From Macrostomum lignano (taxonomy: Eukaryota), in the NCBI GenBank assembly GCA_002269645.1, contig NIVC01000995.1, forward strand, positions 248,001-312,000: 64,000 nucleotides of DNA, read 5' to 3'. This document shows positions 1 through 64,000 of the stretch, piece by piece. Each line of letters starts with the position of its first letter. Position 1 is the stretch's first letter. Both the position numbers and the translations under genes were made by a program. Below the pieces are notes generated by a model. The model made no database searches. It was not told where the DNA came from and was given only the letters and a program-made list of their open reading frames with translations.

Positions 1-216
1 CAGCTCCGCTAAAGTTGCCGCCAGCTCACGGTGACTCTTCTGAGGAGTGACGCAAACAGCTTAATCAGTTGCTTGCTAACCGCAGGCAACACTGCTTAAC
101 TTGCGGCGAGCGAAAAACCATTGACCCGGTTGGGTGAGAAAATGTATCTGTCAAATCAGTTAAAAGCCGCAAATAAAAAACACATTTACTGCCCATATCT
201 GTAAATAATAAGGCAG

Positions 217-365
217 TCACAGAGAAACGCTGACTTCTGCAGCTCCCCCAGCTGTCAGCGAGTTGCTGACGTCAGCAATTTGATCCGGGCAGGTGCGCAA
301 TTGGCGAAGCTCTCCGCTTTGAACCTCAACTGCTCGGCGATGCTGCAGGAGCTGTCGCTGTCTGA

Positions 366-406
<41 letters not shown>

Positions 407-1566
407 GTTGTCGCTGAAACCGCCGGCCGATGGTGACGCCGCCGGCAGCGCAGCAGGCGCAGGAAGGCGCGCCGGAAGTCTCGCATCGAGTGAGCGTAGA
501 TCACTGGGTTTACGGCGCTGTTGCAGTAGCCCAGCCAGGTCACCACGGCCAGAAGAGATTTCTCATGCGGGCCGAGGCTCAGGCTGAGCGCCAGCAGCGA
601 GCTGCAGACGAAGAACGGCAGCCAGCAGGCGATGAAGACGCCCATCACAATGCCCAGAGTCTTGGCGGCGCGTCGTTCGCGGGAGAATCTGGCGAACTGC
701 TTGCGCCGGGTTGCCGAGCCGCCACCGCCGCCGCCGCGGTGATGTTCTACCGCTCCGGCATCGTCTGCAGCGTCGTCGGCGACCTCCTCAGCCAATCCGC
801 GACCGCCGCCGCCCCGGTGAATTCGAAGCACAACGGTTGCTTGCTCGCCGTGTCCGCGCAGGACTTTGGCGCCGTCGCGCCAGCTGCGGACCAGACGCGC
901 GGCGGTACGGTAGATTTTGCAATAGACAAACACCATGACTAACAGGGGCGCATAGAAAGACACCAGGGAGGAGCAGATGAGGTAGGCCGGGTCGCTGGTG
1001 AAGCTGCACACGCCGGGCAAGCGGCTGGTCGGGCTGGTGACTCGCCACCAAGCGATGGCGGGGAAGCTGATGAGGCTGGAGCAAAGCCACACGGCTGCGA
1101 TCATTGCCACGCAGCGGCGCTTGGTAACGCGGCTGGGATAGCGCATCGGGTTGCGCACGGCCCAGTAGCGCTCCAGCGCGATCATGCACAGGTTGAGGAT
1201 GCTGGCCGTAGAGCTCAGCACGTCGAATGCGTGCCAAAGATCGCACCAGGTCGGTCCGAACAGCCAGCGCTCGCGGGTGGCCTGGGCGATGGCCGCGAAT
1301 GGCATCACGACTGCGCCCATGAGCAGGTCGGCGGTTGCTAGGGAAACTATTAAGTAGTTAGTAACGGTCCTGAGACAGGGCTCGCTGAGCACTGCCAGCA
1401 TCACTAGGCCGTTGCCTAGCACTGTGCCGCAGGCTAGCAGTGCGAGCAGGCAGCCAATCAGGGCGTCCTCCGGCTGAACTTCTAGCAGTCCGTAAGCGGC
1501 GCTGCTGGCGTTTTCAACTCCGACGCTTGAGTTCATGGGAGCCTCCTGTATCGCTTGGCTCATCAT
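217..1566 (-). CDS. Dop1R2: Intronless class A GPCR, invertebrate D1-like dopamine receptor (Dop1R2/INDR type); first ATG at 1566, alternative ATG at 1536
   Basis: 7 TM segments. TM3 CDLWHAFDVLSSTASILNLC contains the amine-binding Asp. ERY motif; TM5 SSLVSF catechol serines; ERRAAKTLGIVMGVF..CWLPFF; TM7 WLGYCNSAVNPVIY. The track start at 1668 is a TTG, so I start at the first ATG. Subfamily is assigned from motif recall. Confidence 0.85.
367..405 (-). repeat. (CAG)13 coding trinucleotide repeat, polyQ in the receptor C-tail
   Basis: Pure ctg x13 on the + strand, in frame as Q13. Confidence 0.95.
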
Positions 1567-2230
1567 AACTTGAAGCTTTTCAGTTTTTGTATCGTCCTTG
1601 TAAGAATATTTTCTGGCCCAGAAGCGAGGCCCAAATGTTATAGTGACGGAGAAAGCGCTCTCAGCCAATCAGGATCTGCCTGCTGGGGGGATTTCTGTCC
1701 CATTGTGGCTTCAGCTTGTTCTTTGCTGCAGATTTTTGACGTTCCTTTTCTACCAAGTTGGGTTTGATTTTTTGGTAAATATTTTGTTAATTCTGGGAAT
1801 CAGAAATGTTCAGGGAATGGGACGGACGCGGGGTTGTCTGTGTAGAAATTGCCATGTTTAGAATCTGGACAAATAAACAGGCACGAAATGCACTGTGGCC
1901 AGCGATAGACCAGAGCCAGAGGGGATAAATTGGAGGACAGTGACTGCAGGAATTTGTTTAAATGGTCCATCTTAAATCGTACCGCAACAAGTTACTAATC
2001 CATCTCACTAGAGCCCTTTGCCTCAAGCATCAATGAGCGATTGGATTAGAAAGCACATGGAAACTTGTTCGCTCCTTAATTGGGGATTAAGCTCAAGATG
2101 TTCTAAGAAAAAAATGATCTTCTCAGTCCAGTCGTTCATTTCTTCATTTCTCTTGTCTAGAAAAAAGGTAAAAAAGGTACGCTGAGTCTGTGGCAAAGTG
2201 CCACTGGACTGATCAGAGGTTGCTTGGGGG

Positions 2231-4317
2231 TGTAGGGTTGCGTGGGCACGTTGATTAATTATTGCTTAAGTAGCTCGTATTTACACCTCAGTGATTGCTC
2301 GTCCTCGCGTGTACGTGTATCGTGTACTAACGTACGTCGTGCTTATTAAATATATATGCGCGGGCGCTAACTAGCAGCCGCTCAAGTTTTCTCGAAAGTT
2401 CTAACTTACTTAACCAGTGGAGTCCGTGTGAGTTATTACAGTGGCGACGAGGATGGGATCTTAATGGCTTCTAGATTCGACGTTTTTGACGTCGCCGTTG
2501 AATCCTGGCCTGAGTATCAGGAACGCCTTGAGCAGCATTTCATAGCCAACGACGTAGAAGATACACCAAGAAGCGAGCTCTACTGCTTAGCGTATGTGGC
2601 TGTGAGACATTCAAAGCAGCTAGGAACCTGTGCTCGCCAGACAAGCTCACAGACAAGTCCTATGCGCAGATCTGCGAGCTCCTAAAGAAACATTTCAACC
2701 CGAAGCAGTCAGAAATCGTGCAGCGCTTCATGTTCCACAACCGCGTTCGTCAGTCGAACGAGTCCGTGTCTGCGTACATAGCGGAGCTCAGGAAGCTGTC
2801 CGAGCACTGCAACTTCGGCACCGTGCTGGACGACATGCTGCGTGATCGCCTCGTCTGTGGCATAAACGACCAGCAGATTCAGCGCCAGCTTCTATCTCAG
2901 GCATCTCTGACGCTGCAGTCCGCCACGGACATTGCACTCACTAACGAGTCGGCCACGGGCTTCTGTAAGGTTCTCTGCGCGACTGGAGAGACGAATAGAC
3001 GGCCGGATGATGCTGTGCTGAAGCTGAAACAGTCTGATAGCGACCGGAAGCCGTGCAGCAGGTGCCTGTCATCTCGACACCTTCCTAGCCAATGTCCGTT
3101 TCTAAACAGGCGCTGCTTCAACTGCAACAAGACTGGGCACGCATCCAAGGCATGCAAGAAACCGCGTCAGCCGCGTCAGCCGCGTCAGCAGCAGCATCAG
3201 CAAACTCACCAGGTCGAGGAAGGAAGCGATCAGGAGTCGCCCGGAACCGCCTACTCCCTCTATCACATCGGCAATGCAAAGAAGCCAAGTAAAGTCCCGC
3301 CCTACACGACTCGTCTGCTGATCGACGGGAAGGACTGCGAGATGGAAATCGACACCGGCGCCTCCGTGTCACTGGTCTCCGAGCAGACGTACCGCCAGAA
3401 GCTTCTGAGCGAACCTCAGCTGGAATCAACCGACATCCGTCTCAACACGTATTCAGGCCAGGCCGTCGAGATTCTTGGCAGATTGATTGTCCATGTCAAA
3501 GTAGCGGCACAGGACAGTCACTTGCAGCTGCCACTGCTAGTTGTGGCGGGCAGCGGACCGAATCTCCTCGGCAGGGACTGGCTGCACAGCCTGCGCCGGG
3601 ACTGGCGGTCAGTTCAACGACTGTCCTCAACGGCTTCCGACATCGAACAAGTGCAGCGTGAGTTCCCCGAGGTGTTGAAGGAACTGGGGACATTCAACGG
3701 CGCCCCTCTATCCATTGCCATCAAGAAAGGAGCGCGTCCTTGGTTTTTCAAGGCCCGCTCCGTGCCCTTCGCACTGAAAGAGAAGGTGGAGCAACAGCTA
3801 CGCAAGGAGATCAGCCAGGGGATTCTGCAACCGGTAAAGTCGTCCAACTGGGCATCGCCGATCGTCCCTGTGATGAAGTCTGACGGCGGGCTCCGGGTGT
3901 GCGCCGACTTAAAGCAGACCGTGAACGCCGCTGTAGAACCGGACGGCTACCCACTGCCGAACATTGACGAGCTCTTCTCACGACTGTCAGGCGGGAAGAA
4001 GTACTTGAAGATTGATCTTAGCCAGGCGTTTCAACAGCTTCCGTTGGACGAGGCCGCACAAAAGTTGTGCACTATCAACACCTCACTGGGGCTGCTGCGC
4101 TACACATGACTGCCTTTTGGGGTTTCAACGGCTCCCAGCATGTTCCAGCGCGTCATGGACGGTCTATTCGTTGGCATCGAGCACTGCGCAGCCTTCATTG
4201 ACGACGTCATCGTTACTGGTCAAGACGAAGCGAGTCATTTAAGGAACCTGCGGAAAGTCCTGACTGTGTTTAAGGGACTCACTTGCAGCGCGAAGAAGTG
4301 CAGCTTTATCGGAAGCA
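2231..4317 (+). mobile_element. Decayed, 3'-truncated Ty3/Gypsy (Mag-type) LTR retrotransposon: 5' LTR ~2231-2440, PBS 2442-2459, gag-PR-RT pseudogene
   Basis: TG...CA segment ends TTACA at 2440 and is followed by TGGCGACGAGGATGGGAT. Gag starts MASRFDVFD, with a frameshift near 2566. CCHC knuckles; protease IDTGASVS; RT with a TGA at 4107-4109 and an FIDD motif. Similarity ends at ~4317 (KKCSF). No RNase H, integrase or 3' LTR in the window. The LTR left edge is inferred. Confidence 0.85.
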
Positions 4318-4634
4318 GCTGGGAGAAAATGAAGCAATCATCCGACACCAATGGACAACGAGAAAAAAATATGATAATAAATAACACAGCTCCATTTTGA
4401 CCTCTGAGTTCCCTTGGTGCAGCGGGTTCGACTTCCTGTGATTTTGGGGAGAATCCCGCTGCTGTCAAGCCCTGCATGTGCCAATGCAGTCGGTCGTTCG
4501 CGTCCCCAGAGAATTGAACAGCCAATCATCGGGGTGAAAACTTTGCTTATACCAGTTTCACTGCGTTCTATTCCGGCATAGCAGCTGCTTCAACCAAGAA
4601 ATTATGGGCCAAGATCGAGAGCTTGTTTGCATAA

Positions 4635-7600
4635 TGTTGTGTTCTAGTTGATTGATTAAATTCAATTCAGTTGGAGACACTTGAGTCTCGCTCAATATAT
4701 TTATACTCATGTGCACGTTGAAAACAGTGTTACGCAATCGAAACAACGATACCATGATTGAACGCACGATGCATATAAGGTAATTGAACAATTCTAGCCT
4801 CAAAGTTAGTTAGTTACAACACCTAGGCCTGATGCACAGTCACTACATTCTCCCCCCTTCCGGAAGAGGATAACGCGCCGGTTGCCGTCGAGCTCGAGTT
4901 GACCTTCGAAGCTCAGGTGGAGGTGGCGGCTCGCCCGTCCGTGGGGGCGGAGCCGGCGGCAGCGGCAAATCGAACCAGTCGTCCTCTTGGTCGGCCGCGC
5001 CGTTGTCAGCCGGTGGGCTGTTGCACTTAACCAGCCGACTCGCTTGCCACTTTGTACCGTCGGACAGCACGAAGGTGTTGCGCCCTGCTTTGGAGGCGAT
5101 CTTTAGCGGTTCCTTCAGTCGGGTCGCCAGCTTGTGCGCTCGGTGCGGCGTCTGTCGCCAGACCCAGTCTCCGGCCTGGAGCATAGAGTCACGAGCTCGC
5201 CTTCGCTTGTTGGTGTAGTCGGCATTCTTGGCTTGCCTCTGTGCGATACTGTCTCGCAGGTCGCTGTCGTCCCGCTGTTGCACTGGAGTTGGCCTGAGTA
5301 GCTGCAGTCCGGACCGCAGCTTGCGCCCGATCATCAGCTCGGCTGGAGTCAGCCCGGTGAGAGCGTGCTGGCTGGTCCTGTAGGTCTTGAGCACCAGGTC
5401 GATGGCGTCCTCGAACTTCGCTCCCGCCCTCAGGTTCGCTGCCAGGCCCTCCTTCAGACTCCGGTTGAATCGCTCGACTCCGCCGTTGCCTTGCGGGTAG
5501 TACCGGCTCACTCGGCTGTGCTTGATGCCCTCGGCTCGCAGGAACTCTTCGAACTCGTCGCTGACGAACTGGGGTCCGTTGTCGCTGATCAGCATCTTCG
5601 GGACTCCCCACCGGCCGAATAGCTTCCGAAGCGTCTTGATGATGTTGGCAGAGGTGACGGTTTCCATGGCTGCAATCTCCGGCCACTTGCTGTACAGGTC
5701 GTGGATCACCAGTAGAAACCGCTGGTGTCGAGGAGCCGCGGCGACCTCGCCGAAGATGTCGATCTCGACCTTGTCCCACGGTCCATCTGGCCACTCGATT
5801 GGTGTCACGATCGTCTGTTGAGGCTTGCCGGACTTCTCGGCCAGAGTGCAGGCCGTGCAGTTCTTGACGTAGTCCTCCACCTGCCGGTCAATTCCAGGAA
5901 ACCAGACCGTGTCGCGGCACCGCTGCTTTGACCGAACGACGCCCGGATGCCCTTCGTGGGCCTCCTCGATGACTTGAAGTCGCAGGCTCGTCGGGATGAT
6001 CGCGCGTTCACCACGACCGAGGCACTGACCGTTGTTCCAGCAGAACAGCTCGTCCCGGACGTTGAAGTACGGCTTTAGAGAGCTGTCCACCTTCGATGGC
6101 CAGCCGCCCGAGATGTACTGCAAAACCGCCTGCAGCACTTCGTCCTCCTTGGTCGCCGTTGCCAGTGCGTCTGCCGTCAGCGTTGTCTTCGAGTCGACGA
6201 CTGCGTAGACGTAGCCCTCCTCGTCGGTCTCCTCGGCTGGAACGCGCTCCGTCGTGGCCCATCTGGACAGCATGTCCGCGCACTTGTTGTCAGCGCCAGG
6301 GATGTGCTCAAACCGGACGTCGTAGCCGCGAAGTCTCTCGACCCATCGATGAATGCGAAGAGGCCTGTGCCCCATGCCTTTCGAGTCGAGCAGAGTTGTC
6401 AGGGCCTTGTGGTCGGTGCGCAGCGTTACTCGTCTGCCGTATAGATAGTAGTGCCAGCGTTCGATGCTCCATACACAGGCCAGGGCTTCTCGCTCTCCGG
6501 CTGAGTATCGCTTTTCCGCTGGGCTGAGTGCTCTCGATGCGAACGCGATTGGCACCTCTTTTTCGTTTTGTACTTGGCTGAGCACTGCCCCCAGTCCGTC
6601 TAGACTTGCATCGCAGGTGACGTACGTCTCAGCTTGGCAGTCAAAATGAGCTAACACTGGGCTGCTGGTTACGGCTGACTTGAGTGTACGGAAGGCTGTA
6701 CGTTCCCGCTCACCCCAGTGCCAGTCCGCGTCCTTTTTGAGCAGTTGTCTCAGAGGCTCGGCAATTGCTGAGTAATGCGGTATGAACTTGTGCAAAAAGT
6801 TCACTGCTCCGAGAAACGATTGAATTTGCGCGACCGTTGATGGCTCAGGAATTCTTAGAATTGCGTCGACGTTGCACTTGGTCGGTTTGATGCCGTCTGC
6901 AGAGATGACCAATCCGAAGAAATCCACGCTCGCCTGCCGGAATTTGCACTTCTCTCGATTGAGTGTGAAGCCTTCGCGATGAATCCGCCCTAGGACTTCT
7001 CGGAGGTTCTTGTCGTGCTCAGTCTCGTCCTTGCCGTGCACCAGGATGTCGTCCACGATGTTGATGGCGCCAGGAGCTCCTCGAAGCACCGTCTGCAGGG
7101 CTCGCTGGAAGGCAGCTCCGGAGCTAGATAGCCCGAATGGCACCACGGTGAACTGGTACAGGCCGGCATCGGTGATGAAGCACGTCAGTCCTCGAGAGTC
7201 TGGATGCAGCGGAATCTGCTGGTAGCCTTGACGCAGGTCCAGCTTGCTGAAGCACTTCGAGCCGTTGATGCTGGCCGATAGGTCCTCGATTGACGGTACC
7301 GGATAGCGGTCCGCGATCACCGCCTTGTTGACCTGCCGCAGATCCACGCAGAGACGAACCTTGTTGGACTCCTTCTTGCGCGTCACGACAACGTTGCTAA
7401 CCCACTCGGACGCGTCGACCTTCTCAATGATGCCCTGTTGCTCCATCCGGCTGATCTCTGACGTCACTTCGTCCTTCAGGCCGATCGGCAGCTTCCGCAT
7501 TGGCTGAGACACTGGCTTGACCGAGGCGTCGATCTTTGTCCGGTGAATGAAGCTCTTGGACCGGCCCAGACCGTCGAAGATTCCGGGGAAGTCGCGCTCG

Positions 7601-8959
7601 ATCGTAGTCTCGCTGATGCTCATCACTCTGTTGTCACCTTGGAAGATTTTGAATCCGAGGGCCTGAAACAGGTCGCGGCCCAGGATGTTCGCTCCTTTGT
7701 CGGCGACGTAGAATGTGGCTTCTGTCCTGATGCCGTTGAACGTCACTGGAAGCTCGACCTTGCCGATGGTCTTGATCGCAGATCCGCCGTATGCCTCCAG
7801 TTTTGTGCTCGTCGGAAGCAGCGGGTGCCTAGCGAAGGACTTCTTGAACGTCTCCATGTTGAGCAACGAAACGGCAGCACCGCAGTCGATTTGCAGTCGA
7901 ATCAGCTGTCCGCCCAGACGGCATTCGCAGAATAAGCTGTCTGTGCTCTTGTTGTTCACGGCCAGGACCGTCAGACTGGACTCTGCAGGCTCTTTGGTGT
8001 CGATCGCAGAGACCGCTTTCATGCGGCACATTTTCGCGAAATGGTTCGTCTTGCCGCATCGTCTGCATTTCTGGCCCATCGCCTTGCATTCGCCCTTGTG
8101 TCCGTGGTTGCCTCCGCATCGAGTGCACTTTGGACCTGCTGCTGCGGTCTTCTCATGGCGAGCAGCTGGCTTCGGCTTCTTGCTCAGCGCCTTCACGTGG
8201 AGCTCTGGGCCGCTGACCTGCTTGGCATCTCTGATGGCTGCTTCGATTCGCTCAGCCTTCTTGATGGCGTCATCTAGCGTCAGATCGTCCTCCTCCATCA
8301 GGAGTCTTTCCCTAATGCGAGGTACGCAGGTTTTCTCCACAAGTTGGTCTCGAATTATTTCGTCGTGAAAGGTGCCAAATTTGCAGTTTGTTGCCAGTTC
8401 TCTCAGGGCCATCACGTAGTCTCCGATGCTCTCGCCGTCGTGCTGGGCTCGCTGCCGAAAGGCGAAGCGCTCTGCTATGACGCTTCTCGACGAGCTGAAA
8501 ATCGCCTTCAGTGCCGTTTTGGTCTCCTGAAGCGACTTGCTTGCATCGACGTTTGCAGCTCGGCGGCGTCCTTCCTCACCAAGCAGATGCAGGAGGATCG
8601 CCTTTTTCCGACTCTCTGATGCCTCTTCGAGAGCTCCAGCTACCAGGAAGTTCTCAAATGACTTGATCCACCTTGCCCATGGCACAGGAGGTTCGCCTGG
8701 TACTGGTTGAAACTCCGCTGGGTACGGGAGTCCGCTCGTCGCCATTTGTTGTGTTCTAGTTGATTGATTAAATTCAATTCAGTTGGAGACACTTGAGTCT
8801 CGCTCAATATATTTATACTCATGTGCACGTTGAAAACAGTGTTACGCAATCGAAACAACGATACCATGATTGAACGCACGATGCATATAAGGTAATTGAA
8901 CAATTCTAGCCTCAAAGTTAGTTAGTTACAACACCTAGGCCTGATGCACAGTCACTACA
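4635..8959 (-). mobile_element. Intact Ty3/Gypsy (Mag-type) LTR retrotransposon, 4325 bp
   Basis: Identical 213-bp LTRs (4635-4847 and 8747-8959) with TG...CA ends. 5-bp TSD CATAA (4630-4634 and 8960-8964). PBS TGGCGACGAG (8744-8735). PPT GGAAGGGGGGAGAA (4861-4848). Confidence 0.97.
4843..8745 (-). CDS. Gag-Pol polyprotein, 1300 aa (Gag with 2 Zn knuckles, protease, RT, RNase H, integrase)
   Basis: Uninterrupted ORF: CRRCGKTNHFAKMC knuckle; IDCGAAVS protease; LDLRQGYQQ and NIVDD RT motifs; TCDASLDGLGAVL RNase H; HEGH...CTAC Zn finger and D-D-E integrase (EID, SDNG, VERFN). Confidence 0.96.
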   Translation of the reverse strand: MATSGLPYPAEFQPVPGEPPVPWARWIKSFENFLVAGALEEASESRKKAILLHLLGEEGRRRAANVDASKSLQETKTALKAIFSSSRSVIAERFAFRQRAQHDGESIGDYVMALRELATNCKFGTFHDEIIRDQLVEKTCVPRIRERLLMEEDDLTLDDAIKKAERIEAAIRDAKQVSGPELHVKALSKKPKPAARHEKTAAAGPKCTRCGGNHGHKGECKAMGQKCRRCGKTNHFAKMCRMKAVSAIDTKEPAESSLTVLAVNNKSTDSLFCECRLGGQLIRLQIDCGAAVSLLNMETFKKSFARHPLLPTSTKLEAYGGSAIKTIGKVELPVTFNGIRTEATFYVADKGANILGRDLFQALGFKIFQGDNRVMSISETTIERDFPGIFDGLGRSKSFIHRTKIDASVKPVSQPMRKLPIGLKDEVTSEISRMEQQGIIEKVDASEWVSNVVVTRKKESNKVRLCVDLRQVNKAVIADRYPVPSIEDLSASINGSKCFSKLDLRQGYQQIPLHPDSRGLTCFITDAGLYQFTVVPFGLSSSGAAFQRALQTVLRGAPGAINIVDDILVHGKDETEHDKNLREVLGRIHREGFTLNREKCKFRQASVDFFGLVISADGIKPTKCNVDAILRIPEPSTVAQIQSFLGAVNFLHKFIPHYSAIAEPLRQLLKKDADWHWGERERTAFRTLKSAVTSSPVLAHFDCQAETYVTCDASLDGLGAVLSQVQNEKEVPIAFASRALSPAEKRYSAGEREALACVWSIERWHYYLYGRRVTLRTDHKALTTLLDSKGMGHRPLRIHRWVERLRGYDVRFEHIPGADNKCADMLSRWATTERVPAEETDEEGYVYAVVDSKTTLTADALATATKEDEVLQAVLQYISGGWPSKVDSSLKPYFNVRDELFCWNNGQCLGRGERAIIPTSLRLQVIEEAHEGHPGVVRSKQRCRDTVWFPGIDRQVEDYVKNCTACTLAEKSGKPQQTIVTPIEWPDGPWDKVEIDIFGEVAAAPRHQRFLLVIHDLYSKWPEIAAMETVTSANIIKTLRKLFGRWGVPKMLISDNGPQFVSDEFEEFLRAEGIKHSRVSRYYPQGNGGVERFNRSLKEGLAANLRAGAKFEDAIDLVLKTYRTSQHALTGLTPAELMIGRKLRSGLQLLRPTPVQQRDDSDLRDSIAQRQAKNADYTNKRRRARDSMLQAGDWVWRQTPHRAHKLATRLKEPLKIASKAGRNTFVLSDGTKWQASRLVKCNSPPADNGAADQEDDWFDLPLPPAPPPRTGEPPPPPELRRSTRARRQPARYPLPEGGRM

Positions 8960-10674
8960 CATAAATTAATAAATGCTGGATGAGTTCTAAAACTCGGCTT
9001 GACCGCCATGAACTTAAGCTGCATTACGAGGTAGAGAATCTGTGAAATTGATTGCGTGTGAAAGAAACAGAAGTCTTTATACAAAAAGTTTAGAGTAAAA
9101 GTTGATAGAGAGTCGGATAACGCTTGTTTAATTTATCCACTATAAGTGGGTGCACAGCTAGATAAAAAGTACCTTAATAGTGACTTAGTGTCGTATTGCA
9201 GACTTTTCACTAAACGCTTTTTTCTTTGTTTCAAGGATTTGATCATCCTTGGATATTATTTTTAGACCATCACTTTCTTGATGCCAGTTTCTCATCAATT
9301 TATTAATACGCTGCGCGCTTATAATGGGGCCAAAGTAAACTATGCGTACAATAAAAGAATCGCTATAGATACAAGTTAAATGCCAAGCGCGAGAAAAGAC
9401 ACACCGGATATGAGATCTTTATGGGTTTAGGACAGGAAATGAAACAACTTGTTTGAGCGAGCAGCTTGCATGCCCACACGCTACTGTAGAGAAGTTGTGT
9501 AGCATATGGCTTTGTCAGAAAAAACTTGTCCAAATTCGTGTCCGCACCCATTTTTGTCATTACTATTAGCAGTGGAAATGCTCTCAGATATATGCTCGTC
9601 GAATTGGCTGTCGTCGCGTCGAGTCTCTTAATCACGGACGTCTTCGCCCGCTTGCGTCGATGACTAAAACTTGACTCAGGATCAAAGAGAGGGTGCAAAT
9701 ACATGAGTGCTTTTGTTTTCCAACCGAAAAAATGGTGCAATATTGTAGAAAGCATTTTTTTATTCCGTAAGTACAAGTTGTAAATTTTCACTAGTGGCAT
9801 TAGCTTAACTTTTTGTTTTGTTCTTTTTTGAATCAAGTTTCGGCACCTGCTGCCCCCCCCACTAATTTTTGCGTACCATCCCTTCATCCCCTGTGATTCC
9901 TGTACCCCCGTGATGACTCCTTGAATTGGGATGAGTCATCATGATGACTCATGGTTATCGCCCACCCCACCCCTCGCGCACCAACTCCAACTCCTTTCTA
10001 TATTGTTCGAAATCATTCATGCGTGAGACAGTTTTATGACCCCCCTATTTCCCCAAGCTTTTTCCTGCCTGTTGCGTAATCCCCATCATAATGATGAGGA
10101 CGCATCTTTTTGCAATCTTAAAACCGCACATTTCGCTTCGATGCGCTTTTCCCCTACTGTCAGTAGGCTAGCTTAGGAATCTCTCTCCATTCTCTCATCC
10201 AGGCTAAGTTCTACACTAATTTATGCCATCACTATTAATTATGATAAATACTCAATGTACTTCTCTTAGGATTCTAATTTTGGATTGTTTACGCATCTTT
10301 GAAGGTCAGACTGTCTGGGTTTGAGACGGATTGACCTCTAGCAGTCTAGACGGGCGACACTAAGTCTGGGAGGAATGGTTTCAACCCCATTCTGACCCCC
10401 AGATTTGTGGCTTTTTCACTGTTTTCAGTGATTTATGGCGGTCTAGCTGTCACTTTTGGCTCCAGCCTGTCTGGGTCAAAGAGGTCTTTCCAGCTTCCTC
10501 CCCACTCGCTCTGTTGCTTTCTCTTTTAATTTATGGGTGTTTTGCTGTCACTTTTGTCGCCATGATGTCTAGACAAGTGACTTTTATTATGTTTTGCGCA
10601 TGATTTATGACCGCACCTGTCATCTTCCCTGGGGTCTGAAGGCCACCTGGTGGGGTGGGTTTTGGGGTCTTGAG

Positions 10675-10812
10675 CTCAGCCAATCAGAGTCGACCTGACT
10701 GCCCCGGCTCGACCAATCAGAAAATTCGGCGCCTATTTTAACAAAAGCTCTCAGCCAATCAGAAAATTCGGCGCGTGTTATAACAAATCGGCCGCATGAG
10801 AGCTATAAAAGG
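10675..10812 (+). promoter_or_regulatory. Promoter-like module: three CCAAT boxes plus TATA
   Basis: CCAATCAG at 10680, 10713 and 10755; TATAAAA at 10804. Activity is not demonstrated. Confidence 0.45.
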
Positions 10813-12342
10813 CGGCAACTCGACCCGCGCTCGAAAAGGCCTGCTTGGACCTCCCTTCTTGCACGGTCCTAACCCCGTCTTAGACGGCCCCTTCGGCACC
10901 TGCTGCGTCTTCGACGTCTGGTCCCCCTTCCCCCGGCAGTTCCGGCTTCAGCAGCTAAGTTCGCCCTGAGAAGCATCATCGATATTTCCCGGCAGTGATC
11001 TAAGAGCAGCAACGACAACCGGCAGGTGAAGAGTACCGGCGGCACTCGTCAGTTAAGCATCCCATCCGAGCGCTGCGGTCTCTGTGGATTCCTTGGCTAC
11101 CGGCAGATAGGTCCTCTGATTGGTTTGGTGAGAGGCTTTCTTGACCTGCTTAACTGGGTGCGCCCTTTGTCTGACCCCTTCCTAGGTAGTCTGATAGGAT
11201 TTGCACTTTTGCTTACTTGCTTTTGTGTGCCAAACTCGAGGCAGAAGTTTCATTTAATACTAAAAGTAGCCATTCGCTCTGACTCAATCTAAGGCGTTTA
11301 GGATTGCGGATTAAGTGAGAAAGTTAAATCTGGAAGTTAAAGGCTTAATTTTTTCTTTCTTTTTCGCAATGCCAGCTGAGATGAGTGGCTAGATCTAGGG
11401 GGCAGAGGTCACAGTGGACCGGAAGCGGCACAGTTCCCAGTCAATCAGTCGTTCTCAGAAATCTTGATAAGCATGCGAATTAAGTGCCAGACTGGCGCTT
11501 TCGCGCGGTCTCAGGCAGCTAAGCGGCTAAAACGAGATAAATATTAGTCAGAAGGTCTCCAAAAGTAACAATACACCTACACCATCGCTATCTGTCGACG
11601 TGTTAACACATTTAATGCCAAAAGCGTGCAGTTGCGTGTACTTATACATGTACTTCTGGGAATTTGGTAAAGAAATAGTACATTTAGTAGTGTATAGAGG
11701 CTCGCCAGCGCAAGAACCCCCTGCAGTAGTCCTCTCTGTCCCTGCATGGCCAATGCGATCTTAGTCCCAGCAGCGTCCCTTCTATTCGGCTATGACTTCG
11801 AGATTTAGACAGCTAAAAGACACTAGATGGCAGGTAAATGCAGTGCCCCTCTAGCCGGAAGTCCGATTTCGATAGCTCCGGTATGGTGAGCCGGGGCGCA
11901 CGGACTGGTGGCAGCGGGTTAGTTAATCTGCGGATTAGCTAATCTCTACCTTTCAAATTCTCCCTGCTTGTCTCTCGCTGTCTTCTCTTAGCTATAGGAC
12001 CTTGCTGCTCGCCCACAGTCTAGCTACCATGGGGCTGACCATCTGACAGGAGTGAGAGGCCAGAGTTCTAAGTGATTCATTTCTGAGTTCTGAGGGCCCG
12101 AAGCTATAGGCTTAAAAAGGCCGAACCCATCAATAAATCATTTTTCTCCGCTGCGCCCACCCCAATTGCTCGTCCAATCACAGCGCGGCTGACGGGTGAC
12201 GTCATCAGGGTTGCAATTGATAACGGAGGTCAGGGACAAGGTACGGCCTTCAATATCACGCATCTATCACTGTCACATATCTGATCTCAGGCGTATAAAT
12301 AAGAGACTGTTTTGAGCCCTGAGCGGCTACCGTTTATGTGTA

Positions 12343-13987
12343 CAGTGGCGGCGCAGGGGGGGGGGGGGCGGGCTGCCCCCGGGTGACCACCCCTCACCAC
12401 CCTCAGGGGTGACCACCCCCAGGGGGTGACCACCCACTTAAAAAAATTGGTACTTTACCATATTTTTTCAAAAGTGTGGTCACCCCATGGGGCATGGGGG
12501 TGGTCACCTGAGACCTCAGGGGGGTGGTCACCCGGTAGGGCCTGCTGTAGGCTGTAAGGGTGGTCACCCTTTGAGGGCGAACCGCGAACTGGGCCTGGGC
12601 GATAACGAATCCTAACGATTTTGGAAAGCTGGAATGTAATTATTTTTCTTGGAAAACACCATTAGCCTAATTCATAGAATCAAAGAACTTATTACGAATA
12701 ACGTTTTTCAAAATAAATTCTAAGAATCGGGTTCTCGTTCTTTCTCGTTCTTTGCCCATCTGCACTATTGGGAGCCCATCCTGAAGGAGATCAACGTCGT
12801 TCAATAGGCTTTTCAACAGAGAGGATTGGGTCTTGACTCAACTAAGGTTCGTGTTGTTGGGCTTGAGCGCTTTTTGAATCAGTCACGAGAAGATGCTGTC
12901 AGTGATGCAGTCCATGAGGCAGAGTCCCTCTGTGAGAAAATGGGGGTCACGATGGAGAAACGCATGCCACGACGAAAGAGGATGCCAGGAGAGAACGCCA
13001 AGGATGCGGGCTTGACCCCAAAGGAAGAAATTCGAAGGCAATTACTATCATCCCCTGACAGGTTGTGTCAGGAGCTTTCTTCCAGATTTGACGCCATCAA
13101 ATCGACCTGCGATATTTTCTGCCTCATTGGCGTCCTCTTCACAAAAAGAAACATTGGAGAGGAGGTGGAAAAAGTTGTAGAGACCTTCCCCAAGGATATC
13201 TCTAAAGACCTTGAGGTCGAAGTTCATCGACTCCGAAGATTGGTGCCTAGCGAGATCAATGAGAAGTCCACTGCAGAGGAAGTGCTACAATGGGCTCTCA
13301 GGATGGAGCTACAGGATGTCCTGCCTAACCTCATTGTGCTGTTGCGGCTGTTTTTGACCTCGGCTGTGTCTGTTGCATCCTGCGAAAGAAGCTTTTCAAA
13401 GCTGAAGCTCATCAAGAGTTACCTATGGTCAACCATGTCTCAAGCTCGGCTTGATGGTCTCTCCATCCTTTCCATTGAGCAGGAAGAGGCCAAAGCTCTG
13501 GACTTCAGCAAAATCATCAATACCTTTGCCAAAAAGAAGTCCCGCCTTGGTGCACTCTAGTTCAAGTAGTATGTCGCACTCGCAGTTGCTGAAAACTGAA
13601 ATATTTCTGTCCATCAAGTCAACCTGGATCCTGATCATCTGTTGGCCCAACCGTCCAAGAGATCGACTGCACTTGTCAGGCTCAATGGGAGTGGCCATGG
13701 CCCGTGGAACCGCCTCAACTGAGGGCATGAAGATCATACGATGGAACCTGTAGGACAATCATTGGGTCATCTGAAGACTGAAGGTATTTGATTGTCTGTA
13801 AAGTATTTTTACTATGTGCTTGAAAGTATTTACATAATTACATTTAATTATTGAAGAGTTAAGGATCTTAGATCAACTTTAATGATAATTTTTTTTGATA
13901 ATTTTTTCTGGGGGTGACCACCCAGCCGGGGGGGTGACCACCCAACCACCGCCCCCCCCCCCAGCTGGAGGTCCTGCGCCGCCACTG
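12343..13987 (+). mobile_element. Internally deleted hAT DNA transposon, 1645 bp
   Basis: 15-bp TIRs CAGTGGCGGCGCAGG / CCTGCGCCGCCACTG. Perfect 8-bp TSD TATGTGTA (12335-12342 and 13988-13995). Repeated subterminal GGGTGACCACCC motifs at both ends. Confidence 0.95.
12760..13560 (+). pseudogene. hAT transposase C-terminal remnant (dimerization domain)
   Basis: LFLTSAVSVASCERSFSKLKLIKSYLWSTMSQARLDGLSILSIE is the hAT C-terminal signature. In-frame stop near 12805; N-terminal part absent. Confidence 0.9.
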
Positions 13988-14051
13988 TATGTGTAGTTCC
14001 TATACGTACATGTATACAGTACGCATCATTAGTACTACTTTTTGTTTTGGC

Positions 14052-14483
14052 TAAGGACCACTGCCTGCCACGACGCATAATTAAACTGGACTTAAACTCA
14101 AAGATCGTTTACTAGTAATTTTTAGGGGGCCAACTTCCTCAAAAATACATCGCGGATCGATAGGACAAAATCACTATTTTTGATAACACAACTCAATTGC
14201 ATTTGATATGGGGAAGTGAAGATTACCATTCTTTAATTTAACATTAACACGCAAAACATGTTGCTCTCTGTTGTATTCTGTATAGTTGTTTCGTGAAAGT
14301 TTCATTTTCATTTTTTTATTTCATGAGTCCAAGCCAAAGTTGTAAATATTCACATGTGAATTGTTTAATCAAGTACGTTTACAGTCATGTATATTTGTAA
14401 AAAAAAGTTGCATACAGGAAACTGGCCTCCAAAAATGCATGACCTTTTGAGTTTTACGTCCTGTTATACTACAGTGGTCCTTA
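14052..14483. mobile_element. Candidate ~430-bp MITE
   Basis: 12-bp inverted termini TAAGGACCACTG / CAGTGGTCCTTA around AT-rich non-coding sequence. Only a possible TA TSD. Confidence 0.4.
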
Positions 14484-15000
14484 CATAAAAGTAATGTGAC
14501 GATGCCCCGGATCATCCACGACTCGAGCATATTCGTTATTAAGTTTGCCAGGGCACCATGACCTAGCCGGAACTAGGTCCCGGCCGCGCGTCAGCCTTTA
14601 TTGTAATTGCTCTTACGCCTGTAAAATTCTTTATAAAGGAAACTAAGGGTATTAGGGAGAGTAGTAATTGCCTTACGCGTAATTTATATTAATTGCAATA
14701 TTCAGGTTTTCAGATTTTAATTAATAGATTTACAGTTAAAATGTTACGTTTTGTAACTAAAAGCTTATAAACAGCTAAAATGTATATTAGAACAAGCTAC
14801 ACAGGTCATTTTGACTAAATGTACTGAAAATGTAATTACCCAAAATTGTTAAAACACGGTATTTTTTTAATAGTCAACTTTCTTCGAATCATTCTAAGAC
14901 TTGCAGATTTACCTTGAACGGCGACACACACACACCCAACACATTATAATTAAGAAAAACTGAACCGATAATCGCTGGATCAAACCAAACCGAAATTTCA

Positions 15001-15249
15001 ATGGCACCGAACTGGAAGCTGGAAGTAGGCCGCATGTTTTGGTATGTTGCGTTTCCAATGATTTGTTTTGGCTTTGCTGCTGAACCTTACTTTGGAAACA
15101 AGATTCGAAACTATTGGAAACGAGAGTATGCCGCCTCCATCGGATACAACATACAATCGAAAGACATCACCGATGAAGAATTTCAAAACATTTTGCAAAA
15201 ACGACATGATGAAGTGACGTCTTTGCATAAAGAGCTTCATAAGAAGTAG
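15001..15249 (+). CDS. PET100: PET100 homolog, mitochondrial cytochrome c oxidase assembly factor, 82 aa, single exon
   Basis: N-terminal WKLEVGRMFWYVAFPMICF matches the PET100 pattern (KLEIFRMIIYLTFPVAMF in human, recalled). One TM segment, charged C-terminus, appropriate length. Confidence 0.8.
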   Translation: MAPNWKLEVGRMFWYVAFPMICFGFAAEPYFGNKIRNYWKREYAASIGYNIQSKDITDEEFQNILQKRHDEVTSLHKELHKK

Positions 15250-16499
15250 GCCCTGTCTTAAATTCATAAACCATGAGATTTAACATAGACTAGCATAGTC
15301 ACTAGCCTAATCATGAGGCCTAGTGTTATTAACTATAACTGTAATCTGCAACACTGTCTACTGGTAAGGACTTAGATTTTGTTTTAACCTTCAAGTCAAT
15401 CAGTTAGTTGAATAGTTGGCCTACCTATAGCTATAGCTATAGCTGTGTCTAGGATTCAATCAAAAAAAATAAATATATTCTATCTACAAGTAGCAACTTA
15501 ATAATTTTCTTAATGAGCAATTAGCTAATCCCTATTGAATATTGTAACCAAGGGAAACCAGTTGGTGTACTGGAATATTTGTCTGTTTGCTAGGACCTAA
15601 TAATTAATTTTATTGTAAACAAAAAACCTAAATTAAAAAGTTTGATAATCTTTTTAAAAAGTGCAAAAGTTTAATGCATGAAAGCTTGTTTAATTGAATG
15701 TATTATATAGTATTAGGCACAATTCTAATATGCATACTTTAATCCTATATACTAGAGTGATTCTGCCATGATATTGATAGATTAGAGAAAAATGGCTTAA
15801 CCAATTTTCATGAGACTTGCACTGCTCACACATGCGCAATAGTTGGCTGAGTCGGCCGATCTGGTTGACCAATTTGGCAGCCAACCAAGGAAGTCGCAAA
15901 AATTCCCACCAGAAAAAGTACCAGTGTAATACTAAGTAGCTGATGAGGCATTTTGACTTAATAAAACAGTTAAAGTTACTCCTGCCATTTACCCAAAATT
16001 GCGTTAATTTTGCATTAGGGCATTAGGCCAAAAACTAGGCCTACGTCACATTTTTGTTAAAACTAAGTTGCATGGCCGACCAAATTTTGGAGGTTGTGCA
16101 TGTATTGCACTGCTCAATCAGAAATTTTCCCGTGATGGTACATATGTCTTGGCTAAGAAATTGCTCAATGCTAAAGGGATTAAATATGCAAAAAGCATGC
16201 TTTTTTGCAAAGGTCAAGCAAACTTTTTGACTTGAAATGCATCATAAGAATGTTTGAGAAAAAAGTGACTAGTTGAATTCTGATTCTAAAATAGATTGCA
16301 TCAGTTTGAATTGTAACTCTGACTTGAATTGAAAATGCAATGTGGAAGCATAGCAGCAGACTTGTATAAGTCCTAAAGATCATGTTATCAAAACAATGAG
16401 AGCTAGCCTAGAGGTAAACAGACTGAACTGCTAAATGCAGGGACGATGGTTCAAATTTTTAGAGAGTAGTGTTTTTTTAATTAAATCTTTTTAATGCTA

Positions 16500-18030
16500 A
16501 AAAAACTGAAAAATCATGGAAGTGTCATGTAAAAAATCATAAAAGTGTCATGTAAAAAATCATAGAAGCATCATGAAAAAATCATAGAAGCATCATGTAA
16601 ATAATCATAAAAGCATCATGTAAAAGATCATAGAAGTGTCATATAAAAAATCATAGAAGTGTCATGTAAAAATCATAGAAGCATCATGTAGACAATCATA
16701 GAAGTGTTATATAAAAATCATAAAAGCGTCATATAAAAAATCATAGAAGAATCATGTAAACAATCATAGAAGCATCATGAAAAAAATCATAGAAGCATCA
16801 TCAAAAAGTCATAGAAGCCTTATATAAAAAGTAATGGAAGTGTCATTTAAAAAATCATAGAAGTGTCAGGTAAACAATCATAGAAATGTCATGTAAAAAA
16901 TCATAGAAGCATCATGGAAGAATAAAATAAGTGTCATATAAAAATCAAAAGAAGCATCATGTCAGCCATGAGTGTCATGTAAAAATTAAATGAAGCTATA
17001 GTGCTATGCTAGGGAGAAGTACTGAGATGTCAAGGCTCATAGAGAATAACTGAGATTACGGAGGGGGGGGGGTTTCTGAGATGTCAAAGCAAAAGTCAGA
17101 AGCTACTTCAAAGTATATGTACTTTACTTAATTTTTTTATTACATTCTTTGTTGGCTCGCCATAGGGGGGGGGGCACTGATAGAAGAAAAGTCATGTAAA
17201 AAAGAAAAGAAATACTATGTATACATTTGAGATTCATAGATTCATTTGAGAATTGCTACAACGTCAAAGCTGGGAGGGAATCGTTATAGTGCTGTGATTC
17301 TTAAAGAAGGAATCACTAAAATGTCAAGGCTTAGGGGAGAAGAATTGCTGAGATTTCAAGGCTTTAGGTTGGGTTAAAGTTAGGTTTAGGTCAGGTTTGG
17401 GTTGAAGGTTAGATTTTAGCAGGTTTCAAGGTTAACAGGGGATTTTTTAGATTTCAAAGTTTATGGGGGCATCACTGACATGTCAAGGCTTATAAGGGGG
17501 ATGGCTAAAATGTCAAGGCTCACGGGAGAATAAATGAGATGTCAAGGCTAAAGTCAGAAGCTACATGTAGTTTATTGAAAACTTTTTATTACATTATTTG
17601 TTGGCTCCTCATGGGAGGGATCGCTGATAGAAAAAGTATAATGTAAAAAATAAAAGAAGCTTCATGTCAAAGTTAAGAGATTCATTTGGGAATCTCTATT
17701 ATGTCAAGGCTTGCAGGGAATCGCTATAATGCTATAGTAGTGCTATAATGACTCTTAGAGAGAATTACTAAAATGTCAATGCTTTAGGGTTAGGGTTAGG
17801 CTAGGGTTAGAAAGTAGACAGATTTTTTTAAGATTTCAAGGCTTATGGGGGCATCACTAAGATGTCAAGGGGGGAGTTGATATGTTAAGGCTTGTGGGGG
17901 GAATTGCTGACATGTCAAGGCTTACAAGGGACTGCTGGGGTAAAAGGCAAAGAGACGCTATATATAGTTTATTAAAAACAACTTGTGCTGCATCTTTTTG
18001 GCTCCCCAATAGGGGGCACTGATTGCTAGT
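16500..18030 (+). mobile_element. Modular dispersed repeat, copy A (Helitron-like, inferred), with ~22-bp minisatellite 16510-16990 and TTAGGG-like patches
   Basis: (AAAAATCATAGAAGTGTCATGT)-type array, then GAGATGTCAAGGCT modules and TTAGGG-like runs (~17365-17415, ~17785-17810). Ends CTCCCCAATAGGGGGCACTGATTGCTAG|T. Modules are shared with 32955-34615 and, inverted, 39005-39200. Confidence 0.6.
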
Positions 18031-21000
18031 GTTATCTATTGGAGTATGCCTAACTATTTAGAATTTATTATAAGTCTTAAAACATTTTATGACTTATTAA
18101 TTTTATATGTTGGGTATGCTTTTGCAAAAAAACAATGCTTTTACAAAAACATTAAATGAATTTTTACAATTTTTATTGTATTTATACAATACAAGAATTC
18201 TATTCAAGGCCTAGTGGCCTAAAAATATAAAATCTATTTTTATAGATTCTATTGATAAGAAAATTGTTTTTCATATTGGTATAGATGGAAAAGAATTAGT
18301 AAGCAATCAAACAAAAAAACAATTAGCAATAAAGGGTACAGGCTTTGTTTTATGGATTGACCAACCATTTTTTCATGCATGATTATAATGAGACCATGCA
18401 TGAAACTGTGTGACCATGATTTTTTATAACATACATTTTAATTTGAACATAGAACTATTATTACTAATAGTACCATGTCTAGTAATTTTATTGATTTTTA
18501 GTTTGTTTTATCATGTTTATTGTTTAACCATATTTATTATGTGGCTTTGTTATATCTATGCTGACTTGTTGCAATTTTAATTTGCTTTTCACAATTGCTT
18601 CATACCCTAGTCAATATAATAAAGGAAATTGACTGGATTCATCTAACACTTTCTGTCTGATACTTAGTTTGCTTATTATACTTTGCATTTACTAACTCTA
18701 ATGCTTAGAAAGGTTAATTTTATTGTTATTAATGCTTTATAGTATATTATACTGACGTAGAAAGGAAGGTTTAATTCACAAAATTAAAAAATTGTGATTG
18801 GCAAAAGACCTGCATGTTTTTTTTATTTGTGATCACATTTTTGTAATTGTGGCCATGATCATGGTCAATTCCTACTTTGTTTCCTACAATTCCTACTTTG
18901 GGGCTACCCACTTGAATAAATATCTGACATAGTTTGACTTATTATAGTTGCATGGCTAGTGTAATTTTACTATTCATTCAATAATTTTACATGTTGTGTA
19001 TATATGAATTAAGTGATTTATCTTTTATGCTAGATTTCTTGTTTTTAGATTTAGATTTAAATTTATAAAAAACATATGCCTTAAACTTATTTACCAAATT
19101 TTTTTATATAGTCTCTAATATTTAACTTTTTAACTTTAGACCTAAAATTTATAAAAAATGGTAAAGTTAAAAGCTTTGGTTTGAATAATATTAAGTAATC
19201 TATAAAATTGTGTTTGAATATTATTTAAGACTATAGTATAATACTGTTTGGCCTAAAATAAATTTAATAAAAAAGAATTCAGCTTCAAATGATCTATTTT
19301 GTTCTTATTAACAATGGGAATATAATGCCTAGGGGGGCAGTTGGGTATTAACCACTTCTTTCCCCCAGCCCTATTGGAATAAGTGGACAAAAGGTGTCCA
19401 ACTGTTTCACAATTTTGTAATTTTCTAGTATTGTATTGTGGCTGGAGTTAAAGCAGGTGGTGTTGCAGCACAGTGCAGTTTTGGGTAAATGGCAATAGTA
19501 ACTACGACTGTCTTATTAAGGCTCAATGCCTCATTATCTAATAAGTACTATGTTGCATCATGCTATGTTAGCATTGTACAATGCTATCAATGTTATGCTA
19601 TCTATGTTGCATCATATTTTTGAGCTACTATTTTAGACCCCATGTCCCGCATCTGCAGGTTTTCTACACTTATTCCAATAGGGTCTCCCATTGAATTTTA
19701 GAAATAGGGCAATGTAATATGCTAAAATCTCAAAATGTATGTGCTTGAAATTTTTTCTATGGGGCCACTCCCTCCACCCCAAGGATAAGAGGGTGGTCAC
19801 CTGGAGGCTATAGCCCCACTGTCCCACCTGTGCTGCCATTGCTCATTAATTTTTTATTCACTTTTATAAAATTGGATAAACCTAAGAAAATATTCATATA
19901 GATGCCTTACATGCAAAGATATAATACAAGGGGGTTTCATAAGTCCTTTCCCTTTTGAATATAGCTTAGACTATAAAGGTATATTTGTAAAAGTTGTTTA
20001 AACTGATATTAGAACTTTCAACTTTTTTATTATTTAAAACAGACTTATAGTTTTTTATTTGATAAAGTTATAAAACAAGAGCTAATGTTTGTAATCACTA
20101 AGACATTAACCCAAAAATTCTTACAACCTAACACCTATCACCTAGACATAAAAAACTAGCTATGTTAAAAGATTCTAATATGCTATCTTTACTGAATAGG
20201 GGGTTGTCCTTGTAGGAAAATCTGAACTTGCATGGTAATTTTGCTTAAAAAAGTATATTGTTTTTAGCTCTAATGAAGTCTATTTTTAATTTTATTTTTT
20301 AGGTACCTCCAAGTCTCTATACTATTCATTCTACAACTGGAGATTCTGCCATGTCCAATAAAACCAAACCAACCAAGCCTTCTAATATTTTGACACTGTC
20401 TCTACCAAAAGAAATTACCTGTTTCATCCAATAAAATATGCTATTTACTAGTATTGTAGAAATCACTAGTTCTGTTAGGGCCTATAAGGGCCCAAACTAA
20501 ACCTTGATTGCTTTATTAAGTTAAACTGCTTTTGAACTTCACAGGATTGTATAAGAACTAAGATAACTTTTATAAAATACTCTTGGGTCTGTGTTTCCCT
20601 CCTAATTTTGTAAATATGTTTTTCACTTAATACCTGTATTGATAGTTGCATTACTATCAGTAGTACTATTAGTAGTAAGTTTTGCTTGCAATTGTTCATT
20701 GGTATTTGGTTTAAATAGCCATGAAAATGATAATCTGTTCTGAGTGATGAAAAATAACCGAAGCTATAAGCTGCTTTCAATAAAACATTGTTATTGTCAC
20801 TTGGACTGAGAGTACTTTGCTTTTCAAGTGAGTACTTTAGAGATATCATCGCTACTATGGTTGAAATTTGCCATTTCTTGAAAAATACCTGATGGCTGTC
20901 ACTTTTGCTTCTTTTTCTCGGATAGTAAGACTTTGTGTTATCTGTACTGTTGTGTGCGGGGCTGCGAGCTTTGATGTATGGCCACTGTGTGTGTCTCCAG

Positions 21001-23554
21001 GTAGAACTTTAAACATCCCGCACTTAGCAGTATTGCAGTGTCATGGCCAAATGTCACATGGACGCAGAAAAAGTAAAAGAAAATGGCGTAGTGGGAAGAA
21101 AGAAAAACTTTTTCAGTCAGCTTCACGGGACTGCATGCAGGAACGATTGGTATTGTACGAGTTAGAATGATATGCATCCAAGGCTGGCCTGCACTGCATG
21201 ATGATGGAGCACCAGGTGCTATTGATTTCAGACGCCAAAATATATTTAGCTACTATACTGTTATGGCTGCTGTGTTATATATGTAGATATTTGTGTGTAG
21301 AGACTGTGTTTTCTGTTATACGTAGATACGTAGCCATACTTTTCCATGACGGTTCGTTCGCAAAGTTTCTGAGCACAATTACATCTCCATGAGGTTCGAC
21401 GCTTTGGAGCATGTAAACTGCCTCTGAATGAGAGTGTACGGAATGTAAAGTTTAATTCTTACTGTCTCGTGTCTTCCTATAAGTGGCTTTGTTCTTTCCA
21501 GTCTTTCAGTCTCGAAATCCATCCTCTGCTAGAAAGATCCCCCTCTTTTACCATCTGCATCAATTCTCACCTTTCTAATTTAGCTCTGTTCTTATTTCAT
21601 TTTTATCTGACTGACCTGTCTACCTGTCCCAGATTGATATGCATCCCTGCATTCGTAGATATCTGATTGCATGAGTACAGTGCTCGTGCGACTGCTGGTC
21701 TGCCTGATAAGGAGATTGCGTTAAATTTTGCATCAAATTTGCACTTCTGCGCGTGGCGTCACCAAGCGCTCGCTCCGTAAGCAAATTTACAGGGGGAGTC
21801 GCTGGAAAAGACGCTAATACCTGCGCACTAGAGTCATAGGCTCGTCCTGAGGAGTTGGAGGCTCACCTGTCAAGCCGCGGACATATTCATAGTTAAGCTT
21901 ATTATTGGCTTTATGGGCTTGAAATCCATTATCAAAGGCATGTCAACTTAATCGCCGGAATGAAGCCTGTAGTTAAGCTTCAGACCAAACTACCTGTACT
22001 TAGTAAAAGGTTGGTTCAGTTGACTATCTCTAGGGAGGGACCTGGATGGGATGTCACGGTATTTTAATCTTCTGGCCTGGAGCTGTACTTTGGGTTCAAA
22101 TCAGTACCTAAGCTAACATCCTCTTTAACGACTATGGACGCGGGTGGTTCTTTCAAGTCTAGGTTGCTATAGCAGGTGATCCAAACGACATGGCTCAGTT
22201 AAAAGGATCTTCAATACTCGTATAGCTAGGAGTAAGTATGTTACAAAAGAGCTCTTTCACAGATAATTGACCAGTACAGCTAGACCGACCGGCCGGGTAC
22301 ATATCGGGCATTAACACATTTACGAGAGCGTATACTTGTAACTTGGCGGCTCGGCGGGCCAGAAAATACTGGCCCGAGCATTTCGACTCGAGTCCGGTCG
22401 GGCCTCTAGAAATCGGGACAGCTCAGTTATTTAACGAAGCTTACAAAGAGACTATAATTATATTTTGCAATATATAATTACAGATGTATATGCAAATAAA
22501 ATAAACAGATAAATAGAATTTATATACATGTACATTTTTAAGTTAATAAACCAGAGCTAGCCTAAAAATGATAATTGCATATAGATATAGAAATTCACAA
22601 AAAAGACTTGTCCCGAATTCCCCGACTTTTTAAGTCGGGTCATGATTTTGTTCGGGATTCCCGATTTTTTCGGGCCTAGGGCAGGCCGTGCCCTTCTTGT
22701 ATCTTTTAGCTAGTCCTGAATGCATGGTACATGTCTTAAAAATACTGCCTAATTCAGAATACAACTATTCAGACATGATTTATGACTACGAGTATACTAC
22801 TCAGACTAAGCATCAGTTAATTAATAGTGAACGCGGGCTCTCAACACATTGTAGTTTGTAACCGCGAAATCCTGTGTTCATTGCACTATATTATGCAGCA
22901 GCCTTCTGTCAAACGAGGAGCCTAATTCAGTTTTGAGTCATTTTGAGTAGCCTTTTCTTTTTCCTGCTCTTAGTTGGCTTTTTGGCTGCTTCTTTGACGG
23001 AAGCACGGTTCGAAACTCTTAAATATCGTCAAAGGAGTTGGGCGGCTCCCGCCTCTCGGCCGTGCTGCCGCGTTCCTGTCGCTGCATATAGCATTTCCTC
23101 TCAGCTGCCAGCAGCCGAAATGAGCAACCACTGACAAACGAGCACTGGGTGCAGCTGGCAATGCGGGGGTCCTGCATCTGGGTCTTCTAAGAGAAATTTT
23201 AATAACCAGCATGACTTAAAAATTGTTTACGACTGTAATCACAGCTGTTGCTTTTCGCTTTCAGCCTTTTTCCTGTCTCTGTTCGCATTTTGGTTCCTCC
23301 TGATGATCATATGCAAGATTTTAAAATCGTGGAGCATCAATAAAACGTATGACTAATTAATGATGGATATTTTATGAGTAGATGTCAGTAATGAGATAAA
23401 TCATATAGTAGCTATTTGAAATCTTAAAAGCTATACGCTGTTTATTAGCTGTTTTCAAAGTATTAATTTTAATGTGTTATAAATGATCGTTGCCTTGCCC
23501 TACGTTGGTAAGTCCAATGTACGCTCGTACCAAGGTTGGGGGTCAGCACACTAC

Positions 23555-23945
23555 AGAACAGAACAGTGACGCCAGCACACTATAACTGAATGAATGATAT
23601 GGTAGAAATATCCCTCAAAATGAAATGATTCGCAGTAGGGTTGCGCAGCCACACTGGCGCAACGCCTTTGTCGACGCGTCGTCCCTCGACCAGCGCTGAG
23701 GAAATTCTGCCCATTCCACTGACTCCTGAGCACTTATAAGCACGCCAACACTTTACGCAGGCACGCTCACACAGGGTGTACAGCGGCCCTGACTTTCTAA
23801 TCGTCAGGCATGTACACTCTCTGTGCCTTTGGCTCATAAGTGTGGATCGCAAGACAACCCCAGCAAATTTTCGTGCCCACTCCAAAATGAATGTTTGCGT
23901 ACGGAATCGATCCAGCGGTCGCGACGTGTTATACATGTAGCTTGG
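23555..23945 (-). mobile_element. tRNA-derived SINE family A, diverged copy
   Basis: Shares core GTACAGCGGCCCTGACTTT...GGCATGTACACT..CTGTGCCTT with four other copies. B-box-like GGATCGATTCC on the - strand. Confidence 0.7.
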
Positions 23946-25468
23946 TAAAAATGGGTCAAAAAGTCTTGAAATTTCTCTCGCTACGCAATCGAAAGAAGCC
24001 GTCGCATTGTCATCTCAATATGCCCACAGTACGAGTCTAATAAGCTATGAATCGCAAGAATTAAATTGGCCCTCTTAGATTCCACTGGCTGCACATTAGC
24101 TGGCTTCAAGGTTTAAAGTGCAGAAACGTTTTCTAAAAAGGATGTGAAACTTATGCATGCACAGCGCATGCTGCATTAAAATGATTAAAAAAGTGCGTTT
24201 TAAAACTGGCAATGCAACTAAATGTATGGTCTAAATAGAGTTCTGTCTCTCTGTCCACACTCTACTATGGTCACTCACTTCCACTTTTCTGCTTTCAAGA
24301 ACCACACAGACTTTTCCTTCACTCCGAAAAAAACTTGAATATTATTATACACAGGACAACTGCTTTACTTAGGAAATGCTTTGAATGGCCATTGAGGCAG
24401 TCCATTTCGCACCTGTGTCCCGTATCTCTCGGCGATGGAAAAAGTTCAACGCACACAGTAGCTAGCTAGCTAAGCTTATTTGTTGCTGAAAATTTTATAA
24501 ACTATTTAAATTTACCTTTTTGGCTATTTTAAGGTGTGATTCCAAGTTTTTTAAGCTTAATTTTCCCAAATAAATGATCAAATGGTTTCAAGAATGGAGT
24601 ATGTTTTGTGCCTGTTATACATACTGTGTCTTACGAGCTAGTTATAAAGCGCCTAAGGCAACGTGCAGTTGTCCAAACTGCGTACAGGCATTTTATCAGA
24701 GCGGCTATAGTTTATTCAGATTGCTTGGGATAGCCATAAAGATATAGATAGTAGCTGTCAGGCAGCTAATAAGAACTGAACTCTCTTTACCTACAAAGTC
24801 AGGAGAGCTTATGCCGACTGCTGCTTCGATCGCAAGGTGGCACCTATCTCCGATTTCTTACTTGGGCGGCTCTACTCTAGCCAAAGTTAATTTGTACAAT
24901 CCTATATCACTTATAGAATTTATTTTGGAGCCCATCAAGAGCACCACAAAAGCTGCTTAGCTAGCAGATCGTTAGATCGTTATTTTTTTAAATACGTGCG
25001 TTCCGACGCGAAGACGATATTAAATATTTCGAGTAAGTACATGTCTACCAAAATACCCTCAAGTAGCTCATAGTTTCACTGGCGTCTGCATAAATATTAT
25101 TCAACTTTGCTTTGTTTATCAGTTGCTTGAGCTAGTCTCTTATCGTCGAGTCATCTATAAGCTTGAAATCGGCTCTATACATAATTGACTTCCGACCCTG
25201 CAAACGCTCAGGCAAAGCCAGGCTGACTTTCGCGGGGAGCTTGAGCCTGCAGGCCCGCGGCTTCCCTCACCAGTTGCTGCTGCCCTTCTGTAAGCTCTAT
25301 TCTAAACCAATCAGAACCCTCCTAAGGCTGCATATATGTCTGCAAGCCTTCCCAAATGCTGAACTGAGACGACTGAAAAAAAACTAATCGAAGCTTTTGG
25401 CCAAGACTGGATTTTATCAAAATTCTATCTGAAACAGAATTTTTATCTTAACTGAACTGTGTCGGAAC

Positions 25469-26902
25469 ATGTCGTCACAGCAGCTAGCAACTACAACAGC
25501 GGCTGCTGTGGTGACCGCCAATACCAGCGTCAAAACTGCGCTACAGCTGGAGGAGGAGTGGGGCAGCCTCTTCTACACCAGACTGAACTCCTACTTCCTC
25601 ATCTGGTACCTGCCACTGATTTTGTTGATTGGCACCCTGGGCGCTGTTTTCTGTACGCTCTTCATCTTCATGTCGAAGATGTTCCCAAAGATTATTCAGG
25701 TCTGGCTCATTAGCATCTGCTTTGGTGATTTTATGATCCTTATGTGGGACGCTCTGCGGATGTTCACGAAAATGGCGTTCGACTACGACTTCCGCGATTC
25801 TGGCGTGGTCATCTGCAAACTTCAGGCCTACCTTGGCAACTTCTTCTTTCACTGGAGTGCCTACAATCAGGCTGCAATGTCCATTCAGCGCCTCATTTTT
25901 ATCAGTTTCCCGCTGCGCTCGAGAACTTTGCTCACCACGCGACGGGTGATCGGTATCTGGGCCTGCATGGGCCTGCTACTGCTGTTCCCCAACATCACTT
26001 ACCTCATCTACTGGCACATCGGCAAGCGAGACGACTGCGAGCCAGTGGACAAATGGTTCTATTACGTCACAACTCTAGTGCACTTGGTGGTCTGGGGCAT
26101 CATTCCGCTAGCATCTATGACCATTTCCACTGGTTGCATCTCTTTCCGGCTGATCCGCTACCGCCGGTCCAATTTTAAGGCGAAAAGTGACGGAGTTGGC
26201 AGCGGTGGAGGAGGAGAAGCCATTAGTGGCGGAGCTTTAGAGCCTCACCAGCCAGCTGCAGCCGGAGGAAGGCGTCACGGATCTGACCAGGGAGCCCATG
26301 TTACACGTCTGCTAGTTTCCATGAACCTGTTCTACCTGTTCACAACCTTCCCGCTGCTCATCTACATGATGCATCTAAATTTCCGCCTCGAGAACAAGGT
26401 CGGCGTCACCATTGCCAAGAGCTTGCACAAGTCCTACTACTACCTGTTCCGGTCGATCGCATTCCTGAACGCCTCCCTGAATTGGGTGTTCTACTGCGCT
26501 GCTGGCAAAATCTTCCGCCAGGCTGCCAAGCGCATCCTGTGCAGGCTGTTCTGCCCGCACCGGCTTCGATTCAGGGGCGGAATGGGCGGCGCAGCGGCTC
26601 CTCACCGGCACCATCGAAACCACCAGCACCACGTACTGCAGAATCGACGGGCTGGTTCACCAGACGCCTCCGAGGCCACCGCAACTGCGACTGCAACTGG
26701 AACGACGGTGCCGCTGCTCAAGAAACAGCAACAGAGTCCGCTTGACTGCTCGCAAAGCGATTGCGATTGCAACGCAACAGCGGCGCAAGTTGCCTTTAGC
26801 GCAGACGGAGTCAGCAGCGATGACTACTGCTGCAAGAGCGCCGGCTGCGGTGGCGGCAGCGACCGGGCCATTCCCCTGCAGCCTCGGCTGTCAGCTGACT
26901 GA
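25469..26902 (+). CDS. Intronless orphan rhodopsin-like (peptide-receptor type) GPCR, 477 aa
   Basis: Seven hydrophobic segments; TM2 Asp (CFGD); Cys at the top of TM3 and in ECL2; MSIQRL at the DRY position; FP in ICL2; TM7 NASLNWVFY. GC-rich coding island. Confidence 0.85.
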   Translation: MSSQQLATTTAAAVVTANTSVKTALQLEEEWGSLFYTRLNSYFLIWYLPLILLIGTLGAVFCTLFIFMSKMFPKIIQVWLISICFGDFMILMWDALRMFTKMAFDYDFRDSGVVICKLQAYLGNFFFHWSAYNQAAMSIQRLIFISFPLRSRTLLTTRRVIGIWACMGLLLLFPNITYLIYWHIGKRDDCEPVDKWFYYVTTLVHLVVWGIIPLASMTISTGCISFRLIRYRRSNFKAKSDGVGSGGGGEAISGGALEPHQPAAAGGRRHGSDQGAHVTRLLVSMNLFYLFTTFPLLIYMMHLNFRLENKVGVTIAKSLHKSYYYLFRSIAFLNASLNWVFYCAAGKIFRQAAKRILCRLFCPHRLRFRGGMGGAAAPHRHHRNHQHHVLQNRRAGSPDASEATATATATGTTVPLLKKQQQSPLDCSQSDCDCNATAAQVAFSADGVSSDDYCCKSAGCGGGSDRAIPLQPRLSAD

Positions 26903-29900
26903 GCCATCTCACAATAGGCATCAGACGAAATTAACGCTAGCTATTTTCATTGACCTTATCACTTTTTATGACGTCTTTTCCTTTTGCGAGGTTGGCCAGT
27001 CTTGTAAATTTTGGCTCGTCAAAAATTAGATAGCTCTTTTGGAAGAAGGCAAAAATCAATTAGTCACCGTATTTTACTCTGATCGACCAGTGTGGCATCT
27101 CGCTAAAGTAAAATCGAATTATCTTTTTTTCTATTTTAATCAGCCACCCGCGCATCAGTTCCTTTTATTATTTTTTTATTTCATCTGTTCTTCCCTTCGT
27201 TGTTACAACTCCACAGTGGGGAGTATTCCCAGAGGAATCCTGCAGAGAGGAGAATTACATGAAGCCAGCTGAGGACGACAGCGAGTATACACGCATCTAT
27301 AGCTAATTTAAACTCTAAGGGGATTCCTAATTTTTCACTAGCCAGCCGTTGTTTCCAAGCTTTTGAACTCATAGTGTACATCAGTTCGTTCTGTTTTCCG
27401 TATCTTCTTTACACTATATTATGATTGTTGCAATGTGCTGTCCGACTCGATCGAATCACCATGCGCTTTAGCAGTTTTGTGTTTAATTAGCTCTAATATA
27501 TTATTTGCATTATCTGCAGAAGTTCTGTTAGTTGTGGATAGTAGAAAGAAGTACAAATGTTACTTTGCTGTTGTGCATGCGACAACCAACCCACCATGTA
27601 TAAATAGATTTACCCCCCAGATTTTTCTGCCCCTTTACCCATATCTGATTTGCTAACTAAAAGATTTTCCGCCGGTTGCTTGGGCAGAACTTCCTGCCCA
27701 GAGCTAAGGATATTTCTCTCTTTTTTGGCATTGTAAGTTTTGTGTCCCTTCGACCCGAATGGAGCGTGTAGTTTAACTGCTTTTTGTGTCGCTGAATTTA
27801 CCAGAAAAGAAAACTGTTTTGCTTTATCTAATAGTATTGAAAAATTCGACAATTCCTTTTAAAATTTTGCTTTCAAAGTAAATTGTCTTATTATGGCGTC
27901 AGTCAGTCGGGTTTAAGCCCGATTTTGAACGCATCCTTATAGATTTGAATAATTTCGAGATCATATGGTTGGAAATTCCATATCCAGTCAGCCGTGAGCC
28001 ACTGTGCTTTTCCTAAAAGAAGCGTTAGAGCAACAGCTTATGGTAGCCAAAGTAAGTCGTCCATTAGTTAACGTCATCAACTGAAATATCTAAACAATGA
28101 CTAAGCATGCTTTACTTTGAAAAAATAGTTCTCATAGAGCGGCATGATGAAAGAGTTTGCAAGAAGCTTGTTTGAGCAGCGAACAGCGCTCTACCGATCA
28201 GTAAGTATATTTGAATCCAGCACCAAAAAAGAAATTCTAGGATATGCATCCATTTGCTCCGATTGTGTACCACTGCACCCTGCTGGCAGGCCTAACAGAG
28301 CCAATATTCTCCCACCTACAGCTTATCGGGCAGCTCCATCTCATTCCTCCCATCTGGCGCTGTTCCTTAGCCAGAAGCAACGCTGTTTTCTTGTTGCCGT
28401 GGGGGTTTGCCTGCCTTGAGTTTTTAAGTCTTCCAGAGCAGGAGAGAGTCATCCACCTCTCCGCTCCTGCTCTCTCCCTCTATCCAGTCGCCTATAGCAT
28501 CATCTTCCTTTCGGGCCAAAAGCTCTGGGAGAGCCAACTGCCAGGGCGACAGGGTTGCATGCAGTTGTTGCACTGTGCAAAAGAGTGACGCGCGCGGACT
28601 GAGTGCAAAATTTGCTAGCAGAAAAATGAGTGGGAGAGGCTAAACTTGCCCGACTGTGAGCTGCCGCAGCTGGTCCCACGGAGTAGGGGTGTTAAGGGCG
28701 AGAGTGGGAGATAAGTTAACACAAAGTAGTGCATAACAGGGCTGGAAATCCAGCGGAAACAGTCACTGTCAATGTATCCGCATGTTTGCATCCCCGGATT
28801 CATAGCCCCTATTTTCCACAGCCCCGGGGCCAGGACAAAAGAAACAGAGTGGGGAGAGTGCGCGGGTGAGAGGAGGGAGAATCGAGGTGGAATAATTTCC
28901 TGTAAAATTGATCGCTCGCAACCGGGCCGCGGGGCAGAGAGGAGACCGGCGACTGAGTCCCTCCCGCCGAGTCACCCCAAGCCAAGTCCCATTTTCTTCC
29001 CATTCCATCCTCGGCTCCCAGCACAGATTGGCAACAAGCGAGCCACTACACAGCTCTCTCCTGCCGCCCCCTTGAAGCCTAGTGTTTAATTCTGCAATAT
29101 AATTTCTGCTTTGCTTCGCCCTCCCCGATCCTGTTGCTTGTGCGCGTCGCCCCGGCTGCTTTCAATTCAGCTCCCAAGCGCTGAACAAGCCGAAACACGA
29201 TCCATGAAGCAAAGGCCGGGCCTCTCAACTCGCCCTGCCGCCTGATTAACTTGCAGTCAGACAAGGAGAGAGCGGACGCCGCAGAGGCTAAAGAATTTGA
29301 AGTGCATATAAGATCTCCAATCCAAAAACATGCCCCTGGCCCTGTCAGACTTCAGCAGCTTGCTCATTGTTGTCTTTTAGGGCAAAGAATGTGCGACAAA
29401 AAAGCAGACGTGCTTCAGGGGACAGGCGATTTATTTTTTCAGAAACTTTCATAAACAAACCTAGTTTAACAACCTGTGACTGGATCGTCATTTGCTATAT
29501 ACGTATATATTCGCAGGAGGGTTGTGGATACCCTGGCGCAGTGCCATCGGCGACATCTTACCACAGTCAGTGCTGGGGCAATTTGCCCATTTATATTTAA
29601 CTTAATGCATTATTTTTTCGCTAAAAATATGAGTAAAATCCTTCGACTTCATGGCAGCTTCAACTGCATGCTGTCAGGGGTGTAGACTAATGGATCAAAT
29701 GCGGTTTGGTGGAAAGCAAAAGAAATCGCGGTGATAAAAATCAATAGTTTTAAAATTCGCCAGCACTGAAGTCTCGCAAAAAAAGTTTTGCGACTATTTC
29801 TGAGAATAGTCAGTGCCACTGAACTCTCTAAAAATAGAGGGATAAATAATAGTCTGAGAAATTTACTCAAACAAAAACTGCAAACAAAAGCCCTTCCGAA

Positions 29901-32900
29901 CGATTTTTTCAAGTCCTGTGAGCGTAATTCTCAATGCACTAATGGTGCTCATGTCTGGTCAATATGAAAGTCTGTATTGAAGATCTACAGGTCCACACCA
30001 CGCTTTTCCGAGGCTGAAGCAAACGCGCGTGTCTTTAGGACCGTCTTCTAGTAAAAAGGGTTTACAACATCTCGCGGTCCGGATAATGAGCTAGTATTTG
30101 AGTAAGAAAATCTTGGCCTAAGGAGTCAACGCACGACAAAAGAAATTTGACCTAAATCAAACGGCTGCATCTCACCAGAGCTCTGCAAACCTGCTCTATT
30201 TTGTACTTTTAATTCCTTAGCTACTCCCACTCAGTCTGACTTCCCGTTTCCAATTCAGTTTTCTACAGGAACTGCCCGCATCTTCAAGAGTTCATGAGCC
30301 AAGACTGGGCGATGCCGCGACTATAGCCAGTAATTACCATGCGCCAGTCCCGGTGACGGAGTTGATTACAGCAGCTCTGGGATTGTTAAAGGTGGCAGGT
30401 CTCATTGAACGCGAAAAAATCTCTACACCGAACACCTATAGCTTCACTGCTCCAGGCTTGGCCCGGTCTGTACTCAAGCCATATCCCCAAACTACAGGGA
30501 TCTTAGCATTCTCTTGGCTTTGCAGCATTTCAAATCAATAATTTTAATCTCGAAAATACTCTTTTACTAGTGAGCTGGGATGCTGCTTCCAGCGAGAATT
30601 GATGAAATACGATCTTGATCAGCCGCAGAAGAGGAGCTGTCTTGTAGAAGGAATTGTTTCTCTCAGTTTCGCATTCAGATTAAAAATTCCGAGGCAGCCG
30701 ATCTACTTGCATTCGAAAAGAAGCCATTAATAAGTAATTCGACCTGAAGCAGATCCAAAGAATTAATTTAAATCCCTTTCTCTCTGTCGTAATGAAATGC
30801 AGCATCACTTTCACACAAGTCCCTGAATGTCAAATAAGGCATTTAGAACGATTTCGTTTATATTGCAGAAATTTCAGACCACCACGACTCAGAAGCGGCT
30901 CAGACTACCAGGTAAAATGCGGTGCGTTTAATAAACACGTTTGATCATGTTTTCAACTTCAATGCCAATGAGCTAGTACTTAAAAACGATTTTAGAGTTC
31001 TTTTGAGTTGCGTTGGCGTAAGCGCATCACCCGAGGCTACTTGATGACGCAAGACCCGAGTCTACTCGAGCACTTTTACTGTGTACCTGTACACGTGGTA
31101 ACCAATTAGACTTCGATGTTGGTGTCTGAGTGTTGGGTGTCTGAGACGGATGACTGTGATACGCGTTGCAATATTGGCGAGGCTAGCCTTTAGCTAGATT
31201 GAGTCCTCTAATTGAGCGGCTCAAGTTATATTCTTCTTTATTAGTTCTTGCACAACTTTAGCTATATAAAATAATTATACAGTACTTCTACAATGGTTAG
31301 GACCACAGACAGCTTTTCGTGAAACTAATAGCATAGCATACAAGTTCCTACTAATTCAAATCAAATATTCGAGTTAGATTACTTGACTTTTCGAGTGGGA
31401 GTTACCTACGATTTTACTGTACTTGGTGTCCGCTACAACAATGGGATAAAGTTCAAGTCGATGTCACAATTTCGATTTTAGTGTTCTTAATTATTACCAT
31501 ACAGTCTCTAGTCTACCATTTTGCTTACCCAACTACATTTTCTTAGTTTTTCCCCTCTTTCCTTTGTCCCAGCTCCCCCAATTTGGGATAATTTTCCAGC
31601 ATTTAGCCAAAGTACATGAGGTGCAGTGTTTCAAAAGTAACGAGGCTAAAGGAATGCAGAGACAGGCTGAGTGGCTGGGCAGTTTCAGCTACTAAGAGTA
31701 GCCAGTACTGAGACGTGGCAGTCCAATAGCTGGCGGTTCAGTGTGACATTGGCTCACTCATCGAACTTTGAGGGTTTCTGGGCCTACATCAAGATGCTGC
31801 ACCATCCCTCTATGACGGAAGCACCGCCTCATGCGGTGGAAGCTAGAGCAGGCACCGTCGGCTTCCGCTCAGCTTGTAACAGTAGGTGTTCAAGCCGCTG
31901 GCATCTTTGCGTGTACTCACTCACTTGTGACAATCTCGTGGTTGCCGCATGAGAGAGCTTTTGTGGGCATCATCTCGATTCGGGTTCTGACTAACTCAGA
32001 AGCTGACTCAAAAGCAGAATGCGGAAACGCGGTGTAATGCAATCACATGCACCCACAAGAATCTACATGTAATCAGGCAAGACCATCCGTGTGGGGAAGT
32101 ATGCGATCAACCGGACAGCCCTCTGCTAACGGACGAGCTGGGTAGCCTCTGCTAGTAGGGAACTATCGAACACATACTGCATTTTTCTTTCGCTTCGCTC
32201 GGATCGCATGCAACCTACGAATAGGGCGCCTGGCCACGGGTAACCATGGCTTCGGGGCAGTTTGGCCTGGAACACGGAGCAGCTGTGCTGTCTCCCTGCA
32301 GTGTCTGGTTCAACTATCGTGTTCAATGGTAGCCTTCACTCCCAGTTAGGTTAAAGAGGGTCTCTGCCTGCTCTCAGTAGTGTGTTTAGCGCAGGATACA
32401 AAACGATTTCCTATGGGGGATTATTCGTTCTCGAGCTTTAAACCTTAATTTTATTGGCAATATTTTAAGAAAATCTGCCAAGACGACGGGTGGGTTGAAA
32501 CTGAAATGTATCGGGCAAGCATATTTTGTTGGATACTGAGTTTGTGAGCCTGTTTAAAGTACGCTTTTCCGTCAGTTTTCCACGTTGGAATATATTGTTT
32601 AAAGCGTATAAGCGCCAGTTGGACAGCACGTAAGATTCGTCTGCGCTCATGTCCTTCTTGGGGCCGTATACCTTAACGCAATTGCATCTCTCAATGTCTT
32701 CAACAACGGTCCTCAGCGTCGACCGAGTGAATCGCTAACCAGGCTCTTTGGTTGGTCCACTTCGCCAGGTCTTCAAAGAGGCAAAATAGACAGAAAAAAG
32801 GCCGTTGCTTGTTCAACATAATCGGGAACTGTAATTCCTGGATTTAGTCCAGGCGTACCTCGAAATTCGTCAGTCTCCAGCACATCTTGACCAGCAACTA

Positions 32901-32954
32901 CGAGCAGCATCCCAGGAAAGCTCTTCCGTCTCTTCCGTCTCTCCATCCACCCTC

Positions 32955-34615
32955 TGACATGGAGGCCTGAGATGTCAAGGCTCACAGGGGGGAATAGCTG
33001 AGATGTCAAGGCTCACGGGGGGGAATAGCTGAGATGTCAAGGCTTATGAGGAGGGGGGAATAGCTGAGATGTCAGGGCTCATGAGGAGGGGGAATAGCTG
33101 AGATGTCAAGGCTTATGAGGAGGGGGAATAGCTGAGATGTCAGGGCTCATGAGGAGGGGGAATAGCTGAGATGTCAGGGCTCATGAGGAGGGGGAATAGC
33201 TGAGATTTCAAGGCTTATGAGGAGGGGGAATAGCTGAGATGTCAAGGCTTATGAGGAGGGGGAATAGCTGAGATGTCAGGGCTCATGAGGAGGGGGAATA
33301 GCTGAGATGTCAGGGCTCATGAGGAGGGGGAATAGCTGAGATGTCAAGGCTTATGAGGAGGGGGGAATAGCTGAGATGTCAAGGCTTATGAGGAGGGGGG
33401 AATAGCTGAGATGTCAGGGCTCATGAGGAGGGGGAATAGCTGAGATGTCAGGGCTCATGAGGAGGGGGAATAGCTGAGATGTCAAGGCTCATGAGGAGGG
33501 GGGATAGCTGAGATGTCAAGGCTTATGGGGAGGGGGAATAGCTGAGATGTCAGGGCTCATGAGGAGGGGGAATAGCTGAGATGTCAGGGCTCATGAGGAG
33601 GGGGAATAGCTGAGATTTCAAGGCTCACGGGGGGAATAGCTGAGATGTCAAGGCTCACGGGGGGGAATGGCTGAGATGTCAAGGCTCACGGGGGGGAATA
33701 GCTGAGATGTCAAGGCTCACGGGGGGGAATGGCTGAGATGTCAAGGCTCACGGGGGGGAATGGCTGAGATGTCAAGGCTCACGGGGGGGGAATAGCTGAG
33801 ATGTCAAGGCTCACGGGGGGGGGAATAGCTGAGATGTCAAGGCTCATGAGGAGGGGGGATAGCTGAGATGTCAAGGCTTATGGGGAGGGGGGATAGCTGA
33901 GATGTCAAGGCTTATGGGGAGGGGGGATAGCTGAGATGTCAAGGCTCATGAGGAGGGGGGATAGCTGAGATGTCAAGGCTCACGGGGGGAATAGCTGAGA
34001 TGTCAAGGCTCACGGGGGGGGGAATAGCTGAGATGTCAAGGCTCATGAGGAGGGGGGATAGCTGAGATGTCAAGGCTTATGGGGAGGGGGGATAGCTGAG
34101 ATGTCAAGGCTTATGGGGAGGGGGATAGCTGAGATGTCAAGGCTCATGAGGAGGGGGGATAGCTGAGATGTCAAGGCTCACGGGGGGGAATAGCTGAGAT
34201 GTCAAGGCTCACGGGGGGGGGAATAGCTGAGATGTCAAGGCTCATGAGGAGGGGGGATAGCTGAGATGTCAAGGCTTATGGGGAGGGGGGATAGCTGAGA
34301 TGTCAAGGCTTATGGGGAGGGGGGATAGCTGAGATGTCAAGGCTTATGGGGAGGGGGGAATAGCTGAGATGTCAGGTCTTACGGGGAGGGTGAATAACTC
34401 AAAAGTCAGGGCTCAAAAGTCAGGATAATAAGTCAGGGCTTATGGGGAGGGGGGAATAGCTAAGATGTCAAGGCTTATGGGGAGGGGGGAATAGCTGAGA
34501 TGTCAGGGCTTACGGGGTTATTTCTGAGATGGTCAGAAGCTAGATGTAGTTTATTCAAAAATTTGTATTCGATTCTTTGTTGACTCCCCAACAGGGGCAC
34601 TGATTGCTACATGTA
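32955..34615 (+). repeat. ~31-32-bp minisatellite (GAATAGCTGAGATGTCAAGGCTYAYGRGGRGGGG, ~48 copies) within modular repeat copy B
   Basis: Tandem array ~32960-34520, followed by the same terminus as copy A (CTCCCCAACAGGGGCACTGATTGCTA). Confidence 0.9.
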
Positions 34616-35567
34616 AGTACTGATCTAATGATCTAATTCAATAGAAAAAGTCTACGTATGTTAGTTTATGAAAGCTTTGATTTACGCTCTAAAACTAAAA
34701 GCTTTGTGAACATCAATAGAGCTATAAGAATGGCAAGTCATATTCAAAGATGAACATTGGGTCTCGCTTCTATCAAAAGCAATAGCAATTTTGGTTCTGA
34801 AAAATGAAAATCTCATATCTCTTTGTAATGTATTTTTTCGGTAATACCGGCTTCCTAAAATCTTCCAAGAAACGTATATGCCGTCCTTCTACTTAAGTAG
34901 TCCTTGGCTTAGACATACTCGTAGTTAAATCGAAGACCTTGAGTTATTTGTTATAAATTCCCGCCAGGCAACCCCTTCAAAACCCCGTTCGCATCATCTT
35001 ATAACGCGCCGTTCACAGGCTACGAGCTATCACAATTCTGGCTGATTCCCACGGACCCTTCTCGCTTGTGCTTTATTGAAAATAACTTTTGGTATTAAAT
35101 GTAGTTCAATCCCCACCCCAAACAACAGACATAAAGACCCTCTCTGAAGTGGAGGCAGACTTTAGGGCGGCGGCCTGCACTCGCCCTTTGCAATGCCGTC
35201 ATCAAGCACTTGTGGCTTATTGTCAGAGTGCAGCTGTCCGCAACTGCAGCACTGCACCACGCTTTGTTGACAATGCATTTTTTCTAACTCCCTTAGTTAG
35301 GGAATTCCTTTCCTAATTAAGTATCTACATGTATCTACGAAGTATTTACTATTCTAGTTGAAGTCATAGTTTAGGTGAGTCCATTTTTAATTATTACACT
35401 GAGAACACTGAAAGCAAACAGAAAGATGATAGAAAGAAAAGAAAGAAAAAGAAAGAATTGAACGGGAAAGTTCTGGCCGTGCATGCCTCGCTGGTTTTAG
35501 GCTGCAAAAAGTGGTAGAGCAAATGATAGGATAAAATTGGGTCTACGATTTTGACCATCTTGGACCT

Positions 35568-35662
35568 ACCCTAAACCCTAACCCTAACCTAAACCCTAAT
35601 CTTAACCTAAAACCCTAAACCCTAACCTAAACATTAACCCAAACCTAAACCCCAACCCTAAT
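35568..35662. repeat. Degenerate interstitial telomere-like (CCCTAA)n
   Basis: About 15 CCCTAA/CCTAAA variants. Confidence 0.8.
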
Positions 35663-36812
35663 CTTCGACTGTCAGATATGGTCGGCGGTCAAATAGCAGC
35701 AGTCAGGTGGTCGAGCTCCCCACCTATGCATAGGCTGCTTCTGTTAAGCACCATGTATGCAAAGAAGGGTCCTGAAAGAGGGGCGGCTGGGCGGGGCCGG
35801 TCTGGCATGAGGGGAGTCACAGACAGCGGTCGCGCCGCTGATATACAAGCTCCCCGCCCTCGGCTGGGAGAAATCCGCGATAGCGGCCTCCCGAATGGGA
35901 AATTTATGACTCTCCGGCCGCCAGCTCCGCCTGTTGCCCCTCACCCTCCCTCCCCCCTCCTCGCGCTAGCAAAAATCTCTTTCATGCGGATCTGCGCTTT
36001 AGAAATGCGAAATCTAAAAACGCTTGCTCCCTGCATGGACCTCTGGATAGCCCCCCCCCCGCGGACTGAAGCTGGACCCCGAATCAATTTGCTGACTCAA
36101 AATCTGATCATCAGGAAGCGATATGTTCTGAGTCACCAACGCGGAACTCAACAACCGAGCCAGCCAAGGTCCGCCCAAGCGACTTAGGTTGCGCTGTCGG
36201 GGACTTCAGCTCGAGAGCCACATCATCCTCGTCGCACTGCTGACCTTGCAGGCACCCTGCCGGCGACGGCAGGCGCGTCATCTGCTGTTTGTATAGCTGT
36301 TGACGGTTTTAAAGTTCCCATTATGCTTTGAAATTATTCAGATGGGGTCTACTTATTTTGCTTTTCTGGCTTGTGTCCAATCCAAGTTTCCAGAAGTCCT
36401 TGATCCAGCGCTAACCGCTCTCAACTAACCTCTGATGCTGCCGTCTCGCCCCACTCTGGCATCGGGAAACCTGCGATCATAAACCATCGGTTGTGCCCCC
36501 CCTCCCCATCTTTGTCTTCTCCATGCAAGAATTCCGCTGCGAATCTTGCGCCCAATGTTCTTACGTATGGCCCCGTCACAGACACACTCACCATTGGTCC
36601 ACCATTCGAGAAAAACAAGAGAGAGGGAGACAGGCCGGTAGTCCCGATAAAAACTAATGAACCATGGTATCGCTGCAGACTCTGCAAATATGGTAAATTA
36701 TTTGATACCCGCCACTGGAATTTGGGCTGCAAAAGTTTAATCAATTCTTTCGCGCTGAAGAAAATTGAATCAAGCGGCTGCTCAGCCACTGTCAGTGACT
36801 TCCTGAGCACCC

Positions 36813-36916
36813 ATGAGGCCTGCGCCTCTGTTGCTTCTGCTCAGCCAGGCGCCGCTGCTTCTGCTGCTTTTGCTGATTTCTGGCTGCCTGAACACCTGCG
36901 GAGCGATTCAATGGCT
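36813..36916 (+). CDS. Wnt: Wnt exon 1 (signal peptide)
   Basis: MRPAPLLLLLSQAPLLLLLLLISGCLNTCGAIQW, then CT|GTGAGT donor (phase 2). Confidence 0.85.
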
Positions 36917-36964
36917 GTGAGTGCTGCTCTACTTGTCAGTGCTCAGCCCTCCCATCCTCAGTCC

Positions 36965-38452
36965 TGATCTCACCACTCTCCCCGCTATCCCTGACCAGTG
37001 CTCACCACTCTGCCTCTATCCCTGACCAGTGCTCACCACTCTCCACTCTATCCCTGACCAGTGCTCACCACTCCCCTCTATCCCTGACCAGTGCTCACCA
37101 CTCTCCACTCTATCCCTGACCAGTGCTCACCACTCTCCACTCTATCCCTGACCAGTGCTCACCACTCTCCCCTCTATCCCTGACCAGTGCTCACCACTCT
37201 CCACTCTATCCCTGACCAGTGCTCACCACTCTCCCCTCTATCCCTGACCAGTGCTCACCACTCTCCACTCTATCCCTGACCCTGACCAGTGCTCACCACT
37301 CTCCTTTCTATCCCTGACCAGTGCTCACCACTCTCCTTTCTATCCCTGACCAGTGCTCACCACTCTCCCTCTATCCCTGACCAGTGCTCACCACTCCCCT
37401 CTATCCCTGACCAGTGCTCACCACTCTCCACTCTATCCCTGACCAGTGCTCACCACTCTCCCCTCTATCCCTGACCAGTGCTCACCACTCTCCTTTCTAT
37501 CCCTGACCAGTCCTCACCACTCTCCACTCTATCCCTGACCAGTGCTCACCACTCTCCCTCTATCCCTGACCAGTGCTCACCACTCTCCCCTCTATCCCTG
37601 ACCAGTGCTCACCACTCTCCCTCTATCCCTGACCAGTGCTCACCACTCTCCCTCTATCCCTGACCAGTGCTCACCACTCTCCCCTCTATCCCTGACCAGT
37701 GCTCACCACTCTCCCCTCTATCCCTGACCAGTGCTCACCACTCTCCCCTCTATCCCTGACCAGTGCTCACCACTCTCCTCTCTATCCCTGACCAGTGCTC
37801 ACCACTCTCCCTCTATCCCTGACCAGTGCTCACCACTCTCCCTCTATCCCTGACCAGTGCTCACCACTCTCCTTTCTATCCCTGACCAGTGCTCACCACT
37901 CTCCCCTCTATCCCTGACCAGTGCTCACCACTCTCCCTCTATCCCTGACCAGTGCTCACCACTCTCCCCTCTATCCCTGACCAGTGCTCACCACTCTCCC
38001 CTCTATCTTTGACCAGTGCTCACCACTCTCCCTTTATCCCTGACCAGTGCTCACCACTCTCCCCTCTATCCCTGACCAGTGCTCACCACTCTCCTTTCTA
38101 TCCCTGACCAGTGCTCACCACTCTCCACTCTATCCCTGACCAGTGCTCACCACTCTCCCTCTATCCCTGACCAGTGCTCACCACTCTCCCCTCTATCCCT
38201 GACCAGTGCTCACCACTCTCCTTTCTATCCCTGACCAGTGCTCACCACTCTCCCTCTATCCCTGACCAGTGCTCACCACTCTCCCCTCTATCCCTGACCA
38301 GTGCTCACCACTCTCCCCTCTATCCCTGACCAGTGCTCACCACTCTCCCCTCTATCTTTGACCAGTGCTCACCACTCTCCCTCTATCCCTGACCAGTGCT
38401 CACCACTCTCCCTCTATCCCTGACCAGTGCTCACCACTCTCCCCTCTATCCT
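36965..38452 (+). repeat. 31-32-bp minisatellite (CCCTGACCAGTGCTCACCACTCTCCCCTCTAT), ~47 copies, filling Wnt intron 1
   Basis: Read directly; lies between donor 36917 and acceptor 38465. Confidence 0.95.
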
Positions 38453-38465
38453 GGCCGCTCCACAG

Positions 38466-38731
38466 TGGCCTGTACAAACTGGAAGCCCGCGCCGACAGAC
38501 CGGTCCAGAGCAACTTCTGCCAGGCCATGCAGTCGCGGATGATCTTCGATTTGAGCCAGGCCAAGTTCTGCAAAAAATGGACTCGAAGGGCAGCCAAGGC
38601 AGCCATTGTTTCCTCTCTGATCGAGGCCTCCAAGCAGACTTTGGCACTCTGCCAGCAGCAATTTCGCGGCTTCAGGTGGAACTGCGGCGTGCTGGAGCAC
38701 GTTCCTGAACTGGCGCCCGAGCTGCGAACCC
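38466..38731 (+). CDS. Wnt: Wnt exon 2
   Basis: CCACAG| acceptor; GLYK...FC...FC...LCQQQFRGFRWNC (Wnt CQxQFxxxRWNC motif); C|GTGAGT donor (phase 1). Confidence 0.9.
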
Positions 38732-39004
38732 GTGAGTGTCTCTAAAAGCACCAAGGATGGAATGTACTAGTAAATTTTTAAATCAACATCTCAAAAAAGG
38801 ATTTGGCATCATCATTATTTTAAACTTTTATTCTTTTGGCAAAACAATTCTCGCCGCTCTGTGTAACGTTCGCTTGGAATATCAAGCCAGCACATGTTCG
38901 ATAGATGTTACTAGCAATCAACCCCCCCCCAAGCCAACCAAGAATGAAACGTAAATTTTTTAATAAACTAAATGTAGCTTCTCGTTGCAATAACCTCAAC
39001 AATT

Positions 39005-39200
39005 AAGTCTTGACAGCTCAGCTATTCCCTCCGTAAGCCTTGAAATCTCAGCATTTCCCCCTAACCCTAACAATATCCCTAACTCCAAACCTAACCCTAA
39101 CCCTAACAGCAAAGACTTGACAGCATTATAGTGATTTCCTCCAAGACTTGACATCCCAAATTAATCTTCTATGTTCGACATGACGCTTCTTTTCTTTTTT
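39005..39200 (-). repeat. Modular repeat copy C (inverted) in Wnt intron 2
   Basis: Reverse complements of GAATAGCTGAG..TCAAG, TTAGGG runs and the CATAGAAG/GTCATGT module. Confidence 0.65.
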
Positions 39201-39282
39201 AAACGTCTGCCTGGGGACTGAACTGGCGTTTGGAGGCTGTTGGTTCAACATGAGCATTTGAAAGGCTTGTTAAGTGAGGGGC

Positions 39283-39560
39283 GGAGCAAGCTCAGCAGTT
39301 TACGCATCGGACACTCGCGCCAGGGTTGTTGGTTCGATTCTTGGATTGCTTGCTTGGATTTGGAATTTGAGCACTGAATGATGGCGTGAGGGTATGTCGT
39401 GCAATTTCACCCGCGAGACCCAACTCTCAAGGCACAGAGTGTGTACATCGCCTGACAATGTGACAGTCAAGGTCGCTGTACACCCAGTATGAGCGCGTGC
39501 CTGCGCACGTATCACTAGACAAAGGTTGCTAACACGTTGATGACCTAGTGCAGAGGCCTT
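39283..39560 (+). mobile_element. tRNA-derived SINE family A copy in Wnt intron 2
   Basis: GGTTCGATTC B-box; body GGAATTTGAGCACT...CAAGGCACAG..GTGTACAT matches the reverse complement of 42700-42932. Confidence 0.75.
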
Positions 39561-39639
39561 TGACACTTTGACACTTACAGTAGCACTGCTGTAAGAAACA
39601 CAGTAAATATAATTTGGATATTTTTCACGCACCACCCAG

Positions 39640-40142
39640 TGACAGCGGAGCAGGCCCTGGTGCACGCAATGTCCGGCTTTGTGCTGGCCACCACGCTGGC
39701 CAACGACTGCGCCAGAGGCGTCATCGCCAACTGCCCGTGCGGCGCCGAGCCCAGATGGCTGCGCGCCAGGTGGCCCGAGGTGCGCTTCAGCTTGGAAGGC
39801 TGCCACACCAACCTGCGCATGGGCCAGCGCCTGGCGCGCCAGTTCCTGGGCTTTGCCGGCAAGAGGAAGCGCGCGCGAAGGCGGAGGCCGAGAGGCCGCA
39901 GGACAGTGAAAACCTTCGATAGATTCGTCAAAAAGGTGAATCGGCACAATTATCGGGTGGGCATCAGGGCTACGAAGCACAGCGAAGCGGTCAGGTGCAA
40001 ATGCCACGGCAGCAGCGCCTCCTGCACGATCAGAACCTGCCACAAGGTGCTGCACCAGCGAGGCATCCAGATGATTCCGTCTGCCTACGTGCGGCGCTAC
40101 GAAGACGATCCTATCGATTTTTTAATTAACCTGTACGATAAG
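39640..40142 (+). CDS. Wnt: Wnt exon 3
   Basis: CCCAG| acceptor; TAEQALVHAM...DCARG...CPC; HNYRVG; CKCHGSSASCTIRTC lipidation hairpin; AAG|GTGAGG donor (phase 0). Confidence 0.92.
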
Positions 40143-40450
40143 GTGAGGCTCAAATTCGAACTATCACATAATTGTTGAGGTAGTTTAATTCATAATTATT
40201 CTACTTAGGCGATATGGAAGAGGTTTTAATAAGATGGAAAATATTTGGGATTTAAAGGATACGCGATACAGCAGGCGTACAGTATTGGCGGGCTTGTGTG
40301 TGCTCAAGGAGTCAGTTTTAGGGGTGGGACGATTTCGCGAAAGGCGTCCTCCCTTTCCTGCTGCAAATTGATGAATTATTTCTACTATCTCGGATGAAGT
40401 CGAGAGGTGAGAACGAAGCCTGAGTTCATAAATATAATTCCCCAATCCAG

Positions 40451-40677
40451 CAAAACCTGCGCCGCACCATATTTGACGAGCGCGGCTACCAAGGCTACGA
40501 GGAGCGCTGCACCGAGGCTGACAGGCAGGCTGGCAGCAACCCCCTGGCGGCGAAGCCGCTGTGCGAGTCATACAAAGTTGTCCCCGGCCTGCCCCGGGCA
40601 AGCGTGCTGCTGTTCAAGGAGCACTCGCTGGACTACTGCTCACGGAGGGAGGACGTTTATCCGGGAACTAGTAACAG
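40451..40677 (+). CDS. Wnt: Wnt exon 4
   Basis: ATCCAG| acceptor; reads QNLRR...LLFKEHSLDYC...YPGTSN (cf. LVYLxxSPDYC...GTxGR); AG|GTGAGA donor (phase 2). This frame is not in the ORF track. Confidence 0.85.
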
Positions 40678-40929
40678 GTGAGAACACTATGAGAACACTC
40701 AACCAAGGAGTGTGCATACAATAGCTCGCGCCAAAGAACTCGTTGACAGTGGGCTTGTTTGATTCCATAAAACATAAATTTGAGGCTCGTGCACAAAATA
40801 CTCGTATTTAAACCCATGAGGGCCAACCAAGAGGCCGCTGTGTCTACGTACGTATCCGCATGAGTTCTCAACATAGGTCAGAAAAATTGACACGAGAGCT
40901 TGCCTGCCTAACGTCGTGTTGACTTGGGG

Positions 40930-41185
40930 TAGTGCCCAAAGTCCTTATGAGTTAACCAACAAACTAAAAAGTGCCCAAAGCCCTTATGAGTCAACCAACA
41001 AACTAAAAAGTGCCCAAAGCCCTTATGAGTCAACCAACAAACTAAAAAGTGCCCAAAGCCCTTATGAGTCAACCAACAAATAAAAAGTGCCCAAAGCCCT
41101 TATGAGTTAACCAACAAACTAAAAAGTGCCCAAAGCCCTTATGAGTTAACCAACAAACTAAAAAGTGCCCAAAGCCCTTATGAGT
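40930..41185. repeat. 39-bp tandem repeat, ~6.5 copies, Wnt intron 4
   Basis: Unit AAAAAGTGCCCAAAGCCCTTATGAGTYAACCAACAAACT. Confidence 0.9.
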
Positions 41186-42699
41186 CGTCTCAATGATGCT
41201 TGGGCATCGGGCCCCAGTTGCAGACAGTACTTCTTCTGCTTTAAGGAATCAGGACTCAGAATATTACAAGAGTGTTTACCGCATGGGCACCCTCTATCTT
41301 GCGGCTTTTGGCGACAGTCAGTCATGTACACTCTCTGTGCCTTGAGGTTCGCCCTCCCTGGGTGTGAATAGACTGACAAACCCCAGGCCAGAACTCCATG
41401 TCGAAAGTCCGACCATCTTGGGGGGGGGGCGGTAAATGCGTCTGACTATTCCGGTTGGGCTTGTGAGATTTACACGCGACGCAGAGTTGGGGCTGGATGA
41501 GGAGGGATTGGGAAGAGCGGAGGGCGAAGACTGAGTGGATTGAAGCTTCCGCCCGGTTTTCATTGTTTTTTTCTCAAGCATTTTTTATATCAAAATGGTT
41601 GGCCAGGTGATAGGCGCTGGTGGATAGACACTGCTCACTGGGGCAAAGGGTGGCGACTTTTCAGTTGTTGAGTACAAGTCACTGCCGCGTCTGCGCGCTT
41701 TTGCTTGTGCGCGCTTATGCTTGTGCGCGCTTATGTCAGATATTGTAAAAAATACACATGCGCCGGGGCGAACACAGTTCATTTCAGGCGCATCCAATGC
41801 CAATAGAAATGGCCTCATATATCTAACTTACGGCCTGATAGAGACCCAACTTCCGGGATCTGTTGCAGGTGCTTTGGGGGAGGGGGCGCCGCGGCTGCCC
41901 ACGGAGAGTTGGACAAATTTATGACCCCCAACAGGCCCGCACTGCCTTGAAATCCCAGACGGCTATTAATAAGCTGGGCTGCCAAAACCAGCGGCTAAAC
42001 AGCGCTGCCCCCCCCCCAGATTGGATTGTTGGGACCGGGGAGTTGAAGTCCGAGATTCCTGGAACCCGGCGCTGCATGGCCGAGACGCGGAGCTCTAAAT
42101 CGAGCAATTGGAATGGAAGCTGATGAAGTGGCCGAAGCTTCTGCATGTTTGGATCGTACTTTTTTTCAGAAACTAACATGTATCTCTTATTACGATAAAT
42201 AGGTTGATACGCGCAGTTATTAGCAAACTTTGAAACGCAATTAAATTTATAATTATTGTAATCCAGTTGAGATGATCGGCGACATGCAGTCAGTTTCCAA
42301 TCCGGATAGCTAGTTTTAGAGCTCCATGGCGGAGGCGGCGGGCGCCAAACCGCCGCTCCGCTCCAGCCCGCGGCAGAGGGGGCCATGATTGATTGTCTCG
42401 CACCGGGCCCCGCATAGTTCCGCTATCAGGCCCCAATCTGTGCATTGGAAGCCACTCGGCCTACCCAGCCGGCCACTCAAAAGCCCGAAAAATCGCCCGA
42501 ACCTCCCCCCCCCCCACCACCACCGCTAAACAACAGGCCGAGGCTGCGGGCTGTTCAGGCCGCCAGTAATATTGAGTTCCTTGATATCTACAGGTGAAAA
42601 TTCATAGCTAAATATTTATTGTGAATATTGTGAATATTAGCTGCGTTTAGCGAACAGGGCCCTCGACTCACAATCGTGCCTTGACCTTCGTCATTTGAG

Positions 42700-42932
42700 T
42701 CAGATAGTAGTGAGGCGGCAAGCAGTCCGCCGACCGGATGCGTATGTAGGGGGTGCACGACGGCCCTGACTTTCTTATCATCAGGCATGTACACTCCCTG
42801 TGCCTTGTGGGTTGGCCTTCATGAGCGATAATCGCACGACAAGCTCTCATACCATTACTTAGTGCTCAAATTCCGAATCCGGAATCGAACCAAGGGACTC
42901 TGGTGCGAGAGTCAGACGGGCTACCGCTTGAC
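42700..42932 (-). mobile_element. tRNA-derived SINE family A copy in Wnt intron 4
   Basis: - strand head GGATGAGTAGTCAAGCGGTAG...GGTTCGATTCC (A/B boxes) plus the family core. Confidence 0.75.
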
Positions 42933-42992
42933 TACTCATCCAGGAATGTTCCTTTGCGTACCTAATTATCCTATGATCTGCCCCACCCGCAG

Positions 42993-43227
42993 GGAATGCC
43001 TGCCAGACGGCAGCCCGGAGGCGCAGCAGATTCTGGCCAGCGACACAGGGGAGCGCCGGCGCGAGATCCTCTGCAGCGTGATGTGCTGCGGCCGGCCCTA
43101 CAGGAACGTCACGGTCAGCTATCCAGGCAACCATCCCGACTGCAAGGCCAAGTCCTGCCGTCTGTTGCAGAATCCGTTCAGAGTGGACTGCCAGCCCTGC
43201 GTGCTGTCGAAATCTTTCTGCAGTTGA
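42993..43227 (+). CDS. Wnt: Wnt exon 5 (C-terminal Cys-rich domain). Total CDS 1335 nt, 444 aa; divergent, Wnt11-like features
   Basis: CCGCAG| acceptor; (R)ECLP...CSVMCCGRPY...C..C...FCS*. All four junction phases are compatible and exon lengths sum to a multiple of 3. Confidence 0.9.
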
Positions 43228-43349
43228 AGGGCCTTCAGCGCCCTCACAGCCCTTTCTCCGTCGCTGCTGTAATTGAATTTCATATCTATTCTGAGCTGGC
43301 TGACTGGCTATGCTGACTGCTTTTCAATTCGCTGCCTGTTCACTGAGTT

Positions 43350-43720
43350 CTATCGGCCCTTTGCCAGCTCCTTCTTTACGGCGCTTTTCTGCTCTCTGTC
43401 CGACTCTGTCCGACCCTGTCTGAGTATGTACGAGTCAGTCCGACCCTGTCCGATACTGTCCGAGTCAATCCAATACTGTCCGACCCTGTCCGATACTATC
43501 CGACCCTGTCCGACCCTGTCCGATAGTGTCCGACCCTGTCCCACCCTGTCCGATACTGTCCGAGTCTGTTCGACCCTGTCCGGGACTTCCTGTACTGTCC
43601 GACCCTATTCGATCTTATCCGACCTAGTACAACCTGTCCGGCTCTGACTTGCTCTGTCCGACTCTTTCCGACCCTTCCGACACTATCAGACTCTCTCAGA
43701 ACCTGTCCGACCCTGTCCGG
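43350..43720. repeat. Degenerate ~10-bp repeat (TGTCCGACCC)n downstream of the Wnt stop
   Basis: Read directly. Confidence 0.8.
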
Positions 43721-44704
43721 CTCTGTCCAATTCTCCCGGCTCTGCTGTCTTCTTCTATCTCAAACACTGTTTTCATATCTGTCTTCCTTCATTGCGCCAC
43801 TCGAAGGGCTGGTCCATATCGCCACGATAAACATGGCAGTCTTCCTCCTATCTGCCTGAAGCCGCGCAGTATTTCAGCTGCTGGTTTATAAGGAACAGAT
43901 CGAATGTAAGATGGTTTTTCGCCTTAAATTAAATCATTCTTGTCTTTGATATTCATCTTACTAGCCGTTCGCCCGCACTCTACTACTGGAGTAGTAGAAG
44001 AGGCATTTGTGGGGTGAATAAAATTCGGATTCTTATTGGTAAAAACTATTTACGTGGCTCAAAAAGACTGTGTGTGTATTTTTCTCGTCGTTTCCCTTGC
44101 CTCTTGCCCCTAAAAAACTTCTATTAAGCTTAGACAGACACTAGTGGCTTGTGTACATGTGACAATACGCTTGCAAACTTATTCAGCAAAAACATGGTTC
44201 TGTTAGTAGACTATCGTATTGTGCAGTGAAATTTTTATAAATGCAAAGTCGCTGCTTTTTATCATTTATTCTACTCTTTATCCAATGCTAAATACACATC
44301 ACTGCCTCATCTAATTTTTTTCAACGGAAAAATACCTGAAATTTGTGGAGAAACTTTTGATTTTGCAGTTCGGGTAAACTGGAACAGAATCGACTGAGGC
44401 GCGGAATCTGAGTACTGGGAATTTGGTTGAGGGGAATCCGATTGAAGGGAATTCAGTTCAGGGAACGCGGGCTGGCCTGGGTCGCCTTATGCTCGGTGCA
44501 CTCGGTGCTGCGATCTGAGGCTCTGGATGACGGGACAAGCTATTTCGAGCAGTCGTCGAGACTGTTCTGCTCTACAACCCTGACGCTGAACCCTGGACAC
44601 TGACGGATGCCCTGGAGAAACAGCTGGACGCCGCGCACTCTGCGATGCTGCGCTCTGCGTTCGACGTGCGCTGCGGCAGGGGTTCGAAGCCCAACGTCGA
44701 GCTC

Positions 44705-47700
44705 TTACTTACTTACTACTGACGGGGGGCAGAGCGCCGCGATTAGGCCGCGAGGCCCTTATCGCAACCCCAAGCTAAAAACAGAAAGGCGTTAGCCTTG
44801 GGGCTGCGCCCACCCCTCACCGGCAGCAGAAGAGCTCGCGAGAGTGGCGTCTGCGATCTTCATCCGTCCAGAATCCCGAACGAATGCGCGCAGGTCACGG
44901 ATCCGGTCCGGAGTGGTAAGCTCGTCCAGCCTTCGCGGGTGACCGAGGTGATGTCTCCGCGCCTCGTTGAAGTGCGGGCAGAAAGTGACGTGGTGCGTCG
45001 AGGTTTCCTCCTCTAGATCACAGAATGGGCAGATGGGGGAGCAGCCACTTTGCAGTGAAATATGTCTCTGGAAGAAGCCATGGCCAGTGATGACCATGCA
45101 CATCTCCCTGAGGTCAGTTTTACTTAAGGAGATTAGATATTCGGATACTTTCCGGTTTATGACAGGCATTGCTATTCGCGTTTGCCGATATTCGGAGCAG
45201 CTGTTCCAGTGAACCTGGTGCTGGCGGTTCAGCCACTCTTGAATGGCGCGATTGACTGATGACTTCGGAGAAGGTAACTTGACTGGGCGTTGCGCTCCGC
45301 CGGGGTGCAACCCCGCTTGGCGAGTTAATCTACCAGCTCATTGCCGAGGATGTTGCTGTGGCCTGGTGTCCAGATAACATTGATCCTGTTGAGAATCGCC
45401 AGGGTATGCAAGCTTTTGAGGCAGTCTGAAACTGACTTGGTTGAGAGCTTGATGGAAGACAAGGCCTTAATAGCGGCCTGGCTGTCAGAGTAAAAATTAA
45501 TATCAAACTGCTGATGCCAGCTTGTGCAAATTTGCTCAGCGCACTGGTTGATGCCTACAACTTTGGATTGAAAAACCGAGACATTCTCACCAAGATGAAG
45601 ACTCTCTTGTAAGATCGCTTCACCCTTGTGGAAAATGGCAATGCCCGCACCAGCGAGACCGTCACACAGGGATCCGTCAGTGAAGCAGTGAATACCCTGG
45701 CTTCTCCAGTTGATGCCCCAAGGACCACTAGAAGTTACCGTTGTATCAGGACGCAACACTCGTAAATATTGCAATATTATTTGAAGGCCCGCTTGTTTAC
45801 GTGTACTTGCAGCCTTCAAAAAAGTATTTTACTTGACTGTTTTAAAGAAGCATGCACTACATTTGAGCCTCAGAAGCTCCATAAATAGGTGTATTTATAC
45901 TTTATTTAGGCTTTAATCTGTTAAATCTAGATAGTTTAAGTAATTATATCAATATGAAACTCGTTTTAGAATTTCCTAAGCCAAGGTTTTATGCAGACAG
46001 TTGACATATACTGCTAAGTGCTAGAACTACTAATTCGACAAAGCTTGAGAAAAGGATCAGATGGGCTTCTAACTAATTAACTATCAACAAAAAAGTAGTT
46101 CAACAAGTATATTATTATACTAACTTATAGGCCTAACCTTAGCCTTTTTGCTGTCATGGAAGTTGTCATTATCATACTAAAGCTAGTAGGCGTAGGCCTA
46201 ACAACAGCTAGGCCTAGCTACTATGCCTAGGCCTACCATGATTTATTATATTCTATTATTGTTTTAAAATAGGCCTAGCTTGTTAACTTAGATCTAGTTA
46301 TTTTAAGGTAAAAATTGTCAAATCAAATTTCCCTATATATATCATGCCAAATTCAATTATTGGAAGACTTGAAGACTAATCTCATATAGGACCTACTCAT
46401 GCTTAGGCCTAATGACATGTTAGTGTCAGACAAGTCAAATGATAGTTTACTATTTGTTTTTCATCTATCCAACCAATAGGATATTGCTGTAGTTAACCTA
46501 TGCCTTTTTATTTGTATTGAGTATATAATTTAGCATAGGGCCTATTGAAGTTGTTTTCACATAGGCCTAGGAACAACCAGGCTAAAGTTTATTATATTGG
46601 CTTTTTTATAATTTCTTAATGTATTTTTTACTAAAATACTTTTTTCTACTTTTAACAATAATACTATAATGTACTACTATTTTAAAGATATGGATATTTT
46701 TAGCACCTAGTCCTAGGCCTATTTTTAGAAGTTAAAAATATTGCTGCAACTTTTTTCTTTAGTTTTCTTTTATTACCAGTTGGCAGTTTCTGTTTGCTTG
46801 CAATTCTTTGTATTAATATAATATAGAATTATTTGCAAAAAACATTTTGGCTTTCAATTATCTTTAGTCTTTAAATATATTATTATTATTATTTATTTTT
46901 ATTATTTATTTTTGGTTTGATAATTTGTTGAAAATTTTGTTAGATATAGGGTTCTATTAATAATTATTTAGGCATATATTCATTACTTACATGACAATCT
47001 TATATTAGTTAGTACCTTCAATATGAAAAAAGTTTTTTCCTCTCTTAATCCCTCTGGTTCTTTGAGACTTCTCTTTTCTTTCTCTTGTTTTCTCATTTCA
47101 TCTAAATCATCTTGCCATCTCTCTCTTCTCTCCTCTCTTATCCCTCCTCTTTTATCTTAACTCTTATTTCTGTTCTCTGCTCTCTACTCTTCTTTCCCTC
47201 TCCTCTCTTCTCTCTCCATTGTTTTCTTATCTTTCCTCTCCTCTTTTTCTCTTCTCTTTCCTCTGTTCTCTACTTTTCCATCTTTCCTCTCTGCTCTCTC
47301 ATCTTCCTCTTCTCTCATCTCTCATATCTTGTCTATTCACCTTTATATCTATATTCAATATACCTTAATTTTGTCAGTTTCATGTTAGTTAAACCAGCTA
47401 TGATTTTGATATTCTAAACTTTGTTTCATACATGTTGGATTATAGAGAAAATATATTCATTAACTAGAAACAAGGCTTTTATTTTGTTGTTCATTGCAAA
47501 GCATGTATTTATTAATCCCACATTGGTTTCATTCATGTTGTGCTGAGTCATCCAATCTAGATGTTCATCCATCAATGTCTGCTGAGCTACCATAGTGAAG
47601 TACTGTAATTAATTATGTTTTGTGATTTTAAGAGACTTTTTGACAATGTGACTTGATTGTCGATTGATATGAAGGTTCAATTGTTTAAAATACATTGGCT

Positions 47701-49260
47701 TACTGTTAGTTTTTTACTTTGTTTTCTAATTTCGCATGCATTTTTCTGAAACTAGATATTCTTATATCGAATGTGAACTTAAATAAAAATAAAGTTGTGA
47801 TACTGTACAAGTTTTATTTGACTCCTACTGTTCATTTGAACAACAAAAGAAAGATTTTGAATGTTGGAGTCCTTGTTGGGCAGGTGTGCCAAGATTTCGG
47901 AAATATTATGCCTTCCTGATTTTGATTATACTGGTTTTTGATAGTGAAGTGTATAATGCCTTTGCAGCCTACTCAACTCTGTACAGATTATCTGCTTTAT
48001 AAAGCTTCCAAACTGGAGGATATAAAGTATTGTCTGCTACTTTATCGAGACTAGGAGGCAATGATTGAAGTAACTGAAACTTTATTCATTTTGTATGCAA
48101 TGAAATATTGTGTATTGCCGTTACTTTACTGTACGCCCGCCGCTCCTACATGTAGATAGCGCCAAACTTTGCATCATGTTAAAGAAAACAAAATTTTGAG
48201 CAACCTGGCGAAAAAAATATCTTTTAAGTGCAACCAGTCCGGAGTTATGAGCATTTAAAGTTCAGCTGCAATGCAAACAAGCGTGCCTTCAAATAATTTT
48301 GCAATATTTACGAGTGTTGCGTCCTGATACAACGGTAACTTCTAGTGGTCCTTGTGATGCCCACGTCCAGTGGGTGGCTCCCTCGCGGCGGAAGGGTACA
48401 CTTGAAGCCCTTCCTGAGGATGAAAGTGGGGGGTTTGCAGTCCACCTCGTCTAAATTGAGGTGGATGCGTTGAAGATCGCGACGGATGTAGTCCAGATGT
48501 GGGATGAGAGTCTTCCCGGGCATGAAGCCCGAGGGCGTGTTAGCAATAAATTTATCACAAATGAGACGCGTGGCGCCCTTCATCGCCTCAGCTCTAATGA
48601 ACAAATGCAGCGGAGGCATGCTGAGGATGGTGTTGAGCCCCTCGTAAGGGGTGGATGGATACGCACCGGTGATGGCACGGCAGATGTTACCCTGCAGCTG
48701 GTACAGCCGGTCCTGCACAGTCTTCAACTCCAACGCACTGGACCAGATAACACACACGCGTAGGTGATACTGGGTCGAATGATGCCGGTGTAGATCCACC
48801 TGACCGTCTTGGGAGATAGCCCCCAGGTAGGCCCGATGGCTCTCCTCACCTGCGCGAAGCAGCGCCTGGCGCGCCCGATGACATTGTCAGCGTGCTTGGT
48901 GCAACGCAGATCGTGAGTGAGCATCACACCTAGATATTTTGTTTCCTTGACTAGGGGGATGTCCTTACCATAGATGGTGAGGTTCCGCATGCTCCACTTC
49001 CGCTTCCTGGTGAAGATAATGGCCACCGTCTTAGCGGTGCTAATGGTTAGGCCGTGCCGGGTAGCCCAGGTTTGCGCCTTATCCGCGAACTGCTGCATCA
49101 AGCTTCGAAGGGTGCTGGTGTCAGGGCCACTGACAATAGCAGCGACATCATCAGTGTAGCCTGCCTTGACGATCCTGCTGGGGACGTCAGGCGTCAGGAG
49201 TTCGTCCATCACGAGATTCCAAAGCAGTGGGGTAAGCACCCCACCTTGGGCTCCGCCCAG
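44705..49260 (-). mobile_element. 5'-truncated non-LTR retrotransposon with RT, RNase H and CCHC domains (LOA/R1/I-group like), frameshifted
   Basis: [10 protein letters not shown] and GYTDD RT motifs; FTDGS, YSDSQAA and WTPGH RNase H motifs; CPFC..H..C finger. (TAAG)n-type 3' tail at 44705-44720. 10-bp TSD CGTCGAGCTC (44695-44704 and 49261-49270). Confidence 0.92.
45719..48354. mobile_element. Non-autonomous TIR DNA transposon, 2636 bp (P- or hAT-type termini)
   Basis: 80-bp TIRs starting CAAGGACCACTAGAAG (2 mismatches). Perfect 8-bp TSD TGATGCCC (45711-45718 and 48355-48362). AT-rich interior; inserted just ahead of the LINE RNase H domain. Confidence 0.93.
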
Positions 49261-49827
49261 CGTCGAGCTCTACGCTAGGGCCCGCCTAACGCGGCCTTCT
49301 GACCTGCTGCGCGAGAGGAGGCTACTCAAGTTGGGGCTGGCCACGTCATCCAGTCAGAGAGTCGCTGTCGTGAGCCGTTACACGACCTGCTGTTGTAGAC
49401 TGTTGTAGATTGGTGTACTGAATACACTAGCGCTTATGAGAAAAATCCGACCTAATGGCAGAATAGTCGAATATCTCGACGGTCCGGAGGGCTGGCGACT
49501 TGATTCTTGTTTGAGAAGGTGCACAACAAAAAGTTGGCCTGTGTTCTTGAATTTCGTGTGCCTGCGTTGCTCCAATACGGCGCAGCATAAAAAATTGTCA
49601 AGGTTTAAATTTCACCCCCCCCTCTTGGACGCACAGCACGAATTTATGCTTCAACAGTAGGAATACCAACCGAAAGCATAAATTCGGTTTTATTTAGAGA
49701 CAGAGCGTATCCTAAATTAGATGCCATATATTGCCAATTGAACTATTTGGCGAAACTGACACTCGGACAGTGTTTTTATTACTATTAATTTCTAAATTTA
49801 AAGTCTGTTATGTAAACAAATACCCAA

Positions 49828-50085
49828 TTAAACATTGGCAGGAGGCTGTGAGCACCCTGGAAGCAATACCTTCAGCGACATCGTCCCACAACCAGTGCTG
49901 ACGACAATTCTGCCCAGTCCACTGACTCCTGAGCACACGCACTTATGCACACGCTTGCACAGGGCACAGCAGCCCTGACTTTCAAATCGTCGGGCATGTA
50001 CACTTTCTGCGCCTTGGGGGTTGCTCTCATGGCCGTGACTCAGCCGAGCACGGAATCGAACCACGGAGTCATGCGCGTTTACTGC
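49828..50085 (-). mobile_element. tRNA-derived SINE family A copy
   Basis: Family core plus GGTTCGATTCC B-box on the - strand. Confidence 0.75.
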
Positions 50086-50577
50086 TGATCTGCAACGCCC
50101 CTTGCCAAATATTGACTTTAACCAAACCTTTTGCATTCAATCTTGTACAGCAATGAACAGACTGCCGAAGGAACGGTCAAGACCTACAGAACTTTTGTTT
50201 TAAGATATGGGGAAAAAGTTACAAACCCTAGGGATTTACGCGTAGTGTAAGGTAGATTAACCCTCCGGACTATGAAAGTCTGTATGAACTGACGTCAACC
50301 AGCCCTCGCGCTCGCTGGAAGATCCAAGACGGAGACAAAATGACATTTTTGTCTCTTTGAAAAGTTAACTGGACCAGCTGTCCCCACTCTGTCAGTCTGG
50401 TCAGCTGTTCCCAGCTACTGTATTGGATTGGAGCGAGCGGCTGTAGCAACTCGCGTGTCACCTGCGCTGCGGCCGAAAACTCCACTGATTTAAGGAGTTT
50501 TGCATCGGAAGGACAGGAGATGGAAAGGATTCCCTGACATAAATGGGCCTCGGCTGTCTAGGGATGCAGAAATAGAA

Positions 50578-50955
50578 TGGATTGCTAATCTATAGTCCAC
50601 GGATTGCTAATCTATAGTCCACGGATTGCTAATCTATAGTCCACGGATTGCTAATCTATAGTCCACGGATTGCTAATCTATAGTCTACGGATTGCTAATC
50701 TATAGTCCACGGATTGCTAATCTATAGTCTACGGATTGCTAATCTATAGTCCACGGAAATTGCTAATCTATAGTCCACGTATTGCTAATCTATAGTCCAC
50801 GGATTGCTAATCTATAGTCCACGGATTGCTAATCTATAGTCCACGGATTGCTAATCTATAGTCCACGGATTGCTAATCTATAGTCCAGGGAAATTGCTAA
50901 TCTATAGTCCACGGATTGCTAATCTATAGTCCACGGATTGCTAATCTATAGTCTA
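50578..50955. repeat. 22-bp minisatellite (GGATTGCTAATCTATAGTCCAC), ~17 copies
   Basis: Read directly. Confidence 0.95.
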
Positions 50956-51340
50956 ATGATTGCTAATCTACAGTAAGTGGATTGCTAATCCATGCGACAG
51001 CACAATACAGCACAGCACAGCAAGCTGCGAGCTATGCGCTTCAAGAGTCGAAGCGAATTCTCGGGGAGATTTCGGAGGGGGCTGCCTGGGGGACCGGCTT
51101 AATTGCTACGGGTTCGGGAAGAAGCAGCGGACTAGAAGAGAAGCTTCCGGACAGGCAATGGGGGAAACTTAGGCTGGGGGGTTGGGACGGGATTGCTTAG
51201 GGGGAACAGGCCGGGGGGGGAGTTCCCGGAGCTAAAATAACCCAACCAGTTTTCCCCTTTGCCCCAGTAGAAAACTGCGCAGTCAAGCAGCTCTGCGCAG
51301 AGCCATGGAGATCTGCGGCCTGAACTTGGAGTTGTTCCCT

Positions 51341-51990
51341 GGGGCGCCATTTCATCTGATATTGTGGCGCTATTCAATTTAATAGGGGCGCCATTTCATC
51401 TGATATTGTTGCGCTATTCAATTTAATAGGGGCGCCATTTCATCTGATATTGTGGCGCTATTCAATTTAATAGGGGCGCCATTTCATCTGATATTGTGGC
51501 GCTATTCAATTTAATAGGGGCGCCATTTCATCTGATATTGTGGCGCTATTCAATTTAATAGGGGCGCCATTTCATCTGATATTGTGGCGCTATTCAATTT
51601 AATAGGGGCGCCATTTCATCTGATATTGTGGCGCTATTAAATTTAATTGGGGCGCCATTTCATTTGATAGGGGCGCCATTTCATTTGATAGGGGCGCTAT
51701 TTCATCTGATAGGGGCGCCAGTTCATTTAATACGGGCGCCATTTCGTCTGATATGAGTGCCATTTCATCTGATATGAGTGCCATTTCATCTGATAGGGGC
51801 GCCATTTCATTTGATATGAGTGCCATTTCATCTGATTGGGGCGCCGTTTCATTTGATAAAAGCGCCATTTCATCTGATTGGGGCGCCGTTTCATTTGATA
51901 AAAGCGCCATTTCATCTGATTGGGGCGCCGTTTCATCTGATATGAGTGCCATTTCATCTGATAGGGGCACCATTTCATTTGATATGGGCG
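51341..51990. repeat. Composite minisatellite: 44-bp units (51341-51650) grading into 21-bp units (GGGGCGCCATTTCATCTGATA)
   Basis: Read directly. Confidence 0.92.
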
Positions 51991-52729
51991 CCAGCGTCAG
52001 CACTGGCGATACCATGTACTTTTGCCGGTCAATCGGGAAGGATACTCCTAGTCCAGAGTAGTTAAATTCGATTAAATTCAGTTGCAATTCTTTCGACAGT
52101 CAACATGGCGCGTCAAACGCTATACACAAAGTTTACGGAAGTTGCGTCCAAAGAAACACTATTTGCGAATAAAGCGCTTCACTGGGCTGCCGCAATCCAG
52201 GTATATCCTGGTTCTAAAGCTCCACGGCACAGCCCAATCATAATAGTACATCACCGGTTAGAGAGTCTCTGGTAGTGACGGTGGACATAAAGTTCTACCC
52301 AGCCGTCGCCCTCCCCCCGCTCTGAAGGCAGCAGCGCTGGCCTGTTGGAACCGCAGGATCCAATGCCCAGACCCATCTAGTGATCGAAGATGAACCAAGG
52401 GGGGGGGGGGCAGGGCCGGAGGCAGAGGGCCCTATCAGCGGCAGCTATTTATGGCCGCGGCAGCGTCTGCTGGGCCCGAACCGCGAATTCGGTCGATTCT
52501 GAACTTCGCAATTTCTGCGCGATTTCAACTGGACTCGATTGTGGCTTTTTTGGATGCGAATCGAAATTTCTTCGATTGAAAACGCTGCCAGGTGCGTCTG
52601 TAAGTGAAGAGCCATTGGCTGTTTGAGAAACTGCCCAGGTAATTAAGGTTATAAGTACCTGGGTAAGAATTAAAATACTGAAGGGATTATGGATCAAAAG
52701 ACTGAAATGATTAGGGATTAAGAGACGAA

Positions 52730-53200
52730 AGGGATTTGGGATTAGAAGACTGAAGGGATTTGGGATTAAAAGACTGAAGGGATTTGGGATTAAAAGACTG
52801 ACGGGATTTGGGATTAAAAGACTGAAGGGATTTGGGATTAAAAGACTGAAGGGATTTGGGATTAGAAGACTGACGGGATTTGGGATTAGAAGACTGACGG
52901 GATTTGGGATTAAAAGACTGACGGGATTTGGGATTAGAAGACTGAAGGGATTTGGGATTAGAAGACTGAAGGGATTTGGGATTAGAAGACTGACGGGATT
53001 TGGGATTAGAAGACTGAATGGATTTGGGATTAGAAGACTGAATGGATTTGGGATTAAAGCACTGAAGGGATTTGGGATTAAAAGACTGAAGGGATTTGGG
53101 ATTAAAGCACTGAATGGATTTGGGATTAAAAGACTGAAGGGATTTGGGATTAAAAGACTGACGGGATTTGGGATTAAAAGACTGACGGGATTTGGGATTC
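52730..53200. repeat. 24-bp minisatellite (GGGATTTGGGATTARAAGACTGAA), ~20 copies
   Basis: Read directly. Confidence 0.95.
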
Positions 53201-53586
53201 AAGAACTGAACGGATTTTTGCCAAAGGAGCTATTGAGCTGGGACACAAACGGAATCCGGGAAAACTGAAAAGAGCTTTCAATCGAAACCGAGTGAAGGAT
53301 AAAGTGCAGCAGAATGATGAATTTCCTAGTGACGCAGGACTTGACGCCTGAATCCAGTAAACATGCGACTTTCCCAAAAACTGTTTTCTCCCCAGACTTG
53401 TCTTCTTCTGGTTGGGAGGACAGCATGACGGAGAAAGAGAAATAACAGAAACAGTGAATTCTCGCACAGAACCTTCCTTTTCCCACAAGATTCTCTTCCT
53501 TCAGCTGATGAAACAAGAAAATTTCTAGTTTACAGCATTGCTTGGCTCTGCGCGTTTTGGCAAGAATAAAAAGACATAAATAAAAA

Positions 53587-53848
<262 letters not shown>

Positions 53849-54769
53849 GCCAGTTCCGCAATCCGATTAACCAGACCGGTTCAACTTGGTGGACAGGGAT
53901 GAGTTTTCGCTCGCTAAGTCCGGCAGTCGCAGATGTTTCGCTTCCCGCCTGAAACGGCGACCCCCCGCAGGCGGCCCCACTTCCCATAAGCTCCGGCTAA
54001 GTGCCACATAAGGATAAGTCCGCGGCTCCAGGGTCAAGCCGCAGGTAAACATGTGTTTCTCTTCAAGCCAAGCAGGCAAAGCTGCTACATTTAGCAGACC
54101 AGAGGGAAACAAATTTGTTGCCGAACACTCGGCCAGGCAGCCCCGCAGGCGTCCTCTGCAGCTGCCAGTCACGGCCCGAAAACCCCTCTTCCCCTAGCAA
54201 CGGCATCGCCCGGGCCTAACAAGCCCTGGCATAGTTTAGTCCTTCATGAACTGCACTCCGCATTTCTCTGAAATCCCACAACCTGAGCAGAGAGGAAGGC
54301 GAAATCGGGATGGCATTTTTAGACTGAATTATTTGCAGACTCCGCGCGGCCCGTCATCAACCCGGAATAATTGCAGGGATTGGGAGATGCGGATTAGCTG
54401 AGCTCGAAGGGTTTAGGCAGGCAGGCAGGCAGGGCGGCACAGTGCATGCCCAATGCCAAACATTCGGCTCTCTCGCTTCTCCTTCCGCCGTTTCTCTTCC
54501 ACTCTCGAAACACCCGGGCTGGGGGCAGGCAGCTTCCCCGAGCAGTTAATTAGGGTAGAGGAGGGAGGTGGCGAGGAGTGTAACAGCTGGGTTGTAGACA
54601 GGAGACTGAAGCTCACCGCAACATGCGCGCCTTAATACCCTTCAATCTTGAGTACAACTTATGTCTATTAACTCAGCATTTCGATCGGGATTAATGAGAA
54701 TATTCCTGTGGCTCAATCCGCTACCTGGATTCTGAAAATTTGATAGTGATTCTCCCATACCTGCAGTCG

Positions 54770-55945
54770 GACCCCTAATCCCACACTGGGGATCCCCAGT
54801 CCCACACTCGGGATCACCAATCTCACACCCGGATCCCCAATCCTTTACCCGGATCCCCAATCCTTTACCCGGATCCCCAATACCACACCTTGATCCCAAT
54901 GCCACACCCGGATCCCCAATCTCACACCTTGATCCCCAATCCCAAATTCGGGATCCCCAATCCCACACCTGGATCCCCAATCCCAAATTTGGGATCCCCA
55001 ATCCCACACCTGGATCCCCAATTCCAAACTCGGGATCCCAATCCCACACCTGGATCCCCGATCCCAAACTCGGGATCCCCAATCCCACACCTGGATCCCC
55101 GATCCCAAACTCGGGATCCCCAATCCCACACCTGGATCCTCGATCCCAAACTCGGGATCCCCAATCCCACACCTGGATCCCCAATCTCACACCTGGATCC
55201 CCAATCCCAAATTCGGGATCCCCAATCCCACACCTGGATCCCAATGCCACACCCGGATCCCCAATCTCACACCTGGATCCCAATGCCACACCCGGATCCC
55301 CAATCTCACACCTGGATCCCCAATCCCAAATTCGGGATCCCCAATCCCACACCTGGATCCCCAATCCCAAACTCGGGATCCCAATCCCACACTAGGATCC
55401 CCGATCCCAAACTCGGGATCCCCAATCCCACACCTGGATCCCCAATCCCAAACTCGGGATCCCAATCCCACACTAGGATCCCCGATCCCAAACTCGGGAT
55501 CCCCAATCCCACACCTGGATCCCCAATCCCAAACTCGGGATCCCAATCCCACACCTGGATCCCCGATCCCAAACTCGGGATCCCCAATCCCACACCTGGA
55601 TCCCCGATCCCAAATTCGGGATCCCCAATCCCACACCTGGATCCCCAATCCCAAACTCGGGATCCCAATCCCACACCTGGATCCCCGATCCCAAACTCGG
55701 GATCCCAATCCCACACCTTGATCCCCGATCCCAAATTCGGGATCCCCAATCCCACACCTGGATCCCCAATCCCAAATTCGGGATCCCAATCCCACACCTG
55801 GATCCCCGATCCCAAACTCGGGATCCCAATCCCACACCTGGATCCCCGATCCCAAACTCGGGATCCCCAATCCCACACCTGGATCCCCGATCCCAAACTC
55901 GGGATCCCAATCCCACACCTTGATCCACAATCCCACACTCAGGAT
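54770..55945. repeat. 20-21-bp alternating minisatellite (GGATCCCCAATCCCACACCT / GGATCCCCGATCCCAAACTCG)
   Basis: Read directly; a GGATCC core recurs about every 21 bp. Confidence 0.95.
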
Positions 55946-56210
55946 CCCAGCATGTAAATCAGAAGCAAGTCTTGCGCACCGCACTTTGCCCGCAGGAGCG
56001 AGACGACACACACCCGTCACTGCACGCATTTAGATTTACAGCTCGAATAGCCGTCCAACCGTCTCGTCATAAGCCAAAAAATCTATTAAATCAAAGTCTC
56101 GGCATCCAACCGGATCAATTAGTTTAGCTTTCCAATTCTAAATAAGTATAGTCTGCACAGTCCGCATTAGTCTATTAGTCTAATCCTAGCCTAATCGCCA
56201 GAGCTAATAG

Positions 56211-56379
56211 ATGCCCACGCCGATGCAAGCGTCGTCTAAGAAGATCCAGGCTACGGCGACGACCTCAGGCGGCGATGGCGGAGTTGGCAAGTCGGCGACG
56301 CCTGTGGCGAGGAAGAAGAAGCAGCAGCAGCAGCAGCAGCAGCAGAAGACTCGACAAAACAGCAGCAAATCGGCCTTGG
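56211..56379 (+). CDS. Candidate first coding exon of the calmodulin-like gene (basic, polyQ)
   Basis: ATG; MPTPMQ...RKKKQQQQQQQQ...SKSAL, then G|GTGCAC (phase 1, weak donor). In frame with the downstream candidate exons. Confidence 0.4.
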
Positions 56380-57301
56380 GTGCACCCTGCTTCTCGGCAG
56401 CATCAGTTGTTGTGAGTACTGCTATCTTTCTTAGAAGGTTTGACAACAACTTGTTTCCTGAAGGACAAATCACACCGCTTTGGAATGACCAAAGTATCCG
56501 ACATCAAAGTTTTGTGTGCAGTTGCTTCCGTGTTTGCTTTGGGATTAAAAGTGTCAGTAATTTCTGGACGTGTCCGTCGTAGCATTGTCATGAGAACTCA
56601 GCGCTCCGTCGAGTGCTTGCTGGTCACTGAGGCGCGACCTGGGATGCAGCTTCTTAATACTAGCCAGCTGTGGTCACGCTGTTGATGCGTTGTTGAGCTT
56701 ACTTCCGCCTCAGATCTCGCGCAATTCACGTCCATGAGAGCCGATTAGAAAGTGGGGGCCTCTGCACACCCCGTGTGTGAGTGTGTGCCTCTGCGTACTT
56801 ACTGGTATCCCTGTGCATACAGGGAAAAGTTGGGTTTGCAGTCATCTGTGTACCAATGGAACCTATTCTAATGTAAACTACGCTCGTGTAGTAGTCAAAA
56901 AACATCTGGAAGAAAAAAGTATGGACATACCTTAGAAAGACACTCTAGATAAGTTATACTTTGTGTACATGTACCAACCCGCATGTGATAGCATGAAATA
57001 CCGGAACAAAGCAGCAATCAAGGACTGTCGAGTGTCGTCTTCAATTTATGTAGAAGCAACGCGAGATAAAGACTGACATGATAGACAAGCAAAACCTGGG
57101 TAGAGAGAGACTGATAAGTGCGCATGCATTCCGATCCGACGCCAGTGCATCCCATGGTCACCGATCGTCTCCTACTGTGCGCCCCCCGTGCACTGAGGAG
57201 CCAGTTTTTATTCGAATTGATAAGGATAGCCACCGGCATTCCCACTTGTGGAATTGAATGATATATACGAGCATGGATAATGCGTACCACTTGTGTCTTG
57301 G

Positions 57302-58557
<1,256 letters not shown>

Positions 58558-58672
58558 CTTTGCATTTGAACAAAAAGTCCCAGAAATTTCCTAGCTCAAT
58601 CGCAAATGTACCGTTCTCTTGCTGGGTGCAAGGCACTAATCAGCCGAGGTCTCCACCCTCTTCGTCTTGCAG

Positions 58673-58712
58673 AATGGAGGAGACGGATGCTTCTCAGGGC
58701 GACAGCTCAAAA
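58673..58712 (+). CDS. Candidate 40-nt exon of the calmodulin-like gene
   Basis: Strong TCTTCGTCTTGCAG| acceptor and |GTAAGT donor. Phase 1 in, phase 2 out; links 56379 to 59042 in frame. Confidence 0.45.
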
Positions 58713-59041
58713 GTAAGTTCCCTCTCTCTCTCCCTTTACTGTTTGCGTCCCTCTAAAGCACGCACGAATCAGGGCAGGCCACCTCTCCCTATCCATTCTC
58801 TGTGGCACGAGGCAGACATGAAGGGGGACACATGCGGCCTGGAGTCGCCAGGCTCATTACCGAATCCAACTGTGCAGGATTAAAGGACTGAAGAAATGTA
58901 GGTAGGGGGCAGAGCTGTAAAACGGAGAAAGGAAAAGCTCGAGATTCAAATTCAAATTGGGACTCCCCTACTTTCTCGAGTACTCGAATCAAGTGGCTCG
59001 TAGAGGGGGACAACAGTTGGCGACAGCTCAGCGCGTCTCAG

Positions 59042-59106
59042 CTTCTCCTTCATCATGGAAGGCGAGCGGCAGAAGGCCAAGGGCGAGTCTGCACCCACTG
59101 ACCGCG
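59042..59106 (+). CDS. Calmodulin-like gene exon (internal ATG at 59055: MEGERQKAKGESAPTDR)
   Basis: Strong G|GTAAGC donor, phase 1, matching the next exon. The 5' boundary (CTCAG|59042) is less certain. Confidence 0.65.
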
Positions 59107-59139
59107 GTAAGCGAAAGAAGCAAAAGGATTTCGCTTTCG

Positions 59140-59455
59140 AGCCTTCACCACTTATTAAGGTCTACCCAATACCCACCTTCACCACTTATTAAGGTCTACC
59201 CAATACCTACCTTCACCACTTATCAAGGTCTACCCAATACCTACCTTCACCACTTATCAAGGTCTACAAAATACCTACCTTCACCACTTATCAAGGTCTA
59301 CAAAATACATACCTTCACCACTTATCAAGGTCTACCCATTACCTACCTTCACCACTTATCAAGGTCTACACAATACCTACCTTCACCACTTATTAAGGTC
59401 TACCCAAAACCTACCTTCACCACTTATCAAGGTCTACCCAATACCTACCTTCACC
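59140..59455. repeat. 34-bp intronic minisatellite (TTATCAAGGTCTACCCAATACCTACCTTCACCAC), ~9 copies
   Basis: Read directly. Confidence 0.92.
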
Positions 59456-59696
59456 CGGTACTAGCAGGAATTTGTAATCAAAGCAAAGTGATTGATTTTA
59501 GAAACATGACTCACTCTGTATCTGACCAAACTTATACATGCACACTGAACCTAAATTCATAAATTGAACACAAAATTACATAAAAATCAATTTGCCGTCA
59601 AATCTACCGCAAACCTAAGTGTAGCTACCTTCCAATTTTATCGAAGCCTACCCCCCTCCACTCGTAATAAATATGATTCCAACTTCCTTTCCCCAG

Positions 59697-59840
59697 AGCT
59701 AAAAGACGCTTTCGATTTCTTCGACATCGACAACGACGGTCGGATCTCGTCCGTCGAGCTGCACAAGGTGTTGCGCTTCCTCGGCACAAAGGTCAACGAG
59801 GAGGAGGTCAAGACAATGATTGCAGATGTGGACACAAACG
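59697..59840 (+). CDS. Calmodulin-like exon, EF-hand 1 and start of EF-hand 2
   Basis: CCCCAG|; ELKDAFDFFDIDNDGRISSVEL...MIADVDTN; G|GTGAGT. Confidence 0.92.
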
Positions 59841-59920
59841 GTGAGTGCAGAACTCCACGATGATGTTAGTTTTTCACTGCAGCAAAATTCCAAGGTCTTC
59901 ACATCGCTTCCATCATGCAG

Positions 59921-60027
59921 GAAACGGCACAGTCGAGTTCAACGAGTTCCTGCGCATGATGCGTTCCTACTATCACAGGCACTGCGACGGGCACTCCGAG
60001 GATGCCGAGATGTGGGAGGCGTTCAAG
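59921..60027 (+). CDS. Calmodulin-like exon, EF-hand 2 and central linker
   Basis: TGCAG|; GNGTVEFNEFLRMMRSYYHRHCDGHSEDAEMWEAFK; |GTATCG. Confidence 0.92.
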
Positions 60028-60373
60028 GTATCGGAGAATCTTGTGTTTACTGTGATTACAGAAATTTCCTAATATTAACGATTTATTAATATTCTATCGA
60101 TAAGATTCTTGATCCAAACCTTCCAAGCTTTCCAAGGTACCAAATTATCAAGCTCTTGAATCTGCATCAACTCTGATGAGTTTCTTGCTCATATTCAGTA
60201 CATGCATTACGGAGCTCAAGACCGATCAAGTGCAATCTTGAATGTCCTTATTTTTCGTACCTATCTTCTCGGTGCAGTTTAACTGATAAAAAAAGCTCAC
60301 GCCTTGCTACTGCAAGTAATACGTAAAACATTTTATCTTGTTGATTTCGTATTTCCAATTCGACCAAAAACAG

Positions 60374-60521
60374 GCATTCGATCACAACGGTGACAACTAC
60401 ATAGACTTCACGGAGATTAAGAAGACGATGCAGTTCCTGGGCGAAGAGGTCACAGACGCGGACGTGAAGTCAATGATCAAAGAGGCGGATGTTGACAAGG
60501 ACGGTCGGATCAACTTTGAGG
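60374..60521 (+). CDS. Calmodulin-like exon, EF-hands 3-4
   Basis: AACAG|; AFDHNGDNYIDFTE...ADVDKDGRINFE; G|GTGCGA. Confidence 0.9.
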
Positions 60522-60587
60522 GTGCGATTTTTCATTGGATTTTAGTTTTGTTTAAATGAATTAATTTAAATTAAATGAAATAAAGGG

Positions 60588-60950
60588 TTTTAGCCTAGTG
60601 GTAAGGGGGTTGTAGCCTAGTGGGAATGGGGGTTGTAGCCTAGTGGGAATGGGGGTTGTAGCCTAGTGGGAATGGGGGTTGTAGCCTAGTGGGAATGGGG
60701 GTTGTAGCCTAGTGGGAATGGGGGTTGTAGCCTAGTGGGAATGGGGGTTGTAGCCTAGTGGGAATGGGGGTTGTAGCCTAGTGGAGGCCGGTTTTAGCCT
60801 AGTGGGGGATTGTAGCCTAGTGGGAAGGGGGTTGTAGCCTTGTGCCGGGGGTTGTAGCTTAGTGCGGGGGTTGTAGCCTTGTGGGAGGTTGTAGCCTAGT
60901 GGGGGGGGTGTAGCCTAGTGCGGAAGGGGGATTGTAGCCTAGTGCGGGGG
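60588..60950 (+). repeat. 23-bp minisatellite (TAGCCTAGTGGGAATGGGGGTTG), ~17 copies, derived from the SINE 5' end
   Basis: Unit contains TAGCCTAGTGG, identical to the A-box of the adjacent SINE. Confidence 0.92.
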
Positions 60951-61258
60951 TTGTAGCCTAGTGGTTAGAGCGTCGGACTTACGACTTGGAGGTCGGGGTT
61001 CGATTCTCGACATAACTTCGGACAATTTTTGTCCTTGAGCAAGACACTTAACTCTGCATTGCTGCAGTTCACCCAGCTGCAAAATGGGTGCCAGCATTAG
61101 CTGGGGTAATTGAGGGTGTGTGGCGATCCCCCAGTGTCCTTGGACTGAACAGCCGTACGCAGTCTTCAGATGCACCGCGCAATAGCTGCGGCTGAGCTGT
61201 CGGTTGCACATCTGCTTATTAGGGCAGGTGTAATAAATGATTATTATTATATTATAAA
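60950..61258 (+). mobile_element. tRNA-derived SINE family B with CORE/Meta-type central domain
   Basis: A-box TAGCCTAGTGG, B-box GGTTCGATTC, conserved-domain-like TCCTTGAGCAAGACACTTAAC...CACCCAGCTG.AAAATGGG, and (ATT)n tail. Confidence 0.8.
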
Positions 61259-61428
61259 TGAAGCAGTAAATGTGCGGCATTTTTGTTTTTTCTTCTCAAC
61301 TTCTGAAAACTGTATGCTCTATCGATGTTTGTCAGGAATTTAATAAGGGCAGGCATTATGCTTACATGTACACGAAGTTTTGCTTTGGTATAAATATTTC
61401 TTCAACTCCATTTCTCCATTTAACCCAG

Positions 61429-61478
61429 AGTTCAAGAAGATGCTGAGCCTGCTTCATCAGAGGGCAGCGCAGACATAG
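61429..61478 (+). CDS. Calmodulin-like last exon
   Basis: AACCCAG|; (E)FKKMLSLLHQRAAQT*; phase 1, completes EF-hand 4. Confidence 0.85.
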
Positions 61479-62107
61479 GAACTCGAGATTAAACGGACGG
61501 ATGGCTTGAAAATCGAAACCAATAAGTTTTTTGAAATGTTCACGCACAATTGTACACATTTTCTCTTATTTTGTTTTTATGCTGTTTCTTTAACTTCTGT
61601 TTATGAAATAAAAATCTCGAAGCATAAGTTTAATTTTTGTTATTTTAAGCACGAATCCCGACGTGCGCTCAAGGACTACTTGCGAGTAAGTAGCATATCG
61701 CAATTATTTGATTAAAGTATCCAATATCCCTACTCAGCGTCATGTAGTTTAGATGTTTGTTATACTTTTGTTAATCGGCTGCATGTTGCACTTCTTCGTT
61801 TCGTTATCGTTGAAAAATAATCTAAAAGTCCGGTCCGCAAGGCGCGTGTATTTGCCTGCTTTGCAATGCAACTTTTGATCAAATCTGAGAAAGTTATATC
61901 GAGCTTACAAATCTGCTTAAAAACCTTCGAGCAATTAAAAAATTCACAAAAATACCAGTACACCTGCTGTTCAAATAAAAACTAACGTAGCTTACTATTT
62001 TAAACAAACTGAATTAATTTAACTACATTTTATTAACGCTTGAAAAAAACCTGGTGTCATGTTATTGTCATTTTTTCATGCACAGTTTTTCAAAGCCAAT
62101 AGAATAT

Positions 62108-62468
62108 ATATTTTTTTTTATTAGAGGCAGGGGGGTTGTGTGCACCCTGGCGCACTTTAAGCGACATAGGCACACAACCGGCGAGAGGCATTACTGCCCA
62201 TTCCGCCGACTCCCCTGAGCAGGCATACAAGCGCGCGGATACGTTACGCAGGCACACACTCACACAGGAGTGTACAGCGGCCCTAACTTTATTTATCGTT
62301 AGGCATGTACACTTCACTGCGCCTTGGGGGGTTGGCTCTCAAGGCCGTTAATTGCACAAGCGAGCCAAGCCGAAATTCCAATTCAGCCCCAAATTAATGT
62401 GGCTGCACTTGGAATCGAGCCTGGGTCGCGGCACACCAGAGCAGCTGCGCTACCGCTGGGCTACGGCC
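62108..62468 (-). mobile_element. tRNA-derived SINE family A, near full length
   Basis: - strand head GGCCGTAGCCCAGCGGTAG...GGCTCGATTCC, family core, and A-rich tail at ~62110. Confidence 0.8.
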
Positions 62469-63926
62469 CCCCTCAATAGAATATATACTATATGGAAATA
62501 TGTCAGCTGTCCCCAAACGCTAACGGGCCTGACTGGGTAAAAAGTTTATGCTGTATACATTTACAATAGAATAAAACGGGGGTCAAGGTAATGACTATTT
62601 CCGATTTAGAGTGTTCAGACCCACTAATTAAGCCTATATAGATATACAGTAAGGCCTTCGTGACTTGATGTAGCTGCGGAAAAGCAAAACGAACCAAAGG
62701 GACTCCTGCTATCATCAATTAAGCAAATCGCAGACATCAAGATACAGTTCCACTAGAATTTCCTGCCAAATCAATCGCATGAAAATAAATCATATTGTCA
62801 TTGATATATTGCCAAATCAGTTATGGTGATGGCACTTGGTATCCGATGCATCTTACAATTCAGTGCTGGTAAAGAGAACGAATTCGTAATACATGTAACT
62901 TTATTTATAGTTTCTATACTATATACCTACTAGATACCGACAGACCATTTTTAGTATTTCTATACTAGTTTACATGGGGGTGGGTGCACGACAAAAGCTT
63001 AATTTCAGGCTAGCATAATATATGCGCGGCTTTCCTATTGGCCGGCGCGAAAACCAAATTGAAAAAACCAGAAATTATCGATTGCATTGTACATAGGCTT
63101 TACGAACGTACGTCACGCAATGTTGTCAAAATTCCTTGGGCATTACTATAAGCAGACGTTAGAGTACGAGACCATCAAATTAACAATATTATAGAATGGC
63201 ACTGCTTCTAGAAACGGCCCTTGTCGGGGCCACCTCAACTGACAACGTCACAGTATTGATTATTTTTACTTTTAGGTGGAGTGGTGGTATACGATAAATG
63301 AAGCATCTCGACAATAAAAATATGACTAGGTCGAGTGAAAAGAAGCATTATCCACGACGACACTTGACAAACCAGGCTATAAGAAAGTTCTTGAAATCTC
63401 GTAAGCCAATTCCCTCTTCAAAGCAGACGGCTTGTCTTCGGCTTGATCAAAGAATGAACTTGACAACCTCTCATCGCGAGAGAGTGACTGTTCAGGCATG
63501 AGGGCGAAATCCCTAATGAGCGAAGCAGGCCGACTGACAAGTCTTGTCGTCCAGAATGTACGTGTAATTAACGCACGAATTGAAGCCCAAGTTTTGTTCG
63601 GGGCTTTTCTATTAACGAATTTTCAGCTCAGAATGTCACCTCGATTTCCTGTGACACCGGTGCTTAAATCCCTGCTACACCTAATGAGCTGAAGGGGCAG
63701 TGCCGGAACGAGAGTGAGATGGGCCAAGAAAGTGTTAAACATCCACAGCGGATTCGCAGCAAAGGGAAATGATTTTGAATGAGATCAGATAGGAAATTCA
63801 ATGCGTCATCAAGTATCCTGATAGGCTACTCAATTATTCAAATACTCAAATAATCTCTTTCGTCGGCTGAAGCATCTTTGAGATTATGCGTGTAGTAGAC
63901 AAAATATGAAATGATTTATACCAGCT

Positions 63927-64000
63927 TTATTCCAATTGACTTTGCATTAGATGGATAATATAAATTATTCCAATTGACTTTGCATTAGATGGATAATATA
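63927..64000. repeat. 36-bp direct repeat x2 (period 38), runs to the window edge
   Basis: TTATTCCAATTGACTTTGCATTAGATGGATAATATA occurs twice. Confidence 0.85.

Follow-up and report, generated by a model that had tools for sequence, protein, structure and literature searches.

Gene structure and annotation

The 64-kb window, i.e. the whole stretch of Macrostomum lignano DNA that was analysed, carries on its forward strand a Wnt gene of five exons (36813-43227), which comprises 444 codons and a stop codon in an uninterrupted frame and has GT-AG sites at all of its exon borders. Exon 1 (36813-36916) contains the start codon, a putative Leu-rich signal peptide and the motif AIQWL, and is closed by a GTGAGT donor in phase 2; exon 2 (38466-38731) encodes the N-terminal helices with the first four conserved cysteines and the motif FRGFRWNC; exon 3 (39640-40142) encodes the core of the N-terminal domain and the thumb; exon 4 (40451-40677) encodes the linker, including a Macrostomum-specific insert of approximately 30 aa, followed by LLFKEHSLDYC; and the last exon, exon 5 (42993-43227), encodes the C-terminal domain, from ECLPDG via MCCGRPY to the stop codon. 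The CCGR motif (43084-43095) is located within exon 5, as is a 13-aa Macrostomum-specific insert after REC. Intron 1 is filled by a minisatellite of 46.7 copies of a 32-bp unit (36969-38451), which is much shorter in the homeologous copy of the gene (L002). Intron 4 had seemed to contain a tRNA-like or SINE element, but ARAGORN and Rfam gave no match.

The spliced 444-aa product is 100% identical to an annotated M. lignano protein (P0300; PAA64909.1/PAA73760.1), and the gene overlaps the partial model BOX15_Mlig019668g1. The Pfam wnt profile (PF00110) is matched with 133.3 bits against a cut-off of 20.3 (E 1.7e-38), residues 78-437 corresponding to profile positions 15-296 of 305. The preliminary description of this locus had reported an intact reading frame, which is borne out by the five exons and the identical database protein, and had considered that the gene might be unexpressed or use another last exon with the Trp-Cys-Cys (WCC) motif. 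The GenBank annotation of the assembly was built from RNA-seq with StringTie/TransDecoder (PMC5730564), so that the model derives from transcripts and the gene is transcribed. Neither strand of the window contains an exon for WCC, or for C-x-C-[FYW] within a Wnt-like sequence, and the CCGR motif and the index finger share one last exon in all three Macrostomum paralogs (see below). A literature search returned no published mention of Mlig019668, and no expression or RNAi report for this gene.

Thumb, N-terminal motifs and linker

The signal peptide, as judged by eye only, consists of a Leu-rich h-region with a small residue (Gly) at position -1, directly before AIQWL (36903-36917), which would then open the mature protein and is comparable to the AI[KQ]WL of Wnt11. 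The variants AIKWL and AIRWL are found in flatworm and arthropod Wnt11. Translation confirmed both of the motif changes that had been proposed for the N-terminal domain, LEGC replacing WGGC (39792-39803) and TCH replacing TCW (40035-40043), and placed HNYRVG instead of HNNxAG at 39945-39962. The LEGC site reads FEGC and FDGC in the two paralogs and varies among flatworm Wnt11 proteins (WGGC, WAGC, WSGC, FAGC, YEGC and HSGC), while the residue following the thumb TC, His in the window protein, is Phe, Tyr or Ile in other flatworm Wnt11. A Lys/Arg-rich segment, KRKRARRRRPRGRR (residues 198-211; 39861-39902), is modelled by AF2 as a loop of low confidence; arthropod Wnt11b has basic inserts at the equivalent position, before HNN.

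The thumb hairpin, CKCHGSSASCTIRTCH (39996-40043), aligns with the CKCHGVSGSC of Wnt5a and Wnt3a. It contains the acylated-Ser motif CKCHGSSASC (39996-40025), whose retention had been correctly noted before, and SCTIRTC (40020-40040). In the alignment, Ser249 (codon at 40014-40016) is the counterpart of the Ser that is palmitoleoylated in Wnts, and the complete acylation hairpin pattern C-x-C-H-G-x-S-x-x-C-x-x-[KR]-x-C, including this conserved Ser, is found in CKCHGSSASCTIRTC; by this alignment Ser249 is most probably acylated by Porcupine. The linker encoded by exon 4 possesses a pair of cysteines, C311 (40508-40510) and C329 (40562-40564), which is extra compared with canonical Wnts, and is modelled by AF2 with strands at residues 294-300 and 303-310.

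Index finger and predicted structure

Few features of Wnts are as conserved as the Trp-Cys-Cys fingertip, which belongs to the two-site mode of Frizzled binding described in textbooks. Positions 43141-43227 of the window read CKAKSCRLLQNPFRVDCQPCVLSKSFCS followed by the stop codon, so that the C-terminus departs from the canonical tip, as had been claimed. In the index finger (C417-S444; 43141-43224) the cysteines C417, C422, C433, C436 and C443 are separated by KAKS, RLLQNPFRVD, QP and VLSKSF, respectively, with a single Ser at the end; the tip loop comprises L425-R430 (43165-43182), with N427-P428-F429 (43171-43179) at the tip. The earlier statement that the F-x-W-C-C tip is gone holds for the Trp and the vicinal Cys-Cys, both of which are lost, but the finger as such is remodelled rather than missing: 10 of the 12 cysteines of the C-terminal domain still align, including those of the hairpin, hydrophobic Leu424 stands at the Phe position, Val431 is kept on the return strand before the next Cys, and Phe429 is new at the tip. 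The overall number of cysteines is 24, as in canonical Wnt11.

The AF2 model (pLDDT 85.2, pTM 0.84) predicts a two-domain Wnt fold, composed of a helical N-terminal domain with the thumb and a cysteine-rich hairpin. The finger hairpin is confidently predicted (strands 422-424 and 431-433, pLDDT 85-95), and a short helix (415-421) is modelled where canonical Wnts carry C-x-C. By homology, we infer that the ladder disulfides C417-C436 and C422-C433, as well as C398-C443, are retained. All ten top Foldseek matches are Wnts, with E values as low as 3.5e-16 and a target-normalised TM of 0.61-0.72, the best being Wnt3/Fz8-CRD, Wnt7a and XWnt8, while the C-terminal domain alone, compared by sequence with PDB entries, found no Wnt even at E <= 10.

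Drosophila WntD, which is among both the sequence and the fold matches, is likewise a natural Wnt that is devoid of a hallmark receptor contact. WntD has no acylated Ser and hence no lipid (site 1), and keeps its finger; the window protein is its reverse, with the lipid site kept and the finger tip changed. The predicted fold of the window protein superposes on XWnt8 and Wnt3 in their complexes with the Fz8 CRD (4F0A and 6AHY), and has in common with these paradigms the acyl-Ser thumb hairpin and a disulfide-laddered C-terminal hairpin. Residues of XWnt8 that touch Frizzled beyond Trp319 and Cys320-Cys321 are reportedly given by Janda et al. 2012. Trp319 and the Cys320-Cys321 tandem constitute the characteristic tip of XWnt8 that fits a pocket on Fz8 (PMC6040091), in the place of which the window protein has Gln/Asn-Pro-Phe.

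Paralogs, homeologous copies and selection

Macrostomum has at least three old paralogs of this kind, the window gene among them, and near-identical homeologous copies exist for each. The homeologous copy of the window gene, L002, encodes an identical protein, and the two older M. lignano paralogs (55-60% identity) have the same finger, C-x4-C-[RK]-L-L-x-N-P-[FY]-R-V-x-C-x2-C. All three paralogs display the same five-exon architecture with a last exon of 235-238 bp. Because the L002 protein is identical and the two paralogs keep the same finger, the odd finger is no chance or sequencing quirk.

Neutral evolution, raised earlier as a possibility, was looked for and not seen in the homeologous copies. 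The window gene and L002 differ by four synonymous and no non-synonymous changes, where neutral evolution would predict approximately 13 non-synonymous ones at a dS of ~0.013, with an intron mismatch of 0.6-2.8%; the copies of the P0002 paralog differ by 14 synonymous and no non-synonymous changes. The homeologous copies are the informative comparisons for selection, the dN/dS of 0.2-0.36 between the old paralogs being of limited value because dS is saturated. The window gene is under purifying selection.

Wnt11 ancestry

Homologs were collected by profile searches, as the full-length query alone was swamped by low-complexity words and gave 3 matches; a C-terminal query of 153 aa missed even its identical database entry, which reflects how the word index works rather than a true absence. 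The non-flatworm matches are dominated by Wnt11 from arthropods, annelids, nemerteans and vertebrates, the nearest being those of Hyalella, Daphnia, Schistocerca and Sogatella. Together with motifs common to flatworm Wnt11, these match lists back the Wnt11 ancestry at which the preliminary description had hinted. Three such motifs are found in all three members of the Macrostomum trio and in none of 87 non-flatworm relatives: HNY (26 of 28 flatworm Wnt11), F-x-E-H-S-x-D-[YF]-C (22 of 28), and a residue other than Trp after the thumb TC (27 of 27). A neighbour-joining tree based on 343 columns groups the trio with flatworm Wnt11 at 48% bootstrap, its deep nodes being unsupported; it does not join flatworm Wnt11 to other Wnt11, for which long-branch attraction is a possible cause.

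A recent preprint (Gasiorowski et al. 2026) on M. cliftonense and M. hystrix reports several Wnt11 copies in Macrostomum as well as macrostomorph-specific WntM ligands that could not be assigned, with which the family of three paralogs described here agrees; the text consulted contains no mention of cysteines or of the C-terminus. On the best reading of the sequence comparisons, the trio belongs to the flatworm Wnt11-type lineage, and could carry either name, Wnt11 or WntM.

Loss of the Trp-Cys-Cys tip in flatworms

The loss of the tip, which the preliminary description had noted for the window gene, is not an innovation of that gene: it is common to the two paralogs and to all complete flatworm Wnt11-type proteins checked. 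A finger without Cys-Cys is found in 25 of 25 complete proteins of this type from planarians, cestodes and trematodes, among them Schmidtea mediterranea Wnt11-2 (P0208, CGCFIDDKFKIQCDDC) and wnt11-1 (P0209), and, by inspection and outside these 25, in a monogenean protein. WCC is kept in 82 of 82 complete non-flatworm relatives, which are mostly Wnt11. The combination of a finger lacking Cys-Cys and a return strand in which [KR]-[VI]-x-C follows an aromatic residue is likewise present in 25 of 25 flatworm proteins and in 0 of 82 others; compare NPFRVDC of the window protein with KQFRVIC, EGFKVKC and DKFKIQC of flatworm Wnt11. Judging from these sequences, the tip was lost long ago in the lineage, and its absence is no peculiarity of a single gene. 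Sporadic tips without Cys-Cys were observed elsewhere, in an octocoral Wnt4a-like protein, a mite Wnt5b and a priapulid Wnt9a-like protein. Our literature search found no published remark on the missing cysteines of flatworm Wnt11, which does not prove that such reports are absent.

Flatworm Wnt11 (S. mediterranea wnt11-1, B0LMF9, and Wnt11-2, C3U5B2; Dendrocoelum T1E1C8/T1E100; and the Wnt11a/b of cestodes, trematodes and monogeneans) resembles the window protein in the finger without Cys-Cys, whose next Cys is preceded by F-[KR]-[VI], in HNY, F-x-EHS-x-D[YF]C and the missing Trp after the thumb TC, and in AI[KQR]WLG at the mature N-terminus and the retained acyl-Ser hairpin, although identity is only 26-31%. 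At the finger base, the Macrostomum trio has C-x4-C (C417-KAKS-C422 in the window protein) where flatworm Wnt11 has C-x-C; the trio further differs by one additional tip residue (N-P-F), LEGC/FEGC/FDGC, a His after TC, and the inserts in the linker (with its new Cys pair) and after R-E-C. The trio is thus more derived than other flatworm Wnt11, and therefore its receptor usage could differ from that of planarian wnt11-1 and wnt11-2. Canonical Wnt11 (vertebrate WNT11 and arthropod Wnt-11b), which provides the best non-flatworm matches, shares with the window protein the AIKWL-type start, SC(S/T)IRTC and the cysteine number, but keeps C-x-C-[KR]-Y-x-W-C-C-x-V-x-C, WGGC and TCW in all 82 complete sequences, none of which the window protein has.

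Putative function and alternative explanations

Considering sequence, structural model and the analogy with its relatives together, the window gene is likely to encode a functional, secreted and most probably Porcupine-acylated ligand of the flatworm Wnt11 type, whose site 2 was remodelled long ago and whose receptor specificity has probably changed. In the scenario that we infer for how the protein is lipidated, pairs its cysteines, binds Frizzled and acts in the animal, the tip with Trp and vicinal Cys-Cys would have been replaced, in the ancestor of the flatworm Wnt11 lineage and no later than the split of Macrostomorpha from the remaining rhabditophorans, by a disulfide-free turn (Q-N-P-F in Macrostomum, x-x-F in other flatworms). 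The lipid thumb would remain the main Frizzled contact (site 1), and the hydrophobic hairpin residues Leu424, Leu425, Phe429 and Val431 would form a changed site 2, so that receptor preference may be altered and binding not abolished. By analogy to planarian wnt11-1 and wnt11-2 and to tapeworm wnt11a/b, the protein would most likely act as a positive signal in posterior or tail patterning. RNAi of Smed-wnt11-1 leads to short tails and that of wnt11-2 to tailless animals (PMC4661829); according to a section heading of this article, wnt11-2 cooperates with wnt1 in the specification of posterior identity. Tapeworm wnt11a/b are posterior markers (PMC4778295).

These phenotypes bear directly on the suggestion that the protein is a natural antagonist or decoy, whose lipid enters the Frizzled groove while site-2 and co-receptor contacts fail and other Wnts are blocked. 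The missing Trp and vicinal disulfide, which fit the Fz8 pocket (PMC6040091), and the linker rebuilt with an extra Cys pair would suit such a protein, but such a role is hard to reconcile with the planarian relatives that have this type of finger and whose knock-down removes or shortens posterior structures as expected of ligands, with the cooperation of wnt11-2 and wnt1, and with hydrophobic tip residues that are conserved under selection. Since relatives with the same tip act as positive posterior ligands, we regard an antagonist role as decidedly unlikely, and no new class of Wnt antagonist is revealed on present evidence. It is somewhat less improbable, though still doubtful, that the protein is a Frizzled-independent ligand, whose C-terminal domain and linker would have become adapted to Ror, Ryk, Ptk7 or a different receptor, CRD binding being weak or dispensable. 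Ligands of the Wnt11 class are typically beta-catenin-independent. The posterior Wnt signals of planarians are concluded to be so in part (PMC4661829), and the C-terminal domain matches no solved Wnt by sequence; against this, the acyl-Ser hairpin of site 1 is fully kept, the hairpin scaffold and hydrophobic positions of site 2 are retained, and no evidence points to any alternative receptor.

The trio could also represent the macrostomorph-specific WntM instead of Wnt11, in which case its tip would have disappeared independently of the loss in the other flatworm Wnt11. The WntM ligands reported for Macrostomum (Gasiorowski et al. 2026), the bootstrap value of only 48%, and the CC-less tips scattered among octocoral, mite and priapulid Wnts are compatible with such a convergent loss. 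It is nevertheless unlikely in view of four independent derived characters that the trio has in common with flatworm Wnt11 and that are absent in the 87 non-flatworm relatives, namely an F-[KR]-V return strand together with the loss of Cys-Cys, the two motifs HNY and F-x-EHS-x-D[YF]C, and a residue other than Trp behind TC. A decaying gene or a mis-annotated last exon, to which nothing points beyond the unusual motifs, an N-terminally truncated P0001 model and aberrant ends in some UniProt P0003 models, is effectively refuted by the intact ORF with GT-AG sites throughout, the identical protein at the diverged L002 homeolog with exclusively synonymous changes, and a transcript-derived model whose architecture is conserved in the paralogs, with no WCC exon in the window.

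Within the favoured reading of a remodelled flatworm Wnt11-type ligand, it is possible, albeit tentative, that such ligands represent a natural separation of function for site 2 that extends across the phylum, and that they signal positively without the Trp and vicinal-disulfide tip, either via a co-evolved pocket in the Frizzled CRD or through engagement of another receptor or co-receptor by the remodelled finger, in Macrostomum together with the linker hairpin, which the new disulfide would stabilise.

Significance

The Wnt11 genes of a whole animal lineage have lost the Trp-Cys-Cys tip, and for two of them loss of function has a clear effect on patterning. What looked like the curiosity of a single gene thereby becomes a comparative system for the contribution of site 2 to affinity and Wnt-Frizzled specificity, which permits tip swaps between flatworm and canonical Wnt11 and gives a motive to seek co-evolved Frizzled CRDs. 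Macrostomum, a transgenic regeneration model, offers a three-paralog family of what are, by analogy, candidate posterior Wnts, with further unique changes such as a putative extra linker disulfide and the C-x4-C finger base. If flatworm Wnt11-type ligands do signal positively without the tip, the canonical tip would not be essential for Wnt activity, and an alternative code of receptor recognition would exist.

Structure of the gene and its product

The Wnt gene consists of five exons with GT-AG borders on the forward strand (window 36813-36916, 38466-38731, 39640-40142, 40451-40677 and 42993-43227), which join into a 444-codon ORF without interruption. Its product shows 100% identity to M. 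lignano database proteins, being the same at every residue as P0300 (PAA64909.1/PAA73760.1); the gene is already present in databases, under the names 'hypothetical protein' or 'Protein Wnt'. The 22.4 kb of DNA surrounding it show no difference from GenBank contig NIVC01000995.1. Since the GenBank annotation of the assembly is based on RNA-seq (STAR, StringTie, TACO, a de novo transcriptome and TransDecoder; PMC5730564), splicing is transcript-derived right through to the last exon, and the cDNA support asked about in the preliminary description is largely provided.

The protein scores 133 bits against the Pfam wnt model, and its N-terminal domain matches the solved Wnt5a, Wnt3a, Wnt8, Wnt3 and Wnt7a. 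The acylation hairpin, or thumb (site 1), reads CKCHGSSASCTIRTCH, with Ser249 aligning with the acylated Ser of CKCHGVSGSC in Wnt5a and Wnt3a. LEGC stands in the position of WGGC and TCH in that of TCW. The C-terminus, encoded at window 43141-43227, reads CKAKSCRLLQNPFRVDCQPCVLSKSFCS and is followed by the stop codon. The preliminary description, which had reported a C-terminus without WCC, both substitutions and a conserved lipidated-Ser thumb, was accurate on all these points. A scan of the 64-kb window found no WCC in a Wnt context on any other exon, hence no alternative WCC-containing last exon, and the finger lies on the same exon as the MCCGR motif. A Lys/Arg-rich loop, KRKRARRRRPRGRR (residues 198-211, window 39861-39902), includes a number of dibasic and R-x-[KR]-R-like motifs, so that it may serve for proprotein-convertase cleavage or for heparan-sulfate binding; it is longer in the paralogs, and a basic insert is likewise found there in arthropod Wnt11b.

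Nearly all of intron 1 is occupied by a 32-bp minisatellite (window 36969-38451, 46.7 copies, 94% matches); this intron measures 1549 bp in the window versus 536 bp (8105-8640) in L002, the homeologous locus, the array length differing approximately threefold. There are three further tandem arrays. One precedes the start codon by about 2.3 kb (34-bp unit x46.5, window 32967-34510), one lies inside intron 4 (39-bp unit x6.6, window 40931-41186), and one begins about 170 bp past the stop codon and probably belongs to the 3' UTR or flank (degenerate 20-bp unit x17, window 43396-43728). Two very long pure microsatellites were found, a (CTAT)n of about 314 copies with 99% identity (window 57302-58557) and an (AGAC)n of about 68 copies (window 53586-53853). 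A 1300-aa reverse-strand ORF (window 4843-8745) with reverse transcriptase, RNase H and integrase domains is consistent with a Ty3/gypsy-type retrotransposon pol; nearby, on the opposite strand, lies a 463-aa ORF with a gag-type aspartyl protease domain (window 2718-4109, forward). Two GPCR genes neighbour the locus, both long single-exon ORFs for rhodopsin-family 7TM receptors (window 217-1668, reverse, 7tm_1 1.5e-73; window 25469-26902, forward, 7tm_1 2.5e-15).

Remodelling of the index finger

By alignment, ten of the twelve canonical cysteines of the C-terminal domain are kept (C354, C369, C394, C398, C399, C417, C422, C433, C436 and C443), the tandem Cys-Cys being the only ones absent. 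By homology with the disulfide map of canonical Wnts (WNT3A/XWnt8; UniProt, Janda et al. 2012), the bonds are presumably C354-C399, C369-C394, C398-C443, C417-C436 and C422-C433, and on this map both ladder disulfides holding the hairpin are expected to survive.

In the XWnt8-Fz8 complex the fingertip comprises the Cys320-Cys321 tandem and Trp319, whose side chain sits in a pocket of Fz8 (PMC6040091). The corresponding finger here is C422-R-L-L-Q-N-P-F-R-V-D-C433, which keeps the basic residue after the Cys, a hydrophobic residue (Leu424) at the Phe position and Val431 two residues ahead of the next Cys, has Gln/Asn-Pro-Phe in place of Trp-Cys-Cys, and is one residue longer. As scaffold and hydrophobic positions are kept, site 2 is remodelled rather than deleted; the Trp-Cys-Cys tip is lost, as first described.

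An AlphaFold2 model built on an 85-sequence alignment (mean pLDDT 85.2, pTM 0.84) superposes on Wnt3/Fz8-CRD, Wnt7a and XWnt8. It predicts the finger (pLDDT 85-95) as strands 422-424 and 431-433 with loop 425-430 between them, followed by a strand at 436-443. Residues 415-421, in the place of the canonical C-x-C, are predicted as a short helix.

Paralogs and selection

Two M. lignano paralogs, P0002 (450 aa) and P0172/P0003 (478 aa), show 55-60% identity to the window protein and are encoded by five exons laid out alike, the last of which measures 235 or 238 bp. The trio has in common the finger C-x4-C-[RK]-L-L-x-N-P-[FY]-R-V-x-C-x2-C-x-L-x-K-S-x-C, together with [LF][ED]GC, TCH, HNY/FNY/YNY, the basic loop, an additional linker Cys pair and a 13-aa insert after R-E-C.

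Compared with L002, the introns differ by 0.6-2.8% mismatches and the CDS at four positions only, all four synonymous (317 synonymous and 1015 non-synonymous sites; dS ~0.013), with no non-synonymous change observed versus approximately 13 amino-acid changes expected under neutrality. The two loci of P0002 likewise differ by 14 synonymous and no non-synonymous changes. Between the old paralogs dN/dS is 0.2-0.36, an upper bound because dS is saturated. The synonymous-only homeolog differences therefore indicate that the gene is neither a pseudogene nor neutrally evolving; it is an expressed gene under selection. A pseudogene or mis-annotation is refuted by the transcript-derived model, the intact ORF and the synonymous-only divergence.

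Fingertip loss across flatworm Wnt11

We built a profile from the M. lignano proteins and compared it with 1.84 billion representative proteins. Scores fell from 605 bits for the own family to 148 bits for the next matches, which included arthropod Wnt11 and several flatworm proteins. A second profile search retrieved Schmidtea mediterranea Wnt11-2 and wnt11-1, two Dendrocoelum Wnts and Wnt-11 proteins of Echinococcus, Clonorchis, Sparganum, Cichlidogyrus, Fasciola, Schistosoma, Hymenolepis and Mesocestoides; after the flatworms, nearly all matches were Wnt11 of arthropods, annelids, nemerteans, echinoderms and vertebrates. The Wnt11 ancestry proposed earlier agrees with these matches and with the derived motifs common to flatworm Wnt11.

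The vicinal Cys-Cys and the Trp are absent from all 25 complete flatworm proteins, whose fingers follow C-x-C-[RVIFE]-x3-4-[FY]-[KRVN]-[VI]-x-C-x2-C (for example CNCRITKQFRVICSKC, CNCRMGEGFKVKCDEC, CGCFIDDKFKIQCDDC and CRCELVDVYIVKCKQC); the monogenean P0034, scored as truncated and kept outside this count, is CC-less by inspection. By contrast with the longer window finger, the other flatworm Wnt11 proteins retain the canonical loop length, with Phe or Tyr at the second Cys position. C-x-C-[KR]-[YF]-x-W-C-C-x-V-x-C is kept in 82/82 complete non-flatworm matches. On the sequences compared, fingertip loss is a trait of flatworm Wnt11 and not peculiar to the window gene. The searchable literature yielded no statement on flatworm Wnt11 without the Trp-Cys-Cys fingertip, although one may already have been published.

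HNY for HNN occurs in 3/3 of the trio, 26/28 flatworm Wnt11 and 0/87 non-flatworm proteins; F-x-E-H-S-x-D-[YF]-C for [VI]-Y-x3-S-P-D-Y-C in 3/3, 22/28 and 0/87; and a residue other than Trp following T-C of the thumb in 3/3, 27/27 and 0/87. In a neighbour-joining tree the trio is monophyletic (100% bootstrap) and sister to other flatworm Wnt11 with 48% bootstrap, the deep nodes being unresolved. The most economical reading of these characters is a single loss in the lineage stem, predating the split of Macrostomorpha from other rhabditophorans. Convergent loss, with the trio representing the 'WntM' group of a 2026 preprint that surveyed the Macrostomum Wnt complement in sister species, is possible, given that CC-less tips turn up sporadically elsewhere, and is disfavoured by four derived characters common to the trio and flatworm Wnt11. 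The sporadic cases, octocoral Dendronephthya Wnt-4a-like (P0059), mite Fragariocoptes Wnt-5b (P0053) and priapulid Priapulus Wnt-9a-like (P0110), may reflect repeated loss in animals or gene-model errors.

Functional implications

In the window protein the acylation hairpin and the finger scaffold are both intact, the latter with an altered tip. Smed-wnt11-1 and -2 have the same CC-less type of finger. The planarian study (PMC4661829) describes short tails after Smed-wnt11-1 RNAi and tailless animals with reduced posterior markers after Smed-wnt11-2 RNAi, and a section heading states that wnt11-2 and wnt1 cooperate in posterior identity specification; in tapeworms, wnt11a/b are markers of the posterior pole (PMC4778295). 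These planarian and tapeworm relatives have been studied thoroughly. By analogy, we infer a positive patterning ligand, probably posterior. The natural antagonist suggested in the preliminary description fits poorly with planarian wnt11 genetics, in which RNAi leads to tail loss or shortening.

Wnt11-class ligands often act via non-canonical receptors, and a sequence search with just the C-terminal domain gives no match to any solved Wnt, both of which would suit a Frizzled-independent ligand; the fully retained site-1 hairpin argues for Frizzled use, and we regard a Frizzled-independent role as unlikely. For a positive patterning ligand, the lipid thumb would be the main Frizzled contact, and the remodelled hydrophobic finger (Leu424, Leu425, Phe429 and Val431) would make a changed, probably more selective site-2 contact. 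More speculatively, co-receptor or matrix interactions may be further altered by the Lys/Arg-rich loop and by the linker hairpin, which is Macrostomum-specific and has a new Cys pair.

The clade-wide loss is a more interesting outcome than the window gene itself. It agrees with ordinary ligand genetics, and the tip-altered flatworm Wnt11 proteins offer a natural experiment on the role of Wnt site 2.
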